Shown here piece by piece: positions 1-64,000 of a stretch of DNA of 64,000 nucleotides (position 1 is the stretch's first letter; the number at the start of each line of letters is the position of its first letter). The position numbers and the translations under genes were made by a program. This stretch comes from Styela clava (lineage: Eukaryota), in contig NC_135253.1 of NCBI RefSeq assembly GCF_964204865.1, forward strand, positions 10,106,001 to 10,170,000, in the 5' to 3' direction. The notes beneath the pieces were generated by a model. The model saw nothing but the letters and a program-made list of their open reading frames with translations. It was not told the DNA's origin and searched no databases.

Positions 1-164
1 ATAATTGCCTGTTGTTTCTAATTCAAACAAGCCGTAAATGGGCGACGTGGAGTAAGGAGAATAGATTTTAGGTACAATCAAAAGTCACCATGTAAATCGC
101 AAAAAAACGGCTTGGCGTGGAGAAGCCGAGTGCAATTAACAATTTTGGCATGAAAAGGGTTAAA

Positions 165-235
165 GATGCAATGCGCCACCTCTAATCATGCAATGCGCCA
201 CGTTTGGCGCATGCGCCATAGGTTGGCCACCCCTG
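165..235. mobile_element. End of a hAT-type non-autonomous element
   Basis: Repeated atgcaatgcgccac motifs end in ggttggccacccctg, a typical hAT terminus. The partner end was not found. Confidence 0.45.
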
Positions 236-364
236 GTGTAGGCCCATAGTTTTCTATACACCTATTTTATTATGCTAGTATGCATAATTCACTCTACCAA
301 TGTTGACAATTTCTTGTTTTTTATATTTGAGTTACGTTCCCCCATCATTCTCAATCGACTCACC

Positions 365-1473
365 CAGTGATTTCCCTACACCCCCCCCCCCCTATAGTGG
401 GTGAACACCCCCCCTAAAATTTCAAACACCCCCCCTAATTTTGAGGTGCGATTCCACACTGAGGGGTTCTAAACCGCAGTCTGCGGGCCAATTACGGCCC
501 GCGTGACCATTTAAAATGGCCCGCCGAACTTGAGTGAAATAGTTTAACCCCTCATGTGGTACCTTTTGGGTTTTAGATACCGTCTATTGTTACATCATTA
601 TCACAGTTTAAGCACGTTTATTTCGTAACAATTGAACTATTCCGGTATCTATTATATAGGTATGGGTATTATGATTACACACTGCAGTATTTTAGATATC
701 AGCCGTATATTAAGAAAGCTTAAAGATGTCACAAAACGAAAACTAGGCACTGAAAACAGACGTTTTTTAGATGAATGACAGCGTTTTTATTTCTTTATTG
801 AAAAGAATCAAACTTCAGCGATTTGTCTTCTTACCAACAAAATATTTCAGTTCTGAAGGAATACAACATTATGCGACATTATAATCAGTTGACGAGCGTA
901 TTTCAAAATTTAATTCATACAAACATGTTCAAAAATATTAGAAATGTGTAACAAAACTAGCCATAAGTAGCCATTCATACAATGACAGATGAGCAAGTAA
1001 CTTCATTAGTCACTATCACTTGCAAATTACTTGTTGAAACGTAGTAGTATATATTTACGGTTGAAAGCCGTGCTTGTTATCTATTCCCCGGGAATTCTAT
1101 CAGATAAATATTATAATTATTGATTTTATTACATAACAAACTGCGATGCTAGGTGTATCTAAAATCAAGCTTAGAGCCTATTTTGGTGCCTCAAATTTTT
1201 CTCAGGGCGCTTGAGCGCGCCCTGAACCCCAGCCGTGTCGTCCCGCACTTTTCTTCGCTCCCCTTTTCTGGCCCTACAATTTCATTCTGCTGTGGATTTT
1301 GGCTCGCCGTCAATCAACTTGGGGGGGGGAGCTCCCATGTACATCGTCTCTTAAATACATACCATTTTTTTAAGAATACAAATAGCCTAGTTTTCATCTC
1401 TGATAGCAAATTATTTACCACCCCCTAAATTTTGAAACACCCCCCCTAAAGAGAAAAGCTGGGGAACATACTG
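365..1473. mobile_element. Non-autonomous hAT element with 8-bp TSD
   Basis: Perfect direct repeat gactcacc at 357-364 and 1474-1481. Imperfect TIRs cagtgatttccc / ggggaacatactg. C-rich subterminal motifs (aacacccccctaaa) occur at both ends. Confidence 0.8.
461..892 (+). mobile_element. Nested, decayed hAT-Charlie/SPIN (GTF2IRD2-like) 5' fragment
   Basis: TIR-like gaggggttctaaac with gcgggcc/ggcccgc motifs. A broken reading frame KRKLGTENRRFLDE*QRFYFFIEKN...ICLL..QNISVLKEYNIMRHYNQ resembles the N-terminal BED finger of these transposases. Confidence 0.7.
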
Positions 1474-2299
1474 GACTCACCCTTTTAAATTATTGTGTTT
1501 GAAATATATATATTACAGTTTAGCTGTTTTAGTGTGGTTTATTATATAAGAAGACTCAAAATTCCGGATTGGTTATTTATTGAAAACAGCAAATCGACAA
1601 ATGAAACTGCAAAATTAACAGACACAAGTAAAGCAGTCAAATGGGAGATCTACCATTATGGTTTATAAAAACAAATATATATATATATATACAACATGAA
1701 CACGGACATTATGGTCCGTGGCGCATGCCATTTCTACTTGAAGAAATAAAATGATCTTGTCTTCTCAAAACCAAAATTGAACTGGGAATGCAATAACTCG
1801 ACTTACCGACGTAATTACAAATAAAAGAGTACTCAAAGGAGCATTGGTACAACACAAAAAATATCTGTACGCACCTGGGCTTGAAGGCAATAAATCTCAA
1901 GTTAAAAGTTCACCAGACAAATATATGAGCAATATATTTAATCTCAAAATTTAACACTGCATGTTTGATGATATATATACAAGAAAAAACGGCGCACCAA
2001 TTTTGTTCGCCTACTCTACATCAAGTTGTGTAAAGAGACCTATCGGCAGGGGCCAGGGCCATGCACTTGACTAATACAGACACACTCTACGGGAGTACCG
2101 GGAAAATGTGGTATACAACAATATTATGGTTCGAGCGACACGATAATTTACCTTGATAATTTTATAAGCAGCATGAAAATGACATTGGTTATTACTTTTC
2201 TGTCTATAACAAAAGCTTCATTTTGGACGTATGTCGTCAATCGTATTGTAATTAAGAATGCCGAGTATGACATACTATGACTACTTACAAGTATTCTAT

Positions 2300-2685
2300 T
2301 CTTATCCGATTCCAAAATTTTCGATTCTTAATTCCGAATCTCGATTCCTCGACACATCTTAACGAGAAAACATACCCACCGAAGCAATACCGTATGAAAT
2401 CAAACAAGAGAACGATGTTCAAATATATGGACGGACAAGAAGGCCGAAACTAAGTAGTATGGGTATCCAATGTGTCACAGGAGACAAAATCGCACAAAAA
2501 AAAACGAATCCCTCAGAACCTGCAGATATTTTAAAAATAAATAAACGTAAAAGCCTTCTAGCGAAAATTATATATAGTGAAGTTCGCGGCGTCGCAGAAA
2601 CTCAACATAGCAGTAAAGCAGTTTATACATATATGTAAATATTCCGATGCATTGGAATCGATTCTAGTCGATTCCACCATCCCTA
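2300..2685. mobile_element. hAT MITE remnant interrupted by a reverse Helentron-like (HINE) fragment
   Basis: cgattcc motif repeats end in ccatcccta. The inner part (~2401-2575) shares agccttctagcgaaaa with the reverse complement of the repeat at ~59880-59910. Confidence 0.4.
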
Positions 2686-3190
2686 ATCGCAATTCGCGAT
2701 ATTTACAATTAGTTCATTAATAATCGGCAAATCCGCAATTAATGTAAAACATATAAATGAAATATAAATATATATTACGTATATACAATAAAAGAAACAC
2801 CACATGGACCATTAAAATGAAACAACACAGTAAAACTGCGTGTGCATATTCAAGTCTTTCAATTCGTTTATTACACAAGACCATCATGGTCCATATCAAA
2901 AACGGTGACCGTACATTTGAAGCCATGCGTATATCCGCAAAAGAAAAAAAAAATCCATAGGTGCAATATATGCAGGTGCAATTGTCGTGGGTTCAAATGT
3001 ACGGGATCCATCAAAAACATCTTTGAAACAGGGGTAAACAGTGAACATCGCATTCGCCATGATTTTATCATCGGATTAGGATTCGAAGTCAGAAAACATT
3101 AATGGAGAACAAAACTTCATTTTAAACAGTCAATTGATTTCATGTGGATGATATAATTGACTACTGAGTCAGGTGATAATCTGATAACGA

Positions 3191-6100
3191 CTAAAAGTTG
3201 AAAGTTGCAAAAATTTCGATGAAGTAATTCTTGCAGCTTCTACCTACCGATGGATCAACGATTTGAATAGCTTGGAATGTCGTAAACAGCAGCACAAGGT
3301 GAAGTCCAATACCAGCAGCAGCCTGAATATTAAATATTATTTCAAATTACTTAAAATTTATCAGAATAAGCATTTTGCTAAATTTAATGCGTTTTAAATA
3401 TTTTTTTTATTAAGAAAGATTATGTTTTGCAACAGAATTTTTTCACGTAAATAAGGTTAGAATTTTTTAAATGAATTTAATGTAAATATAATATAAAGCA
3501 ATATAAAATACCTCGATTATTGGTATCAGCGTAGGACAGTGGTCGATATTTCTAGACTGAATTTGTTTCCACTTAAATTGTATGTACGCAAGTCGGGGCA
3601 GAATAATCAGCAGTAAGTTGCAGTTCACAGATCCTATGTAAAAAGGGTTTGGGAATTATATATATATTTTACATATATATTATTTTTTACCTTGGACCCA
3701 AACAAGTTTCGCATCAAGTAGCCTTTTAGGTATGGAGAGATATTCATGACTTCCCAGAGAAAGCATTCGGATCTTTTGTACAAAAAACCCCGCCACTAAT
3801 GCAAAAATGTGAGATATTAAGCGTTGACGGATACTTTGTACAAAAGATCCGAGCCTTCAATTTATAAATTATCAATTATACTCTTCAATACCATCAAAAT
3901 ATGGATTCACAAACTTCTTTCGCACGACACTTCACTAACATGCTAAAGCTACATAGCCAAATCACCAGCATTTATAGGTATTTACTTCTATATTTATATA
4001 TATATAACAATACCTGCTATGATTACTAGATAAACAACACTGTGAACCCACGTTGCAACGACGTAAGACGAAAAGAATAGAGTTATAACAATCAACCAAT
4101 AGTGTGTTTCCGAATCGTTGTCAATAACCAGAACTTGAATTAGTCTGCAGCACTGCAAAAATATAACTACATAATATGCTTTGAAGTTCATTTCCTAGAT
4201 AGCATAGTTTATTGTGACAACAATGAACTTGGAAAAAATAAACTTTATGACTTATTGCTTTTAGAATAGGTTATTTATGCAGTTTATGAACTATGTTATA
4301 TTATATATACCCAGTTATAATCTTTTTTATTATAGAAAAGTAGTCTAGGATAAGATATCTGTAGAATCATTCTAACTACGAATTTTAAGAAGCTTTTGCC
4401 ACTGACAAATATTTTACATGGCATACAATACTTACCGCCATTACTCTCAATAACATTGCGATCAGAGTTATCACAAAAGATATTGTTTTAATCAATATTC
4501 CATATACACCAGGCCCAAATGCAGTAGGAAAGATAACCGCTGCAGATTCTAAAAGTGGAAAATAATTTTGTCAAGTTAATTATCGCATGATTTTATTCTG
4601 TGAAGAAATAGAATTATTGTTTGTTATTTAAGCCTAGTTCTAGAAGTAATATCAACTAATTGATTCTATATAAGCACGGGCAGTAATCAAAGAATATTTT
4701 TAGAGTAATTCACAGAGCATATTTTTTTAAAAGAGTAAACCATTAAACAAATTGCATATTCGATTCGAATGTCAAGATTTGATCTCACAAACAATATATA
4801 TATATATATATACACTGTAGCATAATTCAATACAAAAATATTTGAAAAAAATACCTCCCAGTGATAAATTTACAAGCAGTGCAAGTACAGTCAAGCATCC
4901 AACAAGGCTTGCTTTTGATTTGATGACAAGATTTGCATATGTTGATAATCTGGTGCGCAAAAGAATAATGAGTTGAAATAGTTCAAAGTCATGTCTCTAA
5001 TTACTCAGAATTATTTAAAGAGACGAAAAGTTCAAAACGTTTTCATCCAATTAAACCTGAAATTTCCAACTCATATAGAAACAACTTGGTATAAAGAAGA
5101 CATCCTTACATCCTTACGCGCGGTTTGATTCCGAAAAGCAACGTAAAAATCGTACTACTAATCAAAAACCCTATGTTCAAACATTACAAAATGTGGCAAC
5201 CAATTGTAATAATATGTACAAAGGAGTGCTAACGTAACGTTGCATTAGTGTGATAAAATAAATGGACATTCTGTCATTATATACAACTGACGGTAAGAGT
5301 AAAATAGTCTCGAATAAAAGTTATTGCTTGCATACGATTTTCAGCTCAATTTTGCTCTGACGAATACTATTATATCACTTTCACTTCATAATGAGACAGA
5401 ATACAGGCAATAATATTTCTGAATAATAAAATATCACCCGTAATATATTCAGATCGTTTGAAAATATATCCTATACTCACTCAAGATTATCAACGCAGAT
5501 TGGAAGAATGATAACGTAACTCATCAACGAAAAAATAATGATGGGTATCTCGTGAAGAATCTAAATGCAACGTAGATATAAAGACGAAATATTAAGTGAG
5601 TATGTAGAAATCCAGAGGGTGTCAACCAGTACCAGAATCGCTATACTAGTACCAAAACACGGGGAGTCCGAAAGCGAAAGCATTCTGTAAAACACCTGAA
5701 TACTTGGAATTCAAAATTTCCACATCTAATAAAAATGCATTGTTTGAAAGGAATGACTCACATTTTCAGTAGATTTTGATTGCCAGGTCGGTTGAAGAAT
5801 TCCAGGACACATTGCAGAAGAATTTGCAGAATGAATCATATCAGGATTATTTGCCAGAGCGCCGTAGATAAGTATCAGTGAAAATGTCAACAACATGAAG
5901 AGGAAAAGGAGAAGTGGGCGCTTGTAGTTGTAGCTGTGCGTCTCTTTAACTACCACTGTAATAAATCATCATTCTGAGTCGCCTAATGAACTTTGTTGTA
6001 GTATATAAAGTCGTATATATATATATAACAACAATGAATGAACAAAACTGCCACCCATATTCACTCTGAATTTATAAATTATACTAAGTGAAAAGTCATT

Positions 6101-9100
6101 AATATTACTTACCCGTCATGTTGTTCAAACGATCTTGTTTCCATGAAATTGATTCGCCTTAAAATATTATTATATCATATTTTTACTAATATTTATGATT
6201 CACAACTAAACAATTACACCAACTTAGAAATTAAACAGTTCGTGACTGGAATCTCTATGTACAACACAACTATGCGTGCATGTTATATTCGGCACAGGTA
6301 TACAAGAAATTTGAAGTTCTAAAAATTAGAAAACCGATGTTTAAGCTTTCAATGATCGAGGTTTAAGCCATCATACCATCGTGTATATGGACTCCTTTTA
6401 CATGTGAATCCCTGATGTCAACTGCGTTTATCTGTTGGTTGATGACTACATTTGATGTCATCTATTGAAAATATAACGATAAAAATGTTAAATAAGCTTG
6501 TAACTCAAGTATCCTCCTAACGATGTAAGTTAGCGACTTTGGCTATATACCTTCAACACACTGCATTCATATATTGCCTCAAAATATGAGAAAAAATCCT
6601 TATGAAATGCAGAAATCATATTATCAAGAACTAATTTGAATATTAATTTGAATTAAAACTTCCAACTTACCAATCCCTGTATGAATCTTTCACCTGAGCA
6701 AAAGTATTCAACGTTTCAATCAATTTTGATCAAAAATCATGACGAGAAAAATTCGAATATATTCTTGATAAATTACTCACCATATTCCCACGTGAGGAGA
6801 AATATTGAGAGGCAGATGTAAACCACGGCGTAATAACCGTTTCTGTAAAGTAATGTCAAAATACCAAATAAAAATAACGAATTAAATATTAATTCAAGCT
6901 AAAAAAAGTCTACTCAAGCTTTTGTGAACACACATCATGTGCGGTATATTCGAAAATTCAAAAACTTCTCATGGAATGTCTCATGGACGCAGGATTGTCA
7001 TACTTTGTGAGTTTGGCAATGATTGTATATAAACATTTAAAAGTTATCCGAATACCTGAGATGCTTGGGAAAGGGCTCTGTGACAGATACAGATTCCCAT
7101 AATTCGGCACCAACTCGGAAATAAAACGATGTGCCTGAGAAACAATAAAAATAACTTGTAATATTTGAATATTTAAGAGACAGCATTAAGAAATAAGTAA
7201 TATAGTCGTACATATCAAAACGTCGAACATGAATAATCCACGAACAAATAACCGAATGATAACCTTCCGAAAATGTACTTCTCCGCCGAGGTAATGCTCC
7301 ACGATTGTCTGAAAAAATTGATCGAAAACATCGACATAAATTATAATGAATAAACTATGCAAATTGTAGGACAACGTTTTGCAGAAAATCGTACCAAAAT
7401 TGTAAATAATGTACAGTCTTAATTAATATTTATTTCTTCAATGGCCGATGTCGCCTTCAAATCATAATTCCTATTCGATTTTCCCTGCATGACCATATAT
7501 CTTAAAGACAGAAATACTCAAAGTAAAGAAAGGAACTCCAATTAATTGAAAGAATTACTCTGAATTTGTTTATACTGATTAACGTCTAAAATGACTTTAT
7601 GCAAGAAAATGGCATTTATGTATTTCACAGTTCAGCATATAAAATATATGGATAATTGTGAAGTAGAAATGACAAAAAATAACCAAAATGTAGTTACAAA
7701 AAAGTTGTTGCATTGAATTCCATTAGCATTTGAGCGAGTCGTCACCATCTCAGAAAAATAGACCAGGGATTTTCCAGTGACGTAAGCTTCTATCACCAGG
7801 ATAAGACTAGAAATATAGAATAACATTCACATCAATTTATTCAAAACGGAACAAAAATATTTTCTAGTGCATCACATCAACTTACAAGAAGAGAGGCAAT
7901 CCTGCATGAGCCATCGCAAAAGGTAATAAAAACGAACTTGCTCCCATAACATGACCGACTAGCTTTATTATCCATTCGGTGGGGTTAACTGAACTGAACT
8001 GAAATAAGAAAATATATATATAAAGAATAAGATCGAAACTTACAGGCTGCAAAACATCTTCTACGGTATTAGCTTTATCGTGAATAAGTAATCAGGAAAA
8101 ACAAACTAATTATTAATAGGCTGGGTGAAAGTTATGTCATTTGTGCTAAACTATAGGACAGAAATATAATCTCTTACCTCTTGCTCAATCATGGTGTCTT
8201 CAAAGACAAAATCAAGAACGTGAATTCTAAGCAGGATCGCAAAATATGGTACTAATATTTTTCATCTGGCAAAATGTTAAAATAACAGTTTATCAGAGTA
8301 ATAGAGCTGATGCCACTCGGTGAGAAACTTCAATACATCGCTGTCTTATAAGCGTGCTAACATTAAGGAGATCATATCTATGCTTCTGTAGCAAAAAAAT
8401 GCCAGCGAGCCGCAAAGGAAGTAGACAATAATACATTTGATGTTAGTGTAGCACTCAAACAAACAGCAGTATATATCTGAAAATAAACCAAATTTGGGTG
8501 ACCAAGATTAAATATATGTGATTTGCGGAACAATTACTTCATCACTACACAAAGAACCGTCAACGAGGTTTAGATAAACGGCCCATGCGCGTTTGTACAA
8601 TCTTGCTCTATTGTTATTTTTAAAGACCAGCTGCAAAAAAATAATTTCAGGTACAACCCCTGGTTATTAAAATGGCGTAATTTTAGTTTACATATAGATC
8701 GGCTCAATGTTTCTTTGTTAAATAAGTATATGAGTCATTCTTAAACGGTAACTCAGTGCTAATGCCACGCGCGGGATGCGTGTAAATCAATAATATAGGA
8801 CAAGCAATTTATTCTCAACAAAAAAAGTGTGTTTACATACATGAAATTCCATTTTTAGAATATATGATAAAAATGGTTGGGACAATTTCATTGTCTTTTA
8901 TTGAACAAAAAAAAGATTCATTTTTAAGTATTTTTCATCAGTTTTACTGTGATATTCTAAAGTCAGCTATATCACTGTTAGTGTCAGATCATTATATATG
9001 TATGTCCTCATGCTGACATGGTAATTATAATAAAATTATGACAATGACATTGATTTTTCTCCGAAAAATATCTAGGGTTTGCTGATAGTTTAACAGAAAA

Positions 9101-9366
9101 TAAAACTGTTATTTGCACAGTTCACACAAAGTAACAAATAAAAGATTTAGAGCTATTGCGAGCCAAGTTGAAGTTCAATCACTTCAAATAATTCATCTTT
9201 TCGCAATACCAAAATTCTGAGTGAACTACGCTTCAGGCGTTTTCTATTACTCAGCAATATTGTCCTGCAAAATGCAAAGTGTTTCCTGTTTATTATTTGA
9301 AGGCAAGAATTTGCACCGTTGCCGAATTTTTTTCTGTGTGAACTTCTCATCAATAACTGCAGCCAT
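3191..9366 (-). CDS. Divergent SLC38/Aa_trans-family amino-acid transporter, copy 1 (~566 aa, 18 predicted exons)
   Basis: Phase-consistent GT-AG exon chain: 9366-9251 (tentative), 8226-8178 (tentative), 7998-7886, 7806-7698, 7308-7212, 7134-7056, 6842-6781, 6693-6671, 6598-6551, 6461-6377, 6157-6113, 5955-5762, 5560-5481, 4949-4855, 4548-4436, 4152-4014, 3633-3512, 3322-3191. SLC38-like motifs: HVMGASSFLLPFAMAHAGLPLF (TM1), IPIIIFSLMSYVIILPI (TM6), GSVNCNLLLIILPRLAYIQ (TM10). Confidence 0.75.
3767..3852. repeat. 86-bp foldback / tiny MITE in an intron
   Basis: Perfect inverted ends tcggatcttttgtacaaa ... tttgtacaaaagatccga. Confidence 0.7.
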
Positions 9367-9442
9367 AATTCTCCAACTATTATCTATCTATCAACATTCG
9401 CGGCATTCAATCTTGAATTGTCCCTTTTATTGTTCTTTAATC

Positions 9443-10668
9443 CGTCGAATAAATACTTTTTACTTCTTTGGAAATCTTCACTTTACATCTAGTAACATTT
9501 TCCATAATAGGAAAAATAGCTTTGATAAGCAAATAAATAAACCAAGAAAGATAAAAGAGCATAATTGCCCCAAAATGTGAATTCCGAAAGAAACCATCGG
9601 GAATACCCCGAGTACTGTTTTTAATGTCAATTTGTGGACTTTGGACGATCATATATCAATTTGTGTATTCAGCCAACGAAAGTAGCGAAAATCTAAAACA
9701 GGAACCAATTCACAGTCCGTATTTGATGTATGGGAAGTGTTGCTCCGTTATAATGTATATTGCATGCTCCGTTGAGTCTGCAGTTTACATAGGTGGGGAT
9801 TTTATACGAATATTGAGAGAATGGGACATATTTTCCAGATTGAATACATTTTGATATATTATTATCTATCGAGCATATGTAACAGCTTCGAATAAATGCT
9901 TTTCTTCATTCACATACTTCACTCGACATTTATTGACATTTTTCATGATAGGGAAAAATAGCTTTGATAAGTAATTAAATCTAGCAAGAAAGGCAAAAGC
10001 AAAACTGTCCCGAAATGGGAATTTCGAAAAAAAAACATCGGTAATACTCCGAATACTGTTTCTATATTTTAACTTGTGTACTTTGCACGAAACATTACAC
10101 ATATTTGTGTATTCAATCGCAGGCCCATAGTTAAGTATAGATTGGTATAAATTGTAAGTGACATGTAGCGAAAATCTAAAACAGGAACCTTGTTACTTAT
10201 CGATCTTAAGATCGGTAAGTATGTTAATAGGTGTTTGTCTGTTTGTTTATTTGTTTGTTTGTCTGTCTGTTAGATGCACGCGATATCTCACGAAAGCGAG
10301 GTTGAATCTGCTCCAAATTTTGCATGTGCATTCATCATAGCTCGGATCAGAAGCCTATTGAATTATGTCGTATAATTAGCGAGTTATTAATTAATTAGTG
10401 ATGGGACACACGGTGTCACTATGGAGTAAGAGCGCTGTTTTGGGGGATCCCCTAAAGTCCGATCGATAAGTCTTCGGTCTCCGACCGATATTCTCGTTTG
10501 ATTTATTGGACGTGTTGTTCCGCTTTGATGCACATCGCATAATCCATTGAGTCTGTTGTCTCTCTGTAGTTTACATTGGTGAGGGTTTTATACGATTATT
10601 AATTAAAAGAATGAGACATCTTTTTCAGATTAAATATATTTTAATATAGTATCAAACATATATAACAG
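9443..10668. repeat. Diverged ~440-bp tandem duplication; the second copy is interrupted by a HINE
   Basis: Shared blocks in the same order: ggaaaaatagctttgataag, gtagcgaaaatctaaaacaggaacc and ttttatacga...gagaatg.gacat. Confidence 0.75.
10191..10496 (+). mobile_element. Helentron-associated non-autonomous element (HINE, DINE-1-like)
   Basis: 5' subTIR acttatcgatc (10195-10205) pairs with nearby gatcggtaagt, followed by a GTTT/GTCT microsatellite. The 3' subTIR gatcgataagt (10461-10471) is followed by the hairpin tcggtc-tcc-gaccga. T-rich insertion site; the element is absent from the sister duplicate. Confidence 0.8.
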
Positions 10669-13600
10669 ATGTGCTCATAACATGAGTGTTGAATCCCAAG
10701 TCCCGTTTTTTTTTATCAAACAGGAACAGGCATGCTTCTGGAATTATTTGCTAACGAGTATTGCACCATTTCGTTTTTGTTGTCGTAAATCCTCGTTCCA
10801 TTTCACATATCAAACGTGTCTCTCTTTTATTAAGTCTTAGGTCGAGCAAATGAAGAAGGTTTGTCGGCTCGCGCAATCTGGCCATTTTTGTATCTTTATT
10901 ATAATATTGCTTGTTCAGAGTGAATTGGTGATGCGTCCGCGTTTCTACTGTTAAAGGGTGGATGCTATGCCCCTACTAAATGGAATATATGACCGCTATG
11001 TCTTTAATGCTCGATTATTCCCACTACAATAGGTGGGCTATGTCTAATTTGTTAAAACGAAAATGGTTACGTTGGCTGTGTCCATACAAAAGTCGCTATG
11101 TCTATAGTAAAACCTTACGGCAATTCTCCCACTCTAATTCTGCTATGTTCCTGCTAAGATGGATATGTTTCACTAATAAACCAATGCCGTGATATCATAG
11201 TTATTTTCACATTGAATGTTGATGTAATTGATAGGTTATGCGAATTATAATGAGGAATTTATGATTTCTCTTCTTATCCTATGATTATTTTGTACAAAGC
11301 AAGCTAGAATACTGGAACTTTAGTGTTTAATCATACAAAAACCGCAATGCAAGATAGGATAGGTGGAAAAGGTGAATAACAAGTGAGTCAGTGGGATAAG
11401 TGCACTACAGTGGTGCAAGTGATACGAGTCGGACAAGTGTTCAAAATTTCTTTATTTTCGTAGAAATAATTATGTAATTTCTGATTTATATCGCCACCGT
11501 TGTATTCTAAAACCGATTATTGACGGCGCAGTTGTGAGTAGTATTTTCGGTGGGCCTTTCGTACTAAAACTTATGGAGAATATAATTTGTGTTTGTTGAT
11601 GTGATGAATTCATTGTTATTTTGGTTGTTCGCTGTTTTACAGATAATTTAATTTTTCTTGTTGACCTTGGCTGAGAATATTCAGTAAATTGAAAATTTTG
11701 CTGTTCATTGTATATTTATCAAATTTCTACAATTGTGTATTGCGGGCTTGTGGATTCTAACTTGCTTATCTTTCGTATATAGGACGAGTATATTTTTCAT
11801 TTTCATTTTTCTTTGTTTGTTGTAGATTCAATGCTGTAAATTGAAGCATGTATGCCACCCGAATTGTACTTAATGGAAAACTGCAAAGAATACTATTAAG
11901 TGTACTTTTTTTTACAATTTTCTATATATTTGGAATGCATATACAAGGAAAAAATCATACAAATTGCACTTCATTTTGATAATCCATTTCACAATATGTA
12001 AATACAAGCAATCATATTGTTATGAAAACATGCAATCATACTAGTGTAGCAATATTATCGACATCATAAATTATTACGACAAAACATTAGTATTACATTC
12101 TTAAATTTGAAGCAGAAAAAGCGCTTATTTTTAGGTCATATGACAGAATAATACAAAAAAACTTGCATGCCTGTCATATCCGAATGCTTGCCGATACATG
12201 TTGTAAATGTTGTCAAGTATACCAATATATTTGGGACAGGTGACGAAATAAATTTGTTACCTATAATTCCGAATGCGACCAAAGTATTTTCACTCAGCAT
12301 TATACAATACTGGTACTTACTTTTCGACCAAAGTTATCCTCTGTGACGTGAGTCGCCTCCGTGGTAACCACATGTAACTGTACACAAGGAACCCTCATGC
12401 GGTGTATAATTTTTTGAAATCATATTTGTGTTGTAGATTTGATGATAAATTTACTAACTTATATTTATGTAAAGTGTGAATATTACTTGTTCTGCACGAA
12501 ATGCATTCATTGCGAATGTATAACATACACTATTTTTTTGTTATCACCAAATTCACAGTAAACATCGAAATTATCGGATTCAACAAAACCTTCGATTAAA
12601 ATGAGTTGCGAAACGTCTGGTGTTTCTAACTACTATTAATTAACTAGTTATAGTACAATACAGTATACTAATCGACTCCGAAACATAAAATAAATATATA
12701 GGTTAACGTGCCCGAATTGGGGTAGCTGTCAATTTGATATAACAGTAAAGGGCCAAAAGAATGCCTCTATATATTTTATTATCTTCGATATAAATATTAC
12801 AATACAATTAAGTCACATAAACAAACACAAGTATCTAACTCATTGTTATTGACAAATAAATAAAGTTAACTGATAATAACAATTGTTTTTTATAATTGCC
12901 TCAAAAGTGGTCGCACACATTTCATATTACTCGTTAAAATCGCCTCTCTCTCTTTTTCATCTTAAATAGTCATAGTCAATTTTAGTTCTTCCAACCAGTA
13001 AAAATTAACACTCGACAAAAAAATAAAATTAAACCCACATTTTTTACTGGGGAAGGGAAGCCGCGGGGATCCAAGATTCGTTATTTAGCATCGACACCAA
13101 AGGTTCAATTTCTAATCAAATTTCTAAGGTCGGCAATTATGTTTTTGGAACATTGTTATTATAGGTGAGTATGACTTTTTTTTATGGCAGCTGATTCACT
13201 AACAGCATCCACTAGACATGTAAGTTATATGAGACGACCATAAATGCTACAGGGCAACAGCCAACATCTCTAATCGAACCCACCAGATAACCTATGGCGA
13301 TCCCCCCCCCGTTTGGGCAGGCAACAAATTTCAGAGATGCTGAAGTGTGTAAATTGATGGAAATATACTAGTTGCTTTGGTAACTTTGGTAACGGTAACT
13401 TTGCCATTCGATCCAGTGTTGCAGTGTAGGCAGGGCATTAAAAGACATGTGATTGGATAATAAATAAAACAGGTAATATAATTCTTATAGCAATAAATAA
13501 AAACATCAGATCTGTGTGATACTAAATTAGACGAAGTACCGGTACTGTGTGTAATCACTCATGTAGATGCGTGATACATCAGATATATACGTAGTTCATT

Positions 13601-16600
13601 GAAACCATATCTTATGATAGACGACCGCATGGAAATGTCATTGAGCCAGCCACTCTTCAACATATAACATAAATGTGTTATTATTGATCAGGACAATGTT
13701 TTAAAGTCAGAGTTCGAGTAAGCAAAACCAAAATAATTAATGTACAAGAAGTAACATTAACAATCAGTTGCCATAAGAGGAGTCAACATAAAATTGAGAA
13801 AATTCGTGAAATCAGTAATGTAATAATTGCATAAATACCAACTATCGCATGTATACAATGTCTACTGCGTCATTAGAATTTTTAATTCCTTTTTTTTTAG
13901 TTGGTGGTATGAACACAGCACAAAAACACTCCGAGTCAAGTTGAAGCCCACAAGAAATTTTTTTTTTTGAATTTGATTTGTTAAATTGATAAAGCAACGA
14001 AATGCCGTATTTGCTCTTGAACATATGAATAACATATTATGTCATTGCTCAGGGCAATTTTCAATTTCACAGTTTAAAAGTGAACGAAGTAAAAATAAAT
14101 GATTATTGGACAGAAATTTCGATAATAATCATTTGTCATGGAAAAAGACAGGTAATATGAAATACAGAAAATTAATAAAACCATTCGTTTTTACGGATCA
14201 GGATTTTGATCCGGCTCAATTATTGCGAAACAATTCACATGAAAAAAATCCATGTTAAACAAGATAAATCATGTATATTGCTAATAATCACATGCGAATT
14301 ATGCAATTTTGTTACCACTGATGGCGAAAGCCACAATTCGGATGTTATTGAATTCATAATATCTATGACGTCGAAAACTATTTTTAGTGTTGATGTCAAT
14401 TACTCAAAATTTATCGGTTAATTTGTTACAGCTGCTGATAATATTGTCGTCCATATTTACGTTTTTTCCAATACCTCTTTAGTGAGATAAGGTTCCCCAA
14501 TAATTGTTGAAAAACTGTCTGCAGTTACCGACATCAATATCATTCTCTCCGAGAGTCCACAAGGCAAATATGAGTAGCACAATGTGAACAGTAACAACGA
14601 GGGCCGCCTGTAAGGGCAAATTAATTTAGAATTGATGTTGTATCTGGTGCTGGATATATACTATTGTAAATTATCAATATTTACTGACCAGTAAAGTTGT
14701 CAAAAGCTCTTGACAAATGTGCAACACAAAGAGGAAGGAAATTCGAAGTCTTTTTATTTTCATAATTGTATACTTGATGTAAACAAGACTTGGTATAATA
14801 ATGAGTAAAATACTGCAAGTCATCGGTCCTGTAAAATAAATGTCAAATAATTTGAAGACTCGCTCTCGCTGGCCACATACATATGAATAGATTGAGTTTC
14901 CATTAAATTACCGATTTATTACCCTCCAGATAAACTTGCAATCAAGGTACGGCCGCTAAATTTACCAAGTCTTAAACGCAAAAGCTTTAACACATATTAC
15001 AAAATATAATATTTCACTATTACTTTTGTGGAGGAAACGTAGTACATATAGTTACCCAAAATAATTATCAACTGCATTTCATCAAGAGTCTGCGCTAGAA
15101 TAAACGACGTGAAAAACAAGGCAATGATTGTTATCCAATGTCGACTTTTGATATTGGCATCTCCGAATAACACTTCAATTAATTTAACGCACTGCAAAAA
15201 ATATGAAACAATCAGTTACGTCAAAATAGGTTTATTGCAAAACGAGTGACCAACGTAAGATAAGGATTTTAACTATATTGGCTAATTCAAATTGTAGATT
15301 TAGGAGTAGGAATGGATATAGGGGCCTAATAGTCATGCTCTGCAGATGATGATTTCGGTGCCTTGGCAGCCGCACATATCGTGGTGAAAAACGTGCGATC
15401 GCCTGTGAAAATGTTTCTTATAAAATTGCTGAACGCAAATAAGTAAGGATTGCAGAGTACTATATCAGAATACTTACAACCATGACGCGCAGTTGCATTC
15501 CATTTAACGTCATTAAAAGAGCAAAGACACAGAAGAGTATTCCATATATCGTTTGTCCATATGCTTTGAAAAATATCACAGGCGTGGAATCTGCAGACGG
15601 CATAAAACAACAAGTCTTGAAGTAGAGTTGAATGGTAATATAGGGATGCATTTTAGGGTCGTACACAGCGTCTACACTAAACGAGTGTGGCATCTTTGTC
15701 ATTCATCCCATATATATATAAGGAATTTGTACAGAGTACAAATACAATGTAGGATACGGAGTTATTGCTGCTAAAGGCGTATTGATAAATTGGCTTTATT
15801 AATATTTCAACTTCAAGGATTTTAGTTCATTTGATCGGAGTTAATGAGGTAAAATAAAATGCAAATAAGTTAACCAACATATATATAACCATTGAGATAA
15901 ATATCCACATAACAGTTGCTTTTGTATGCTTTATAAATTATACAATACCGAAACCAACCACCCTAGACTTGTAGTCTGCTGCAACAAAGGATATTACATA
16001 ACCTGGGCCTTAATTAAAGACAAGTAGTCAGATGTGGAAGGAGCGGGTTTGGAATTTATCTGCGGAGAGATTAGAACTAATCTTTCCATCGACTCCACAT
16101 TTGTGGTAGCAAGCAGTTTTTTTTTTATAGATATGTAATAAAAACTGGATTGAAATTACACGTACCTCCTAATGTACGATTGACCATCAGAGGAAAAATT
16201 GTGTAGATGACGAACAGTGACGACTTTGCCTTGAACACGAGTTTGGTGTACTCGGGCCTTTCCATCCTAAATTTAAAAATTTAGATAAGTGAAAACAATT
16301 ATCATTAGAATATGTAAAAAGTTACCAAGGGAATATTTTCACTCCGAACATATTTGTCTTTGAGCCTTAGATCGTCAAAATTGACTATATAAATTCGCAA
16401 TGTTCAAATCTGAAATCTAGCATATTTGGGGCAAATCAACCGATGATAAATGAAGAATAAACTTTAATCTTTGACTATAAGAGCGATTAAGATGTAAACA
16501 AGAAAGCAATTGTTTCTCAATAATAGTATAAATAGCAAAATTAAAGTGGCAAAATGAGAAAAATGAATCAAAAATTCATTTTTTCATATTCTCACGTTAA

Positions 16601-17822
16601 TTCTTCCAGGCAAATTGGCAAAATCATTGCATAGTTCATCAACGCAAACATGATGCTTGAGAAAACATAAATGACCTGAAATATAATGTATTTGTAGTGT
16701 TCAATCATTTTTATTATTTTTTATCGTGGGTGTTTCGAAATACAGTGTCCCATTTGTCCCAATGTTGTTGTCCTACAAGTGATATCGGTTAAAAAATATT
16801 TTACAACACAACATAAAACTGAGATTTACTGAGAAACGAATGAAAATTACCTTTGGAGAACTCATAAAAATTGATTGAATATTTATAGATGGCTGTAATA
16901 TGCCTGGACATTGAGTTGTTGCATTGTAAATGCCCAAAATGACGTCTTCATCGCTTTGTATTTGACGATGAGTCACAAACTGAATAAACATCATAAATCC
17001 CAAAAGCATCAACATAGCAAAACGTCTCCAATCAAAACTGTAGGTCTCGTCGACAACAGCTGTAACAAGAGAATTAACGTTGAAGGCGATGGTAAATCTG
17101 TATTTATTTTCGTCTTTCATATGGTCAAATGACAATAATCGTAATTTTTTCAGTTTTCTTCGTAGGGTAAAGGTAGAAGCTCCAAAATGGTATCTTTCAA
17201 AGGGGGTTTTAAGGTTAGTTTTTATTCCCAGCAAAGACAATGTTTATAGAATTATCGATAATTGAGTATCTCATTTTGCTTTGATAGGTAATCTCGGTTC
17301 CTGCAGTAAAATAGCACTCTGCTTAAATAGTTTTTATTCGATTTCTGAACCATTTCTGCTGGGATTGTATCAACGTAGACACACCTCAGAGAGTGATGTT
17401 CTGTGGCATGTTTGTATTTGACACCAGAGTTCGTCCCTATAGTTTCAATAATAATTTCAGAAATGTGGAAGAATACTCACCTTCCATATTAAGATGGTTG
17501 CTTTTCTGTCTTGCGCTGACCGGGAGCTCGCCTACTGATACAAAATTGAATCGTTTTCAAAAAGGCTTAGATTCAACTGAGCTGGATTTTATTATATGTT
17601 TATACTTACCGATTTGATTAACATTCAGGTTTTCTATTTTACTCTCATCGAACTTCATGTGAAAACTAACCTATAAAATTATGAGTATTTATTGAAATCA
17701 GAAAAACTACTTTCGAGGCCTGAATAGATACTATTCAATACTTCTGAATAATACCGTTACAAGAACATAAAATGAGCTAGAGTGGCGTATTGGCATAGTA
17801 AACAACAAATGAAGATTTCGCT

Positions 17823-18476
17823 GAATCGCTGCAGTAAGTACTTTGATCCCGCAGCCTCTCCGTGCCTTCGTTTCAATATTTCAATCAATAATGAGCATGC
17901 AATAAATTGACGCTTATACTGTGATATTTTAATTTACACCTATTACACTTCTTCAAAATAACGTATAGCCTCTTTCAGTAGCCATTTAAGAGCGTGTAGC
18001 AAACCTTACATTTACCCGAATATCAATCCAATTTTGATACATCAGCAGACTTAATAGATTGAATCCTTTATTGTTAGTTGAAAATTAAATTCAGGAAATT
18101 ATACACATAAAGTGATTACATATGAATATCTTTTATAGTAAATTAAGGGTATATTTGGATTGTAGCAAGTGATAAGCAATCAATCTTTTGAAACTATAAA
18201 AATGGTTTATTAATAACTCACCTCTGTCCTCGGTGGGTGATCTGACATAAAAATGAGTCAATGATAAGTATCTGATCGATGTTAACCCGGGAAATTTTTT
18301 AATTGGAACTACAAAAAATTAAATTTACTAAATCGTATTTCTGACTGAAAACTGAAATTGGGATCAGAATCGCTGCAGTAAGTACTTTGATCCCGCAGCC
18401 TCTCCGTGCCTTCGTTTCAATATTTCAATCAATAATGAGCATGCAAAACATTGACGCTTATACTGTGATATTTTAA
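17823..18476. repeat. Two ~110-bp near-identical direct repeats (17823-17932 and 18367-18476)
   Basis: gaatcgctgcagtaagtactttgatcccgcagcctctccgtgccttcg...ttgacgcttatactgtgatattttaa occurs twice. Confidence 0.85.
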
Positions 18477-20222
18477 CCGGGGCAACTGGTTGGAATAAAG
18501 AAAAAATATATCAAAAATCGGTATACAATGTATATATACATATATATATATATATTTGTTTGATAAGCACTAGCAATAAACAAACTTAATTCGCCGGCAG
18601 GTCCTTATAAAACTCCATCTAATCATAAACTCGAAATTCTCGAATTTCTGCTACATATTGAACTAACCTTTTGAAGTTTCAGCACCACCAAAATTACCAC
18701 GAACACGAGCTGCTAGAAGAATTAGTGTTGCGATTGCGTAACATCCCATTGAAATACCAGGGCTACAGAAAAAGAAGTCTGAGATATTGTGTATATAATA
18801 TGGTGGCTGAAGCTAAAATATTATCCGCAAGGCATTATACATTACCTAGTTTTCGTAGGTTCATCGAGCGGAAACAGCATTAGCAATATAATCATTCCCA
18901 AGAGTCTGAAATAAAATGCAGTGCCTGCAACGAAACAGTCAGTGGGTCATTTATTTGTCATAAAAAAGTGTTGATACAGAGAATAAACATTCTTTGATGT
19001 TGTCAGTGTTATATGTCATGTTTGGACTCTGTTACTACTTCTTTAAATTGTATTGTTACGTCACAATGATGAAGTTGAAAGATGTTTTTCAGTTGTAATG
19101 AGTCTGTATTAGTTTTCATAACTTGTTTTAAGATATCACAATCGTTATCAGCTCTCTGAATATATCTTCAAACAGATACATCTACAACGCTGATAAAGGC
19201 TGTTGAGTTTTTAAAAATAACTGCATATTATGCCACTACGGTAAGACTGCTGACTACGCAGTAGTTAGTTACATAGTCGACCGCAACGTCAAACAGAAAC
19301 TGTCAACGTTTCTGTTATCAAGAAGAGTAATTTGGCCTTTTATCGGCAAGAGCAGTTTCAGACTTTATTCGCAAGTTTCAACCTACTTCAGTTGATTAGA
19401 ATAGAAACCTCGTGACACCTTGTGTCGAGTTAATGACAACTGGCTGTTAGTTTAAGAAACAGATGAAGTCGAACAAATATGTCAACAATACATTGAGAGG
19501 GTGGAATCTAAGATACGTTGAGACTTTCAAACGTGATTGTTTCCGCTGCTAATTACAAAATCTTAACAGAATCAGATATAAATGAGACCTAAAAGCATTT
19601 AAAAATAATTATTATTATTGATCCCAATCTCTTTCCTTTTGATTTAGTAAAATATAGAGAGAAAGGCATTTCAGTGCTTCCGTGTAAATTTTTATTTTCT
19701 ATATTTAAAAGTGAAGTGAGTACTTACAAACTAAAACGTCAAAAATGAATAAAATTCGAGCAGGCCAGTCGAGAATTGGCAGATAATGCTTGATGATAGT
19801 CTGAAATTTATGAGAAAAAATAACACAGACAGAAAATGAATTATGAATGCGGTGCATTTTGGAACAAAAAATCATTTTTATTCTCAACTACGTAACCAAT
19901 GCCACTATTTAGGCTACAATAGATGGAAATGTTTCAAAAAATTCAATAATTTCATTATCGTTATCACAGGGCCCATTGTTCAATTCCAAACGTTGCTTAT
20001 GTTGATGAATTGCACCACTGCAGTCCTGGAACCGTAAGGGCTGCTCTAAGTAAACTTTATCTTTGGTCAGTGAGCCGAAATATCACAGCGGACAATAGCA
20101 GGAGTAGTAAACCACATAGTCGCATTACGTACGTCAATCACGTCGAAGATCTTAAAACTTTAACAAATTTTAACAAAAAAAAATGCTCATGTCGTTATCG
20201 CGAAATTGATTATTATATACAG

Positions 20223-20640
20223 CAGTGATTTTCAATTGATGGTTTACACTTTACAGAACACTGGTTTTCCGTAAATAACCTTCGGGTGTTCCGCGTCAAA
20301 TTTTTATTCCCTTTTTTTTATATTGGTATAATATTTTATGTTTAAAAAAAAGTCAATGAGCACATATTTGATTCTAAGAAAATTATATCACGTGTTTTAA
20401 ATTAAACGACAGTACCCAGGTATAGGTTTCCTGGTTCATTTCTGTGACAATGGCTAAACAGCAAACGGAAATTTAACCAGCCACTTACGGATTTATAAAG
20501 ATGTTTGAAATATGACTCGTTTTCGTAATATCGAGCGTCATTGACATTTCCCCGAATACGAAAATTTTCATTTACTGATCCGCAAGAAATTTTTTGACAT
20601 AAAAAATATTCCGCGGTTCAAAATATGTTGAAAATCACTG
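20223..20640. mobile_element. hAT MITE with 13-bp TIRs and 8-bp TSD
   Basis: TIRs cagtgattttcaa / ttgaaaatcactg. TSD atatacag at 20215-20222 and 20641-20648. Confidence 0.9.
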
Positions 20641-22977
20641 ATATACAGAGTTACCATACAAAATAGTTAGTGTAGTTTATTCCTTTTTGTGGTATTAGAT
20701 CCGAAGACTGATCCGAAACAATCTCGCTCAAGTAGATAAGGGAATGGCCTGTAGAGTACGTCCCAAATAGAAGAAGTATACTAAACAAATAACGGGCACA
20801 CGTGAACAATAGAAAACCAAGTTTGAAGAATGCAGTTATATATTCAAAGTCATAAACAGATACATATTAGGGGATGTGAATAAAAATCGTTATTATAATA
20901 GGCATTTAGTTTGACCAAATATAATTACCCTGCGATAAATATGTTTTTGTTATACAAAACGGCATAACTACGAAAAACTGCACCAATAAACATTGCTTAC
21001 CAGTATGGCAAAATGCCCAGTTGACCCATGCCAAATGGAAGAATCAGCACACTTAATCCGACAGCATGAGCTATGTATCTCAGTACCCAATCGATTTGAT
21101 TTGGAATCTGAGGAACAGAAACATTTAAAATAAAAAATATGGCTAGTCAATCAACGAATTATTACAATATTCAGATGATTAGGGAATATTAGTAAATTAA
21201 ATGCGCACCATCACCATCAAGTCATTTCCTTATCGACGCAATAGGATACTCCCAGAAGAAGAGCAACAGAGTAGTACAAAGACGACTGAGATTATGTAGC
21301 AGCTACAAAGTTATTGTAGTTGAAATAGCAATTTGACATTATGAACATCAGCAAAGTACAACAATGAGAATAGCTTGATTTGATACGAGTTGTCCGGTTT
21401 CTCGGTTTTTCATACCAGGGTCAAAAATTGTTTCTCAAGGAAAGTTGAGCAATTTTGTTCCAGAAATAAATTAATAATCTCATGTAATAGTAAGAGATTA
21501 TTATTTGTATAACTTTTAAAATGTGAGCGGTATGGATTCCGAAATTTAGATTACGTTCTCGACTACTTGCACTACTCGACTTGTCGGGTTTAAAAATAGG
21601 ATACTGATTTCGATTGAATATAAGCACAAAACTTCGAAACCTGTCTCAAATTTTTTATTCAATATTATGAATAAGTGGCTTTTTGTATTCAAACTCACTT
21701 GCGGTTTGGCGTCTTGGCACATATTGAAGATACCTGCAGCAAATTCGGTACGTACTTATCTGTTCAATTCAACTGAAGTTGATCTCGTCGTCCAGGAAAA
21801 CTACGCAAACTTCAAATCTTAGTCTTAATTTTAGTTATTGAAAATACGCTAGAAATCTGATGACTGCCAAAACAGATGAGTCTATGTGTAAAGCGCTAAC
21901 TCCATAAACATGTTTGGCTTGCCCTCAAATTACACATATCTACCATCGCGAAACAAAGCACCCTAAAAAGGGGAAGTGAAAATGAAAACGTCATGCACGA
22001 CGGAAATGGTATTTCTCTGTCTAAACACTCCGCGATTGAAGAAACGTCAGGTCTGAAAATTTAAAATATTAAGTAATGCACAAACTTTGGGTTAAAAGTA
22101 GTAACAATATTCGTTTCGGAACTCGGAAGCTTAAGCCTATCGTCAATTGTTACGAAAATTTTATCACGAAACTACGGAAGCAATGTGCATATTATCCCAT
22201 TGTCAATTTAATTGATATGCAAACTGCCGATTAAATCTTGAAAATATAATATATATACAGCCTGGTTGTTGCACGGGACCGAAAAACAAACTGAAACTGC
22301 TATGTCGGCGAAATAAATATTAGCCTACTTGCTTAGAGTTAGAGGTGATAAGATACTTCCTTCATCACGAGAAAATGGATGGTATTTATATTTCAAGCTA
22401 GAACACATTCCATTATTGTGGAAAGTGTCGATGGTGTCAATATTTTATCAAACGACGAACAATACTCAAGCTGAGCGATTCGACGAACTGAATTGATAAC
22501 AGACAATAAATATAATATAAAATAAGCATATCGACCAAACCAATATAAAGGAAACCAATATTACATTCAGGTACGTTTAATTGCCTTGCAATAAATTTAT
22601 AACTCTCGTCAGCATCATGGACCCAAATGTGACGGCATGAGACGTCGGAAATATCCGGTTTGAATCCCACGTCATCGAGGTTATGATCAATTGAGCTGGG
22701 TATATGTCACTATTTTTGTCTGGAGCATTTTTCGACCACAGATATAAAAGCGCATTGCCGCTCGCTTTATAAAGATATGTTTGCAAGATTTACAATGAAA
22801 ACTTTTCTGGCTAGATACGAAGAATTAAACATCTTTCTTTTTGCTATTTCGATATGAATCATAAACAATAAAAGTAATTAATGTCCATGTCTAACTTTTT
22901 TGAAAAAAATGTTCTCTCGAAGCTTTTTGTCATCGTCATATTTAAGCTCATAAAGGTGATTGATGTTCAACGTTGCC

Positions 22978-22984
22978 TATAAAA
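22978..22984 (+). promoter_or_regulatory. TATA box of lipocalin A
   Basis: cctataaaa lies ~65 bp upstream of the ATG, and the same motif sits at the equivalent position upstream of lipocalin B (26391-26397). Confidence 0.55.
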
Positions 22985-23043
22985 CAATCGACTAAACGTT
23001 TATCACTGTTATTCTACGAGTAAACTTGACAGCATCGTTGACA

Positions 23044-24753
23044 ATGGTTTTGAGACTACTCTCAGTTGTTTTACTAGTTTTATTACTGAATTTGAATTCA
23101 GGAGCAGCTGCACAAAAATGCAAATTGGCAAAAGCGCGACTTCTTAACTGGGATAAGGTAAAGTGATCATGCTCACAGTGTCAATCACAAGGAATCTTTT
23201 TTTGCAATGTCTATCATTATTATACTTTGTTTGCATGCAATAAACATTTCTGTGTTATGTTACACTTTACTGTAATTTTGCTGGTCGGGACTGATATAAA
23301 AATATTTGTATTTGTATTTAGCTTGATGGACTGTGGTACAACACATTTTGTCATGCCGATGATGCAACTCAATTAAAAGGACGTTGTAACAGCATGATCG
23401 TTGTACGATCTTTTGGATATGATGGAGTCGCAGTCGTGAAGAATGTAATGCCACAAAAGTAAGTTCGTAAAGTCCGGCAAACGTCGAAATATCAATAACT
23501 TAAACACACGCTTTTTAACGAAAAACGAAACAAATTTTACTGAACAAGTTATTTTATCTTTTTCAAAGGCAATATTAAAACACAATTTCCAAATACAAAA
23601 AATTTTCAGAGTTACAACCGATACAGAAAAAGATGTTGCCCCACAAAGCGTAGCAGAATATTTCATTGCAGTTGATCCAGGAATCTACAGGCTGGACCAA
23701 TCATCGGGTTAGTATATTTAATAAACATTCAATTTTGTACTTTGATGTTCTACAATCTACAACCTAACAATCTTATAATTCCTTCAATTTGTTCAGAATT
23801 ACAATGGATCAACACCAAGAATTTGGAGAAAATTATGACAAAAGATAAAATGACTTCCTACGTCAACGGTAGGGGCTTTAAGATAGATAATCCATTCCTA
23901 ATGTTTTTTTATATTTTGTTATTCACATTCTATTTAGAAAATTTCCAACATAAAAAAAAAATTGTTAGGCGTACATAACTGTCGTCTTCAGAAAAAAAAA
24001 CGGAATATATACTTTTATTTCTTCATATCACACCGCTTAATCGGTCATAACTACGACTTAATATATAAAAAAAACTTGAAGCGGGCTACCATCTGAACAC
24101 ATTTTCTTCATCATCAAATACGAGTTATTGTTGCTAAATTTTTTATCTAAAATCAATTTCTATTTCCTTGCAGCTATCTCCGAGCATTACACAAACGATT
24201 TCGCCGTAACGACTAATTATAGAAACTTTCTCATGATAAGTCAATGCAATCGCAAAGGTGAGTTAAAACATCGATACAATTTGAAATCACTATCAATTTT
24301 TGTTGCAATTTTACATATTTTTTTATTCAATTGCGTGGCAGTCATTTTTTACAATCCATGACCTTCAGATGTATTGACTATAAGGTCTGTATATGATGGG
24401 CTCCTGTTTTAACGCGCAAGGTTGATGGTAATTGACAATCGATACATTTTTCATTGCCATGCGAAACTGACTGACTAGCTGAAATAATCCAATCATTTTA
24501 TTAGCTGTTATCAGCTCTGAAACCCAAGAGACATTTAGCAATAGAAAATCTTACCATTTCTGGTATGTTCATCACTTTTTCAGGAAAGTACTCTGTTTGG
24601 GTTTACACAAAAACACCGAATCCTGACGAAGAAGTGAAAACGGAAATTGAAAATAATATGAGATTTAGAAAAATCGACGCTCAGTTACAGAAGAATGACG
24701 GGTGTGTTGCAACTATCAGCAGTATTTTTGAGCAGAGATCTGAGCCAAAATAA
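23044..24753 (+). CDS. Secreted lipocalin-family protein A (ApoD-like Cys pattern)
   Basis: Exons 23044-23157, 23322-23458, 23610-23707, 23797-23868, 24174-24257, 24584-24753; intron phases 0,2,1,1,1 as in animal lipocalins. Has a signal peptide, SCR1 LNWDKLDGLWY, SCR2-like TTNY and SCR3-like VWVYTK. Confidence 0.85.
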
Positions 24754-26390
24754 AATAAAACCTTGTTTTTAATATTTGTGTACACTTTCCAAAATAGTTT
24801 AAGTACAGCTTTTAATGTTGTGTATAGTATTACTTTAATATCAACAATTCAGTTCCATTTAATATTTTCATGTTTAGAATATGTTTGTTAGATTAGGTAC
24901 ATATTGTGCTTGTTTGCTTTCAACGTCTAATCTAATACATACAATATAGTGTTGTAATAACCCAATAAACATTTTGCACAAGAAATTCAATACGTTTATT
25001 ATTGTTTGAGATCGTTTGGGTTCATGACTAAACAATAACACCACTTGGAATTAAATGAACTAATTAGATTTGATTCGGGCGTTAATGAATATTTAAACAA
25101 TTAAATATGAGTAGCTGACTTGGTATCAGTGAGAGCTTGTGAGGTGAATCAAGGCAAGTAACAAAATATATTTTTGAAGCTCAAGTCTATCGGCAAATGC
25201 AACTTATTATCACAAAACGTTTAGTACAAAGCGATGGAAGCACGTATCATTTCCTGTATTATCAATTTGATATACAAATTGTAGATAAAAACTCGAGTTT
25301 AGTTTTTATCCGGTCTTAAAATATAATATAGGTAGCCAAAGGAGATATATACTCTCGATTGGCGCACAGTCGCAATATTTATCGCATGAGAACATCGCAC
25401 TTAACGGGAACTCTGCTCTACCACGTTGACGAACTAAACATTGGCATACTAGTCTAATGGTTATAAATTAATTTCTTATTTATGAGAAAATGAATGATCT
25501 GGTTTTTAAGCTGAAATACGTTGTTTAAAAAGTTTGAAGTGATACATACATACGAAATTTCAGTGTGCGTTCGTCACGTAGTATTACTTATTTCTTGTGC
25601 ATCCAAAATTCAAACTATTTATTTAGCAAGCCCGTGAATTCTATGTTCCATATATTTCTCTTACTTGGGTATAGCGGAACCAAAGTCCATTGAAGTTCCG
25701 TCGATTCCAGAACTATGGTGGTAATACAAAAGTGTTTCAATTAGGAAAACTCAAAAATTTCGGAAGATTAGTTGCCTCTAACAACGTGCGGTTTCTATTA
25801 AAATTAGCGTTTCATTTTTAACTGGCTGTCTATACGAGCATGCGTTTTCTATTAACATTTTATTTCAATAGACTGTATATGGATTAATATAAAAGAGGGA
25901 AATTTTAGGATTTTATGAAAGCTGACATATTATCTATCTTATTCGGCGGGATAGCAAAGGTTAAATAGCAACAACCTATCTTGCAATAAATTGGAAATCT
26001 CATAAGCACGTTGAATATAAATAAGATGACGTGGCAAATTCAAGAATTCGTGTATGAATTCTATTTCAATCATATTATCGAAAGTGTGATAAATTGAGTA
26101 GGTTAAATGTCACATATCGACATGCTGGTGACTGCATATGTCAGAGCAATTTCGATCCATATCAAACCAAGTCGTAAAATCGTGTTGCCTTTTTTTCAAT
26201 ATCGAGATACGCTCATGCTTGCGAACAAATACAAAGTATTAAAAATTCTCGTCCACGATATTACAATTTTAATCAGACAAATATACGTAATTTATGTCTA
26301 TGTCTGAATTCTTTGAAAATCTTTGCTCGCGTGCTTTTCGTATGCGTCATATTTGTGCCCATAAACGTGATCGATGTTTAACGGTAAACC

Positions 26391-26397
26391 TATAAAA
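26391..26397 (+). promoter_or_regulatory. TATA box of lipocalin B
   Basis: tataaaa sits in a promoter block homologous to that of gene A. Confidence 0.55.
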
Positions 26398-26465
26398 TAG
26401 TCGGCTAAACGTTTATCATTGTTATTTCGAGGATCAACTTGACATCACTGACAACTTTCTTCACC

Positions 26466-27904
26466 ATGATTTCGAAACTGCTTTCAGTTGTTGTACTCGT
26501 GTTTTTAGTGGGTTCGAATCCCGGACAAGCTGCACAACAATGCAAATTGGCAAAAGCGCGAATTCTTAACTGGGATAAAGTAATGCAATTAAATATTTTT
26601 AAAATTACCTCACATGAATAAACAATGAATCCTCTTTTTGTATTGTATATAATTAAATTTAATGTCCTGTTTAGTAGTAAAAGTTTCTGTCCTATTTCAA
26701 ATCCGACAATTTTACTGTTCGGACTGATGCAAAAATATATTTTTTTTTCAGCTTAGTGGAATATGGTACAACACATTCAGCCACGTTGAAGATCCAACTC
26801 AATTAGAAGGACGTTGTAACAGCATCGTCGTAGCTGGATCTTTTGGACATGATGGTGTCGCAGTCGTGAGGAACGTAATGCCACAAATGTAAGTAACAAA
26901 TATCGATACCCGAAACGCAAAACGAAATTTCTCAAATTAGCATGCTCTTGTAATAAAAAAGCAATATCTATTTAACAAGAATTTTTATCTTTTCAAATAC
27001 AATATTAAAACACATTTTCCTAATTTTGAAAAAAAAAATTAGACTTACGCCCGATGGAAAAAAAGATGTTGCCCCTAAAAGCGTTCCGGAATATTTCATG
27101 GCAGTTGACCCAGGGATTTACAGACTAGACCAATCATCGGGTTAGTATATTTAACAAGTAAACATAGTGATGATCTACAACCCAATACTCTTAAACAAAA
27201 TTTTAATTTGTTCAGAATTACAATGGATTAACACGAAGATTTTGGAACAAATTATGACGAAAGAGAGAATGACTTCTTATGTGAACGGTAAAGGCTTTAA
27301 GATGAATAGATTATTCTAAACTTTTTATATTTTGTTATCTGTAATTTTTATCAAAAAGATCAAGATAACTAAATCGTACGACGTTTTGAACTGTTCTCTT
27401 CATTTCTTTATTCATCTTATTACCATGCATTTCAAAATCTAATTTTTGTTGTTTGTCTTTTATTTTTCAGCTATTTCAGATCATTACACAAACGATTTCG
27501 CCATAACGACTAATTATAAAAATTTCCTCATGATAAGCCAATGCAATCGTGAAGGTGAGTCAAAACATACTGATTCCATTTTTCGCTAATGTGAATCGAA
27601 GGTTCTAATGTTCCAATCGTTTCAATAATATAATTAGCTTTGACCACCAGAAAGACGTTTCATATTCCCAGACATTTTCCAATGAAATCTGTATATTTTC
27701 AATGTGTTAATCAGTTTCTTACCATATATTACAGGGAAGTACTCTGTTTGGGTTTACACAAAAACACCGAATCCCGACGAAGAAGTGAAGACAGACGTTG
27801 AAAATAACATGACACACAGAAGAATCAACGCTGAGTTGCAGAAGAATGACGCTTGTGTTGCCACTATCAACAGTATTTTCGAGCAAGGATCCGTGCCGAA
27901 ATAA
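26466..27904 (+). CDS. Secreted lipocalin-family protein B
   Basis: Exons 26466-26579, 26752-26888, 27043-27140, 27216-27287, 27471-27554, 27735-27904. Contains LNWDKLSGIWY and is a close paralogue of A. Confidence 0.85.
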
Positions 27905-30900
27905 AATTGAATATTGTTTTTATTATTTGTGTACACCTAAAAAATATTTCAAGTGTAGGTTTTAGTGTTGTGTAGATTTACGTTAATATCAACAACATGT
28001 TCGATTCAATATCTTTATGTTCAGAATGTGTTTGTAAGATTATGTACATTTTGTACTTGATTGCATTCATGGTGAAATATAGTGTTCTGATAAACTAGTG
28101 CCTATTTTGCACAGGAAATTTATTACGTTTATTACTACTTGAAATCAATTTTGTAGACGAATAAACAATTAATACAAATGAATATCCACTCGACTCAGGG
28201 TGAGAAATAGCTCGTTTTTCTCCGGGTCCGATGAAGTGAGAAAAAATCATCATTTTACGAGTTGGGACATGAATTTAGCAAAGTTTCGTTGTTCGTTCGG
28301 TGTCTTTGAACAGCTGAATGTTTCTCAGAATTCATGGAAATACCATTTACGCCATTATGCTAATATATACGAAACAATGAACACCTCTAACCTGCGCGTC
28401 AATGCCATTTTTTTCCACAAGCTTCCCCTTTTACCCGCAGCTAATTTCCCGTAATAACGATATACTATTACTGAATAGAAGATAACTCGTGGCGTAGTTA
28501 CATATTGAATACGCCCAAAATCGACATTACTGTAGGGACGATAAAATTGCGACAGCCTCATAATACCGATGTACAATTACAATATATTACGTCTAATATT
28601 CAAATTGTTACAACGTGATGTTTAGCATGTCTTCTATGTACCATTTGTTTGTGAATCTACGTATCGTCCAAGGTAGATTGTTAGAGTTTACAACCATCAA
28701 ATAATAGCAGACATTTCCTTAAAGTTAATAACCTTTAAGTCAACGAGTTATTGTCAAATTGGCAGAAATATATTGTGCGATTACAAGAGTTGTTTATCTT
28801 GTTGTATCGTGACATATGAAACAGTCAATCATGCCGATAGTTGTGATATAAATCATAAATACTCGCTAAATATTTTTCTGTCTTTCTAAACATCACAATG
28901 AGTAAATAAGTGTTTCATAATCAGATCAATATGGCCAATAAAATCAATGCGTATACTTCAATTTCATAATTGGCAATACACTTAAAAGGTTCATAATAAT
29001 TATACTGATTATTTTGGGTGAAGACATAAGAACATAATTCAATTCTTACATCATTATATCATTGCGTGCAGCAAGGGAATTTTCAAATTTTTGACAAATT
29101 GTAAATTTATAAACAATTCATCTCATAGCAACAACAAAATATTAGTTTTGGCCTGATGACAGTTTATGCCACAATTCTGATTCAGAAATTCTAATGAATA
29201 GGGAATTGCTTCATTAAAAAGCAATATTGTACAGTTGGAAGAAACCATCATGTTGTTTTTATTTCTTATATACTTTATAGGATTTTCTAAATATAAATAT
29301 TCATTTTAAAAAATTCGATCGTGACGTGCAAATATATTTTATTGTGTTATAATTCAAAATGAGCAATCAATATTCATTACCTGCACGCAAATAAAAAAAA
29401 AAAGTAAATATAGAATCATATAAAAACATTGATTTAATTCTTGCTATCGTAATTATGTCATGCGAAACATTGATTAAATGGAATTCGCTGTTTCCAACAA
29501 CAATCGCGAATCATCGAACAATTGAACATCAGCTAAATGTATTTTGACTTCCTAGTAATTATAGCAATTTATTATTCTTTCTGACACATTCCCAAAGAAA
29601 AAGTAATCTTTCATAAGCCAGTAAATTGCCAAACAATTGTAACTTTGAAAATTTTCTTTTCAAGGGTAATCTGTGATTAATTGTCAGACAGGTTTGGGGG
29701 AAAGAGCATACGCATTCTCTTGACGTACCCGGAACGCCAAACAAAATTTGTCAAATTAGCATGATTTTGTAATAAAAAAAAGAACAATATCTATTGAACG
29801 AGATGTGTTATTTCTTTTAAATACAGTATTTAAACACGTTTCCTAAATTTAAAAAAATTTCAGAGTTACGCCCGATGGAAAAAAAGATGTCGACCCCAGA
29901 AGCGTAACAGAATATTTCATCGCAGTTGACCCAGGAATCTACAGACTAGACAAATCATCTGGTTAGTATATTTAACAAGTAAGAATAGTGATGTTCTACA
30001 ACCCAATAGTCTTGAAAAAAAATTTAATTTGTTTAGAATTACAATGGATTAACACGAAGATTTTGGAACAAATTATGACGAAAGAGAGAATGACTTCTTA
30101 TGTGAACGGTAGAGACTTCAAGATGAATATATTATTTCAAACTTTTTATATTTTGTTATCTGTAATTTTTATCAAAAGAAATCAAGACAAAAAAATCGTA
30201 AAACGCGTGTTGAAAGCTGTTCTCGTCATTCTTTTATTTCATTCATCTAATTATCATGCTTTTCCAAATATAACTTTTGTCGTTGAATATTCTATATCTA
30301 AAATTTCTTTTATTTTCCAGCTATTTCAGATCATTACACAAATGATTTTGCCATAACGACTAACTATAAAAATTTCCTCATGATAAGCCAATACAATCGC
30401 GAAGGTGAGTCAAAACATACTGATGAAATTTTTCGCGAATGTGAATTGCGGGTTCCAATGTTCCAATCGTTTGAATGGCTATAATTAGCTTTGACCACCC
30501 GAAAGACGTTTTACATTCCCAGACATTTTCCAATGAAAATCTTTGTGTTAATCAGTTTCTTACCATATATTACAGGGAAGTACTCTGTTTGGGTTTACAC
30601 AAAAACACTGAATCCCGACGAAGAAGTGAAGACAGACGTTGAAAATAACATGACACACAGAAGAATCAACGCTGAGTTGCAGAAGAATGACGCTTGTGTT
30701 ACCACTATCAACTGTATTTTTGAGCAAGGATCTGGGCCGAAATAAAATTGAACATTGTTTTTATTATTTGTGTACACTTACAATATATTTCATGTGTAGC
30801 TTTTAATGTTGTGTAGAATTCAGTTTGATTTAGAATGTGTTGACTTGCATTGTGTACATTTTGTGTCTGATTGCTTTCATGATGAAATATAGTGTCCTAA

Positions 30901-32055
30901 TAAACTGATAACTATTTTGCACAAGGAATTTAATACGTTTGTTACAGCTTGAAATTGTTTTTCCATAGATTAAAGAATTATTACAAATGAATATCCACCC
31001 GACTCAGAGTGAGGGATAGCTTGTTTTTCTCCGGGTATGATATAGTGAGGACAAATCATCATTTTCCTAATCGTGACATCAATTTAGCGTCAGTTTCATT
31101 GTCTGTTTGTTATCTTAAATCATACCGGCAGTTGTGATATAAATCATAAATACTCGCCAAATGTTTATTTGTCTTTCTAAACATCACACTGAGTGAAGAA
31201 GTGTTTCATCATCAAATCAATATGGCCAATAAAATGTATATATATATATATATTGCTATATTTAGTAAAACACGGAGAAGGTTCATAATAATTCTACTGA
31301 TTCTTTTGGGTGAGGACACAAGAACATTAATCAATTCTTACATCATTATATCATTGCGTGCAAAAGGGTAACTTTTCGGATTTTTGACAAATTGTTAATT
31401 TATAAACAATTCATCTCACAGCAACATTGAAATATTAGTTTTTGACCTGATGACGGTTTATGCCACAATTTATTCAAATGCGAAAAATATGTTTTTGTGC
31501 AAAAAAAATTACTGTCTTCTGATTCCCGAACATAACACAAAACAAGATCATACAGGAAATATTATTCAACATTTCATTTAGAAATTCTAATGAATATGGA
31601 ATCGTCATTGCTTCATTGAACTGCAATATTGTGCAGTTGGAAATAACCATCATATTGTTTTTATGTCATTTATACCTCATAGAATTTTCTAAATTTGAGC
31701 GTGACTTGCAAATATATTTTTTGTGTTATAATTCAAAAAGAGTAATGGGTGTTCACTGCCTGCACACAAACAAAAAAGGTAATTATATATATATATATAT
31801 ATAGAATCATATAAAAACATTGATTTAATTCTTGCTATCGTAATTAAGTCAATATTGTTGTTGATTTATTGTGCTGTGGTACAGAAATATTTTAGTCTGC
31901 AAATCCATTGAATAAAAGAGAATTCGCTGTTTCTAACGACAATCGTGAATCATTGAACGTCAGCTAAAAGTATTTTGACTCCCTCCCAAGAGTAATCTGT
32001 GATTAGTTGTCAGACAGATTTGAAAAAAAAATGAGGATACGCGTTCCCTTGACGT
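26907..32055 (+). repeat. Tandem segmental duplication (26907-29725 copied to 29726-32055) with its breakpoint in intron 2 of lipocalin B
   Basis: The junction ...ttgacg/tacccggaacg joins the end of the unit (cf. 32041-32055) to intron-2 sequence tacccgaaacg at 26907. The downstream intergenic sequences are collinear. Confidence 0.8.
29864..30745 (+). pseudogene. Lipocalin C: exons 3-6 only (half-gene or alternative 3' cassette of B)
   Basis: Exons 29864-29961, 30037-30108, 30321-30404 and 30576-30745 are open with canonical splice sites. No exon 1-2 or promoter lies upstream. Confidence 0.75.
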
Positions 32056-32569
32056 GACATCATAAAACATGCAGACCGATAATGCATTATTGACCTTCAC
32101 GTGGAAGTTTATTGTAATGGACATACATAATGCGTGACGTGGTGCGTGTTACCTGGACTTGCGTTGTACGTGACTGAAACGTGAGTTGTCAGCGTCATGT
32201 TATCGTCCTATGTTTTTTACGAAGAACAAATGACGTTGGCGTATGAAAATAAGTTTAAACATCATTTTTTGCGATTTGATCAAAATTGTCATTTATTTGT
32301 CAAAGTTCAAAACTCCCTACTCAATCAAGACGCGATTTTTTTTGAAAACTAATTCATAAAATTTTCATCAAACACATTGGAATTGGTTGGCGTGAACTTT
32401 TGGGTTAAAGCCAATGTGTCTACCAAGTCCGAATCGGGATCTAATAGATTTGTAAACAATATATTTTAAAACATTGACGTGAAAAATGACCAATTTTAAA
32501 AGGAAGAGGAATAGCGTGACTATTCTCAGTATAATAAATACATAATAAATATATTACTTAGTAATTCGT

Positions 32570-33555
32570 TTATTGGACACGTAGTGGACATAACGATCGT
32601 TTCAAAATTTTGTTGTTATTGTTATTTGTCTTCATCATTTTTAAAAAAATCGCTTTCTCTTCGAATTCTGGACCAATTGCTTTGAAATTTTCAGTGGTTG
32701 GAGATAAAAGTTTTCCCCAGAAGGCTATTACTTTTATTCATTTTAAATATTTCTGTTAGCTCTGTGAGATTTGTTTTTGTTTGCTATGACGTCATTAAAC
32801 GTTCTGCGGACATCGGACGCCATTTTGTGTCCTACTGTACTGCTTCGCTTGGTGTGAATATATTTGTAGACTGTGATCTGACGGTACGGTAAACCGTACT
32901 GTACTGCGAACAGACGTGATTTTAAATTTCTGGGATCAATTTGTTTCAAAGAGAATTTTCTGGAGACAAGGAACTCACTCAGAAATGAAAAAGACTCATA
33001 TCCAAGCAGTACCACAGAAATGGTACCATTTACTGCATAAATATATGGAATGTTCGTTTAAAGATCTAATTATAATAGTTATACAGCTCAGTAGGATAGC
33101 CAGTATGCGAACTGTAAAAGAAAATAAATATAAACCTGATTCCGGGTAATTACTGAACACTGCAACAAGTTTGAAAATTAAATTAGTTGTTTTCAAAACG
33201 ACTCAGGGATGTTGGAAAAGCATTTTTGAACTGTGTGAATTTTTGCGTTACTGTATTTATGAACATCCAACATCAGATTTCACCCAATAAATACCTTCAT
33301 TTTTATTTCAAACTCATACTTGTGGCTGTTACATTCTACTTGCGTGTACTCCAATTTTCAATTTCATTCCCGTTTAGTTAAGCTTACGGTATGTAAAAAA
33401 AAAAAATTGGGATTTCTAAAATCTATAAATCAAAAAAAATTTATTGTTACGAATTTTTCATCGAAATTCCTAAAATAGAATTGGTGTCTCTGTACTAGGA
33501 ATTCAACATTAAATATCGCCGAATCGTGTCAAGGCCTAGACAGCTATGCGCTTTT
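32570..33555 (+). mobile_element. Interspersed repeat, probably a Helentron-type non-autonomous element
   Basis: The first ~180 bp (tattggacacgtagtggacataacgatcg...agaaggctattactttta) recurs at 59749-59930. A candidate 3' subTIR cgtgtca and weak hairpin lie near 33526-33555; the 3' boundary is uncertain. Confidence 0.55.
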
Positions 33556-34365
33556 CGATGAGTGAAAGCTATAGACTTGGACTAAGTATTCCCAATTAGA
33601 TATTATATCCGCCCATTTTACCATTTCGTTCATGATCATGAATGTGCTGATTTGTATTATTTCCAATAGTTCATGTTTCGTTCTACCCCAAACTAACCGA
33701 TTTAACGTAAATGAACTTAAATAAGTATGCAAATTTATGTATCAAATGGCTGGTTTTGATGTTAATATTGACTTCGGTGAATATAGATACACCTGACAAT
33801 ATCTATAACTATGTTTACCTTTTCGTTACGAAAATGGAATTTCGTATTCACATAAATATTTAAAATTTATTAACATCGTGATCTTAATTTTAGAAATATA
33901 CTAATTTGGAACCCAAAATTGTATGTGTTCAGTTGTTATGTTTTTGAACCTGAATATTGCACTACGTGTTTGGTTAATGGCAAAACACTCCTGAAATAAT
34001 GCTGCGAGAACTCTGTTGAGAACAGTCATATTTAACAAATAAGAAGGCGAACTTCTGGCCCTATTCGTATTATATGGGCGATTGTTGGATTTTGAAAAAT
34101 CGTCAGTGTACTACTAATGGCATAAACAGTTGTGGTAAACGTGGAAACAATGTAGGTTACGTCGAATGCAGCATTTATCTACAAATGTATGTGAGGAGGA
34201 GAAATCAAACTGGTAAAAATTCAAGAAATCAAACAATGAGATACAGTCGACAGCTCTATTCAGCCAATATTGAAACGATGTGAGACAACTGACCCCCCCA
34301 TAAGCAGGACGAGCAATAAATGATCTTGGCATATATTGTCAAACATCTAATAATACAGAGAATAC

Positions 34366-34439
34366 AAAGCAAAATTCCTCCCAAAAAATGGGAAAATTCC
34401 TCGCTAGGAAGGAATTCCCTCCTCTGTGGGGAAACACTG
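34366..34439. mobile_element. Orphan hAT terminus
   Basis: aaaattcctc motifs end in ggggaaacactg, similar to the terminus at 1461-1473. No partner end or TSD was found. Confidence 0.4.
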
Positions 34440-35788
34440 CATTGATCAGGCAACTAAAGATATCCGCTTGAGACTTTATATTTGGTACCATTGACTTGTT
34501 GGGAATATATATATTATATCTTGAATAAACAATCAAAATTATTTTTTATTCATGGTAATCTTATCATTCGGTACTTTGGAAATTGTACAAATTACATGGC
34601 TGTCAGCAACTTTCATCAGCACAATTAGACTGTGCGTCTTCGACATGTAAACGTGGTCAGAGGCGGATGTTTTCACTCGTTGTGGTATACATATATATAT
34701 ATATATATTTTGTACCTAACTGAAAAAATCCTCATTTCTAGTACTGTAATATTCAACTACGTATATATTAGGTATCTAGGGATTTAATTTGAATGATGGT
34801 TTGAAACCCCTGATATAAAATTTGTTCAAGTAGATTCGTTATTTTGTATCATTTCTTCAAAATTCAAACCTGCTCTCTATACGTGGGAATCCGTGTACAG
34901 AAGATATCATTCAAGTGGCGATTTAGGCTACGTAGCTATCCTAATTCCTAACTGGTATTGCTATGTAAAAAACAGGAGTAAGTAGTCCCTCGCCCTGCTG
35001 TGTTTTCTTCGCTTCTATCACATATATATGACTGTGCGTTAGTCAGAAGCTGAACATACAACGAAAACAAGCCACTCAAAAGCCTATACTTTCATTTTTT
35101 ATTTCAAGCTTCCTTTGGGTCTCATGGTACTCGGATATTTCACCCAAAATTTTTCTGTTTTCTTTTAATTCACTAAAACGCTTGTTTATAAAAATGTGGG
35201 AACATTTGCGCTTGTTCACCGATCTCAAAGCAAATACGGTACCCAACTAAGAACTTATTGTACCTGCACCGATGCGCGACCTTCTTATGCATATAACTCG
35301 GCATTGCAATTTCTAGTGAAATTACGCCTGAAGTATTGTTAACTGGATGGGATTTAAACCAAAGGATATGACGTTTTTCAAAAACACTCGGTGTTATAAA
35401 TTAAAAAAATTGGGGGTCAAATTGTTTTTAAGAAAACAAAATATCAATTTTATACGGGTCTTCAATAATTTTGATGGCGTCTCCGAAGACGATTATTTCC
35501 GCGGCGTTCATGGCGTCAAGTTTTATTAACTTTTTCTGCGGATATACTGCACATCCAGTTCACTATCAGATTCACTTTCTTTTTATCAGAGTCTAGCATA
35601 TCGTTCACGACAAAATATTTTTAAATGACAATTTTATTCTCATTTTTAAATCCACGTTCAGGTAGAAATCGTAATTCATATTTCCATAGTAAAAGTCCGA
35701 AACGGGGAAAAAACATTCCCAAGCAATTATATAAACAATGATAAAATAATACAGAAATACTAATTCTATATTGACATGAATTTAAAAG

Positions 35789-38271
35789 CTATTTCTTGAT
35801 TCCGTTGGCTTTTTCGTAAATGTAAGTCAAAGAATCGAAGCAAGCTCCGTTTCTTTGGAGATCTACATCAATACGTTTTGTTGCCAAATGATCTCGAATA
35901 TAGGCGGTCTCCTCTTCCGTGGGATTCGGATTTGTGGTGTAAACCCAAACTGAGCTTTGGTTCGCTGCAAAAAGTCGAACGTAATTGTTATATAGTTATT
36001 ATTCAATGTATATTTATGGTAGAACACCAATGCCAACGCTACCTTATTTGTCAAATAAACTTCTCAAGGGCTTCACCACCACATTCAAACAAAAACCAAT
36101 AGTCAATTTTACCTATGGAATTCTTTATGAAATGTTACATGACATAACACTGGTTTTATAATCATATTAAACCGATTGAATTTTTTTTAATATGGTACAA
36201 TTGGATGTAGATTCATTATGCCGCACTGACTTTGTATGTTTCACAATGTGGAATAGTGTAATTTTGATTTAGATTTGTAATGTGGTTAAAAAGTGGTACG
36301 AGGATTATTGAAAATATTGCAAGTCAAGCATTGCGTTGCAAGCATTTTCATGATCATGAACCTATGTATTAATAGAAAATAGAATGTATATTAAACCGAC
36401 AGAACCTACTATGTGTACAATTGAAACTTAATGACTGTACTTTATAATGTAATATAATATATTCGAGAATCGCCTTACCCGAGCAATCACATTGATGGAT
36501 CACGAAGAAGCCTTTTCCGGTGGTAATTTGGAAATTGTTAGTGTAATGCTTGGAGATTGCTGTGAACGTAAAATAAATTCCATATTTCGTAATTATTCAG
36601 TTCGTCAAATATGCAGAAAATTTATGCAACATTTTATTGGAATATAGCATATTCCGATTTATTGCAGTAATCAGTAGTTTATTTTTTCACCACACATGAA
36701 ATACACTAAATGCATACAGAATGTAAAAGGAAGCAAAAACGGATGATTCGAGGTGAAAGGAGTCGCGAAAACCAATTGCAATAGCCTTACTGCCTGGAGG
36801 AAAATACCTGGTTTTGTGGAAAGCCATACATGGGAATAAAATTACTTTGTTATCGAATGTGGTTGTTATTTGAGCGGGGTGTGAGTAATACTTGATATTT
36901 ATGCAGAAAAATATCAAGCGTTCAAATATTTCCCTTCGATCAAGTATGAGCTACCAATGACTGTACACAAGCTATGCTAACTCAAGATAGATCCCCCATT
37001 GCTTTAAATTTTATACAGCGCTAAACAATTCTTTGTTATTGAAAAATATTCGTCAAAAGATTACCGTTCATGAAGGAAGCAATCCTGTTTTTGGGCATCA
37101 GTTTTTCTAATTCGTGAATGTCCATCCATTTTAGTTCTGAAAACAAAGGGCAACTTAAATATATTTCCGTCATTTTTAGATTCACCCTGCGATTAATAAA
37201 AAATAATGAGTAATAATGAACTTACGAGACGAAGGATCGAGCTTATAAACACCAGGATCCAAGCTTGTGAAAAACTCAGGAACACTTGCCAATACTTGTT
37301 CTCCTCCCATGTTTGCAGTTCTGTAAACAATTCAATGTAAAATTATAATACGAACTAAAACTTTGGATAATAACATTTGATATCCCAAATAGAAAACTTT
37401 AAATGGTATGTATATATATATACGAATTTCGCCTAGGAAAAAATATCATACATTTTACCATCGTACATCGTAGATACTAGTTATAAAATTGCATGTGTAG
37501 TCACCGTCACTTAGAACACATTTCATTGCGCTGGGTGTTGGTTACAAAGCTCTAACCCAGAACGTAGTAGTAGCTTTAGTTTTTGTGTCCCCTTTGTATC
37601 ATTCGTTTGTAAGTGCTTGCGGCTTGGTCTTAAGCACAATACTATTATATGTCACTCAATGTTATTGAAAATGCGATCAACGCATGCAACGGGTTAATAA
37701 ATATCGTACGTTTCAGGCATAACGTTTCTGACGACAGCAACTCCATCGTAACCCTTTGTACCGGCTATCACCATGCTGTTACAGAGTCCTTCAAGCTGAA
37801 TCGGATCGCCTCTGTGACTGAAGGTGTTGTACCACATGCCAGAAAGCTGAAAAAGAATTTAATACAAAATTATTATTATTATCAGTTTATACGCGATTTA
37901 TTATAAGTAATTCGCAGAAATACATTTGTAATGGTTCTTTCCTTTTGTACGGCGTGCTAATAATTTGCAATCGCAGTTGGCCGTTTATCCACGTAAAAAA
38001 TATTGAATATCAATTGGTAGCCTATGTTACATAAGATATTTTAGTCAATTTATAATTACATCAGAACAAAATAAACTGTATTTCACCGCAGATAGCAATT
38101 CTATAATTCTTGCAAAACACCTTTGGTTGTATTATAGTATTTTGAATACGTATATCTTACCCGTGTCCATTCAATAGGTCTCATTGGTAGTTTTCTGCAT
38201 TTAGCAGCCGCCGAAGTGGTCACAGCAATCGCGGCTAAGAGGAAAAGTAAACTTGAACCTGACATCACCAT
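35789..38271 (-). CDS. Secreted lipocalin-family protein D (more diverged paralogue)
   Basis: Exons 38271-38161, 37846-37710, 37320-37226, 37136-37065, 36559-36479, 35964-35789 with the same phases 0,2,1,1,1. Motifs IEWTRLSGMWYNTFSH, DPGVYKLD, VWVYTTNPNP. Confidence 0.85.
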
Positions 38272-39493
38272 TGTTACTTGTTTTCGTTGTTTTGTGCCAC
38301 GACATCGATTGTTCACGCTTATATATATATTCATATAGGTTACGGTGACGTAGTCAGGAAGCACAGAAGTTAAAGTGGACAATGCCAGATTGAGAAATAT
38401 TCTATTCAACGAAATTGGTCTGAAAGTTGTCTAAAGAATTTTTTTTCTGTCGTATACGTGACTGTGAATGATCAGAGTCGTAAGTGGAATACAGATTTTA
38501 AAATTCGTTTTAAATTTGAGTCTGTCTAAAATAGACTGACTGGTTTACTGATTACTACGATATCAGAAAAAAATCCAAAATTTGAATTTGTACATATAGC
38601 ATTCGCAACCAACGCTATTCAAGGCGTAATTTAATTATTTCAGCTTTTAAGCAATTCAGGATCTAAAAAAGTTCACAGTTCAACCCAAATTTGTATTAGG
38701 TTCCATGAGCAAAATAATGATGCACACTTGCAACTATTTTCAAATTGATATCATACAAACCAAAAGAACAACTTCTTAACATAATCGTAATTAAATTTTC
38801 ACACTCGAAATTACCCCGGATTGAAGAATAATCCAGAAGATGGAGTAATAACTCAAATGTAGGTGAAAACTTAGCTTTTAATAAGAGTTTGTAGGCCTAC
38901 GTGATTCGACAATATTAGACAAATTTTGAACCAGGAAATTTCCCATAGTTTTACTCGAATCAATAGACAACCACTGGCAACGTCGATGCCTTTTATACAT
39001 ATACTATAAAATTGAGGACATTACAACTCTTCTCTGGGTACAATGTTTACTGCTTTAAATAATTGCATTCCTCTAATGACTTCTTAAGGCGTCTTCTGAA
39101 GACGACGGTAATATGGAAAGATTAATCGTTTTTGTTGTCAATAACGCAACAGGAAACATTATTATTGAACGAAAAAAAAGTCAATATCAGTGTGTTTCTT
39201 GAGTAATCATCAAACATCTCGTCGAGTAAAATGCTTCATTAAGTTAAGAAAATTAACCTTGACTAATGTGTACCTTGCAAAAATTTCAATCAATCCACAT
39301 ATGTCGTCAATTCGATAAAATGTTAATACAAAAGTTATCACAAATTTCAACTCGATAGAAACAGAATTTAATGAAATTGATTAGTTTTACAGTAATGCCG
39401 TAACCGAAAAAAGTAGTAGTTCTTGTGCAAAGCAACAAATAAAATGTTCGGATCACAGTTAGGCTAACTGAAACTTACAATATTCGGACAATC

Positions 39494-40373
39494 ATGACAG
39501 AACAAAATCCATGGAGAAATTTAGTAGCTGGTGGCGTCGGTGGTGTAGCCACAGCTGTGAGCGGACATCCATTCGATACAGTTAAAGTTCGTTTGCAAAC
39601 CCATTCACTTCTCGGATCTACACAAATAACGTACAGAAACGCTTTAGACTGTTCAATCAAAACTTTGAAAGGAGAAGGAATAAGAGGTTTCTACAAAGGA
39701 CTGGGAGCACCAATCGCCATTGCTGCGCCCTCGTGGGCTTTGGGTTTTCTTGGTTACGAAATTGGAAAAGATGCTATTCGCTGGTATAGTGGGAATTATA
39801 CAAACAAGTTGTCTCTACTAGAAGTCTTTTTTGCTGGTGCACTGTCGGGTGCGTTTGCTGCAGCTGTTGTAGCTCCTGGAGAAAGAATGAAATGCATATT
39901 GCAAATACAGAGCGAGGTAACAAACAAAAAATATAGCGGGTTGTGGGACTGTTTCAAGACTCTATATCGCACAGGTGGGATAACGAGTATATATCGAGGC
40001 ATTATGTTGACTCTCTTCAGAGAAATTTTTGGAAACGGAGCTTTTTTCGCGACGGTTGAGTATATCAAACGTAAATTCCCAGAAGAAGAAACCTTGAACA
40101 TTCGAAATACAATTTTGGCTGCTGGTACTGGAGGAATGGTTTTCTGGGTAATTGGTATGCCGGTTGACGTTCTGAAGTCTAAATTTCAAACTGCACCAGA
40201 TGGTAAATACAACGCAATCGTAGACGTAGTAAAAGAAATTGCTCGCAATGATGGATTAATTAAAGGGGTTTTATAGAGGTTTTGGTCCGGCTATTTTGAG
40301 AGCATTTCCTTCCCATGCTTGTTGCTTCGTTGCATACGAACAAACTTTACGTTTGTTTGAAACACAATTTTGA
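39494..40373 (+). pseudogene. SLC25A20: Intronless mitochondrial carnitine/acylcarnitine carrier-like gene, frameshifted near its 3' end
   Basis: Three carrier signatures: PFDTVKVRLQ, PGERMKCILQ and PVDVLKSKFQ. The ORF stops at 40276, but FYRGFGPAILRAFPSHACCFVAYEQTLRLF continues in another frame to TGA at 40371-40373. It could be a functional gene with a sequence error. Confidence 0.8.
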
Positions 40374-40811
40374 AGAAAACAAAATAGGCCTAATGCATGT
40401 ATAGTATTTGTCATTGCACTTCAATTATATAAGCAAGTTTCGCCGGAGTAGGTCGCAGACATTTATCGAAACGCTATATGAGTAGACTTAATATATGATG
40501 TATATCTACGCACCTATCTTCCAACTTTTCAGATAACATGCTTTCTCAATCTTACTCCATTTTCACTGTTTATATAGAGATATTTAAATGTTTGCAAAAC
40601 TATAGGTCCTGTTTTTTTTTTTTTTCAAATAAACTGAATATATATTCTGAACTTAATAATGTATGCTGACAGGAAACTAAATAAATTTTCAAGCAGTTTC
40701 ACGAATAAATGAAATTTTTTATTATATATATTTCCAAATTTGGCGCGGTGTCGTCCGATGTTTTCGTTTTATCATTCCTCACAGCCGTCTTCTAGCGGAA
40801 GAATTTGGGAC

Positions 40812-41315
40812 ATAGACTATCTTGTGGGATTAGATAACTTAATGTCTTTATTATGTAGGAAATGTAATATGAAGACACGTAAACCAAAAATTCAAATTGT
40901 CTGTTCAAGTATGTATGTATTTTGCAATTTCTAATTTTAATAGAATAATGTATTCGCCGGTTTTTAGTTGTGTTTCACTAAATTTAGGTACACTGCAAAT
41001 AATTCATTGGTCATTTTTACTTCTTGGTAGTTTTAGGTAAGTTGCAGCAAATAAAAAATATAGTCCCGGACATTAGATAACCTAATGTCTTCATTATGTA
41101 GAAAAAGTAGGCTAATATAAAAACACTGTTGCCAAAAATTGATATAATGCTGGTAATCTATGTTGGTATTTATATATGTTGCAATATTTAATAGAATAAT
41201 GTGTTTCCAGTTTTTAGTGGTGTGTTCCGAAATTTAGGTATGCCAAATAATTAATGGGTCATTTTGTTTTCTCAGCGGTTTTTGTTTAGTTGCAACAATC
41301 AAGCAAGATATAGTC
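40812..41315. repeat. Diverged ~245-bp tandem duplication
   Basis: attagataac(t/c)taatgtctt...ttaatagaataatgt...aaatttaggta...gttgca occurs twice (~40829 and ~41072). Confidence 0.75.
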
Positions 41316-42370
41316 TCGAAAATGGGTTATAGAATATGCAAAAATCAGCTATCAGTAGGCTACTTTGTGATGGCCGGCGATTAAAATATTTGAATCAAAA
41401 TGAACATGTACCGGTAAATCATTTTCATGTAAGCACCAACTCGCAAATTTTGCCAACGTTAAGTGTAATACAAAATGTTTGGGTCATAACTTGGGGGAAA
41501 TTACAACCTGCATTTACTTTACATTTGGACTCCTTGCAGCACAACATGTTCATTATTTAGGACAAGACGAATGTTATGGCGCGATTTTTTTATCTCTCGT
41601 TTATACAGTAATATCTTGTGCAATATCGCAGTCTTTTTGATGTTTTTAAACTTGGCATAGGCGGTACGGTACCTGATTTCTATCGTGCGCAATTTTGTGA
41701 CTAGACTTATTGGAAATCTCGAAATACGATTTTTTGCACTGGGAGCTATTTGTTAAAAGTGTTGTGGAAATTCACAGAGGCGCAGTTCTTACCACTTCAT
41801 GGCAGCTCCTGCCACGAACGTACCACGCCGTCTCTTGCCATGGTTATTAGCAAACCGTGGCAAGTGTGTATATACCGCGGCGATGGCAAAAAGTACTGCC
41901 GTTACCGCGGCAGCTTTGCCATGGTTTCAGGGCAGCTTCGGAAAATATTTACCTGTATGCCTTATTATCATGTATGTTGCAGTATCTGGGGTTTTTGTAC
42001 TATGGATAATGGCAGGTGGGTATGGTATCAATGTGCCTCATTAGTGCGTTGCGACTTTGGTAATTTCAGTTACAGAGTCGTAAGATTTGTGAGCTGTTAT
42101 CCATGCAAGCCTCTGTCTTTTAACAATCACTCTGACTTTTTGATAGCTAGATAGTCTGCCAGTACAGCAGTAGGGTAATGCCAGAATGCGGTACCGGTAA
42201 TCTAGGTACCTTACTGCCCTATTTCTGTATCTCCAAATTTCTAGTATTCACGAGGTAGCCTACGATAAGTTGAATTATATTTTAATTTGGCTGTGTAGAC
42301 TATGTGTACTGAAGTATCTACCAGTATCTTCATATATGTTTAGATCTAGAAACACCTTATTAAGTAATAA

Positions 42371-45300
42371 ATGGCAGATACTTCTGTACTTATTTTAAGA
42401 CAAAATCAGAAAATTTTGATGATTTGTGCATAAAAGTGAATGATTTTTACCAATGCATACTATGTATCGGAGTATCATTTACAACACCAGGTGGCTTACA
42501 ACACCACCTGAAAACTCAACATATCAAATATGCTGTTCATATCATCAATGGGGATGAAAGAGGTATGTATACAGTATTACTGGTACAGCCTATAATTACT
42601 GAATATTTTCGTTGTGATGACTGGTCATTTTATAAGTCGGTATATCTTCAAATATTTTAGCTTTCATTATGCCTTGTAGAAGAGATTGTATGAAACGAGG
42701 AACAAGTGCTTTGACCAGGAGTCACTATCATTGTCCTTCCTGTGAAAAAATATTTGGACGGAGAAATTCTATGATTGACCACAGGAGGCTTACTAAGAGT
42801 AAGGGTTAAAACTATTTTGTGGCTTATTTCTTGCAAATAGAGTACCTAGCTATAACACAGTAACTTTGGAATTTCAATGTTTTGTGTAGATTGTTTGGGT
42901 GTGATTGAAAGTGAAGAAGTCAGGGATATGGACATAGATTCTAAAAACAAAAGTTCAGAAAGTCTATGTGAAGGTAAGCTAATGATTGAAAAGATGTTCT
43001 AATGGATATTTAGCAAGTATTAGGTATTGAGTTGGTGTCCGCTTATAGATATGAGAGCATAAATAATTGTTTATTGCATGTCAAGAAAACTCGTGCATTG
43101 AAATTTTGTGATTTGTATCTATTTCTTTACCACTTTTACATGATTCATTTTCATTCGATATTTTTTTCACATTTTTAGACCTTGTTCGTTTACATACTTT
43201 TACTTTACAGGTACTTTCAACTTTCAATGCATACCTTGTGACAAGCGCTTTAGGCATCAGTCGTCATTGAGGCGACATGCTCAACTTAAACACAATGCAA
43301 CTCAGCTTTTACCGAGCGTATGTGTTGACACATTCAATGGAATCTATATGTTGCTCAAAGTGATTCTGGCCCACTTGCTCCAATTCATGTTCAAAAGCAC
43401 ACATTGAAACAAAAAATTATGTGCACTGATGACGACTGTATTTCAATTATCAAAGCCATTTCAACAGTCAATCCAGGAATCCAATGTCGACATTTGGACT
43501 CTATCTCTGAATCTTCAATTTTAACGACAAACAAACTGCAACTGTCATCGCTAAACCGACTAAGGGAATTTAATATATCGAATGATTCGTCGGTTCAATG
43601 GTGCAAAAATATGAAGGAAATCAGTGAAAAGGATTGCTGCACTCTTGTAGCCCTTGTTGATTTTTCAACAATGGGTTTCGAAACAAGAACAATCTATTTT
43701 TCCGTTTACACTGAAAAAATTCAATATTTTGCACCATTGAAGAGGGTAAGAGTTTCTTTCAATAAAGATAATGGGGAATTTTCGTGTCATTGTATGGTTT
43801 AAACTTCTTATTGGTATAAAATACGAATTTTGTATTTCGACCAAATAATTTTGCCTAAGTCGAAACGTTAGATAATAGCCTGTGATATTATACCCAGATA
43901 TTTAAATCATGCTTCTATGTTTTATTCCTTAACAACTATTTTTACGAGTTATTATAAATGTTTGCACAGCAACTGAATTATTCATCAAGGAATGTGCTGA
44001 ATGTGGAATGGAAGTTAGATATCAAGAATATGAAGAAGGTTTTCATAATTTTGACAATAGTGTTTTATTGAGTCTCAAGTTGTGTTGTTATTTACTGCGT
44101 GGACTGAAAGTGAGTTATTGATTATTGCCGTTTACTGGTCTATTATGGACAAAGCAGCTCAAAGGCGTGTGCTAAATTCACATAAATATTTGTTCTATTG
44201 CATTATTTGTTCTGGTCAAATATGGTTTGCAAGGTTATACTATAAAATACAATTTTAATTCCACTGTTTAGAATCATATCTCAATCGAGAGCAATCTAAA
44301 AATGTTGTTCATCGAAACTATTCCTTATAATAAGATCAGGAATGCGTTCTTGCATTTTTTGGCTCTCCAAGACTATCAATACGACTTTTGTTGCTTGAAA
44401 TGTGGAATATATCCAACAGTGCTGATATGTGATGGTAATTGGAAAAACACGTGCAGAAGACCAGGTAACATTAGCAACATTATTTGGCTGCGCATTTAAA
44501 ACATAGCTGATGAAATATCACAAGCTGTAAATTTGGTATTTCGTTTACATACAGTTGGAGCCGTTGACAAAACCCAAAATACTTGTGACCTCATTGATGT
44601 AGACGCAACTTGGGAAAAATATCAGATGGAAATTATAGGAAGAGGATTTTATGGTCAGGAATACATTTACTTACTTGAATTATGCGTACAGATCTATCTC
44701 GTGGACAATCCGACAGTATCAATACCACGTTGTTTTGTTTAAAAACATTCAAGTGGCCTAGTTTATCATAATTATGGAAATTTGACACTAAAATTATTAA
44801 TTAACTTTATTTGGTTTTTACCTAGCTTTTATTTTAAATTTTTCTTTGCTTTTGTTCACGTTTCACATGTTATTTGATAGTTTCTGTATTAGTTTATGTA
44901 TCCAGTTCACTGATCTCAACCTTATGAATAACCAGGCTGTAAGGAGAATCCATGGAAAGTGGAAATAATGTACAACACAGTTGCACCTTGGATATCTCCA
45001 GAATGCCGATTTTCAAGTGAAGTCCCAAATACAGAGCATAGGAAAGGATTTATTCTTAACAAGCCAGTTGTTGAAAAGCCTCTAGCCTACTCCAAAGTCT
45101 CTCATGAAGATATTCTCCAAGCTATAAAGTATAAACTCTCCTCTTGTAGGCATACTTTTTTCTACCTTTTTGTCTCACAAATAGTCAAAAATGACCAAAT
45201 GCCTTGATTTAAAAACAAAAATTTGACACTGCAATAATTACAATAGTTTTTGTTTTAATTTTGGTGTTTATACTGTACAGATATATATATTTTAAAACTA

Positions 45301-48300
45301 TAGCTATATATTTAAAAACTATTATTTGAGGCAATTGCTCTTATTTTGCAGACATCTGATTCTCGTTTGATAGACTTGTGTGAAGTCTTGGGTATAAGTA
45401 GCAAAGGGAGTTCAGAAGACCTTGTTAATACTTTGAATGAGCTGGTTCTGTTTAAGGATGTATGCCCTAAGATGTACAAAAGCATAAAACATTGCGGTGG
45501 TTGGTATTATTGTTTTATTAAAGAAATGTTTATCTTACTTAGGTCTAATGTCAATGGTTGCATTTTTGCTGTATTTATCTTTTCTACATTATCGCTATGA
45601 TTTATTACAATGTAATACTAAAGAGCAATGGATAACTTTTCTTATTTATATCTTGTGCAGCTGACAATGATTTGGGATTTTGCTGCATGATCAAATGGCT
45701 TGAAAGAGATTTTCATCATTATTTTTTAGGAGGGATTGTACATTTTCGTTGCCCACATGGGATATGCTATTATATGAAATATCTTCTAAGACAGGGAAGT
45801 GCTAGAGATTATATTGACGGAATATTGTCCCTGAAGAGACAACCTCATGCTATAATATCTGACATTGCTTCCCAAGTGAGTTCTTTTTAGTTTAAGTCAC
45901 TGTGGATATACATATTTTTAAATATTCTATATTTGATATACAAAAGTATTCACAAATAATGTGTAATTTATATTAATATTAAGGGAACTTTGATACTGTG
46001 TATTAAACTGCAGGTCCTTTCTCCTTGTTTACTTTCTACTTCGGATCCGTATGTGGTACTCCGAATATGCGCTATTCGATTAAGTTATCTCTTGTATTGT
46101 TTGAAGAAGTTAGACCATGATCTAACGAAAGCTCACAAATATACTTACTGTTTCGTTGAAAGAGATCATTTCACTTATATTAATATGTTTTGTTCATTCC
46201 TCCAACTTTGGTCAGAATACTCTTCAAACACTATTATCTGTTTTCAGGTAGCCCATCATGGCGAGGCTAGAAAAAGGGGTATTTTTGGGCCTGATAAAGG
46301 AATGCTGTTTGCATATACTGACAAAAATCTTGAATTGGAAAAACATGGCTCTCTACCACAGGTCAAACTGGATGCTCATAAAAAATACAGCCTCTGTGAT
46401 AGGTTCCATACAAGATCGAAGAAAAAGACCGCAGAAAATTCTTTTCGCAACTTGAAGTACTGCTCTGATTTGAACATAAATACCAGTGTGGCAGAGCAGG
46501 AAAATGCTCACATGGCAAAAGATAGGCAAGCTTCCATCTTATTCAACCACCCCTCTTTTTTTTAATATATTTATATTGTGAAGTGAACCAGGGTATGGTG
46601 GCCTCGAAATGACAGTACAAGAGCTTCCGAAACACTGTTGTATATGTGACCTAAATCAATGCACAATATTCAGAAAACTGATGACTGAGGTTTTCGAGGA
46701 ATATCTTTCAACAAACCAATTTTTTGTCCAGAGGGTTTGTTTGTTTGCTAGATGGGAAATTTCTCCAGTTCAGATACCAATTGTGGCATGTCGTATTTGA
46801 CATTTTTCATACTATTCAGTGATTGGCCATTAATACACAAATGCTTCAATCGAGGATGTATTGATAGTTTGCTTATTGAAAAGATATTGTTAATGGTAGA
46901 TGGATCATATTACTATTTAACTCATGTTGTGATGTACATTGTCGATTATTTTGAGGCAATAAAGCATGACCATTTAATGTTAATAGGCAGAAAATTAATT
47001 TGATGCTATGACACGTATAAAAAAACTCAAGATAGTTGGAAATTGATATTTTACTGAGAAGAATCGCTTGAATATTGACATGTTTTAAGAGTTCATGCTG
47101 TGCGAATATGTTTGGTAAAATGCTTTACAACCTTACTTGTAGATCTTCAGTTTGCTCTATGGACACTACCAATTTCCTTTGGCTTTCGCGAGTTAGCATT
47201 AACCTGCGTAATAAAGACATAAACTCAACATATGAAAAAAAAATGAAGACTCAAGTTGGAAATAAAATTCGGAGGAATCATGAAGGAATTGCTATACCAG
47301 ATGTTAAAGGTACATGATTTTCATGTTATTGAGTAATGTGGATATATTTTCTCACTACACACCTCATTTTAGGTAACGTTTTAGATGGAACCAGTGGATC
47401 GGTCACAGAGGTATGCATGTATTATTAAATTTGGTTTCATGTGAATGCATAGTATTGTAAAATAAAAGTAGAATAAGACATTTACGATTTATAAAGGTCT
47501 GCTTTTGCGGTTTCCGACAATATCATTAATCAAGTATAAAAGATATCTTTAAAATGTTAATGGCTTTATGTTATCCCATTCTTTCGAGTTATCGTAAATG
47601 TACAAACCTGTAAATGAATTGTAGCAATTTCTTAGTTATACTATGTAATGCTTTTTTCTAATATAAGATTTAGGAAGGAATTAAACAGAATTCTATTATA
47701 TGTGTCTTATAATTCATGCTACTACCTACCTACATCGATTATATTTCCTGAGGTTTGAAAATTTAGGAAGAATTACTCATCGACGAAGATGATGAAGCTA
47801 TGAATGAGGTAGTTGCCAACCCTGAAGACAATGTGTACTCTGAAAATATAGTGAGATAATTTTTTTCTTGCTCTTACCGCTTTTGTATTATAATGCATTG
47901 TATCGAGTTTGATATGTGGAGTTATGAATTTTTTGCATGATGGTATTGATCAAATTATCTATGCCAGGAGTCTCCAAAACGCTGCCCATGAGGCAATTTT
48001 TCGGCCTGCGTCACGGTTGAGATTTTTCCACAAAACTGAAATAGTACGATGTTCACTATGAGTGAGTTTTATCATGTTATTTGACATCAGGAGTCTGGCC
48101 TGACAAACTATAATAGGTGAAACAAACATTCCCCCCTATTCCACTTTATTGCGCTCATATTTCATTGTATTGTTTTAATTAACTTGTAAATTCAAGAATT
48201 TCATTCTGCATTATTTATTATAACGAAATAAACGAGTTTCGGTCACATAATTGTGTTCGAAGAAAGCTTCGCAAAGTTAATTTATTGTGTCATATTTTTT

Positions 48301-51300
48301 TTCAAATTCCTACTTCCTATTAAAGCAGAGTGGAATGACTACTGGAACAGTGTCACAATATCAAGAAGATCAGACATTTTGGTAAGTATTTGCATTTAGA
48401 GGATGAGTATACCATGTGTTTCAACGATGTAATGATTAAAATGAATATTTAACGATGCTTTATATGGTACATTCTTCAATCTCATAATATGCTGAAGCCT
48501 TCAAAGAAGTTTATATTTCTATTAAAATGTCATCCACAATTTTCAGTCTTTCTTACTTTATCTTCATACTTATGGGTCAAACTTTTCATTGCAGTTCAGC
48601 AAAAATGAAATCAACTTCATGCAGTGATGGTAATATTTATGACTCCGAGAATAAAGGTGGGAGTTACTTGGTTTATCGTTAAGATGTCTTGGTATAATAC
48701 TTATCTCTAATTATTCATTTACATTTTTCAGATAGTGATGAATCAAGAAAATGTCTTTTTCTGCCTGCCAAATTTAATGGTAAATTTTATAATATTCATT
48801 GTATTGAATTTTTCTTTAAAATTTGATATATTTTGGTAATTGTCTGAATGATAGTTTTTTGAGCAATAGCTGATCTCCTTCTATATGACAATACTTTGAT
48901 TTTATGAGGTTATTATGAGGCGTTATTATTCAATGAATGATTCAGTTTTGTTATCAGTCATAGCGTTGCAATTACGTGTTACTGATAATGCTATGCATAA
49001 TATTATCTTAAGAACTCAGTGTGTACATAACAAAGGAACTGTACAGCCATGTTCATAGTTTGGAAATCACTCAGATGTTATGCATGTACACAAGTACTAA
49101 TTTATACAGGAGTATTACCATCAGAATGTAACCATCATTTCTAGTTTGTGTAAGATTGTTTATAAAATTGAACTTATAGTTTTTCAATAATTATTTTTAT
49201 TTCAAATGCTACCAACTTTGCTGAAGATAATAGATGGAATAATTGCAGCTCTTTGTCATAAGGTATGTCTTTTAGTATTGTTCATCTCTGTATTCCATGT
49301 GGAACTGTGACATCTCCATAAATTATATTTCAGTCCGAAATTTCTTATTAGTGACTCAGTTTATTATTATGTTAATCTTTCTAAATCAACTTGTTTTTAG
49401 TGGACCAGTCATACTCAATATAGCGCTCTGTCTGCATTATATTCCACAATGTGGTTTTGGGAGGGGATTTATCGTCGAAAGTACAAAAGTTTGGTAAAAT
49501 AACATGTTTATTATTTTTGATCATTGTTTATTCGCTTTCGTTACCATCCTATTTTACATCCAGGCCAAGTTGACTATTGAAAAACCAACTATGAGTGCTG
49601 TGAACCATGGCAATCACTGGACTCTAATGGTAGGTAAATTGCTAGATCTTTGTTAATTTAAATGAAATTCTTTAGGAAAATTTTCTTCTCAAATGCAATT
49701 ACAAAATGTTTCAATATATCACGTCAAAACAAATATGGCATATTCTGTATTGTATTGCTCTTCAAACCAGAAATTCTTCTACTCTTGTGAACAAAGTTTC
49801 ATGTTTTCAGATTACAGATCCATCTCAAGGGAGTGTCATTATTTATGACCCTGTTGGCCATGAAGAGAGTTATGCTGAAACGCTGATGGAGAATTGGAGG
49901 TTTGTGGTTTTCTGCTTGACTAAATGATTATTGGCTTGTAAACACTCACAGATTCATTTTAAATTATCATGCCCTTATTGAGTTCAACGATAGAACATCA
50001 ATGTTTTAGTCATGCATTCAAATCTCTACTAGTGTTATCTGAATTTTAAAACATCAAAAACAGATTACCGAAACTGTATGGATCGTACGAGTTTTTTGCA
50101 CTGAGATTGCAAGCTAGGTATGAAAGCGCATATTAGCAAGAATATGCAGTTCTCAGAACACTTCAAAAAAAAGTTAAGGATCTAGAAATGAAATTGTTCC
50201 TATGTGTTGTGACTTGTGGGACTAATCAGGGCTGTTCTTTTTTTTACGTTTTCTCCCAGGAAATTTTGGAAATACCATGGAGGTGACAAAAGAGATTGGA
50301 GACTGTTAACAAACAAGCATAGGGAACAAGAAGATGGGTTCAATTGTGGAATTTTGGTTGTGAAGGTACATCGGGTCCAATTTGTTTTTATAGTGGTATT
50401 ATTAAACTGATAAGGATGCACACAGGCTCATTACGGTAGATCTTTAAATTTTCATTTATATTTGTGAGTAAACATTTACTACTAGTAGTACTTTATATTG
50501 ATACCACCACCATTCAACTGGAACCTTATTTTTAAATCATCTCATTGGTGCAAATCTATAGAAATATGAGTTGTTTTATTTTTTTACATTCTAGGCTGCC
50601 GAAGCAATCTTAACAGGTTGTACAACGGATTTCAATCATTCGACAGGCATCTGTAATGTCTACAGAATCCATTTTGGAGACCTTCTGTTGGAAGCCACAG
50701 GTGCATTATTATTTTATTAACTAGGTCTAAGCATAAGTCATTTTTATTCAAGTGTGGAGAGCAGTGCTGGAAGTCGAGTAACAACTAGCACCATAACATC
50801 TATGCGGTCACAGATATGTTGGTAGCACACAGCTATATTTTGATGATATTTAGAACTTTCTTTTGAACATGGCTAAGTGGGTTATAAAACTCAGAGCCCA
50901 GAGCTTTAATTTGATGATGTTGAAAAATGGAATGGAAAAGGAAGTTAATTAAGTATCGGATTGAGGTCAATATTGATCGTGTATGCAAAGAAATTTTACT
51001 CATTTTTGCGGTTGGTTAGAATCTGAGGAGGAATATACATGACTATATTAGTTAGGTATTTGCAATCCTACATTTGTTTTCCTTCATCTTTTAGATGTTG
51101 ATGAGCTGGCACACTTTTGTGTGGGCTGTAATGGCAGGACTGCCCCTGATGGTGGCACACTTTGGGTAAGGTCAAACATTTTCCTTATGGATGCAGTTTT
51201 GATGGATAAAGTAAAGTAATAATTTTGTTGTAGGTCGAATGTGATGGATGCGAAAGGTGGTGCCACCAATATTGCGCAGATTTTGCGGGTAACGAAGATT

Positions 51301-51323
51301 TTTTCTGTGAACACTGCACATAA
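42371..51323 (+). pseudogene. Zisupton-type polyprotein gene: C2H2 fingers, partial SWIM, Cys cluster, KDZ transposase with SAP insert, Ulp1 (C48) protease, PHD finger; contains lesions
   Basis: Exons ~42400-42562, 42661-42798, 42890-42973, 43211-43791, 43970-44109, 44272-44464, 44555-44653, 44936-45129, 45352-45499, 45730-45875, 46248-46525, 47143-47309, 47373-47410, 47767-47850, 48329-48381, 48595-48656, 48732-48779, (49013-49127 unresolved), 49227-49262, 49401-49493, 49564-49629, 49811-49899, 50260-50365, 50595-50700, 51095-51165, 51234-51323. Motifs: SHYHCPSC, RYQEYEEGFHNFD, VLICDGN, APWI, CPHG, IISD, DRFH, NTSVAEQ, NHW, YDP, QEDGFNCG, WVECDGCERWCHQYC...FFCEHC. AATAAA at 51351. The start codon is uncertain. 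Confidence 0.85.
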
Positions 51324-52146
51324 AACTTAAGTTTTTGTGTAATTTTCTTTAATAAAATTTAATAACATGCACAATGTCATACTTCTTTTTTGGAATTTGA
51401 TGTTCGCTAGTTGAGGTTCCTCATCTGCCTGTAAATATTATAGAAATATTCGAGAATTGTCTTAACAAATAGTTGACATATCTAAGTGGCTTTGTCATAA
51501 AAGGATTCCAGTGTCAACGATGGAGATAGTGAGTGTGCAAGAAGCTAGCTGTGGTACACAATCAGCTTTAAATTATTGCAACAACAAACCCTTATGTTGG
51601 GTAATTTATGAGAGCATTACCCTCTCTCTTTTTTATCGCATGCAATCCATTTCTTGTTTTCACGGATTGCCCTCACCCCCCACTACACCCCTAAAACGAG
51701 AGAGACTGGCATGTTTTCATTTTAAGTTAAAAGTTATCTGTCTGTATTGGGAAATCAGAAACGAAGAGAAAATAATATGTTGTTACTGCATATAATTAAT
51801 GCAACTGGTTATAATTTGTCCCTGAAAAAATGGATGTAGTGCCACATTATAAAATACTTCCATTCCCGTTTTCTTACAAAGAGTGGCTTTTTCGGGGTAA
51901 AGGAAAAATTCAAGTGGTACCGGTTCGCAGAAAGTAGAAGGTTGAGAACCCCTACTGTAGATGAATCGCCTAGCAGGGTAAATGCAATTTTAATCAAACC
52001 CAACCGACACAATTTTACTCTGGTAGTACTGCGATCTAATTTGAATCAATATGACTAAAAAAGACACAGCGCAAATGATATACAACATTATTTATTGCCA
52101 GAGGAAGTAATGGCACCTTACTTCCAACCAGCCATTACTTCCTAAC

Positions 52147-52895
52147 CAGAGTTGGATCAATTACACTAATTCAGTTCAATTACAAATACAACTACTCCTG
52201 TACTCCCTTAAATGTTTCAATTACATTACAATTACTCCGTGCAAAAAATATCAAACTGCATTTACAATTATAACATTTTGGTTCGTATTTACATTTTCCC
52301 TTGCTCAAGAACTGTTGGATTGCACTTAATGAAGATTAGGCTGCGAAAAGTTTCTGAACCCAATAAATTTCTTCATGCTGTATAAAAGTTATCCGCAATT
52401 GAAAAAACTCTTTCTGACGGGGCTGATGTTGCTGTAATTCAGCGTGGGAAATTTTTCTGATTTCTTCTTCCAATACATTAATTGGTCTTCATCAAATTGC
52501 AAAATTTCTTCCCCCAAATAGCTATTTACATCACTTTCTGATTTTCTTGGTCCTTTCCTCTATTTATAGATATAGATGGGGAGAACATCTCTTCAAGTGC
52601 GTTTGATGAAGCCTTTTTTGAAGTTGTTACAGCCTGCCTCAGTGCTGCTCAAAGATTTAAAAAACTCTGACAATGGTGCAAGAAGTGGTTCAACACATGT
52701 TTCGGAAGAGTTTGTTTAATGTTCATCCATTTTCAAAATACTAAGATTTAGTCTAATTGAAAGTGTAATTGAGCCAGAATTTTAGCAAATTACAGTTATG
52801 ATTACACAGAATGAAAATGCCTCCATTCAGTCATTACATTACAATTACATAAAAAACTGTAAATAATACCATAAATTACAAATGATCCAACTCTG
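52147..52895 (-). mobile_element. Internally deleted hAT (Ac-like) element nested in the right arm of the Zisupton
   Basis: TIRs cagagttggatca / tgatccaactctg with aattac subterminal repeats. A minus-strand remnant ATSAPSERVFSIA...RNLLGSETFRSLIFIKCN matches the hAT C-terminal dimerisation motif. Near-TSD cttcctaac / cttccaac. Confidence 0.85.
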
Positions 52896-53959
52896 CTTCC
52901 AACTGCACCCTACCGGTACTTCAAAGCAATATACACCCAATGCTGACTTCATTTGTAACGCCAAATCATTTCCTTATTACTCTTGAATGCAAACAAAACA
53001 ACAAACAACACTGAATGCTAATCTCGGTTCTTCAGTTGATGGCAGCAACCAACTTGTCGCCGCGCTCCCCGTTATCCCGCCGTGGTAATGCGCAATTAAC
53101 CACAAGGTTCCCCGCTATCTTCCACTGTTCATGGCGAGAAATCTTTCGCTACCACAGGTTATTCCTACCTGCCGTAACCGCGGCAGCTCCTGCCGTGGTT
53201 ACGGCAGCTCTTGCCGTGGTTACGGCAGCGTAACTACGGTTCATGGCAGTATAATTTCACCTGCCGTGGTTTTCAATTTGCTGCCGTGGTACCCCGCCTC
53301 ACGCCATTGTTTGTGGCAGCTTGAAAGTTAGCCGCCGTGGTTTGGTCATTGTGGCCATGGTTTGGAGATTCCGCCATGGTTTTGCGGCAGCTTCAGATGC
53401 CGCGAAATACTTAAAACTGCACTTGAATTCACAAGTAATATTTTTTCGATGTAATTTCTTGGACATGGATAAGTAATTGAAATCGAGATAAAACAATAAG
53501 CAGATATTAATTAATATCATGAGTAGCCTATGTTTATATTTTAGTAGACTACTTTGAAAAAAAATGGAAAGATCTATTGAACATCCCTGCATGCTGCATC
53601 CAACTAATCCCATACGATACAGCGATATGGAATGGTAACCGGACGAGAGGCCGTAGTTCGGCTTTCCTCTCTCCCGGGATAAATATATATAAATTCTTAT
53701 CCAAATAATTTCTGTAAGCTACCATCAGAATAACATTTTGCATGAAACAAGCTTCATAAATTCTAGTTTAAAGGAATAATGGAGCTTCTTTCTGTATTTT
53801 GAGTCCCAAATAGTTGCTAAGTACCATACTAATATTGTAATTATTGAATAAAAATACATCCATTGGAAAGATGAAAACCGCAATGTTTGAACTGTAAGAA
53901 TTTGTTATTCATCCTCTCTTTTCTTACTTTTGTCTGTTTGTATTAGCCATTAACAAGAA

Positions 53960-55801
53960 ATGGCTCCTATATGTAATAAGTTTAAACCTAAGCATATGAA
54001 ATATGAGATTTTATGTGCAATAAAATCATGTCAATTGCGAGGATTACTTCAAACTGTCAAGTGGCTTGCCGAGTTGTCAGTATCTTTAAAATGTGATCCT
54101 GAAACACCTCAAAGAGGTGATGGCTGTGGGAAATTTGTTATTGGTTTTGATGTAGATGCTGATGGACAACATACTAATCAAAAACCATCTGATAATTTCA
54201 CTCTGGCGAAGTCCTATTTTGATCTTGGTGAATATGATAGATGTGCACATTTTCTTTCCCAAGATACAAGTAAGTTAGGATACTTCTTGCATGTGTATTC
54301 ACGTTATCTGTCTGCTCTAAAGACCAAACAAGTGAGCCAGATTGACAATCACAATATAGCAGAAAGATCTTTGTCGAAAAATGAAGACTTACGAACACTT
54401 CGTGTCGAACTTTGTAAAAAACACAAAAATAAGGAACTAGATTCTTTTGCTCTGTATTTGTATGGCATTGTGTTAAAGAAAACATCAGATGGAGCTGCAC
54501 AACAAAATGAAGCAGTTAACATACTATGTCAATCGGTGCGTGAATATCCAATGAACTGGAGTGCTTGGTATGAATTATCAACTGTTGTTGCTGATCAAGC
54601 AATGTTGGCAACTCTCCATCTTCCAAAACACTGGATGAGGGATTTTTTTCTGGCACTCACTAATGTTGATCTTATAAATACTGATGATGCTATCCCAATT
54701 TATAATGAACTGAAATTAGCAGGATTTGCTGAAAGTACACACATTAAAACACAAGAAGCAATGGCTCATCATAATAAAAGAGAATTTGACGAAGCAATCA
54801 CAATTTTGGAAGACATCAGAAAAGATGATCCATTCAGAATTGAGCATATGGATATATTATCTAACATGTACTATGTCAAAGGCCGTCGAGCAGAATTAGC
54901 TCATTTGGCACATCATTGCACTCAAGTTGACAAATATAGAGTAGAAACATGTTGCATTATTGGAAATTATTATAGCATAAGGTCTAACCATAACAAGTCT
55001 GTTATGTATTTTCAAAGGGCTCTCAAACTTGACCCTCATTATCTTGGTGCATGGACGCTAATGGGCCATGAATATACAGAGGTGAAAAATACATCTGCAG
55101 CAATACAAGCTTATAGAAATGCTGTGGATTTGAATAGAAGAGATTATAGAGCTTGGTATGGTCTTGGCCAAACATACGAGTTACTCAAAATGCCTTCTTA
55201 TTCTTTATATTATTATAAACAAGCTCATAGACTACGGCCATTTGATTCAAGAATGCTCATGGCTTTGGGTGACACTTATGAAGCACTGCAAAGACCTGAA
55301 GAAGCAAAGATGTGTTTCAGGAAAACAGTTGCGGTAGGAGATATTGAAGGAATGGCCCATGTTAGACTTGCCAAGTTGTACAAGACAGAAGACAAAAAAG
55401 ATTGGGCTGCACATTATTATGATCGTTTTGTGCAACAGCTTGAAGAACATGGCATTGTTGAAGGTACATCTGCCCATACAGAAGCCTATTTATATCTTGC
55501 GAATTATCATTTAAAAACATCTAAAAATCTTGATGCTGCTACTCATTATGCTCACAAATGCCGTGAATACCCTGAGGTTCGAGAAGATGGCATGGCAGTT
55601 CTGCGTCAGGTATCTCAAATACGTGCTTGCGCAGGCTCAAGGAAAGAAGAAAGGCTTCCTGTCAATTTTACACAACCTACCCCAAGTCACTTGCAAGATA
55701 GTGTTGGCATGGACACAGATTCTCCCAGTGCCAATTTTGCTCCAATGAAACTAACATTTTCACCGGGTCAGGCAGATTCTGACACAAGCAATTTGATGTA
55801 A
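53960..55801 (+). CDS. CDC23: Cell division cycle protein 23 (APC/C subunit APC8), intronless CDS, 613 aa
   Basis: N-terminal RGLLQTVKWLAEL and LAKSYFDLGEYDRCAHFL. TPR region DKYRVETCCIIGNYYS...AWTLMGHEY.E.KNTSAAIQAYR...RDYRAWYGLGQTYE. Confidence 0.97.
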   Translation: MAPICNKFKPKHMKYEILCAIKSCQLRGLLQTVKWLAELSVSLKCDPETPQRGDGCGKFVIGFDVDADGQHTNQKPSDNFTLAKSYFDLGEYDRCAHFLSQDTSKLGYFLHVYSRYLSALKTKQVSQIDNHNIAERSLSKNEDLRTLRVELCKKHKNKELDSFALYLYGIVLKKTSDGAAQQNEAVNILCQSVREYPMNWSAWYELSTVVADQAMLATLHLPKHWMRDFFLALTNVDLINTDDAIPIYNELKLAGFAESTHIKTQEAMAHHNKREFDEAITILEDIRKDDPFRIEHMDILSNMYYVKGRRAELAHLAHHCTQVDKYRVETCCIIGNYYSIRSNHNKSVMYFQRALKLDPHYLGAWTLMGHEYTEVKNTSAAIQAYRNAVDLNRRDYRAWYGLGQTYELLKMPSYSLYYYKQAHRLRPFDSRMLMALGDTYEALQRPEEAKMCFRKTVAVGDIEGMAHVRLAKLYKTEDKKDWAAHYYDRFVQQLEEHGIVEGTSAHTEAYLYLANYHLKTSKNLDAATHYAHKCREYPEVREDGMAVLRQVSQIRACAGSRKEERLPVNFTQPTPSHLQDSVGMDTDSPSANFAPMKLTFSPGQADSDTSNLM

Positions 55802-55838
55802 TAAACCAATTATTGAACAAAGAGTCCAGCAATCTTTT

Positions 55839-55964
55839 CTTGCACACAATGATGTGAATGTATTTTGTATTTGATATAAAAATCAAGTTTGAGCATTTGG
55901 TAATTCTCTCTTGCACACAATGTGACTGTATTTTGTATTTGATATAAAAATTAAGTTTGTGCAA
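55839..55964. repeat. ~70-bp tandem duplication in the CDC23 3' region
   Basis: cttgcacacaatg...tgtattttgtatttgatataaaaat.aagtttg.gca occurs twice. Confidence 0.8.
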
Positions 55965-56269
55965 TTAGCATATTATGAGCAACCCTGTGAAAGCAGAAAG
56001 TGGGACATGACCAACACATTATTCTGAACTCATTGAACTGTCTGTCCTATTTTTTTCTCAGTTAGCAATTTCAAAACTGCATATAGTGATGTCTCTTGCT
56101 TTGCTACCTCAGGACTGGCGAAAATCTTGTGATTAGCAATTTTCAACTTTGGAAAAATCATTCTATTATTAAACAGGCTTATATATGAAATGATAGCACA
56201 TGATTTTATGTAAAATTTGGATTGCAAATTGATTTGAAATGAAAAACGACACAGTGAATAAAATGAAAT

Positions 56270-58906
56270 TCAGTTAGATTGTAAGCTGCACTTACATACA
56301 CAACCAGACAAAGGGCATTCAACATGATCTTTGAACCATGTTGTGAGGTGACTGGTGTGGCCGCCATGCTGACACTGAGGACACCAAGTAAACCAGCTGT
56401 CCAGATCAGCATCATGACATTGAATATTATCAGATGCCTCATAAGAGTCTGTTGGTGAAGTACCAAGATACATGCAGCAAACCGAACATCGAAGAAGTGG
56501 CTTTCTGCAGTTGGGGCAACTTGTGACTTTATTTGTCATACCATGGCTTTGTAATGCACCAGCACCACGCCCTCTGATATTTTGCATGCGGGCGCTGTGC
56601 TTAACGCTTTTACCACAATAATTACATTGAACAAACACAGATTGTAGCGACTGTTTTGTTCGAAGGCCGATATTCATTTTTCCTGTGGCATTATCAACAA
56701 TTGCCCGCTCTTTCCAGAGCATCCATGAGTTCAGTAAATCTCTGTATCCATCTATTATATGACAAGCATTTTTGTTTTTAAGAATATCATTAGATCCTGT
56801 TTGGATTAAGGAGAGAGCTGCAGTTTGAACATCCTTTGTCATATCAACATAATTTTGCAAAAGCTCTATGCCTTTCTCTGAAGAGAGGCCAGTGACAACC
56901 ACACCTCCCAGGTCTCCAAACTCAACGGCATTTTCAGATAATGTGTCTAAAACCTCAAGCAGGACATCATCTGGTAAGAAAATGCAGGCAAATCCGACTC
57001 TATCTAAATATGACAGATCTTTACCTTTTATTATATCTTTGTAAGTGCCGTTTCCTTGTCCACTGAGAAATGCAAATGCTGCACGAAGGTAGGGGCTGGT
57101 CACTGACTTCTGTAAATTATTGCACATTTCTTTCCAAAATAGTGAAGCAGTGTGTCCAGTATATCCACTTAGCGCCATTGCAATAATGGAATATTCTTCT
57201 CTATCTCGGTCTGACATCGCATTGTTCGATGTATGTCGCTGGAGTATCTCAATAGCCAAGCCCATGTCAAGATGCCATAATGCAACAGTAGTAGCTCTTT
57301 TTACATCAATACATGCAAATAGTTGATTTCTGAAACCAGTATCATTTTCATCCAGCTTAAAAAAATGAGGTGACCAACCACACATTTTCAAAGCTTTTGT
57401 TCTTTGGGGACTGCTATAAATAGTACGGTCAACATTTGAAATCCCTCGCCAAGATACCAACTGGGCAGTGCTTGGTGCTTGATTGGTTAGTTCAGAAACC
57501 AACCCAGAAAATTTATTGTTTGAAGATGTGTTAGGATGCCAAGATTTCAGAGTTCTTGAATTCATTGAAGTTCTACTATCCTGAATACCATCTGCGTTGG
57601 GAGATTCTTTTACCTTTTTAATCCATTTCCAAAAAGCTACCAATGCATCATTATGTGGTTCCAGGTTTATTTTTGTGTCATGATTATCAACATCATGTAA
57701 GCCATAGCCATTTGTCGCACGCTCATACATAATGTGCTCAATTCCAGAATTAGACGATATCGCCTTTTCAGCAGCTGGATTTTTGAAGCTTAAGCACTGG
57801 TAGTGTTCCCTACATGCCGACATTAAAATCGAATTCTTTGTCCAACCGTGTGAAATTCTTTCAGGAACATTAACACAATGTAATGTTCCTGTGTTAGTGA
57901 CTGCTATTAATTTATTCTTTTGATCAACCATCCATGCAAAGGTGCGTACTGTTTCATCCCTGGCTAGGTTAGGCTTTACAATTTGTTCCACATGGCGATA
58001 AGCTATGTCTTGATCACTATCTGTCACCATGGTGTGCGACAGATCATACACTCTGATAATCTGACCATCACTTAGGCTACCAGAAACAGTAGCTAGCAAG
58101 CCTTTTCTCGTAGGACACCATTCAGCTTTCAGTATATTAAATTTAGCAGATACAACTGCAGCTGGCTTTGAGAAGTTTCTGTAGTCCCAAGTATACAATT
58201 GGTTTTCAAAATAAGATGCAAATTGGGTATCTAAACATGGATCTTGGCATAAACCAAACACAGCTCGTGTGGTAACAGCACTTGTTGGCGAGCGAATGTT
58301 TCTCAAATCATACATGCGTAATGATTTGTTGCTTACCCCAGCTATTACAGTTTTTGAGTCGTTTTTACTCCACAATGTTGAATTCACTGCTTCAGCATAG
58401 CAGGTCTCATATTGTGGTCTATGTGCTTGTTTACCGTTTTTTGCATCATCAACATCACTTCCATGGCCTGAACTAAGATCCCATATCAGAAGAGAATTTT
58501 CTGATCTACTCCTGTCCATTCCCATTGCTAACAGTGATGGCTGACCATGATTCCAAGCCAGGGCTGTACATGGCTTTGATCCTTGATAAATAAGTCCATT
58601 ATTCAAATTTATTGAGTGATTTTGCTCCAAGTCAGGCCAAAGCAATATCACTTTTCCATTGTTCAGGCCAAGGGCCACAGAGTTTGCAGTTGATGTACCA
58701 AAAGACGAACACCATGTCATGCAACTAACGTTATCAAAGTCTACATGCTGAGGCAACTTTGGCAGTGATGCTGATGTTGAGGTGAAATCATCCTTTGAGA
58801 GTACTCCGACTTTCGGCTTTTGATGTGTTAAATTCAAAAATTTAATGCTGTCATTAATATCAATCACCAGCAAGTCAGAGTTGTTGGGATTAGCCAAAAT
58901 GTTCAT
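56270..58906 (-). CDS. MIOS: GATOR2 complex subunit MIOS (WD40 + solenoid + C-terminal Zn/RING), 878-aa single-exon ORF; possibly an extra 11-nt first exon at 59015-59005
   Basis: WD40 N-terminus, DRVGFACIFLPD, LLQNYVDMTKDVQTA, and a C-terminal CNYC...SCPNCRKPLLRCSVC...WFTWCPQCQHGGH...WFKDHVECPLSGCVCKC. Confidence 0.95.
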   Translation of the reverse strand: MNILANPNNSDLLVIDINDSIKFLNLTHQKPKVGVLSKDDFTSTSASLPKLPQHVDFDNVSCMTWCSSFGTSTANSVALGLNNGKVILLWPDLEQNHSINLNNGLIYQGSKPCTALAWNHGQPSLLAMGMDRSRSENSLLIWDLSSGHGSDVDDAKNGKQAHRPQYETCYAEAVNSTLWSKNDSKTVIAGVSNKSLRMYDLRNIRSPTSAVTTRAVFGLCQDPCLDTQFASYFENQLYTWDYRNFSKPAAVVSAKFNILKAEWCPTRKGLLATVSGSLSDGQIIRVYDLSHTMVTDSDQDIAYRHVEQIVKPNLARDETVRTFAWMVDQKNKLIAVTNTGTLHCVNVPERISHGWTKNSILMSACREHYQCLSFKNPAAEKAISSNSGIEHIMYERATNGYGLHDVDNHDTKINLEPHNDALVAFWKWIKKVKESPNADGIQDSRTSMNSRTLKSWHPNTSSNNKFSGLVSELTNQAPSTAQLVSWRGISNVDRTIYSSPQRTKALKMCGWSPHFFKLDENDTGFRNQLFACIDVKRATTVALWHLDMGLAIEILQRHTSNNAMSDRDREEYSIIAMALSGYTGHTASLFWKEMCNNLQKSVTSPYLRAAFAFLSGQGNGTYKDIIKGKDLSYLDRVGFACIFLPDDVLLEVLDTLSENAVEFGDLGGVVVTGLSSEKGIELLQNYVDMTKDVQTAALSLIQTGSNDILKNKNACHIIDGYRDLLNSWMLWKERAIVDNATGKMNIGLRTKQSLQSVFVQCNYCGKSVKHSARMQNIRGRGAGALQSHGMTNKVTSCPNCRKPLLRCSVCCMYLGTSPTDSYEASDNIQCHDADLDSWFTWCPQCQHGGHTSHLTTWFKDHVECPLSGCVCKCSLQSN

Positions 58907-59748
58907 TTGTACACTACTTATTAGTAACCTAGATATGTTGTTAGAATTGCATATAATTACAGATTAAAATAGACAAATAGCGAGAATAATTCCGTAGCCT
59001 TTACCATACTGCCATAAGCTCAAGCCAAAATGAAACAAGTGTGTACACACCATAATAAATCGATTTATCAAAAACCCAAAGGCGCACAGGGCCAAAAATC
59101 CTGTATCTTCTATCTTCACCTTATAAAGCTTGACACTTTATTTTCGTTCTTTTCTTGAAGCAACACGCTATGATGGCTAGCATATTTTTAAAGAGGGCAT
59201 TATGTGGTGCAAATTTCCCTACTTTTTAAGTATATTTCTTGAGGAGTATGATCCTACTTTCACAGCACTCTTATCTAGGATTGCTGTGTTTGAGTATTAT
59301 TCACAAACTCATCGTTCCGTTTCCAATATTCAAAACTTTATGCTGCTTTCAACCATGCATTTTTTGTTTTGTATATTTGTTAAATTTTTAATGAATTTTT
59401 GTAATTCTAAAAACAAACGCTGTGTCTTTCCTATAGCTTTTTACTTTAATTTGTGCTATACACAGCCTAGAATTCCAGACCCGGAATTTGCAGCATTCAA
59501 ATATTCAAAACCAGCTTAATTTCTATGATATGAGCTGTATGGCTAATTCTGGAATTCTCTCAATAAACCATAATAGGATACGAACATGTGGATCGTTGAC
59601 TTTTCGACAATCAAAAATGGAAGAAGTTGTTAGAATTTTATTACATTTAATTGTCCACCTAAATTTTGCTGTTTTTCTTTATTAAATCGCGTTCACTCCT
59701 TTTTCCCTCTTGGTGGGTTGTCACGTACTTTTAACGCTTTTTAACTTT

Positions 59749-59930
59749 ATTGGACACGTAGTGGACATAACGATCGTTTCAATATTATGTTGTTCTTGTT
59801 CTTTGACACGTTTTTAAAAAGTCACTTTTCTCTTCGAATACTGGACCAATTGCTTTGAAATTTTCAGTGGTTAAAGATTAATTTTTTCGCTAGAAGGCTA
59901 TTACTTTTATTTATTTCAAAATTTTGCGTG
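59749..59930 (+). mobile_element. Second copy (5' part) of the repeat at 32570
   Basis: Near-identical attggacacgtagtggacataacgatcgtttcaa and ctggaccaattgctttgaaattttcagtggtt. Confidence 0.75.
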
Positions 59931-60169
59931 AATTCTATGTAATTTGATATTTCGTCTAAAATTTTGCTGTATTATTTTTTATCCATGGGAACACGGATTT
60001 TAGTCAGTGTCATGACTGGCTGTACGTTTTGATTCTGCAAAATTCTTGCTACTGGAAATTCAGAACTTTTTTGAGGGTACCGGTAGCGTCAAGATAATTT
60101 GATTAAGCCTATAACATAGAATAGAGAATATAATAGCCTATATTTAGTGACGAGAAGGAGGCCTGTAAT

Positions 60170-60590
60170 ATGACAGGCGGAGAGGATGACGATGAGGCGA
60201 GTAAAGATGGTGGAAATGAAGAGGACGGAGAAGAGGAATTTATTGAACTAGTAAACTAAATACATTCAATATCAAGTTCCCATATAACCGATGGTTAAGA
60301 AGAGAAGAAATTAAAAAATTGATTTATGGGCAAACAACCACTGGAAGTATATACAGTATATATTTGGTGAGATTAAATCAATCAAAAGAAGCTGTGATGA
60401 AGATGGTGCCGAAAATGGTGTCATAAAATGTAAAATGATTCTAAATAGTGATATTCCTCCTGTGATCAAACTACCTAATAGTTGCACTGGAGAAGAATTT
60501 GGAGTTTACTATATAACAAGGCCGAATAATATTAGAAAATTTAACAGCTGGTGTTATATATGCCACCAATGACATTAAACAACATGATAG
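60170..60590 (+). mobile_element. Decayed LINE (L1/Tx1-like) ORF1 fragment
   Basis: Broken frames give REEIKKLI...FGEIKSIKRSCDEDGAENGVIKCKMILNSDIPPVIKL...FGVYY...CYICHQ*H, which resembles an ORF1 RRM-like region followed by a CCHC knuckle. Confidence 0.45.
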
Positions 60591-61857
60591 GCAACTCTGA
60601 CGTCACTCCATAAGACTACAGGCGAAACATTGTATTTCATGATACGCTCCAATGCACATATTTCTCGTCGCCTTTCGCGTCCGTTTTCCGCTCGCTTTTG
60701 CTACTCGGCTGCTACTCTTTTTTACGTGTAGTACCTGCTTTTTGCGCCTGTAACGAAACAAAATAATCTCTATATCTAAGAAGTTTTGCTTACTTGGAAA
60801 GCTGGAATAACAGGCAAGCTGTAAAGAGCAATTCTGGACATCATAGACGTTTTTTTTATCAGAGAAGATTACAAACGCGATAGCGGAAAGATTTGTGTGG
60901 AACATTTTGCAGATAATGACAAAGTTCAAAGTTAGTAATTTTAATGTTTGCGCTTAATCATTGAAATTTCATTTAAGGAGGGTGTCATACAAAACTGTGC
61001 TGCGATACTATTCCATAACACAAAGTTTGCACCTATCGAACTTGCTTTTGTAGGTGAATTTATTAGACATATTACATATTCAGTTAATCGTAGGTAACAT
61101 TGCTGGTACATAATGCATCATAGAGGTTTGTTTAAATTTAGGAATTTAGCTCATAGCCCACTAATTAATATTATCTTCTATGCAGGAGGTTGCAGGGCTG
61201 AATTCAACTTGCAGCCTTACCGATCTCCTGACGATGCTCATTTAGTTTGGCTCGAGCAAGTCTCCTTGAAATGCTTGTGTGGATGGAAACTACCTATATT
61301 TTTTGCCTTCCTCCGATTTTAGACAAATTTATTCTGAGGGATTTCGCATATAATTCTCACTGATTGTTGGCTGTTTATAATTCCTATTGATTGTGAAGTC
61401 TGATTATAACAATGAGTTGAAAATTTTTTTACCTAATTTACTGGCACCTTTTTCTTGTCAATACTCCAAGCTGAGGTAATAAACATGACAATACATTTAT
61501 GTCATCTGGAAGCAAAATATGCACACTAATTAATAGTTTGGCACATTGAGATAATACATCATGACAGAAAATACAAGTTAAAGATATGTATGACCATCAC
61601 ATGGTAATTAAAATTAAAAAAAATTAATAGGGGCTGTGGAGTATGGAAAGTTCAAGACAAAGTGAAAGACAAATGTTCATAGCTCATGAACTCTCAATTT
61701 TGCCTCCATTGCTTTGTGAAGGCCAATATATTTCGAGTGGCTGAATTGGTTTACCTTTATGATAGCAACGATTTTGTATTTAATATAGCGAGATTATTTC
61801 AATTTAATTGAAGTGATATAATCTCCCAAAGCAATGCTTGAATCGTCTAGAATAGAT

Positions 61858-63282
61858 CAGTGGTGTCAAACTCATGGGTTTTCGAGAGCCGCATTGCATT
61901 TTGAAAATTGTAAAAAGAGCCGCAAACAGTTTTTGATAATGTATACTTAAAAGATATTTTTAAGATAGTTTTAGTTTGTGACATATATTGTGATGCAACT
62001 AAACAGTTGGATTAAGTTTTATTATTTTCTTTAATTTCAAATGCAATTACATATTAATATTTGCATTCCACTATTATTGCAACATTTGCAAGTTACAGTA
62101 TTTATTATAAAAAATCGTAAAATTCTATGTACAACCATCAAAATCATTTTTGAACAAGCTTTGAATAAGGAAAGAATAATACATACACTAAAAATAACTT
62201 AATCTAAATATATGAACCTAAAATTAACAAAAATACTACAGTATAAACTCAATGTTTTAATAATTACATTTGTCCTGGCGTTTGGCATTTTTTTTGTGTC
62301 ACCAGCATACTAAGGCCAGTCTGAAATGATTTTATAGTACCAACTCTAACTAACGAGGCCACATGATCATGGGTTTATCTGGATCTTTACGAATGTTTAA
62401 TTAATTCCAGTAATGCAAAAAAGTTACTTTTATCATTTCATGTATAGATCAGTAAAAAAACAAATGACAGATTTTTTCGACAAGACATTTCGCACTACAT
62501 TGCGTGGCATAGGATTGCTTGAATTATTATTGATATTGATTTTTAGTAACTAAGTCGTTGTATAATTATATTAATATACAAACACATGGAAATTTTCTGT
62601 TCGAAGTTGGTCTTCGAATTTGTCATATTGACTGCTGAGCTTATTGTGTTTTTTGATTGTATTGATGGAAATATGACAAATTAAACAATGTGCTTCAGAA
62701 TTTTGTGAAGAGCAGAAATGTTACAACTCCCATTTTCTTCGAAAATGCCACCTTCTTCATGTACTTTGCGTTTAATTTAATTACTCAAGTGTTTTATTCA
62801 AGTATTCTTTTGCTAGCTTGATGTGTATTCTTAATTGGGTCAAAATGTGGACAAAAAAAATCAATATTCCAAAACTACTTTCAGTAAATTGTTTTCTGTG
62901 TGAATAATCAATTTCACTTTAGAAGGTTTGAAAAATCTATTACATTTAGATAAAAAAAAAAAACTTCCAAAATACTATTAGGTTGTTCAAAAAATATATG
63001 ATAGTATTTTATCATGAATGATGATTATACCCCTTCCGGAATTTCTTCTATAGTACTACCAAAAGTTGATGAACCAAATATAACACAGGTGCAGTGAGGT
63101 ACCCGTAATCCTCATTTCCAAAGCTGTTTTAAGTATGTCTGGCGTGTTTTGTGCCTTTTTACAAATAAGACCGCTCAAGCAATCTTACGCTTTGGAATTT
63201 TTAGTTATTTTCCTCAAGCCCTGCAGGATGTGGGGGCCATACACAACTCTACCGGAGGGTCAAATGTCTTTGCATGCCTCCA
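61858..63282 (-). mobile_element. Internally deleted hAT-Charlie/SPIN (GTF2IRD2-like) element
   Basis: TIR cagtggtgtcaaact at 61858. Minus-strand remnants of the N-terminus (KRKVHEEGGIF...HCLICHISINTIKKHN, ~62775-62650) and C-terminus (RSR..HDHVASLVRV...TQKKCQ, ~62400-62270). The far terminus is degenerate. Confidence 0.7.
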
Positions 63283-64000
63283 TAGGTTGTTTTTCTATTG
63301 CAAATTTCTATTTTCAATTGCATTATATTTCTTGGAATCACACTGTCACTGATATGTCGCCAGACTTCTGATATCTCCCCGTCTGCTATAGTTGTCCTGC
63401 GGATAAATAATAAGAAATTGAGATTAGACGAATAGTTGAAAGTTTTGCTTTTTGTCGGCTTAATTTCTTGATTGATATACTTACTATTTCTGCTATTGCC
63501 TCTTGTGCTGCAAGAGTCTCACAATGCTTAGACAGGTTTGTCCACAACTTTCACATCTGAAGAAAGAGAGGAGATTTATTAATTTTCGTTAAGAATAAAT
63601 AAAGCAGTCTATATGATTCAGAATGGAAAAGCTAATAAATCCAATATCTCATGTTTTATTTAAAAAATATTTTACTGAATTTGGTATATAAACCAACTAA
63701 TAAAAGGGTTTAGTCAGAAAATTACAAGCATTCGTGGCTCCAAATACTTGAGAAATCAGACTATACAATATAGACCGGTATGAGTGAAATGTTAGGTGAA
63801 CTTGTTAACACTTTGATTCAATACGCAAATTAAAGTGAATGCGTAATAGTATGTTACAATGAGCAGCAATCAACAATGAGTATATATCCTCACTGATTAA
63901 AAAAATCTAACTGGAGGTGCATGAACTATTTGAAACCATAACGGGTAAGTAAATATGTAATTTCGGCAAATGGGCAACTACGTACCGTACTGAATTAATA

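What the first reader, a model, noticed from the sequence alone, without database searches (positions are those of the whole stretch)
41310..53680. Hidden ~12-kb Zisupton/KDZ transposon with a ~26-exon transposase-SUMO protease gene
Seen in sequence: about 25 small exons join with consistent phases into one long reading frame that the ORF track shows only as scraps. The order is three C2H2-type fingers, a SWIM start, a Cys cluster (CAECG..RYQE..GFHNF; CCLKCG), acidic catalytic candidates (VLICD, IISD, NTSVAE) with CPHG and DRFH, a SAP-like helix pair (LIDLCEVLGISSKGSSEDLV), an acidic linker, a protease and a PHD. Established: this is the architecture of Zisupton (KDZ superfamily, source of vertebrate HMGXB3), a poorly characterised intron-rich DNA transposon class. 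Inference: this is a lineage-specific family, clearly divergent from the fish-type motifs as I recall them.
Basis: partly seen in the sequence, partly recalled or inferred. Interest (0 to 1): 0.85.

Follow-up and report, generated by a model that had tools for sequence, protein, structure and literature searches.

The report
Broken Zisupton transposon copy in Styela
The stretch is a real, young cut-and-paste DNA transposon of the known Zisupton type in the sea squirt Styela clava. This particular copy is a damaged, non-autonomous member of a six-copy family that also has about 460 miniature derivatives.

Summary
The element is window 41777-53425 (11,649 bp), not 41310-53680, and is flanked by an 8-bp target-site duplication, AATTCACA.

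The genome is Styela clava. It holds six long copies with 0.5-1.1% substitution divergence, each with the same ends and its own perfect 8-bp duplication. The 30-nt 5' end occurs 467 times; the two near-identical short copies read are 447-bp miniature elements.

An intact copy (C4:376187-389411) gives a 27-exon, 1,273-codon open frame. The domain order is three C2H2 fingers, SWIM-like, CxC4, an RNase-H-like DDE core with a SAP-like insert, an acidic linker, a Ulp1/C48 protease and a PHD finger.

The window copy keeps 25 of the 27 exons but does not read as one frame. It has +8 nt in exon 1, -1 nt in exon 4, a 1.3-kb deletion (end of exon 4 plus exon 5), +7 nt in exon 9, and a 0.42-kb deletion of exon 19.

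RNA-derived contigs from three studies show 14 of the predicted splice joints. The family protein is 30% identical (E 5e-112) to teleost Zisupton-type proteins. Pfam's KDZ core model never hits.

The scan had already found a different Zisupton family elsewhere in this genome. Verdict: a new member of a known kind.

The parts
41769..41776 (.). Left copy of the 8-bp target-site duplication, AATTCACA
   Evidence: the same 8 nt directly follow the 3' end at 53426-53433.
41777..53425 (+). The transposon copy (11,649 bp): an internally deleted, frameshifted, non-autonomous Zisupton
   Evidence: similarity to the C14 copy begins and ends exactly here; six copies share these ends. Searches give the structural comparison.
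53426..53433 (.). Right copy of the target-site duplication, AATTCACA
41777..41926 (+). 5' terminus (GAGGCGCAGTTCTTACC...) with two GCCATGGTT subterminal motifs. The first 69 bp are shared at 96-99% identity with the miniature elements.
   Evidence: The 30-nt terminus occurs 467 times in the genome and 0 times in the reversed control.
53192..53425 (+). 3' terminus (...AAACTGCACTTG) with six GCCRTGGTT motifs. It forms an imperfect inverted repeat with the 5' end (12 of the first 20 nt match; core GCAGTT).
   Evidence: The motif occurs 10 times in the window against 0.5 expected, and 8 of the 10 are subterminal.
42371..42562 (+). Exon 1 (ATG, first C2H2 finger). Broken by a window-private 8-nt insertion at 42379-42386.
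42661..42804 (+). Exon 2 (second C2H2 finger)
42890..42973 (+). Exon 3 (acidic spacer)
43211..43793 (+). Exon 4 (third C2H2 finger and start of the SWIM-like CxC...CxH module). It has a 1-nt deletion after 43349 and is truncated at 43793 by the ~1.3-kb deletion.
   Evidence: The NCBI model P0052 runs into a stop here.
43785..43793 (.). Junction (9-bp microhomology) of a ~1,305-bp deletion. It removes the last 95 nt of exon 4, intron 4, exon 5 (218 nt) and its donor. This is about 100 codons: the rest of SWIM and the start of CxC4.
   Evidence: all five sister copies carry the segment; profile positions 318-420 are missing in the window.
43970..44109 (+). Exon 6 (CxC4 cysteine cluster: CAECG...RYQEY..GFHNF)
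   Evidence: PF18717, 27.0 bits.
44272..44464 (+). Exon 7 (CCLKCG; VLICDGNW, holding the first catalytic Asp, D537 of P0053)
   Evidence: invariant column; Asp lies on strand 533-538.
44555..44653 (+). Exon 8
44936..45145 (+). Exon 9. Broken by a window-private 7-nt insertion at 45123-45129.
45352..45499 (+). Exon 10 (SAP-like helix pair: LIDLCEVLGISSKGSSEDLV)
   Evidence: SAP, E 0.008; the model's residues 632-695 match solved SAP domains at Z 4.1-4.5; joint 45499>45730.
45730..45875 (+). Exon 11 (HFRCPHG; AIISD, holding the second catalytic Asp, D765). NCBI models use an upstream acceptor at 45661.
   Evidence: joint seen in three RNA studies.
46248..46525 (+). Exon 12 (CDRFH; NTSVAEQ, holding the catalytic Glu, E852). 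It has a GC donor.
   Evidence: joint 46525>47143; only 24 relatives among 1.84 billion proteins.
47143..47309 (+). Exon 13
47373..47410 (+). Exon 14
47767..47850 (+). Exon 15 (acidic linker)
48326..48381 (+). Exon 16 (with an alternative NAGNAG acceptor at 48329)
48595..48656 (+). Exon 17
48732..48779 (+). Exon 18
   Evidence: An RNA contig of X8 runs from 48779 into the start of exon 19, which the window lacks.
49008..49013 (.). Junction of a ~0.42-kb deletion that removes exon 19 (125 nt, N-terminal part of the protease domain). This puts the transposase and protease frames out of register.
   Evidence: loose ends.
49227..49262 (+). Exon 20 (IIDGIIAALCHK)
   Evidence: matches Clavelina VMEGVLKALVLK.
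49401..49493 (+). Exon 21 (..YSTMWFWEG..)
49564..49629 (+). Exon 22 (NHGNHW, holding the protease His)
49811..49899 (+). Exon 23 (IIYDP, holding the protease Asp)
50260..50365 (+). Exon 24 (EQEDGFNCG, holding the protease Gln and Cys)
50595..50700 (+). Exon 25
51095..51165 (+). Exon 26 (first half of the PHD finger: CVGC...)
51234..51323 (+). Exon 27 (second half of the PHD finger: CDGCERWCHQYC...CEHC) and the stop codon
   Evidence: (X8).
52144..52898 (.). A ~755-bp unrelated repeat with 19-nt inverted ends. It lies in the 3' non-coding part of the element and is carried by the copies that keep this region.
   Evidence: dozens of copies at 80-88% elsewhere; region aligned in the sister copies.

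Best explanation
Window 41777-53425 is one insertion of a young Zisupton (KDZ-class) cut-and-paste DNA transposon family of Styela clava.

Intact sister copies (about 13.2 kb) carry one 27-exon gene for a protein of about 1,273 aa. Its parts, in order:
- three N-terminal C2H2 fingers;
- a SWIM-like module and a CxC4 zinc module (inferred to recognise DNA or chromatin, perhaps the subterminal GCCRTGGTT arrays);
- an RNase-H-like DDE catalytic core (D537, D765, E852 of P0053) with a SAP-like insert. This core is inferred to cut the element at its ends and insert it with 8-bp staggered cuts;
- an acidic linker;
- a C-terminal Ulp1/SENP-type cysteine protease and a PHD finger. Their role is inferred only: chromatin targeting or relief from SUMO-dependent silencing.

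The window copy has intact ends and an intact target-site duplication. It has three frameshifting small indels and two deletions that remove exons 5 and 19. It cannot make the enzyme, and could move only if supplied in trans by one of the copies that still read open.

Shown: copy structure, duplications, exon structure, splicing, domain matches and the predicted fold. Inferred: catalysis, DNA-binding sites, the role of the protease-PHD module, and present-day activity.
For: Copies and ends:
- Sharp shared boundaries and 8-bp duplications occur at six long copies and at 3 of 4 miniature copies checked.
- The 30-nt 5' end occurs 467 times, against 0 for the control.
- The left flank is single-copy.
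- Copies differ by 0.5-1.1% substitutions. Exons differ by 0.44% and non-exon DNA by 0.90%.

Gene:
- The C4:376187 copy gives 27 exons, 3,822 nt and no internal stop. The C1 and C8 copies are also open.
- The window lesions are documented.
- 14 GT-AG/GC-AG joints appear in RNA-derived contigs of three studies and none in the DNA run.

Domains and relatives:
- CxC4 is hit in the window exon and in P0053.
- C48 and PHD are hit in the window-encoded P0045.
- The family profile matches SENP1/Ulp1 at E 1.6e-10.
- Ciona's 1,283-aa relative has CxC4 + C48 + PHD.
- Fish Zisupton-type relatives match at E 5e-112 and 6e-58.
- Atlas neighbours are all KDZ-associated.

Fold:
- In the AlphaFold model, most of residues 370-920 have pLDDT of about 80-95, with lower-confidence dips.
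- Its best 26 structural matches are all DDE transposases or integrases. ISCth4 is first (Z 9.2, 208 aligned); foamy-virus integrase core is next (Z 8.0).
- The model also matches ZSWIM8 (Z 5.2) and SAP domains (Z 4.1-4.5).

Literature: Zisupton makes 8-bp duplications (PMC12730594). SWIM + CxC4 + KDZ is described as canonical Zisupton (10.1101/2024.08.15.608186). Zisuptons are multi-exonic (PMC9297572).
Against: - Pfam's KDZ transposase model PF18758 gives no hit at E <= 1 on any exon, on the family proteins, or in a six-frame scan of the genome. In that genome scan the controls did not ring either, so it is uninformative.
- Foldseek against PDB found nothing for the core.
- The VIA Z-scores (7-9) are in the range the tool calls middling.
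- Terminal inverted repeats are short and imperfect (12 of 20).
- No bona fide named Zisupton sequence (platyfish G3KL21 or Repbase) was available for direct comparison.
- No excision, empty site or polymorphism was shown.
- The exon 19>20 and 20>21 joints of the full-length mRNA were not seen in contigs. Contigs keep 49008-49492 unspliced.
Confidence: 0.9

Rival explanations
1. A domesticated host gene (an HMGXB3-like, transposase-derived gene) rather than a mobile element. This is how RefSeq currently presents the copies.
For: NCBI names the copies 'uncharacterized protein', 'HMG domain-containing protein 3-like' and 'insulinoma-associated protein 1a-like'. The family is transcribed and spliced. 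Exons are about half as divergent as non-exon DNA.
Against: There are six dispersed copies with identical ends and different 8-bp duplications. The shared terminus occurs 467 times, in miniature elements. The window copy carries five disabling lesions.
Confidence: 0.03
2. The window copy is itself an intact, autonomous element with one continuous open frame.
For: 25 exons with good splice sites are present. With a tandem acceptor 4 nt downstream (48736), the 3' half can be read from the SAP exon to the PHD stop without a stop.
Against: The 5' half is broken by +8, -1 and +7 nt indels and lacks exon 5. Sister copies and the Clavelina homologue show that the frame is normally kept by exon 19, which is deleted here. 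RNA contigs use the 48732 acceptor, not 48736. NCBI splits this copy into separate short models: the 136-aa P0052 and the LOC120344994 isoforms of 232-336 aa.
Confidence: 0.03
3. A member of another 8-bp-duplication or SWIM-bearing superfamily (hAT, P, or a Ulp1-carrying Mutator-like element) rather than Zisupton/KDZ.
For: The top structural match is ISCth4, an IS256-family transposase; that family is the bacterial kin of Mutator (my knowledge). SWIM fingers and Ulp1 domains also occur in MULEs (my knowledge). hAT and P elements make 8-bp duplications (my knowledge). PF18758 does not hit.
Against: No hAT, MULE or P-element Pfam domain hits at E <= 0.1. CxC4, a KDZ-associated module, is above its cut-off. 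All ten Atlas neighbours that carry a family are KDZ-associated. There is strong full-length similarity to teleost proteins with CxC7 and F-box, the platyfish Zisupton marks. The Z-scores of the different DDE folds are within about 1-2 units of each other, so the order does not discriminate.
Confidence: 0.04

Closest known systems
[quoted passage not shown] 2012; here represented by teleost proteins P0038 and P0069)
   Same: Both are multi-exon, roughly 11-13-kb cut-and-paste elements with 8-bp duplications. Both proteins have SWIM-like, CxC4, DDE core with SAP-like insert, and Ulp1 protease. P0038 also has a weak, sub-threshold PHD hit (18.6 bits, cut-off 24). Identity is 30% over 866 aa (E 5e-112). 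The length and exon number of the platyfish element are from my memory, not from a held paper.
   Different: No CxC7 cluster or F-box was found in the tunicate proteins. The Styela, Ciona and Clavelina proteins scanned have extra N-terminal C2H2 fingers. Divergence is deep (about 30% identity). Terminal inverted repeats are short and imperfect here.
Ciona intestinalis LOC104265342 (XP_078495125.1, 1,283 aa) and Clavelina lepadiformis relatives
   Same: The domain order is the same: C2H2, SWIM-like, CxC4, core, SAP-like, C48, PHD. Identity is 38-47%. Only 24 relatives of the core exon exist among 1.84 billion proteins; the four longest looked up are from Styela clava and Ciona intestinalis.
   Different: These are annotated only as uncharacterised genes. 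Their mobility (ends, duplications) was not examined here.
KDZx1 of Cryptococcus deneoformans (Zisupton clade; bioRxiv 10.1101/2024.08.15.608186)
   Same: 8-bp duplications, a SWIM + CxC4 + transposase arrangement, and weak or no terminal inverted repeats. It is the only cited relative with observed transposition.
   Different: It is fungal, 6.4 kb, and has a Pfam PF18758 hit. No Ulp1 or PHD module is reported for it.
The second Styela clava Zisupton family (18.5-kb element at C4:~16.47 Mb; earlier scan note s1-809848)
   Same: Same genome, and the same transposase-protease-PHD architecture according to that note. Its core exon is 58% identical to ours.
   Different: It is a different family: only 2 copies of the core exon, a larger element, and no shared ends were tested.
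Ulp1-carrying Mutator-like elements of plants (KI-MULEs; from my own knowledge)
   Same: A DDE transposon associated with a C48 protease domain and a SWIM-type finger.
   Different: A different transposase family with 9-10-bp duplications. In these the protease is usually a separate captured gene, not a C-terminal fusion.

Membership tests
Zisupton (KDZ class) | 8-bp target-site duplications | tested here: met
   Six long copies and three of four miniature copies have perfect 8-bp duplications. The criterion is from PMC12730594.
Zisupton (KDZ class) | CxC4 cysteine cluster N-terminal to the core | tested here: met
   PF18717 hits the window exon 43933-44118 at 27.0 bits (cut-off 26.9) and P0053 at 31.3 bits.
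Zisupton (KDZ class) | SWIM-type zinc finger | tested here: inconclusive
   There is no Pfam SWIM hit. Intact copies have FSCLCPTSGMSSTCYHE (CxC..CxH), and the model's residues 250-356 match ZSWIM8 at Z 5.2. In the window the motif is cut after CxC by the 1.3-kb deletion.
Zisupton (KDZ class) | KDZ transposase domain (Pfam PF18758) | tested here: not met
   No hit at E <= 1 on exons or on full-length family, Ciona or fish proteins. The genome scan was uninformative. None of the teleost relatives carries PF18758 in the precomputed Pfam hits, and the four scanned here do not hit it either, so the model seems not to cover this clade.
Zisupton (KDZ class) | Sequence homology to recognised fish Zisupton proteins | tested here: met
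   P0053 against P0038 gives E 5e-112. P0053 against P0069 (C48 + F-box + CxC7, the domains defined on platyfish Zisupton, PMC12062965) gives E 6e-58. No named reference sequence was compared directly.
Zisupton (KDZ class) | RNase-H-like DDE catalytic core | tested here: met
   D537 and D765 are invariant and E852 is at least 90% conserved in 21 sequences. They sit on strand 1, after strand 4 and on a helix of the model. The 26 best structural matches are DDE transposases or integrases, Z 5.5-9.2.
Zisupton (KDZ class) | Terminal inverted repeats | tested here: inconclusive
   Only 12 of the first 20 nt match between the ends. There are arrays of GCCRTGGTT near both ends.
Zisupton (KDZ class) | Multi-exon transposase gene fused to a Ulp1 SUMO-protease domain | tested here: met
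   The 27-exon model, spliced contigs, C48 in P0045 and the family profile against SENP1 at E 1.6e-10.
Autonomous (self-mobilising) element | Uninterrupted transposase reading frame in this copy | tested here: not met
   The window copy has five disabling lesions. The sister copies at C4:376187, C1 and C8 are open.
HMGXB3 lineage (Zisupton-derived vertebrate gene) | Specific relationship to HMGXB3 | not tested
   There are only NCBI product names, 'HMG domain-containing protein 3-like'. PMC3424704 says that Zisupton-derived genes exist in vertebrates but does not name them. No HMGXB3 sequence was compared.

The most novel reading that the evidence does not exclude
The family is still transposing in living Styela clava. 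Three copies keep a 1,273-1,275-codon frame. The mRNA is spliced in three independent RNA studies. About 460 miniature elements carry a near-identical 5' end (96-99% over 69 bp) and intact 8-bp duplications. If so, it would be an active Zisupton in a non-vertebrate chordate. It would also give a tractable system to ask what the fused Ulp1-PHD module does, for example countering SUMO-dependent silencing, and a possible new vector for ascidian transgenesis.
Probability: 0.4. Interest if true: 0.55.

Novelty: new member of a known kind. Interest (0 to 1): 0.35.

Why it matters
Zisupton is a poorly characterised, intron-rich DNA transposon class. Among the papers read here, only one study, in Cryptococcus, observed transposition directly.

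This family offers a complete natural series in one chordate genome: open copies, decayed copies with mapped lesions, and a large, very young population of miniature elements that share the ends.

It also corrects the RefSeq annotation. There, the copies appear as ordinary genes under names such as 'HMG domain-containing protein 3-like' and 'insulinoma-associated protein 1a-like'.

The result for the window itself is ordinary: one dead copy of a known kind of element.

Tried and rejected
1. Tandem acceptor. I first explained the frame break between transposase and protease by a tandem acceptor at 48736, which does give an open 3' half. I rejected it. Sister copies, an RNA contig and the Clavelina homologue show a 125-nt exon 19 that the window has lost, and RNA contigs use the 48732 acceptor.
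2. Frame of exon 21. I first took the frame 'QSYSIQRSVCIIFHNVV..' as the protease frame (profile score only 2.0). I rejected it. The Clavelina sequence matches the other frame, 'YSTMWFWEG'.
3. PF18758 (KDZ). It gave no hit on exons, on full-length relatives or in the six-frame genome scan.
4. The search for homologous proteins with the family alignment returned only one further Ciona protein.
5. Foldseek against PDB with the 1,049-aa model found only zinc-finger matches, none significant. The exhaustive VIA search was needed.
6. Empty site. I looked for an empty site or haplotig using the left flank. It is single-copy in the assembly.
7. Bohne et al. 2012 is not in the held library, and no held paper links HMGXB3 to Zisupton.
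9. Joined protein. Searches used single exons by reference or database proteins. Joins were made only inside scripts, to count stops and phases.

Full report
**What the window is.** The window is AT-rich eukaryotic DNA with no N runs. An exact look-up of a protein encoded here returned XP_077967886.1 of Styela clava on a 25,446,714-bp contig. That is the length of contig C4 of the window's own assembly (377 Mb, 380 contigs).

**Checking the observation.**
- Three exons give weak C2H2 hits and 45316-45597 gives a weak SAP hit.
- The protease and PHD exons are too short to score singly. The NCBI protein built from them on this very copy (P0045, mapped exactly to 48738-51320) hits Peptidase_C48 above its cut-off and PHD just below it.

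**It is a transposon, and its limits.**
- A DNA search of the genome found near-identical copies.
- Against the C14 copy, similarity starts exactly at 41777 and stops exactly at 53425.
- At both places in both copies, the flanks carry different perfect 8-bp direct repeats.
- After the rest was fetched, six long copies were defined, all starting GAGGCGCAGTT... and ending ...CTGCACTTG:
  - window copy, 11,649 bp, duplication AATTCACA;
  - C4:376187-389411, 13,225 bp, CCTCTTCG;
  - C1:23275804-23288953, 13,150 bp, CACTTTGT;
  - C8:11750050-11765398, 15,349 bp, GTGTTACG;
  - C18:1495105-1508560, 13,456 bp, GCACTTGG;
  - C14:17678951-17688855, 9,905 bp, CCCATTTT.
- Exactly these six loci carry the core exon at 99-100% amino-acid identity.
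- The first 69 bp and last 160-190 bp also bound a family of 447-463-bp miniature elements. Two of these are 99% identical to each other, and three of four checked have 8-bp duplications.
- The 30-nt 5' end occurs 467 times in the genome with at most 2 mismatches, and never in the reversed control.
- The left flank of the window insertion is single-copy.
- The ends are only weakly inverted (12 of 20). A motif GCCRTGGTT is packed near both ends: 10 in the window against 0.5 expected, 8 of them subterminal.

**The gene.**
- One HMMER search of 1.84 billion proteins with the largest core exon (46248-46526) found only 24 relatives. Of the four longest looked up, one is from Styela clava and three from Ciona intestinalis.
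- Further searches added Clavelina and teleost proteins.
- Ciona XP_078495125.1 (1,283 aa) shows the full architecture with significant Pfam hits: CxC4, Peptidase_C48, PHD.
- RefSeq has modelled the Styela copies as ordinary genes. Examples are LOC120326054, 'HMG domain-containing protein 3-like', and on the window copy 'insulinoma-associated protein 1a-like' and LOC120344994.
- I mapped these proteins back exactly with a small spliced mapper.
- For the C4:376187 copy, NCBI's exons 1-18 were combined with four further pieces. These were a 125-nt exon seen in an older NCBI model, an RNA contig's continuation from exon 18, the Clavelina alignment, and the protease-PHD exons.
- The result is 27 exons, 3,822 nt and 1,273 codons with no internal stop. 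All internal junctions are AG/GT except one GC donor.
- A conserved downstream acceptor of exon 11, the one seen in RNA, would give 1,250 codons.
- The joined protein was used only inside scripts to count stops.

**The window copy is broken.** I transferred the model to the other copies, made base-level alignments and compared block structure.
- The C1 and C8 copies are open.
- The C18 copy has a 7-nt deletion in exon 23.
- The C14 copy lacks exons 13-22.
- The window copy has five private disabling lesions:
  - an 8-nt insertion three codons after the ATG;
  - a 1-nt deletion in exon 4, which makes one exon look like two overlapping frames;
  - a ~1,305-bp deletion at 43785-43793, removing the end of exon 4 and exon 5. 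This is about 100 codons: the rest of the SWIM-like module and the start of CxC4;
  - a 7-nt insertion in exon 9;
  - a ~0.42-kb deletion at 49008-49013, removing exon 19.
- This explains why NCBI split this copy into short models.
They do not join into one frame.

**Expression.**
- The run finder listed runs holding this stretch. I took three small runs from three studies, which the tool only guesses to be RNA, and one large one that I treated as a DNA run.
- Contigs of the three small runs show 14 intron-removing joints with GT..AG ends (one GC..AG) exactly at the predicted boundaries. These are 45499>45730, 45875>46248, 46525>47143, and so on through 51165>51234.
- The DNA run shows none of them.
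- The contigs carry the sister copies' letters, so expression cannot be assigned to the window copy.
- The 19>20>21 joints of a full-length message were not seen. Contigs keep 49008-49492 unspliced.

**Family.**
- Literature: Zisupton makes 8-bp duplications, while Kyakuja makes 7-bp ones (PMC12730594). Zisuptons are multi-exonic and up to about 1,400 aa (PMC9297572). SWIM + CxC4 + KDZ domain with 8-bp duplications is called the canonical Zisupton structure (bioRxiv 10.1101/2024.08.15.608186). Platyfish Zisupton defines the CxC7 domain and has an F-box isoform (PMC12062965).
- Here, the family protein P0053 has CxC4.
- It aligns over 866 aa with teleost P0038 (30% identity, E 5e-112). P0038 has the same SWIM-like, CxC4, core, SAP-like and C48 order, plus a weak PHD hit.
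- It also aligns with teleost P0069 (E 6e-58), which carries C48 + F-box + CxC7.
- ESM Atlas neighbours of the core are all KDZ-associated clusters (scores 0.81-0.89, leads only).
- Against this, Pfam's PF18758 never hits this clade, the fish proteins included.

**Fold.**
- An AlphaFold model of P0053 with a 21-sequence alignment has mean pLDDT 65. Most of residues 370-920 are at about 80-95, with lower-confidence dips.
- Foldseek found nothing for the core.
- An exhaustive structural comparison put 26 DDE transposases or integrases on top. ISCth4 gave Z 9.2 with 208 residues aligned. Foamy-virus, RSV and HIV integrase cores, Tn5, Mu, TnsB, IstA and piggyBac gave Z 5.5-8.0.
- The same comparison matched ZSWIM8 to residues 250-356 and solved SAP domains to residues 632-695.
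- The invariant D537 lies on the first strand, D765 just after a strand, and E852 on a helix. This is the usual DDE geometry.
- The Z-scores are middling by the tool's own note. The uniform kind of the matches is the argument.
- The family profile also matches SENP1/Ulp1 catalytic domains at E 1.6e-10.

**Age and selection.** Pairwise substitution divergence among the six copies is 0.5-1.1%. It is 0.44% in exons and 0.90% elsewhere. This suggests that part of the divergence arose while the gene was under constraint.

**Verdict.**
Its refuting case, a single-copy syntenic gene, is excluded.
- The observation needs correcting in three ways: the limits are 41777-53425, the window copy is a decayed non-autonomous copy, and the 'two exons' around 43350 are one.
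- An earlier follow-up of this scan (s1-809848) described a different, 18.5-kb Zisupton at about C4:16.47 Mb. I saw its core exon at 58% identity. Zisuptons in this genome are therefore not new to the scan.
- Present-day activity, the DNA sites bound, and the role of the protease-PHD module remain inferences.

Noticed in passing
window 52144-52898: A ~755-bp unrelated repeat with 19-nt inverted ends (CAGAGTTGGATCA...) sits in the 3' non-coding part of the Zisupton, in a region that aligns with the sister copies. Dozens of copies at 80-88% identity lie elsewhere in the genome.
   Followed up: partly
window 42379-42386, 45123-45129, 50207: The window-private 7-8-nt insertions look like imperfect tandem copies of the adjacent 7-8 nt. 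They could be replication slippage, or footprints left by excised elements that make 8-bp duplications.
   Followed up: no
G000:C18:1495105-1509029 (L015, L023): The C18 copy is inserted at GCACTTGG, directly beside ...CTGCACTTG and other fragments of a related miniature element. It is a nested insertion into its own family.
   Followed up: partly
L024:1712-2158, L025:1476-1922, L026, L027: The miniature elements share the 5' 69 bp of the long element at 96-99% identity (88-99% in the four read), but their 3' 160-190 bp at only 82-86%. They also hold an ~90-nt piece resembling the PHD exon 26 region: 73% identical and inverted in L024/L025, 80% and in the element's own orientation in L027.
   Followed up: partly
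G000:C4:16470299, C9:13788382, C6:21557194, C5 (five loci): Further Zisupton lineages are present in the same genome. One is a two-copy family with a core exon 58% identical to ours. Older copies also exist, some with stops.
   Followed up: no
window 39494-40276 and 53960-55801: The insertion lies between two long uninterrupted ORFs. One is a mitochondrial-carrier-like protein (260 aa) and the other a TPR protein resembling CDC23/APC8 (613 aa). Both are named from the look of the translation only.
   Followed up: no
window 46526-47142: This is a GC-AG intron (donor AG|GCAAGC). It is used in RNA-derived contigs of three studies.
   Followed up: yes

What the first reader, a model, noticed from the sequence alone, without database searches (positions are those of the whole stretch)
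49227..51323. Transposon carries an intact Ulp1 SUMO-protease triad fused to a terminal PHD finger
Seen: His (NHW, exon 49564-49629), Asp (YDP, 49811-49899) and the oxyanion Gln plus Cys (QEDGFNCG, 50260-50365) are all intact. They are followed by a complete C4HC3 PHD (CVGC...WVECDGCERWCHQYC...CEHC*). I found no lesion in this 3' module. Inference: a histone reader coupled to a deSUMOylase could remove SUMO-dependent silencing marks at its own locus or steer target-site choice, i.e. a transposon-encoded anti-silencing system. I am not sure whether the PHD fusion has been described for Zisupton.
Basis: partly seen in the sequence, partly recalled or inferred. Interest (0 to 1): 0.75.

Follow-up and report, generated by a model that had tools for sequence, protein, structure and literature searches.

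The report
Zisupton transposon with protease-PHD tail
The last exons of a recently mobile sea-squirt DNA transposon do encode a SUMO-protease-like domain followed by a PHD zinc finger, as related elements do, but this copy has lost the domain's first exon, and the proposed anti-silencing role is untested.

Summary
The motifs and exon borders are real. RNA-like contigs from three studies carry all five splice junctions between exons A-F (49564-51323), and a DNA-like run carries none. These exons, with three upstream ones, tile the last 264 residues of a 1432-aa Clavelina protein, P0025 (94 of 257 identical). P0025 passes Pfam's Peptidase_C48 cut-off and ends in a PHD-like finger.

The host element (window 41777-53425) is a young Zisupton-type transposon of Styela clava, with 8-bp target duplications in 6 of 6 copies.

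Three corrections:
- This copy is not intact. A 0.41-kb deletion at 49008-49013 removed the 125-nt first exon of the protease domain. The frame from the transposase therefore breaks, as NCBI's own model (P0001) shows.
- The only contigs crossing 48780-49400 are unspliced there, which puts a stop at 48824-48826. One contig end shows the first of these splices.
- Protease plus PHD is not peculiar to this element. A second S. clava Zisupton family has the same tail with the same intron position. The scan had already noted this architecture on other DNA (s1-809848, s1-825793).

Substrate, histone reading and anti-silencing remain inference. I rate it a new member of a known kind, of moderate-to-low interest.

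The parts
41777..53425 (+). Whole transposon copy (11.65 kb), an internally deleted member of a six-copy family
   Evidence: BLAST of window 36001-56000 against five other copies gives common ends at 41777 and 53425, at 95-99% identity
41769..41776 (.). Target-site duplication AATTCACA, left copy
   Evidence: The same 8 bases stand at 53426-53433. 6 of 6 copies each have their own 8-bp duplication
53426..53433 (.). Target-site duplication AATTCACA, right copy
43785..43793 (+). Junction of a 1.3-kb internal deletion (9-bp microhomology). It removes the second half of a SWIM-like finger and a cysteine-cluster exon
   Evidence: All 5 other copies carry about 1.3 kb more here. In C1 the open frame reads ..GEFSCLCPTSGMSSTCYHEAVAKW..
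43933..44118 (+). Open stretch with a CxC4 cysteine cluster (a KDZ-associated domain)
   Evidence: Pfam PF18717, 27.0 bits against a cut-off of 26.9, E 4.5e-6
46248..46525 (+). Transposase exon, followed by a GC..AG intron (46526-47142)
   Evidence: RNA contig joint 46522->47140 with 3 ambiguous letters, in 3 runs; sequence. 47% identical to P0025 754-847, E 2.6e-21
47143..47309 (+). Transposase exon
   Evidence: Joints; matches P0025 852-884, E 2.9e-11
47373..47410 (+). Exon
   Evidence: Joints 47309|47373 and 47410|47767 in 3 RNA-like runs, 0 in the DNA-like run
47767..47850 (+). Exon (acidic linker)
   Evidence: Joints
48326..48381 (+). Exon, with an alternative acceptor at 48329 in X8
   Evidence: Joints
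48595..48656 (+). Exon
   Evidence: Joints
48732..48779 (+). Exon ending at the donor G|GTAAAT. In the contigs the RNA runs on unspliced from here
   Evidence: Joint 48656|48732. A loose end in X8 at 48779 continues with the first letters of the 125-nt exon of the other copies
48824..48826 (+). TGA that ends the transposase frame when the intron after 48779 is kept
   Evidence: Frame bookkeeping exon by exon
49008..49013 (+). Junction of the 0.41-kb deletion (6-bp microhomology). It removed the 125-nt first exon of the C48 domain
   Evidence: 4 of 5 other copies carry 397-425 bases more here by the anchor distances (407-420 by the BLAST gaps), and the fifth has a larger deletion. RNA and DNA contigs carry the piece. 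The exon was found with AG/GT in C4b, C1, C18 and C8, and not in the window
49227..49262 (+). Predicted exon IIDGIIAALCHK (C48 N-terminal helix)
   Evidence: AG/GT borders in 5 of 5 copies that have it. Aligns to P0025 1207-1218. Its acceptor is used in NCBI model P0001. No RNA contig joint was seen
49401..49493 (+). Predicted exon ..LYSTMWFWEG..
   Evidence: Donor 49493|49564 seen in 3 runs. Matches P0025 1226-1241, E 3.7e-9. The acceptor was not seen in contigs
49564..49629 (+). Exon A, catalytic His (49615-49617)
   Evidence: Joints. VNHGNHWTLM matches P0025 VN-GNHWLLM, E 1.9e-4. That column aligns with GSHW of SENP8
49811..49899 (+). Exon B, catalytic Asp (49847-49849)
   Evidence: Joints. 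IIYDPVG lies under YLYDSFG of P0025
50260..50365 (+). Exon C, oxyanion Gln (50327-50329) and catalytic Cys (50345-50347)
   Evidence: Joints. KHREQEDGFNCG matches P0025 KHNQQKDFMNCG. That stretch aligns with QQNSYDCG of SENP8
50595..50700 (+). Exon D, end of the C48 domain
   Evidence: Joints. Matches P0025 1352-1375, E 4.3e-7
51095..51165 (+). Exon E, first zinc knuckle of the PHD finger (FCVGC..TLW)
   Evidence: Joints 50700|51095 (3 runs) and 51165|51234 (2 runs). The intron falls at the same place as in a second S. clava Zisupton family
51120..51207 (+). 88 bases (end of exon E plus start of the intron) shared with a MITE family of about 430 bp
   Evidence: 37 of the 43 matches listed at 84-94% identity. 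The repeat carries both termini of this element
51234..51323 (+). Exon F, rest of the PHD finger and the stop codon
   Evidence: Pfam PHD 21.6 bits, E 2.2e-4. KDM5B and KDM5A PHD3 are the best solved matches. P0025 1404-1432

Best explanation
Shown. Window 41777-53425 is one copy of a young cut-and-paste DNA transposon of Zisupton (KDZ) type in Styela clava. The family's many-exon transposase gene carries a C48 (Ulp1/SENP-like, clan CE) cysteine-peptidase domain at its 3' end, with His, Asp, Gln and Cys in place. A C4HC3 PHD finger follows and ends the reading frame. The same order (transposase, C48, PHD-type finger) stands in a Clavelina protein and in a second S. clava Zisupton family. So the tail is an inherited part of these transposases, not a peculiarity of this locus. 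This particular copy is defective. Two internal deletions remove part of the SWIM/CxC region and the first exon of the C48 domain, and the frame from transposase to module is broken.

Inferred. In complete copies, removal of three short introns between 48780 and 49400 yields a transposase-peptidase-PHD fusion. Keeping them yields a transposase that stops before the module, so splicing may decide which protein is made. The PHD finger, most like the third PHD fingers of KDM5A/B, which I recall as H3K4me3 readers, would hold the protein on histone H3 tails. The peptidase would then remove a ubiquitin-like modifier (SUMO, NEDD8 or ubiquitin; undecided) from chromatin proteins or from the transposase itself at the site of action.
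For: Transposon:
- 6 copies at 95-99% identity share the same ends, and 6 of 6 have 8-bp target duplications.
- A passage of PMC12730594 says Zisupton makes 8-bp duplications.
- CxC4 is at Pfam's cut-off on the window and scores 33-39 bits on relatives.
- A MITE family carries both termini.

Module:
- GT..AG joints for all exon borders from 49493 to 51234 appear in RNA-like runs of 3 studies and in 0 contigs of the DNA-like run.
- Nine exons tile P0025 1169-1432 end to end, 94 of 257 identical, with per-exon BLAST E down to 3.7e-9 in collinear order.
- P0025 scores 28.2 bits on Peptidase_C48, above the cut-off of 20.7.
- Its His, Asp, Gln and Cys columns align with SENP8 and ChlaDub2.
- Exon F hits PHD at E 2.2e-4, with PHD3 of KDM5B/KDM5A on top in the PDB.
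- In the second family the homologous last exon scores 35.9 bits, above the cut-off of 24, and the intron lies at the same place.

Fusion frame:
- Donor 48779 (phase 1), the 125-nt exon, 49227-49262 and 49401-49493 all have AG/GT borders and fit in phase in C4b, C1 and C8.
- A contig end in X8 shows the splice from 48779 to the 125-nt exon.

Defect of this copy: and NCBI model P0001 ending ..PAKFN DNRWNNCSSLS.
Against: - None of the six C48 exons submitted singly reaches any Pfam hit; one further piece in that call of seven was exon F, which hit PHD. None of three reaches a C48 hit in the PDB. The C48 call rests on a relative.
- Pfam's KDZ transposase model PF18758 finds nothing in this genome. 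That search also rang in no control genome, so it is uninformative. The same model finds nothing on the full-length relatives P0025, P0027, P0026, P0029 (E up to 0.1) and P0012, P0007 (E up to 0.01), all scanned whole.
- The terminal inverted repeat is short and imperfect. I read it by eye, and it is not among the 25 longest of 216 inverted pairs.
- Every listed contig crossing 48780-49400 is unspliced there, and no joint 49262|49401 is listed. So the fused reading frame is not shown on any RNA.
- No database protein of this family carries the module.
- Exons vary less than introns among copies only weakly: 7 of 458 against 34 of 1078 columns, p = 0.08. The window copy has 5 private exon changes, 4 of them amino-acid changes, against 3 intron changes.
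- P0025's own finger gets no Pfam PHD hit at E up to 0.1.
- There is no functional evidence of any kind.
Confidence: 0.65

Rival explanations
1. The protease-PHD exons are untranslated cargo. The working transposase ends at the TGA at 48824-48826 in the intron-retaining RNA. The tail then lies in the 3' untranslated part as a relic of an ancestral fusion that this family no longer makes.
For: All listed contigs that cross 48780-49400 in X1, X2 and X8 are unspliced there, and no joint 49262|49401 is listed. No annotated protein of this family with the module was found.
Against: - Ten exons keep AG/GT borders, open frames and matching phases in 3 of 6 copies.
- Catalytic residues and zinc ligands are kept against a 37%-identical relative.
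- X8 shows the splice out of 48779 into the 125-nt exon.
- Contigs drop rare forms, so absence of a joint proves nothing.
Confidence: 0.15
2. The fusion is made, but the finger is not a histone reader. It is a general zinc module, like the cysteine clusters of KDZ transposases, that binds DNA or a partner protein. The peptidase acts on the transposase itself, by self-processing or by removing its own modifier, rather than on silencing factors.
For: A passage of PMC12062965 places a CxC7 cysteine cluster at residues 1333-1393 of the platyfish Zisupton protein. By the size of such proteins I take this to be near the C-terminus. P0025's finger ends C-x-H-H and gets no Pfam PHD hit. Exon F is under Pfam's cut-off.
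Against: Exons E and F hit no CxC family at E up to 10, and exon F hits only PHD models. I read 16 of the 20 solved-structure matches of exon F as PHD fingers. The homologous exon of the second family passes the PHD cut-off. The Trp before V-x-C-D and the Trp in C-x-x-W-x-H, which I recall as the methyl-lysine cage of KDM5A PHD3, are both present.
Confidence: 0.15
3. The tail is a recently captured fragment of a host SENP-like gene and a host PHD gene, with no role for the element.
For: Transposons do pick up host exons. I recall that plant MULEs carry captured Ulp1-like domains.
Against: The same order, and the same intron inside the finger, are found in a second, distant S. clava family and in Clavelina, so the tail is old. 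Searching the genome with exon C finds only the six copies and no host gene.
Confidence: 0.03

Closest known systems
Zisupton superfamily of DNA transposons (KDZ: Kyakuja-Dileera-Zisupton), first described in platyfish (Bohne et al. 2012; not held, recalled)
   Same: - 8-bp target duplications (passage of PMC12730594).
- A many-exon gene with proteins above 1000 aa (passages of PMC9297572).
- A KDZ-associated cysteine cluster.
- A SWIM-like finger in complete copies.
- An Ulp1-like protease. I recall this as the 'su-p' of the name, but no call verified it.
   Different: The last domain scores as a PHD finger. The only C-terminal zinc module I could read about for the platyfish element is a CxC7 cluster (PMC12062965). 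Pfam's KDZ model does not detect this tunicate lineage.
P0025, unnamed protein product of Clavelina lepadiformis (1432 aa)
   Same: Same order of parts: C2H2-like fingers, SWIM-like finger, CxC4, transposase core, linker, C48 domain, terminal finger. The window's exons tile its last 264 residues.
   Different: Only 37% identical in the tail. It has a long repeat linker, and its finger ends C-x-H-H instead of C-x2-C.
Second Styela clava Zisupton family at G000:C4:16460001-16480000
   Same: C48 exons are followed by a two-exon PHD finger split after the same Trp (CSMCGTATPHGTW | LGCDACDRWFH..).
   Different: It is a different family, closer to P0027. Its last exon is a canonical PHD (35.9 bits), and it is an 18.5-kb element according to that note.
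SENP/Ulp1 C48 peptidases (SENP1, SENP8/NEDP1) and chlamydial ChlaDub2
   Same: His-Asp-Cys triad with the oxyanion Gln, in the same order and local motifs (GxHW, YDS/P, Q..x.CG).
   Different: Very distant (E 0.04-0.3 for P0025), so the substrate cannot be inferred. These are cellular or bacterial enzymes, not transposase tails.
Third PHD fingers of KDM5A/KDM5B (recalled as H3K4me3 readers)
   Same: V-x-C-D-G-C-x-x-W-x-H-Q-x-C and ..ED(Y/F)(I/F)C..C match exon F.
   Different: The last loop is 4 residues shorter, and Cys stands where Phe follows the Trp. Binding is untested.

Membership tests
Zisupton / KDZ DNA transposons | 8-bp target-site duplication | tested here: met
   6 of 6 copies, each with a different 8-mer. 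The rule is taken from a passage of PMC12730594.
Zisupton / KDZ DNA transposons | Terminal inverted repeats | tested here: inconclusive
   By eye about 18 of the first 28 bases pair, with a core GCAGTT. The pair is not among the 25 longest of 216 inverted pairs. A GGCAGCTCCTGCC motif lies near both ends.
Zisupton / KDZ DNA transposons | KDZ transposase core (Pfam PF18758) | tested here: inconclusive
   No hit on 20 open stretches of the element, on P0025 or P0012, or in the genome (where no control rang either). The Atlas puts HMGXB3-like clusters at 0.96 and 0.92 and KDZ clusters at 0.89-0.83, which are leads only.
Zisupton / KDZ DNA transposons | KDZ-associated cysteine cluster (CxC4, PF18717) | tested here: met
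   27.0 bits against a cut-off of 26.9 on window 43933-44118; 33.4-39.3 bits on P0007, P0012, P0025, P0026, P0027 and P0029.
Peptidase C48 (Ulp1/SENP, clan CE) | Score above Pfam PF02902 cut-off | tested here: inconclusive
P0025, which they tile, scores 28.2 bits against 20.7. P0005 scores 54.2 and P0027 41.4.
Peptidase C48 (Ulp1/SENP, clan CE) | His, Asp, oxyanion Gln and Cys present in order | tested here: met
   GNHW, YDP and Q-x5-C-G in exons A, B and C align to P0025. P0025's columns align to SENP8 and ChlaDub2.
Peptidase C48 (Ulp1/SENP, clan CE) | Whole domain encoded in this copy | tested here: not met
   The 125-nt exon for the start of the domain is deleted in the window. It is present with AG/GT borders in C4b, C1, C18 and C8.
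Peptidase C48 (Ulp1/SENP, clan CE) | Isopeptidase activity on SUMO or another modifier | not testable with these tools
   Needs an enzyme assay.
PHD finger (PF00628) | C4HC3 ligands with PHD spacing | tested here: met
   C-x2-C-x14-C-x2-C-x4-H-x2-C-x10-C-x2-C, read from exons E and F.
PHD finger (PF00628) | Score above Pfam cut-off | tested here: inconclusive
   Exon F alone scores 21.6 bits against 24. Exon E alone has no hit. The homologous last exon of the second family scores 35.9 bits. P0025's finger has no hit.
PHD finger (PF00628) | Binds a histone H3 tail | not testable with these tools
   Needs peptide binding assays.

The most novel reading that the evidence does not exclude
Tunicate Zisupton transposases carry a chromatin-tethered modifier-peptidase: a PHD finger that reads active-chromatin H3 tails, joined to a C48 enzyme. 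The element uses it to strip SUMO-type silencing marks or to choose insertion sites. Its production is gated by keeping or removing three short introns, much as I recall P-element activity being gated by one intron. The retained form would give a tail-less transposase.
Probability: 0.12. Interest if true: 0.7.

Novelty: new member of a known kind. Interest (0 to 1): 0.35.

Why it matters
Protease domains of the Ulp1 type recur in several transposon superfamilies, and nobody knows what they do there. A family that is young, transcribed, correctly spliced and represented by several complete copies is a workable case for asking that question. It helps that a recognisable histone-reader finger sits right behind the protease. 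The possible splicing switch between a tail-less and a tailed transposase adds a second testable point.

For the genome itself the result is ordinary. It is one more Zisupton copy, and a broken one.

Tried and rejected
- Pfam exon by exon gave a hit for 1 of 7 pieces and for 0 of 10 further open stretches, so it cannot show C48 on this copy alone.
- PDB sequence search with exon C, exon B and the 125-nt exon gave 0 C48 matches in 3 queries. Exon C hit a beta-trefoil repeat by chance.
- P0005 (Ciona) proved too distant for exon-level BLAST.
- An alignment of P0025's tail with the exons as separate rows came out scattered (A2). I used it only for the YD column, not as a profile.
- The search for homologous proteins with P0025's tail found only P0025, and with P0001 found no other S. 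clava protein of this family. Its length window means shorter or longer models could be missed.
- The diverged copies on C19 and C10 are decayed deletion derivatives and too short for a selection test.
- Two giant intronless frames with a weak C48 match turned out to carry UCH plus a weak PHD. They are a different thing, and I dropped them.
- No structure was predicted.
- Papers: 'Zisupton'+'Ulp1' gave 0 papers. 'Zisupton'+'PHD' gave 10; I read passages of one, and there the two terms are unrelated. 'transposase'+'Ulp1'+'PHD finger' gave 5, none relevant by title and abstract start.
- Bohne 2012 and Iyer 2014 are not held, so what I say of them is recalled. I did not open any supplementary files. 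Domain tables there could bear on whether a PHD tail is in print.
Full report
**What is at the coordinates.** Read directly, the + strand between 49564 and 51323 holds six short exons with AG/GT borders and matching phases:

| Exon | Coordinates | Content |
|---|---|---|
| A | 49564-49629 | ..NHGNHWTLM |
| B | 49811-49899 | ..SVIIYDPVGHEE.. |
| C | 50260-50365 | ..KHREQEDGFNCGILVVK |
| D | 50595-50700 | end of the protease domain |
| E | 51095-51165 | ..FCVGCNGRTAPDGGTLW |
| F | 51234-51323 | VECDGCERWCHQYCADFAGNEDFFCEHCT, then stop |

Exons E and F together give C-x2-C-x14-C-x2-C-x4-H-x2-C-x10-C-x2-C, a C4HC3 pattern.

**RNA evidence.**
- One search for sequencing runs listed 15 runs, 13 of which hold the stretch, from 4 studies.
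- I laid three RNA-like contig sets (X1, X2, X8, from three studies) and one DNA-like set (X10) on window 45900-51400.
- The joints 49493|49564, 49629|49811, 49899|50260, 50365|50595 and 50700|51095 are in 3 of 3 RNA-like runs, and 51165|51234 is in 2 of 3. All are GT..AG, and none is in X10.
- Upstream joints at 46525|47143 (a GC..AG intron once the three ambiguous letters are placed), 47309|47373, 47410|47767, 47850|48326, 48381|48595 and 48656|48732 continue the same gene.
- Single contigs link these exons to exons A and B (1430 nt in X1). Another links the stretch before exon A to exons A-D (1274 nt in X8). The module is therefore not a separate gene.
- At the sites where the window differs from its sister copies (49839, 50323, 50341, 50657; 51299 in X8 only), the contigs carry the sister allele. 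The RNA seen thus comes from other copies of the family.

**What the element is.**
- Searching the genome with the DNA found five more copies at 95-99% identity, plus decayed relatives on C19 and C10.
- All copies begin and end at the same bases (window 41777 and 53425). 6 of 6 are flanked by their own 8-bp duplication, here AATTCACA.
- A passage of PMC12730594 states that Zisupton makes 8-bp duplications. Passages of PMC9297572 describe Zisupton as many-exon elements with proteins up to about 1400 aa, found among others in lancelets, sea stars and mussels.
- An open stretch at 43933-44118 reaches Pfam's cut-off for the KDZ-associated CxC4 cluster, 27.0 against 26.9 bits.
- Pfam's KDZ core model finds nothing on the element, on its full-length relatives or in the genome. 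The genome search rang in no control either. An Atlas look-up puts the core next to HMGXB3-like clusters (0.96, 0.92) and KDZ clusters (0.89-0.83), which are leads only.
- I file the element as Zisupton-type on the duplication length, CxC4, gene structure and relatives. The transposase-core test is open, and the inverted repeat was read only by eye.
- A source names the window's own gene product as a Styela clava protein on a contig of the same length as ours.

**Is the module a C48 peptidase plus PHD finger?**
Alone they are too short. Pfam hit only exon F: PHD at E 2.2e-4 and 21.6 bits, against a cut-off of 24. Three PDB searches gave no C48 match.
- I therefore looked for natural full-length relatives. 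A 92-aa transposase exon found 24 representatives. From one of them, the search for homologous proteins listed 9 proteins of Clavelina, Styela, Ciona and a fish. 3 of the 9 carry PF02902 and 0 of the 9 carry a PHD family in the precomputed column.
- P0025 (Clavelina, 1432 aa) scores 28.2 bits on Peptidase_C48, above the 20.7 cut-off. It ends in YCLMC..WVSCEECRRWCHEIC..CQHH.
- Aligned one at a time, nine exons of our family cover P0025 1169-1432 in order, without gaps between exons. 94 of 257 residues are identical, including GNHW, YD, Q..NCG and 7 of 8 zinc ligands. Collinear BLAST hits reach E 3.7e-9.
- P0025's protease part aligns weakly (E 0.04-0.3) with ChlaDub2, SENP8 and SENP1, with the catalytic columns in register. 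Which modifier is cut cannot be told from this.
- Exon F's best solved matches are the third PHD fingers of KDM5B and KDM5A (E 0.006-0.008). From the molecule names I read 16 of the 20 matches as PHD fingers.

**The tail is not special to this family.** Its minus strand holds a Zisupton closer to P0027. After its C48 exons come CSMCGTATPHGTW, an intron, then LGCDACDRWFHSEC..WRCPLC. That last exon alone passes Pfam's PHD cut-off, 35.9 against 24 bits. The intron splits the finger after the same Trp as in ours. Transposase-C48-PHD is thus an inherited architecture of tunicate Zisuptons. A second note (s1-825793) reports yet another such gene with an extra SprT-like end. I did not test that one.

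**What is wrong with this copy.**
- The sister copies carry about 1.3 kb more at window 43785-43793 and 0.41 kb more at 49008-49013, each bordered by a few shared bases.
- The first piece holds the second half of a SWIM-like finger and a cysteine-cluster exon.
- The second holds a 125-nt exon with AG/GT borders, encoding ..KLWKSTHRNRIECVVGD..CLLEGDSYLDDK. This aligns to the start of P0025's protease region.
- With it, donor 48779, this exon, 49227-49262 and 49401-49493 fit in phase and lead from the transposase frame into exon A. Without it (125 = 3 x 41 + 2) the frame shifts. NCBI's own model for this locus, P0001, ends ..PAKFN DNRWNNCSSLS.

Across the six copies:

| Copy | State of the ten tail exons |
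|---|---|
| C4b, C1, C8 | all ten present, with intact borders and no stop |
| window | lacks the 125-nt exon |
| C18 | 7-bp deletion over exon B's acceptor |
| C14 | lacks everything up to exon A |

**The open point.**
- Every listed contig that crosses 48780-49400 is unspliced there and includes the 0.41-kb piece. In that RNA the transposase frame stops at TGA 48824-48826.
- Only one contig end (X8, at 48779) continues with the first letters of the 125-nt exon, which shows that splice. No joint 49262|49401 is listed.
- Contigs drop rare forms and their depth cannot rank forms. So I can say only that a tail-less reading frame is certainly transcribed, and that the fused one is supported by gene structure, by relatives and by one junction. 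A splicing switch is a reasonable hypothesis, not a finding.

**Selection.** Among copies, substituted columns are 7 of 458 in exons against 34 of 1078 in introns (Fisher p = 0.08). The window copy alone has 5 private exon changes, 4 of which alter the protein, against 3 in introns. That fits a dead copy. The better argument for function is the conservation of the tail between families and species.

**Function.** From the anatomy I think the most likely working is a transposase that brings its own modifier-peptidase to chromatin through the finger. The likeness to KDM5 PHD3, and the two Trp residues that I recall as its methyl-lysine cage, point to active rather than silenced chromatin. That would suit target choice at least as well as de-silencing of the element's own locus.

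**Novelty.** I recall Ulp1-like proteases as the name-giving feature of Zisupton. The PHD tail is present in public tunicate proteins and was noted earlier in this scan. I found no paper on it, but I could not read the two founding papers or any supplements.

Noticed in passing
window 51120-51207; L013:2181-2607, L014:2527-2946, L015:2515-2940, L017:2267-2668: A repeat of about 430 bp carries both termini of this Zisupton, plus 88 bases from the end of exon E and its intron. 37 of the 43 matches listed are of this kind, among them a run on C16 4796230-4942944. It looks like a MITE family mobilised by this transposase. It explains the extra DNA depth and the loose ends at 51175 and 51207 in read laying.
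   Followed up: partly
window 43785-43793: A 1.3-kb internal deletion with 9-bp microhomology fuses ..GEFSC to HCMV. It removes the second half of a SWIM-like CxCx10CxH finger and a cysteine-cluster exon that all five sister copies keep.
   Followed up: partly
window 46526-47142 and 48326/48329: A GC..AG intron is used in three RNA-like runs. A tandem acceptor three bases apart (48326 or 48329) is seen in X8.
   Followed up: no
L011:4906-8029 (G000:C19): A decayed relative (74-88% identical) in which the 5' terminus is joined directly to window position 49610. It keeps exons B, D and F, with all zinc ligands of F, and lacks C and E. L012 (C10) keeps only E and F, with a TGA.
   Followed up: partly
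window 41800-41815 and 53169-53228: A near-palindromic motif GGCAGCTCCTGCC lies close to both ends of the element and recurs in the MITE. It may be a transposase binding site.
   Followed up: no
L020:2882-8416 (-) and L021:3352-8328 (-): Two intronless frames of 1844 and 1658 aa gave a weak C48 match in the genome scan. On Pfam they carry a UCH ubiquitin hydrolase domain (41.5 and 41.8 bits) and a weak PHD (21.5 and 21.4 bits). They are unrelated to this element.
   Followed up: partly
P0025 residues 480-900 (Atlas look-up): The clusters nearest to the transposase core are named HMG domain-containing protein 3 (scores 0.96 and 0.92). This hints that the vertebrate HMGXB3 gene is kin of these transposases.
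   Followed up: no
window 39494-40276 (+): A 260-aa open frame just upstream of the insertion looks by eye like a mitochondrial carrier. I did not test it.
   Followed up: no
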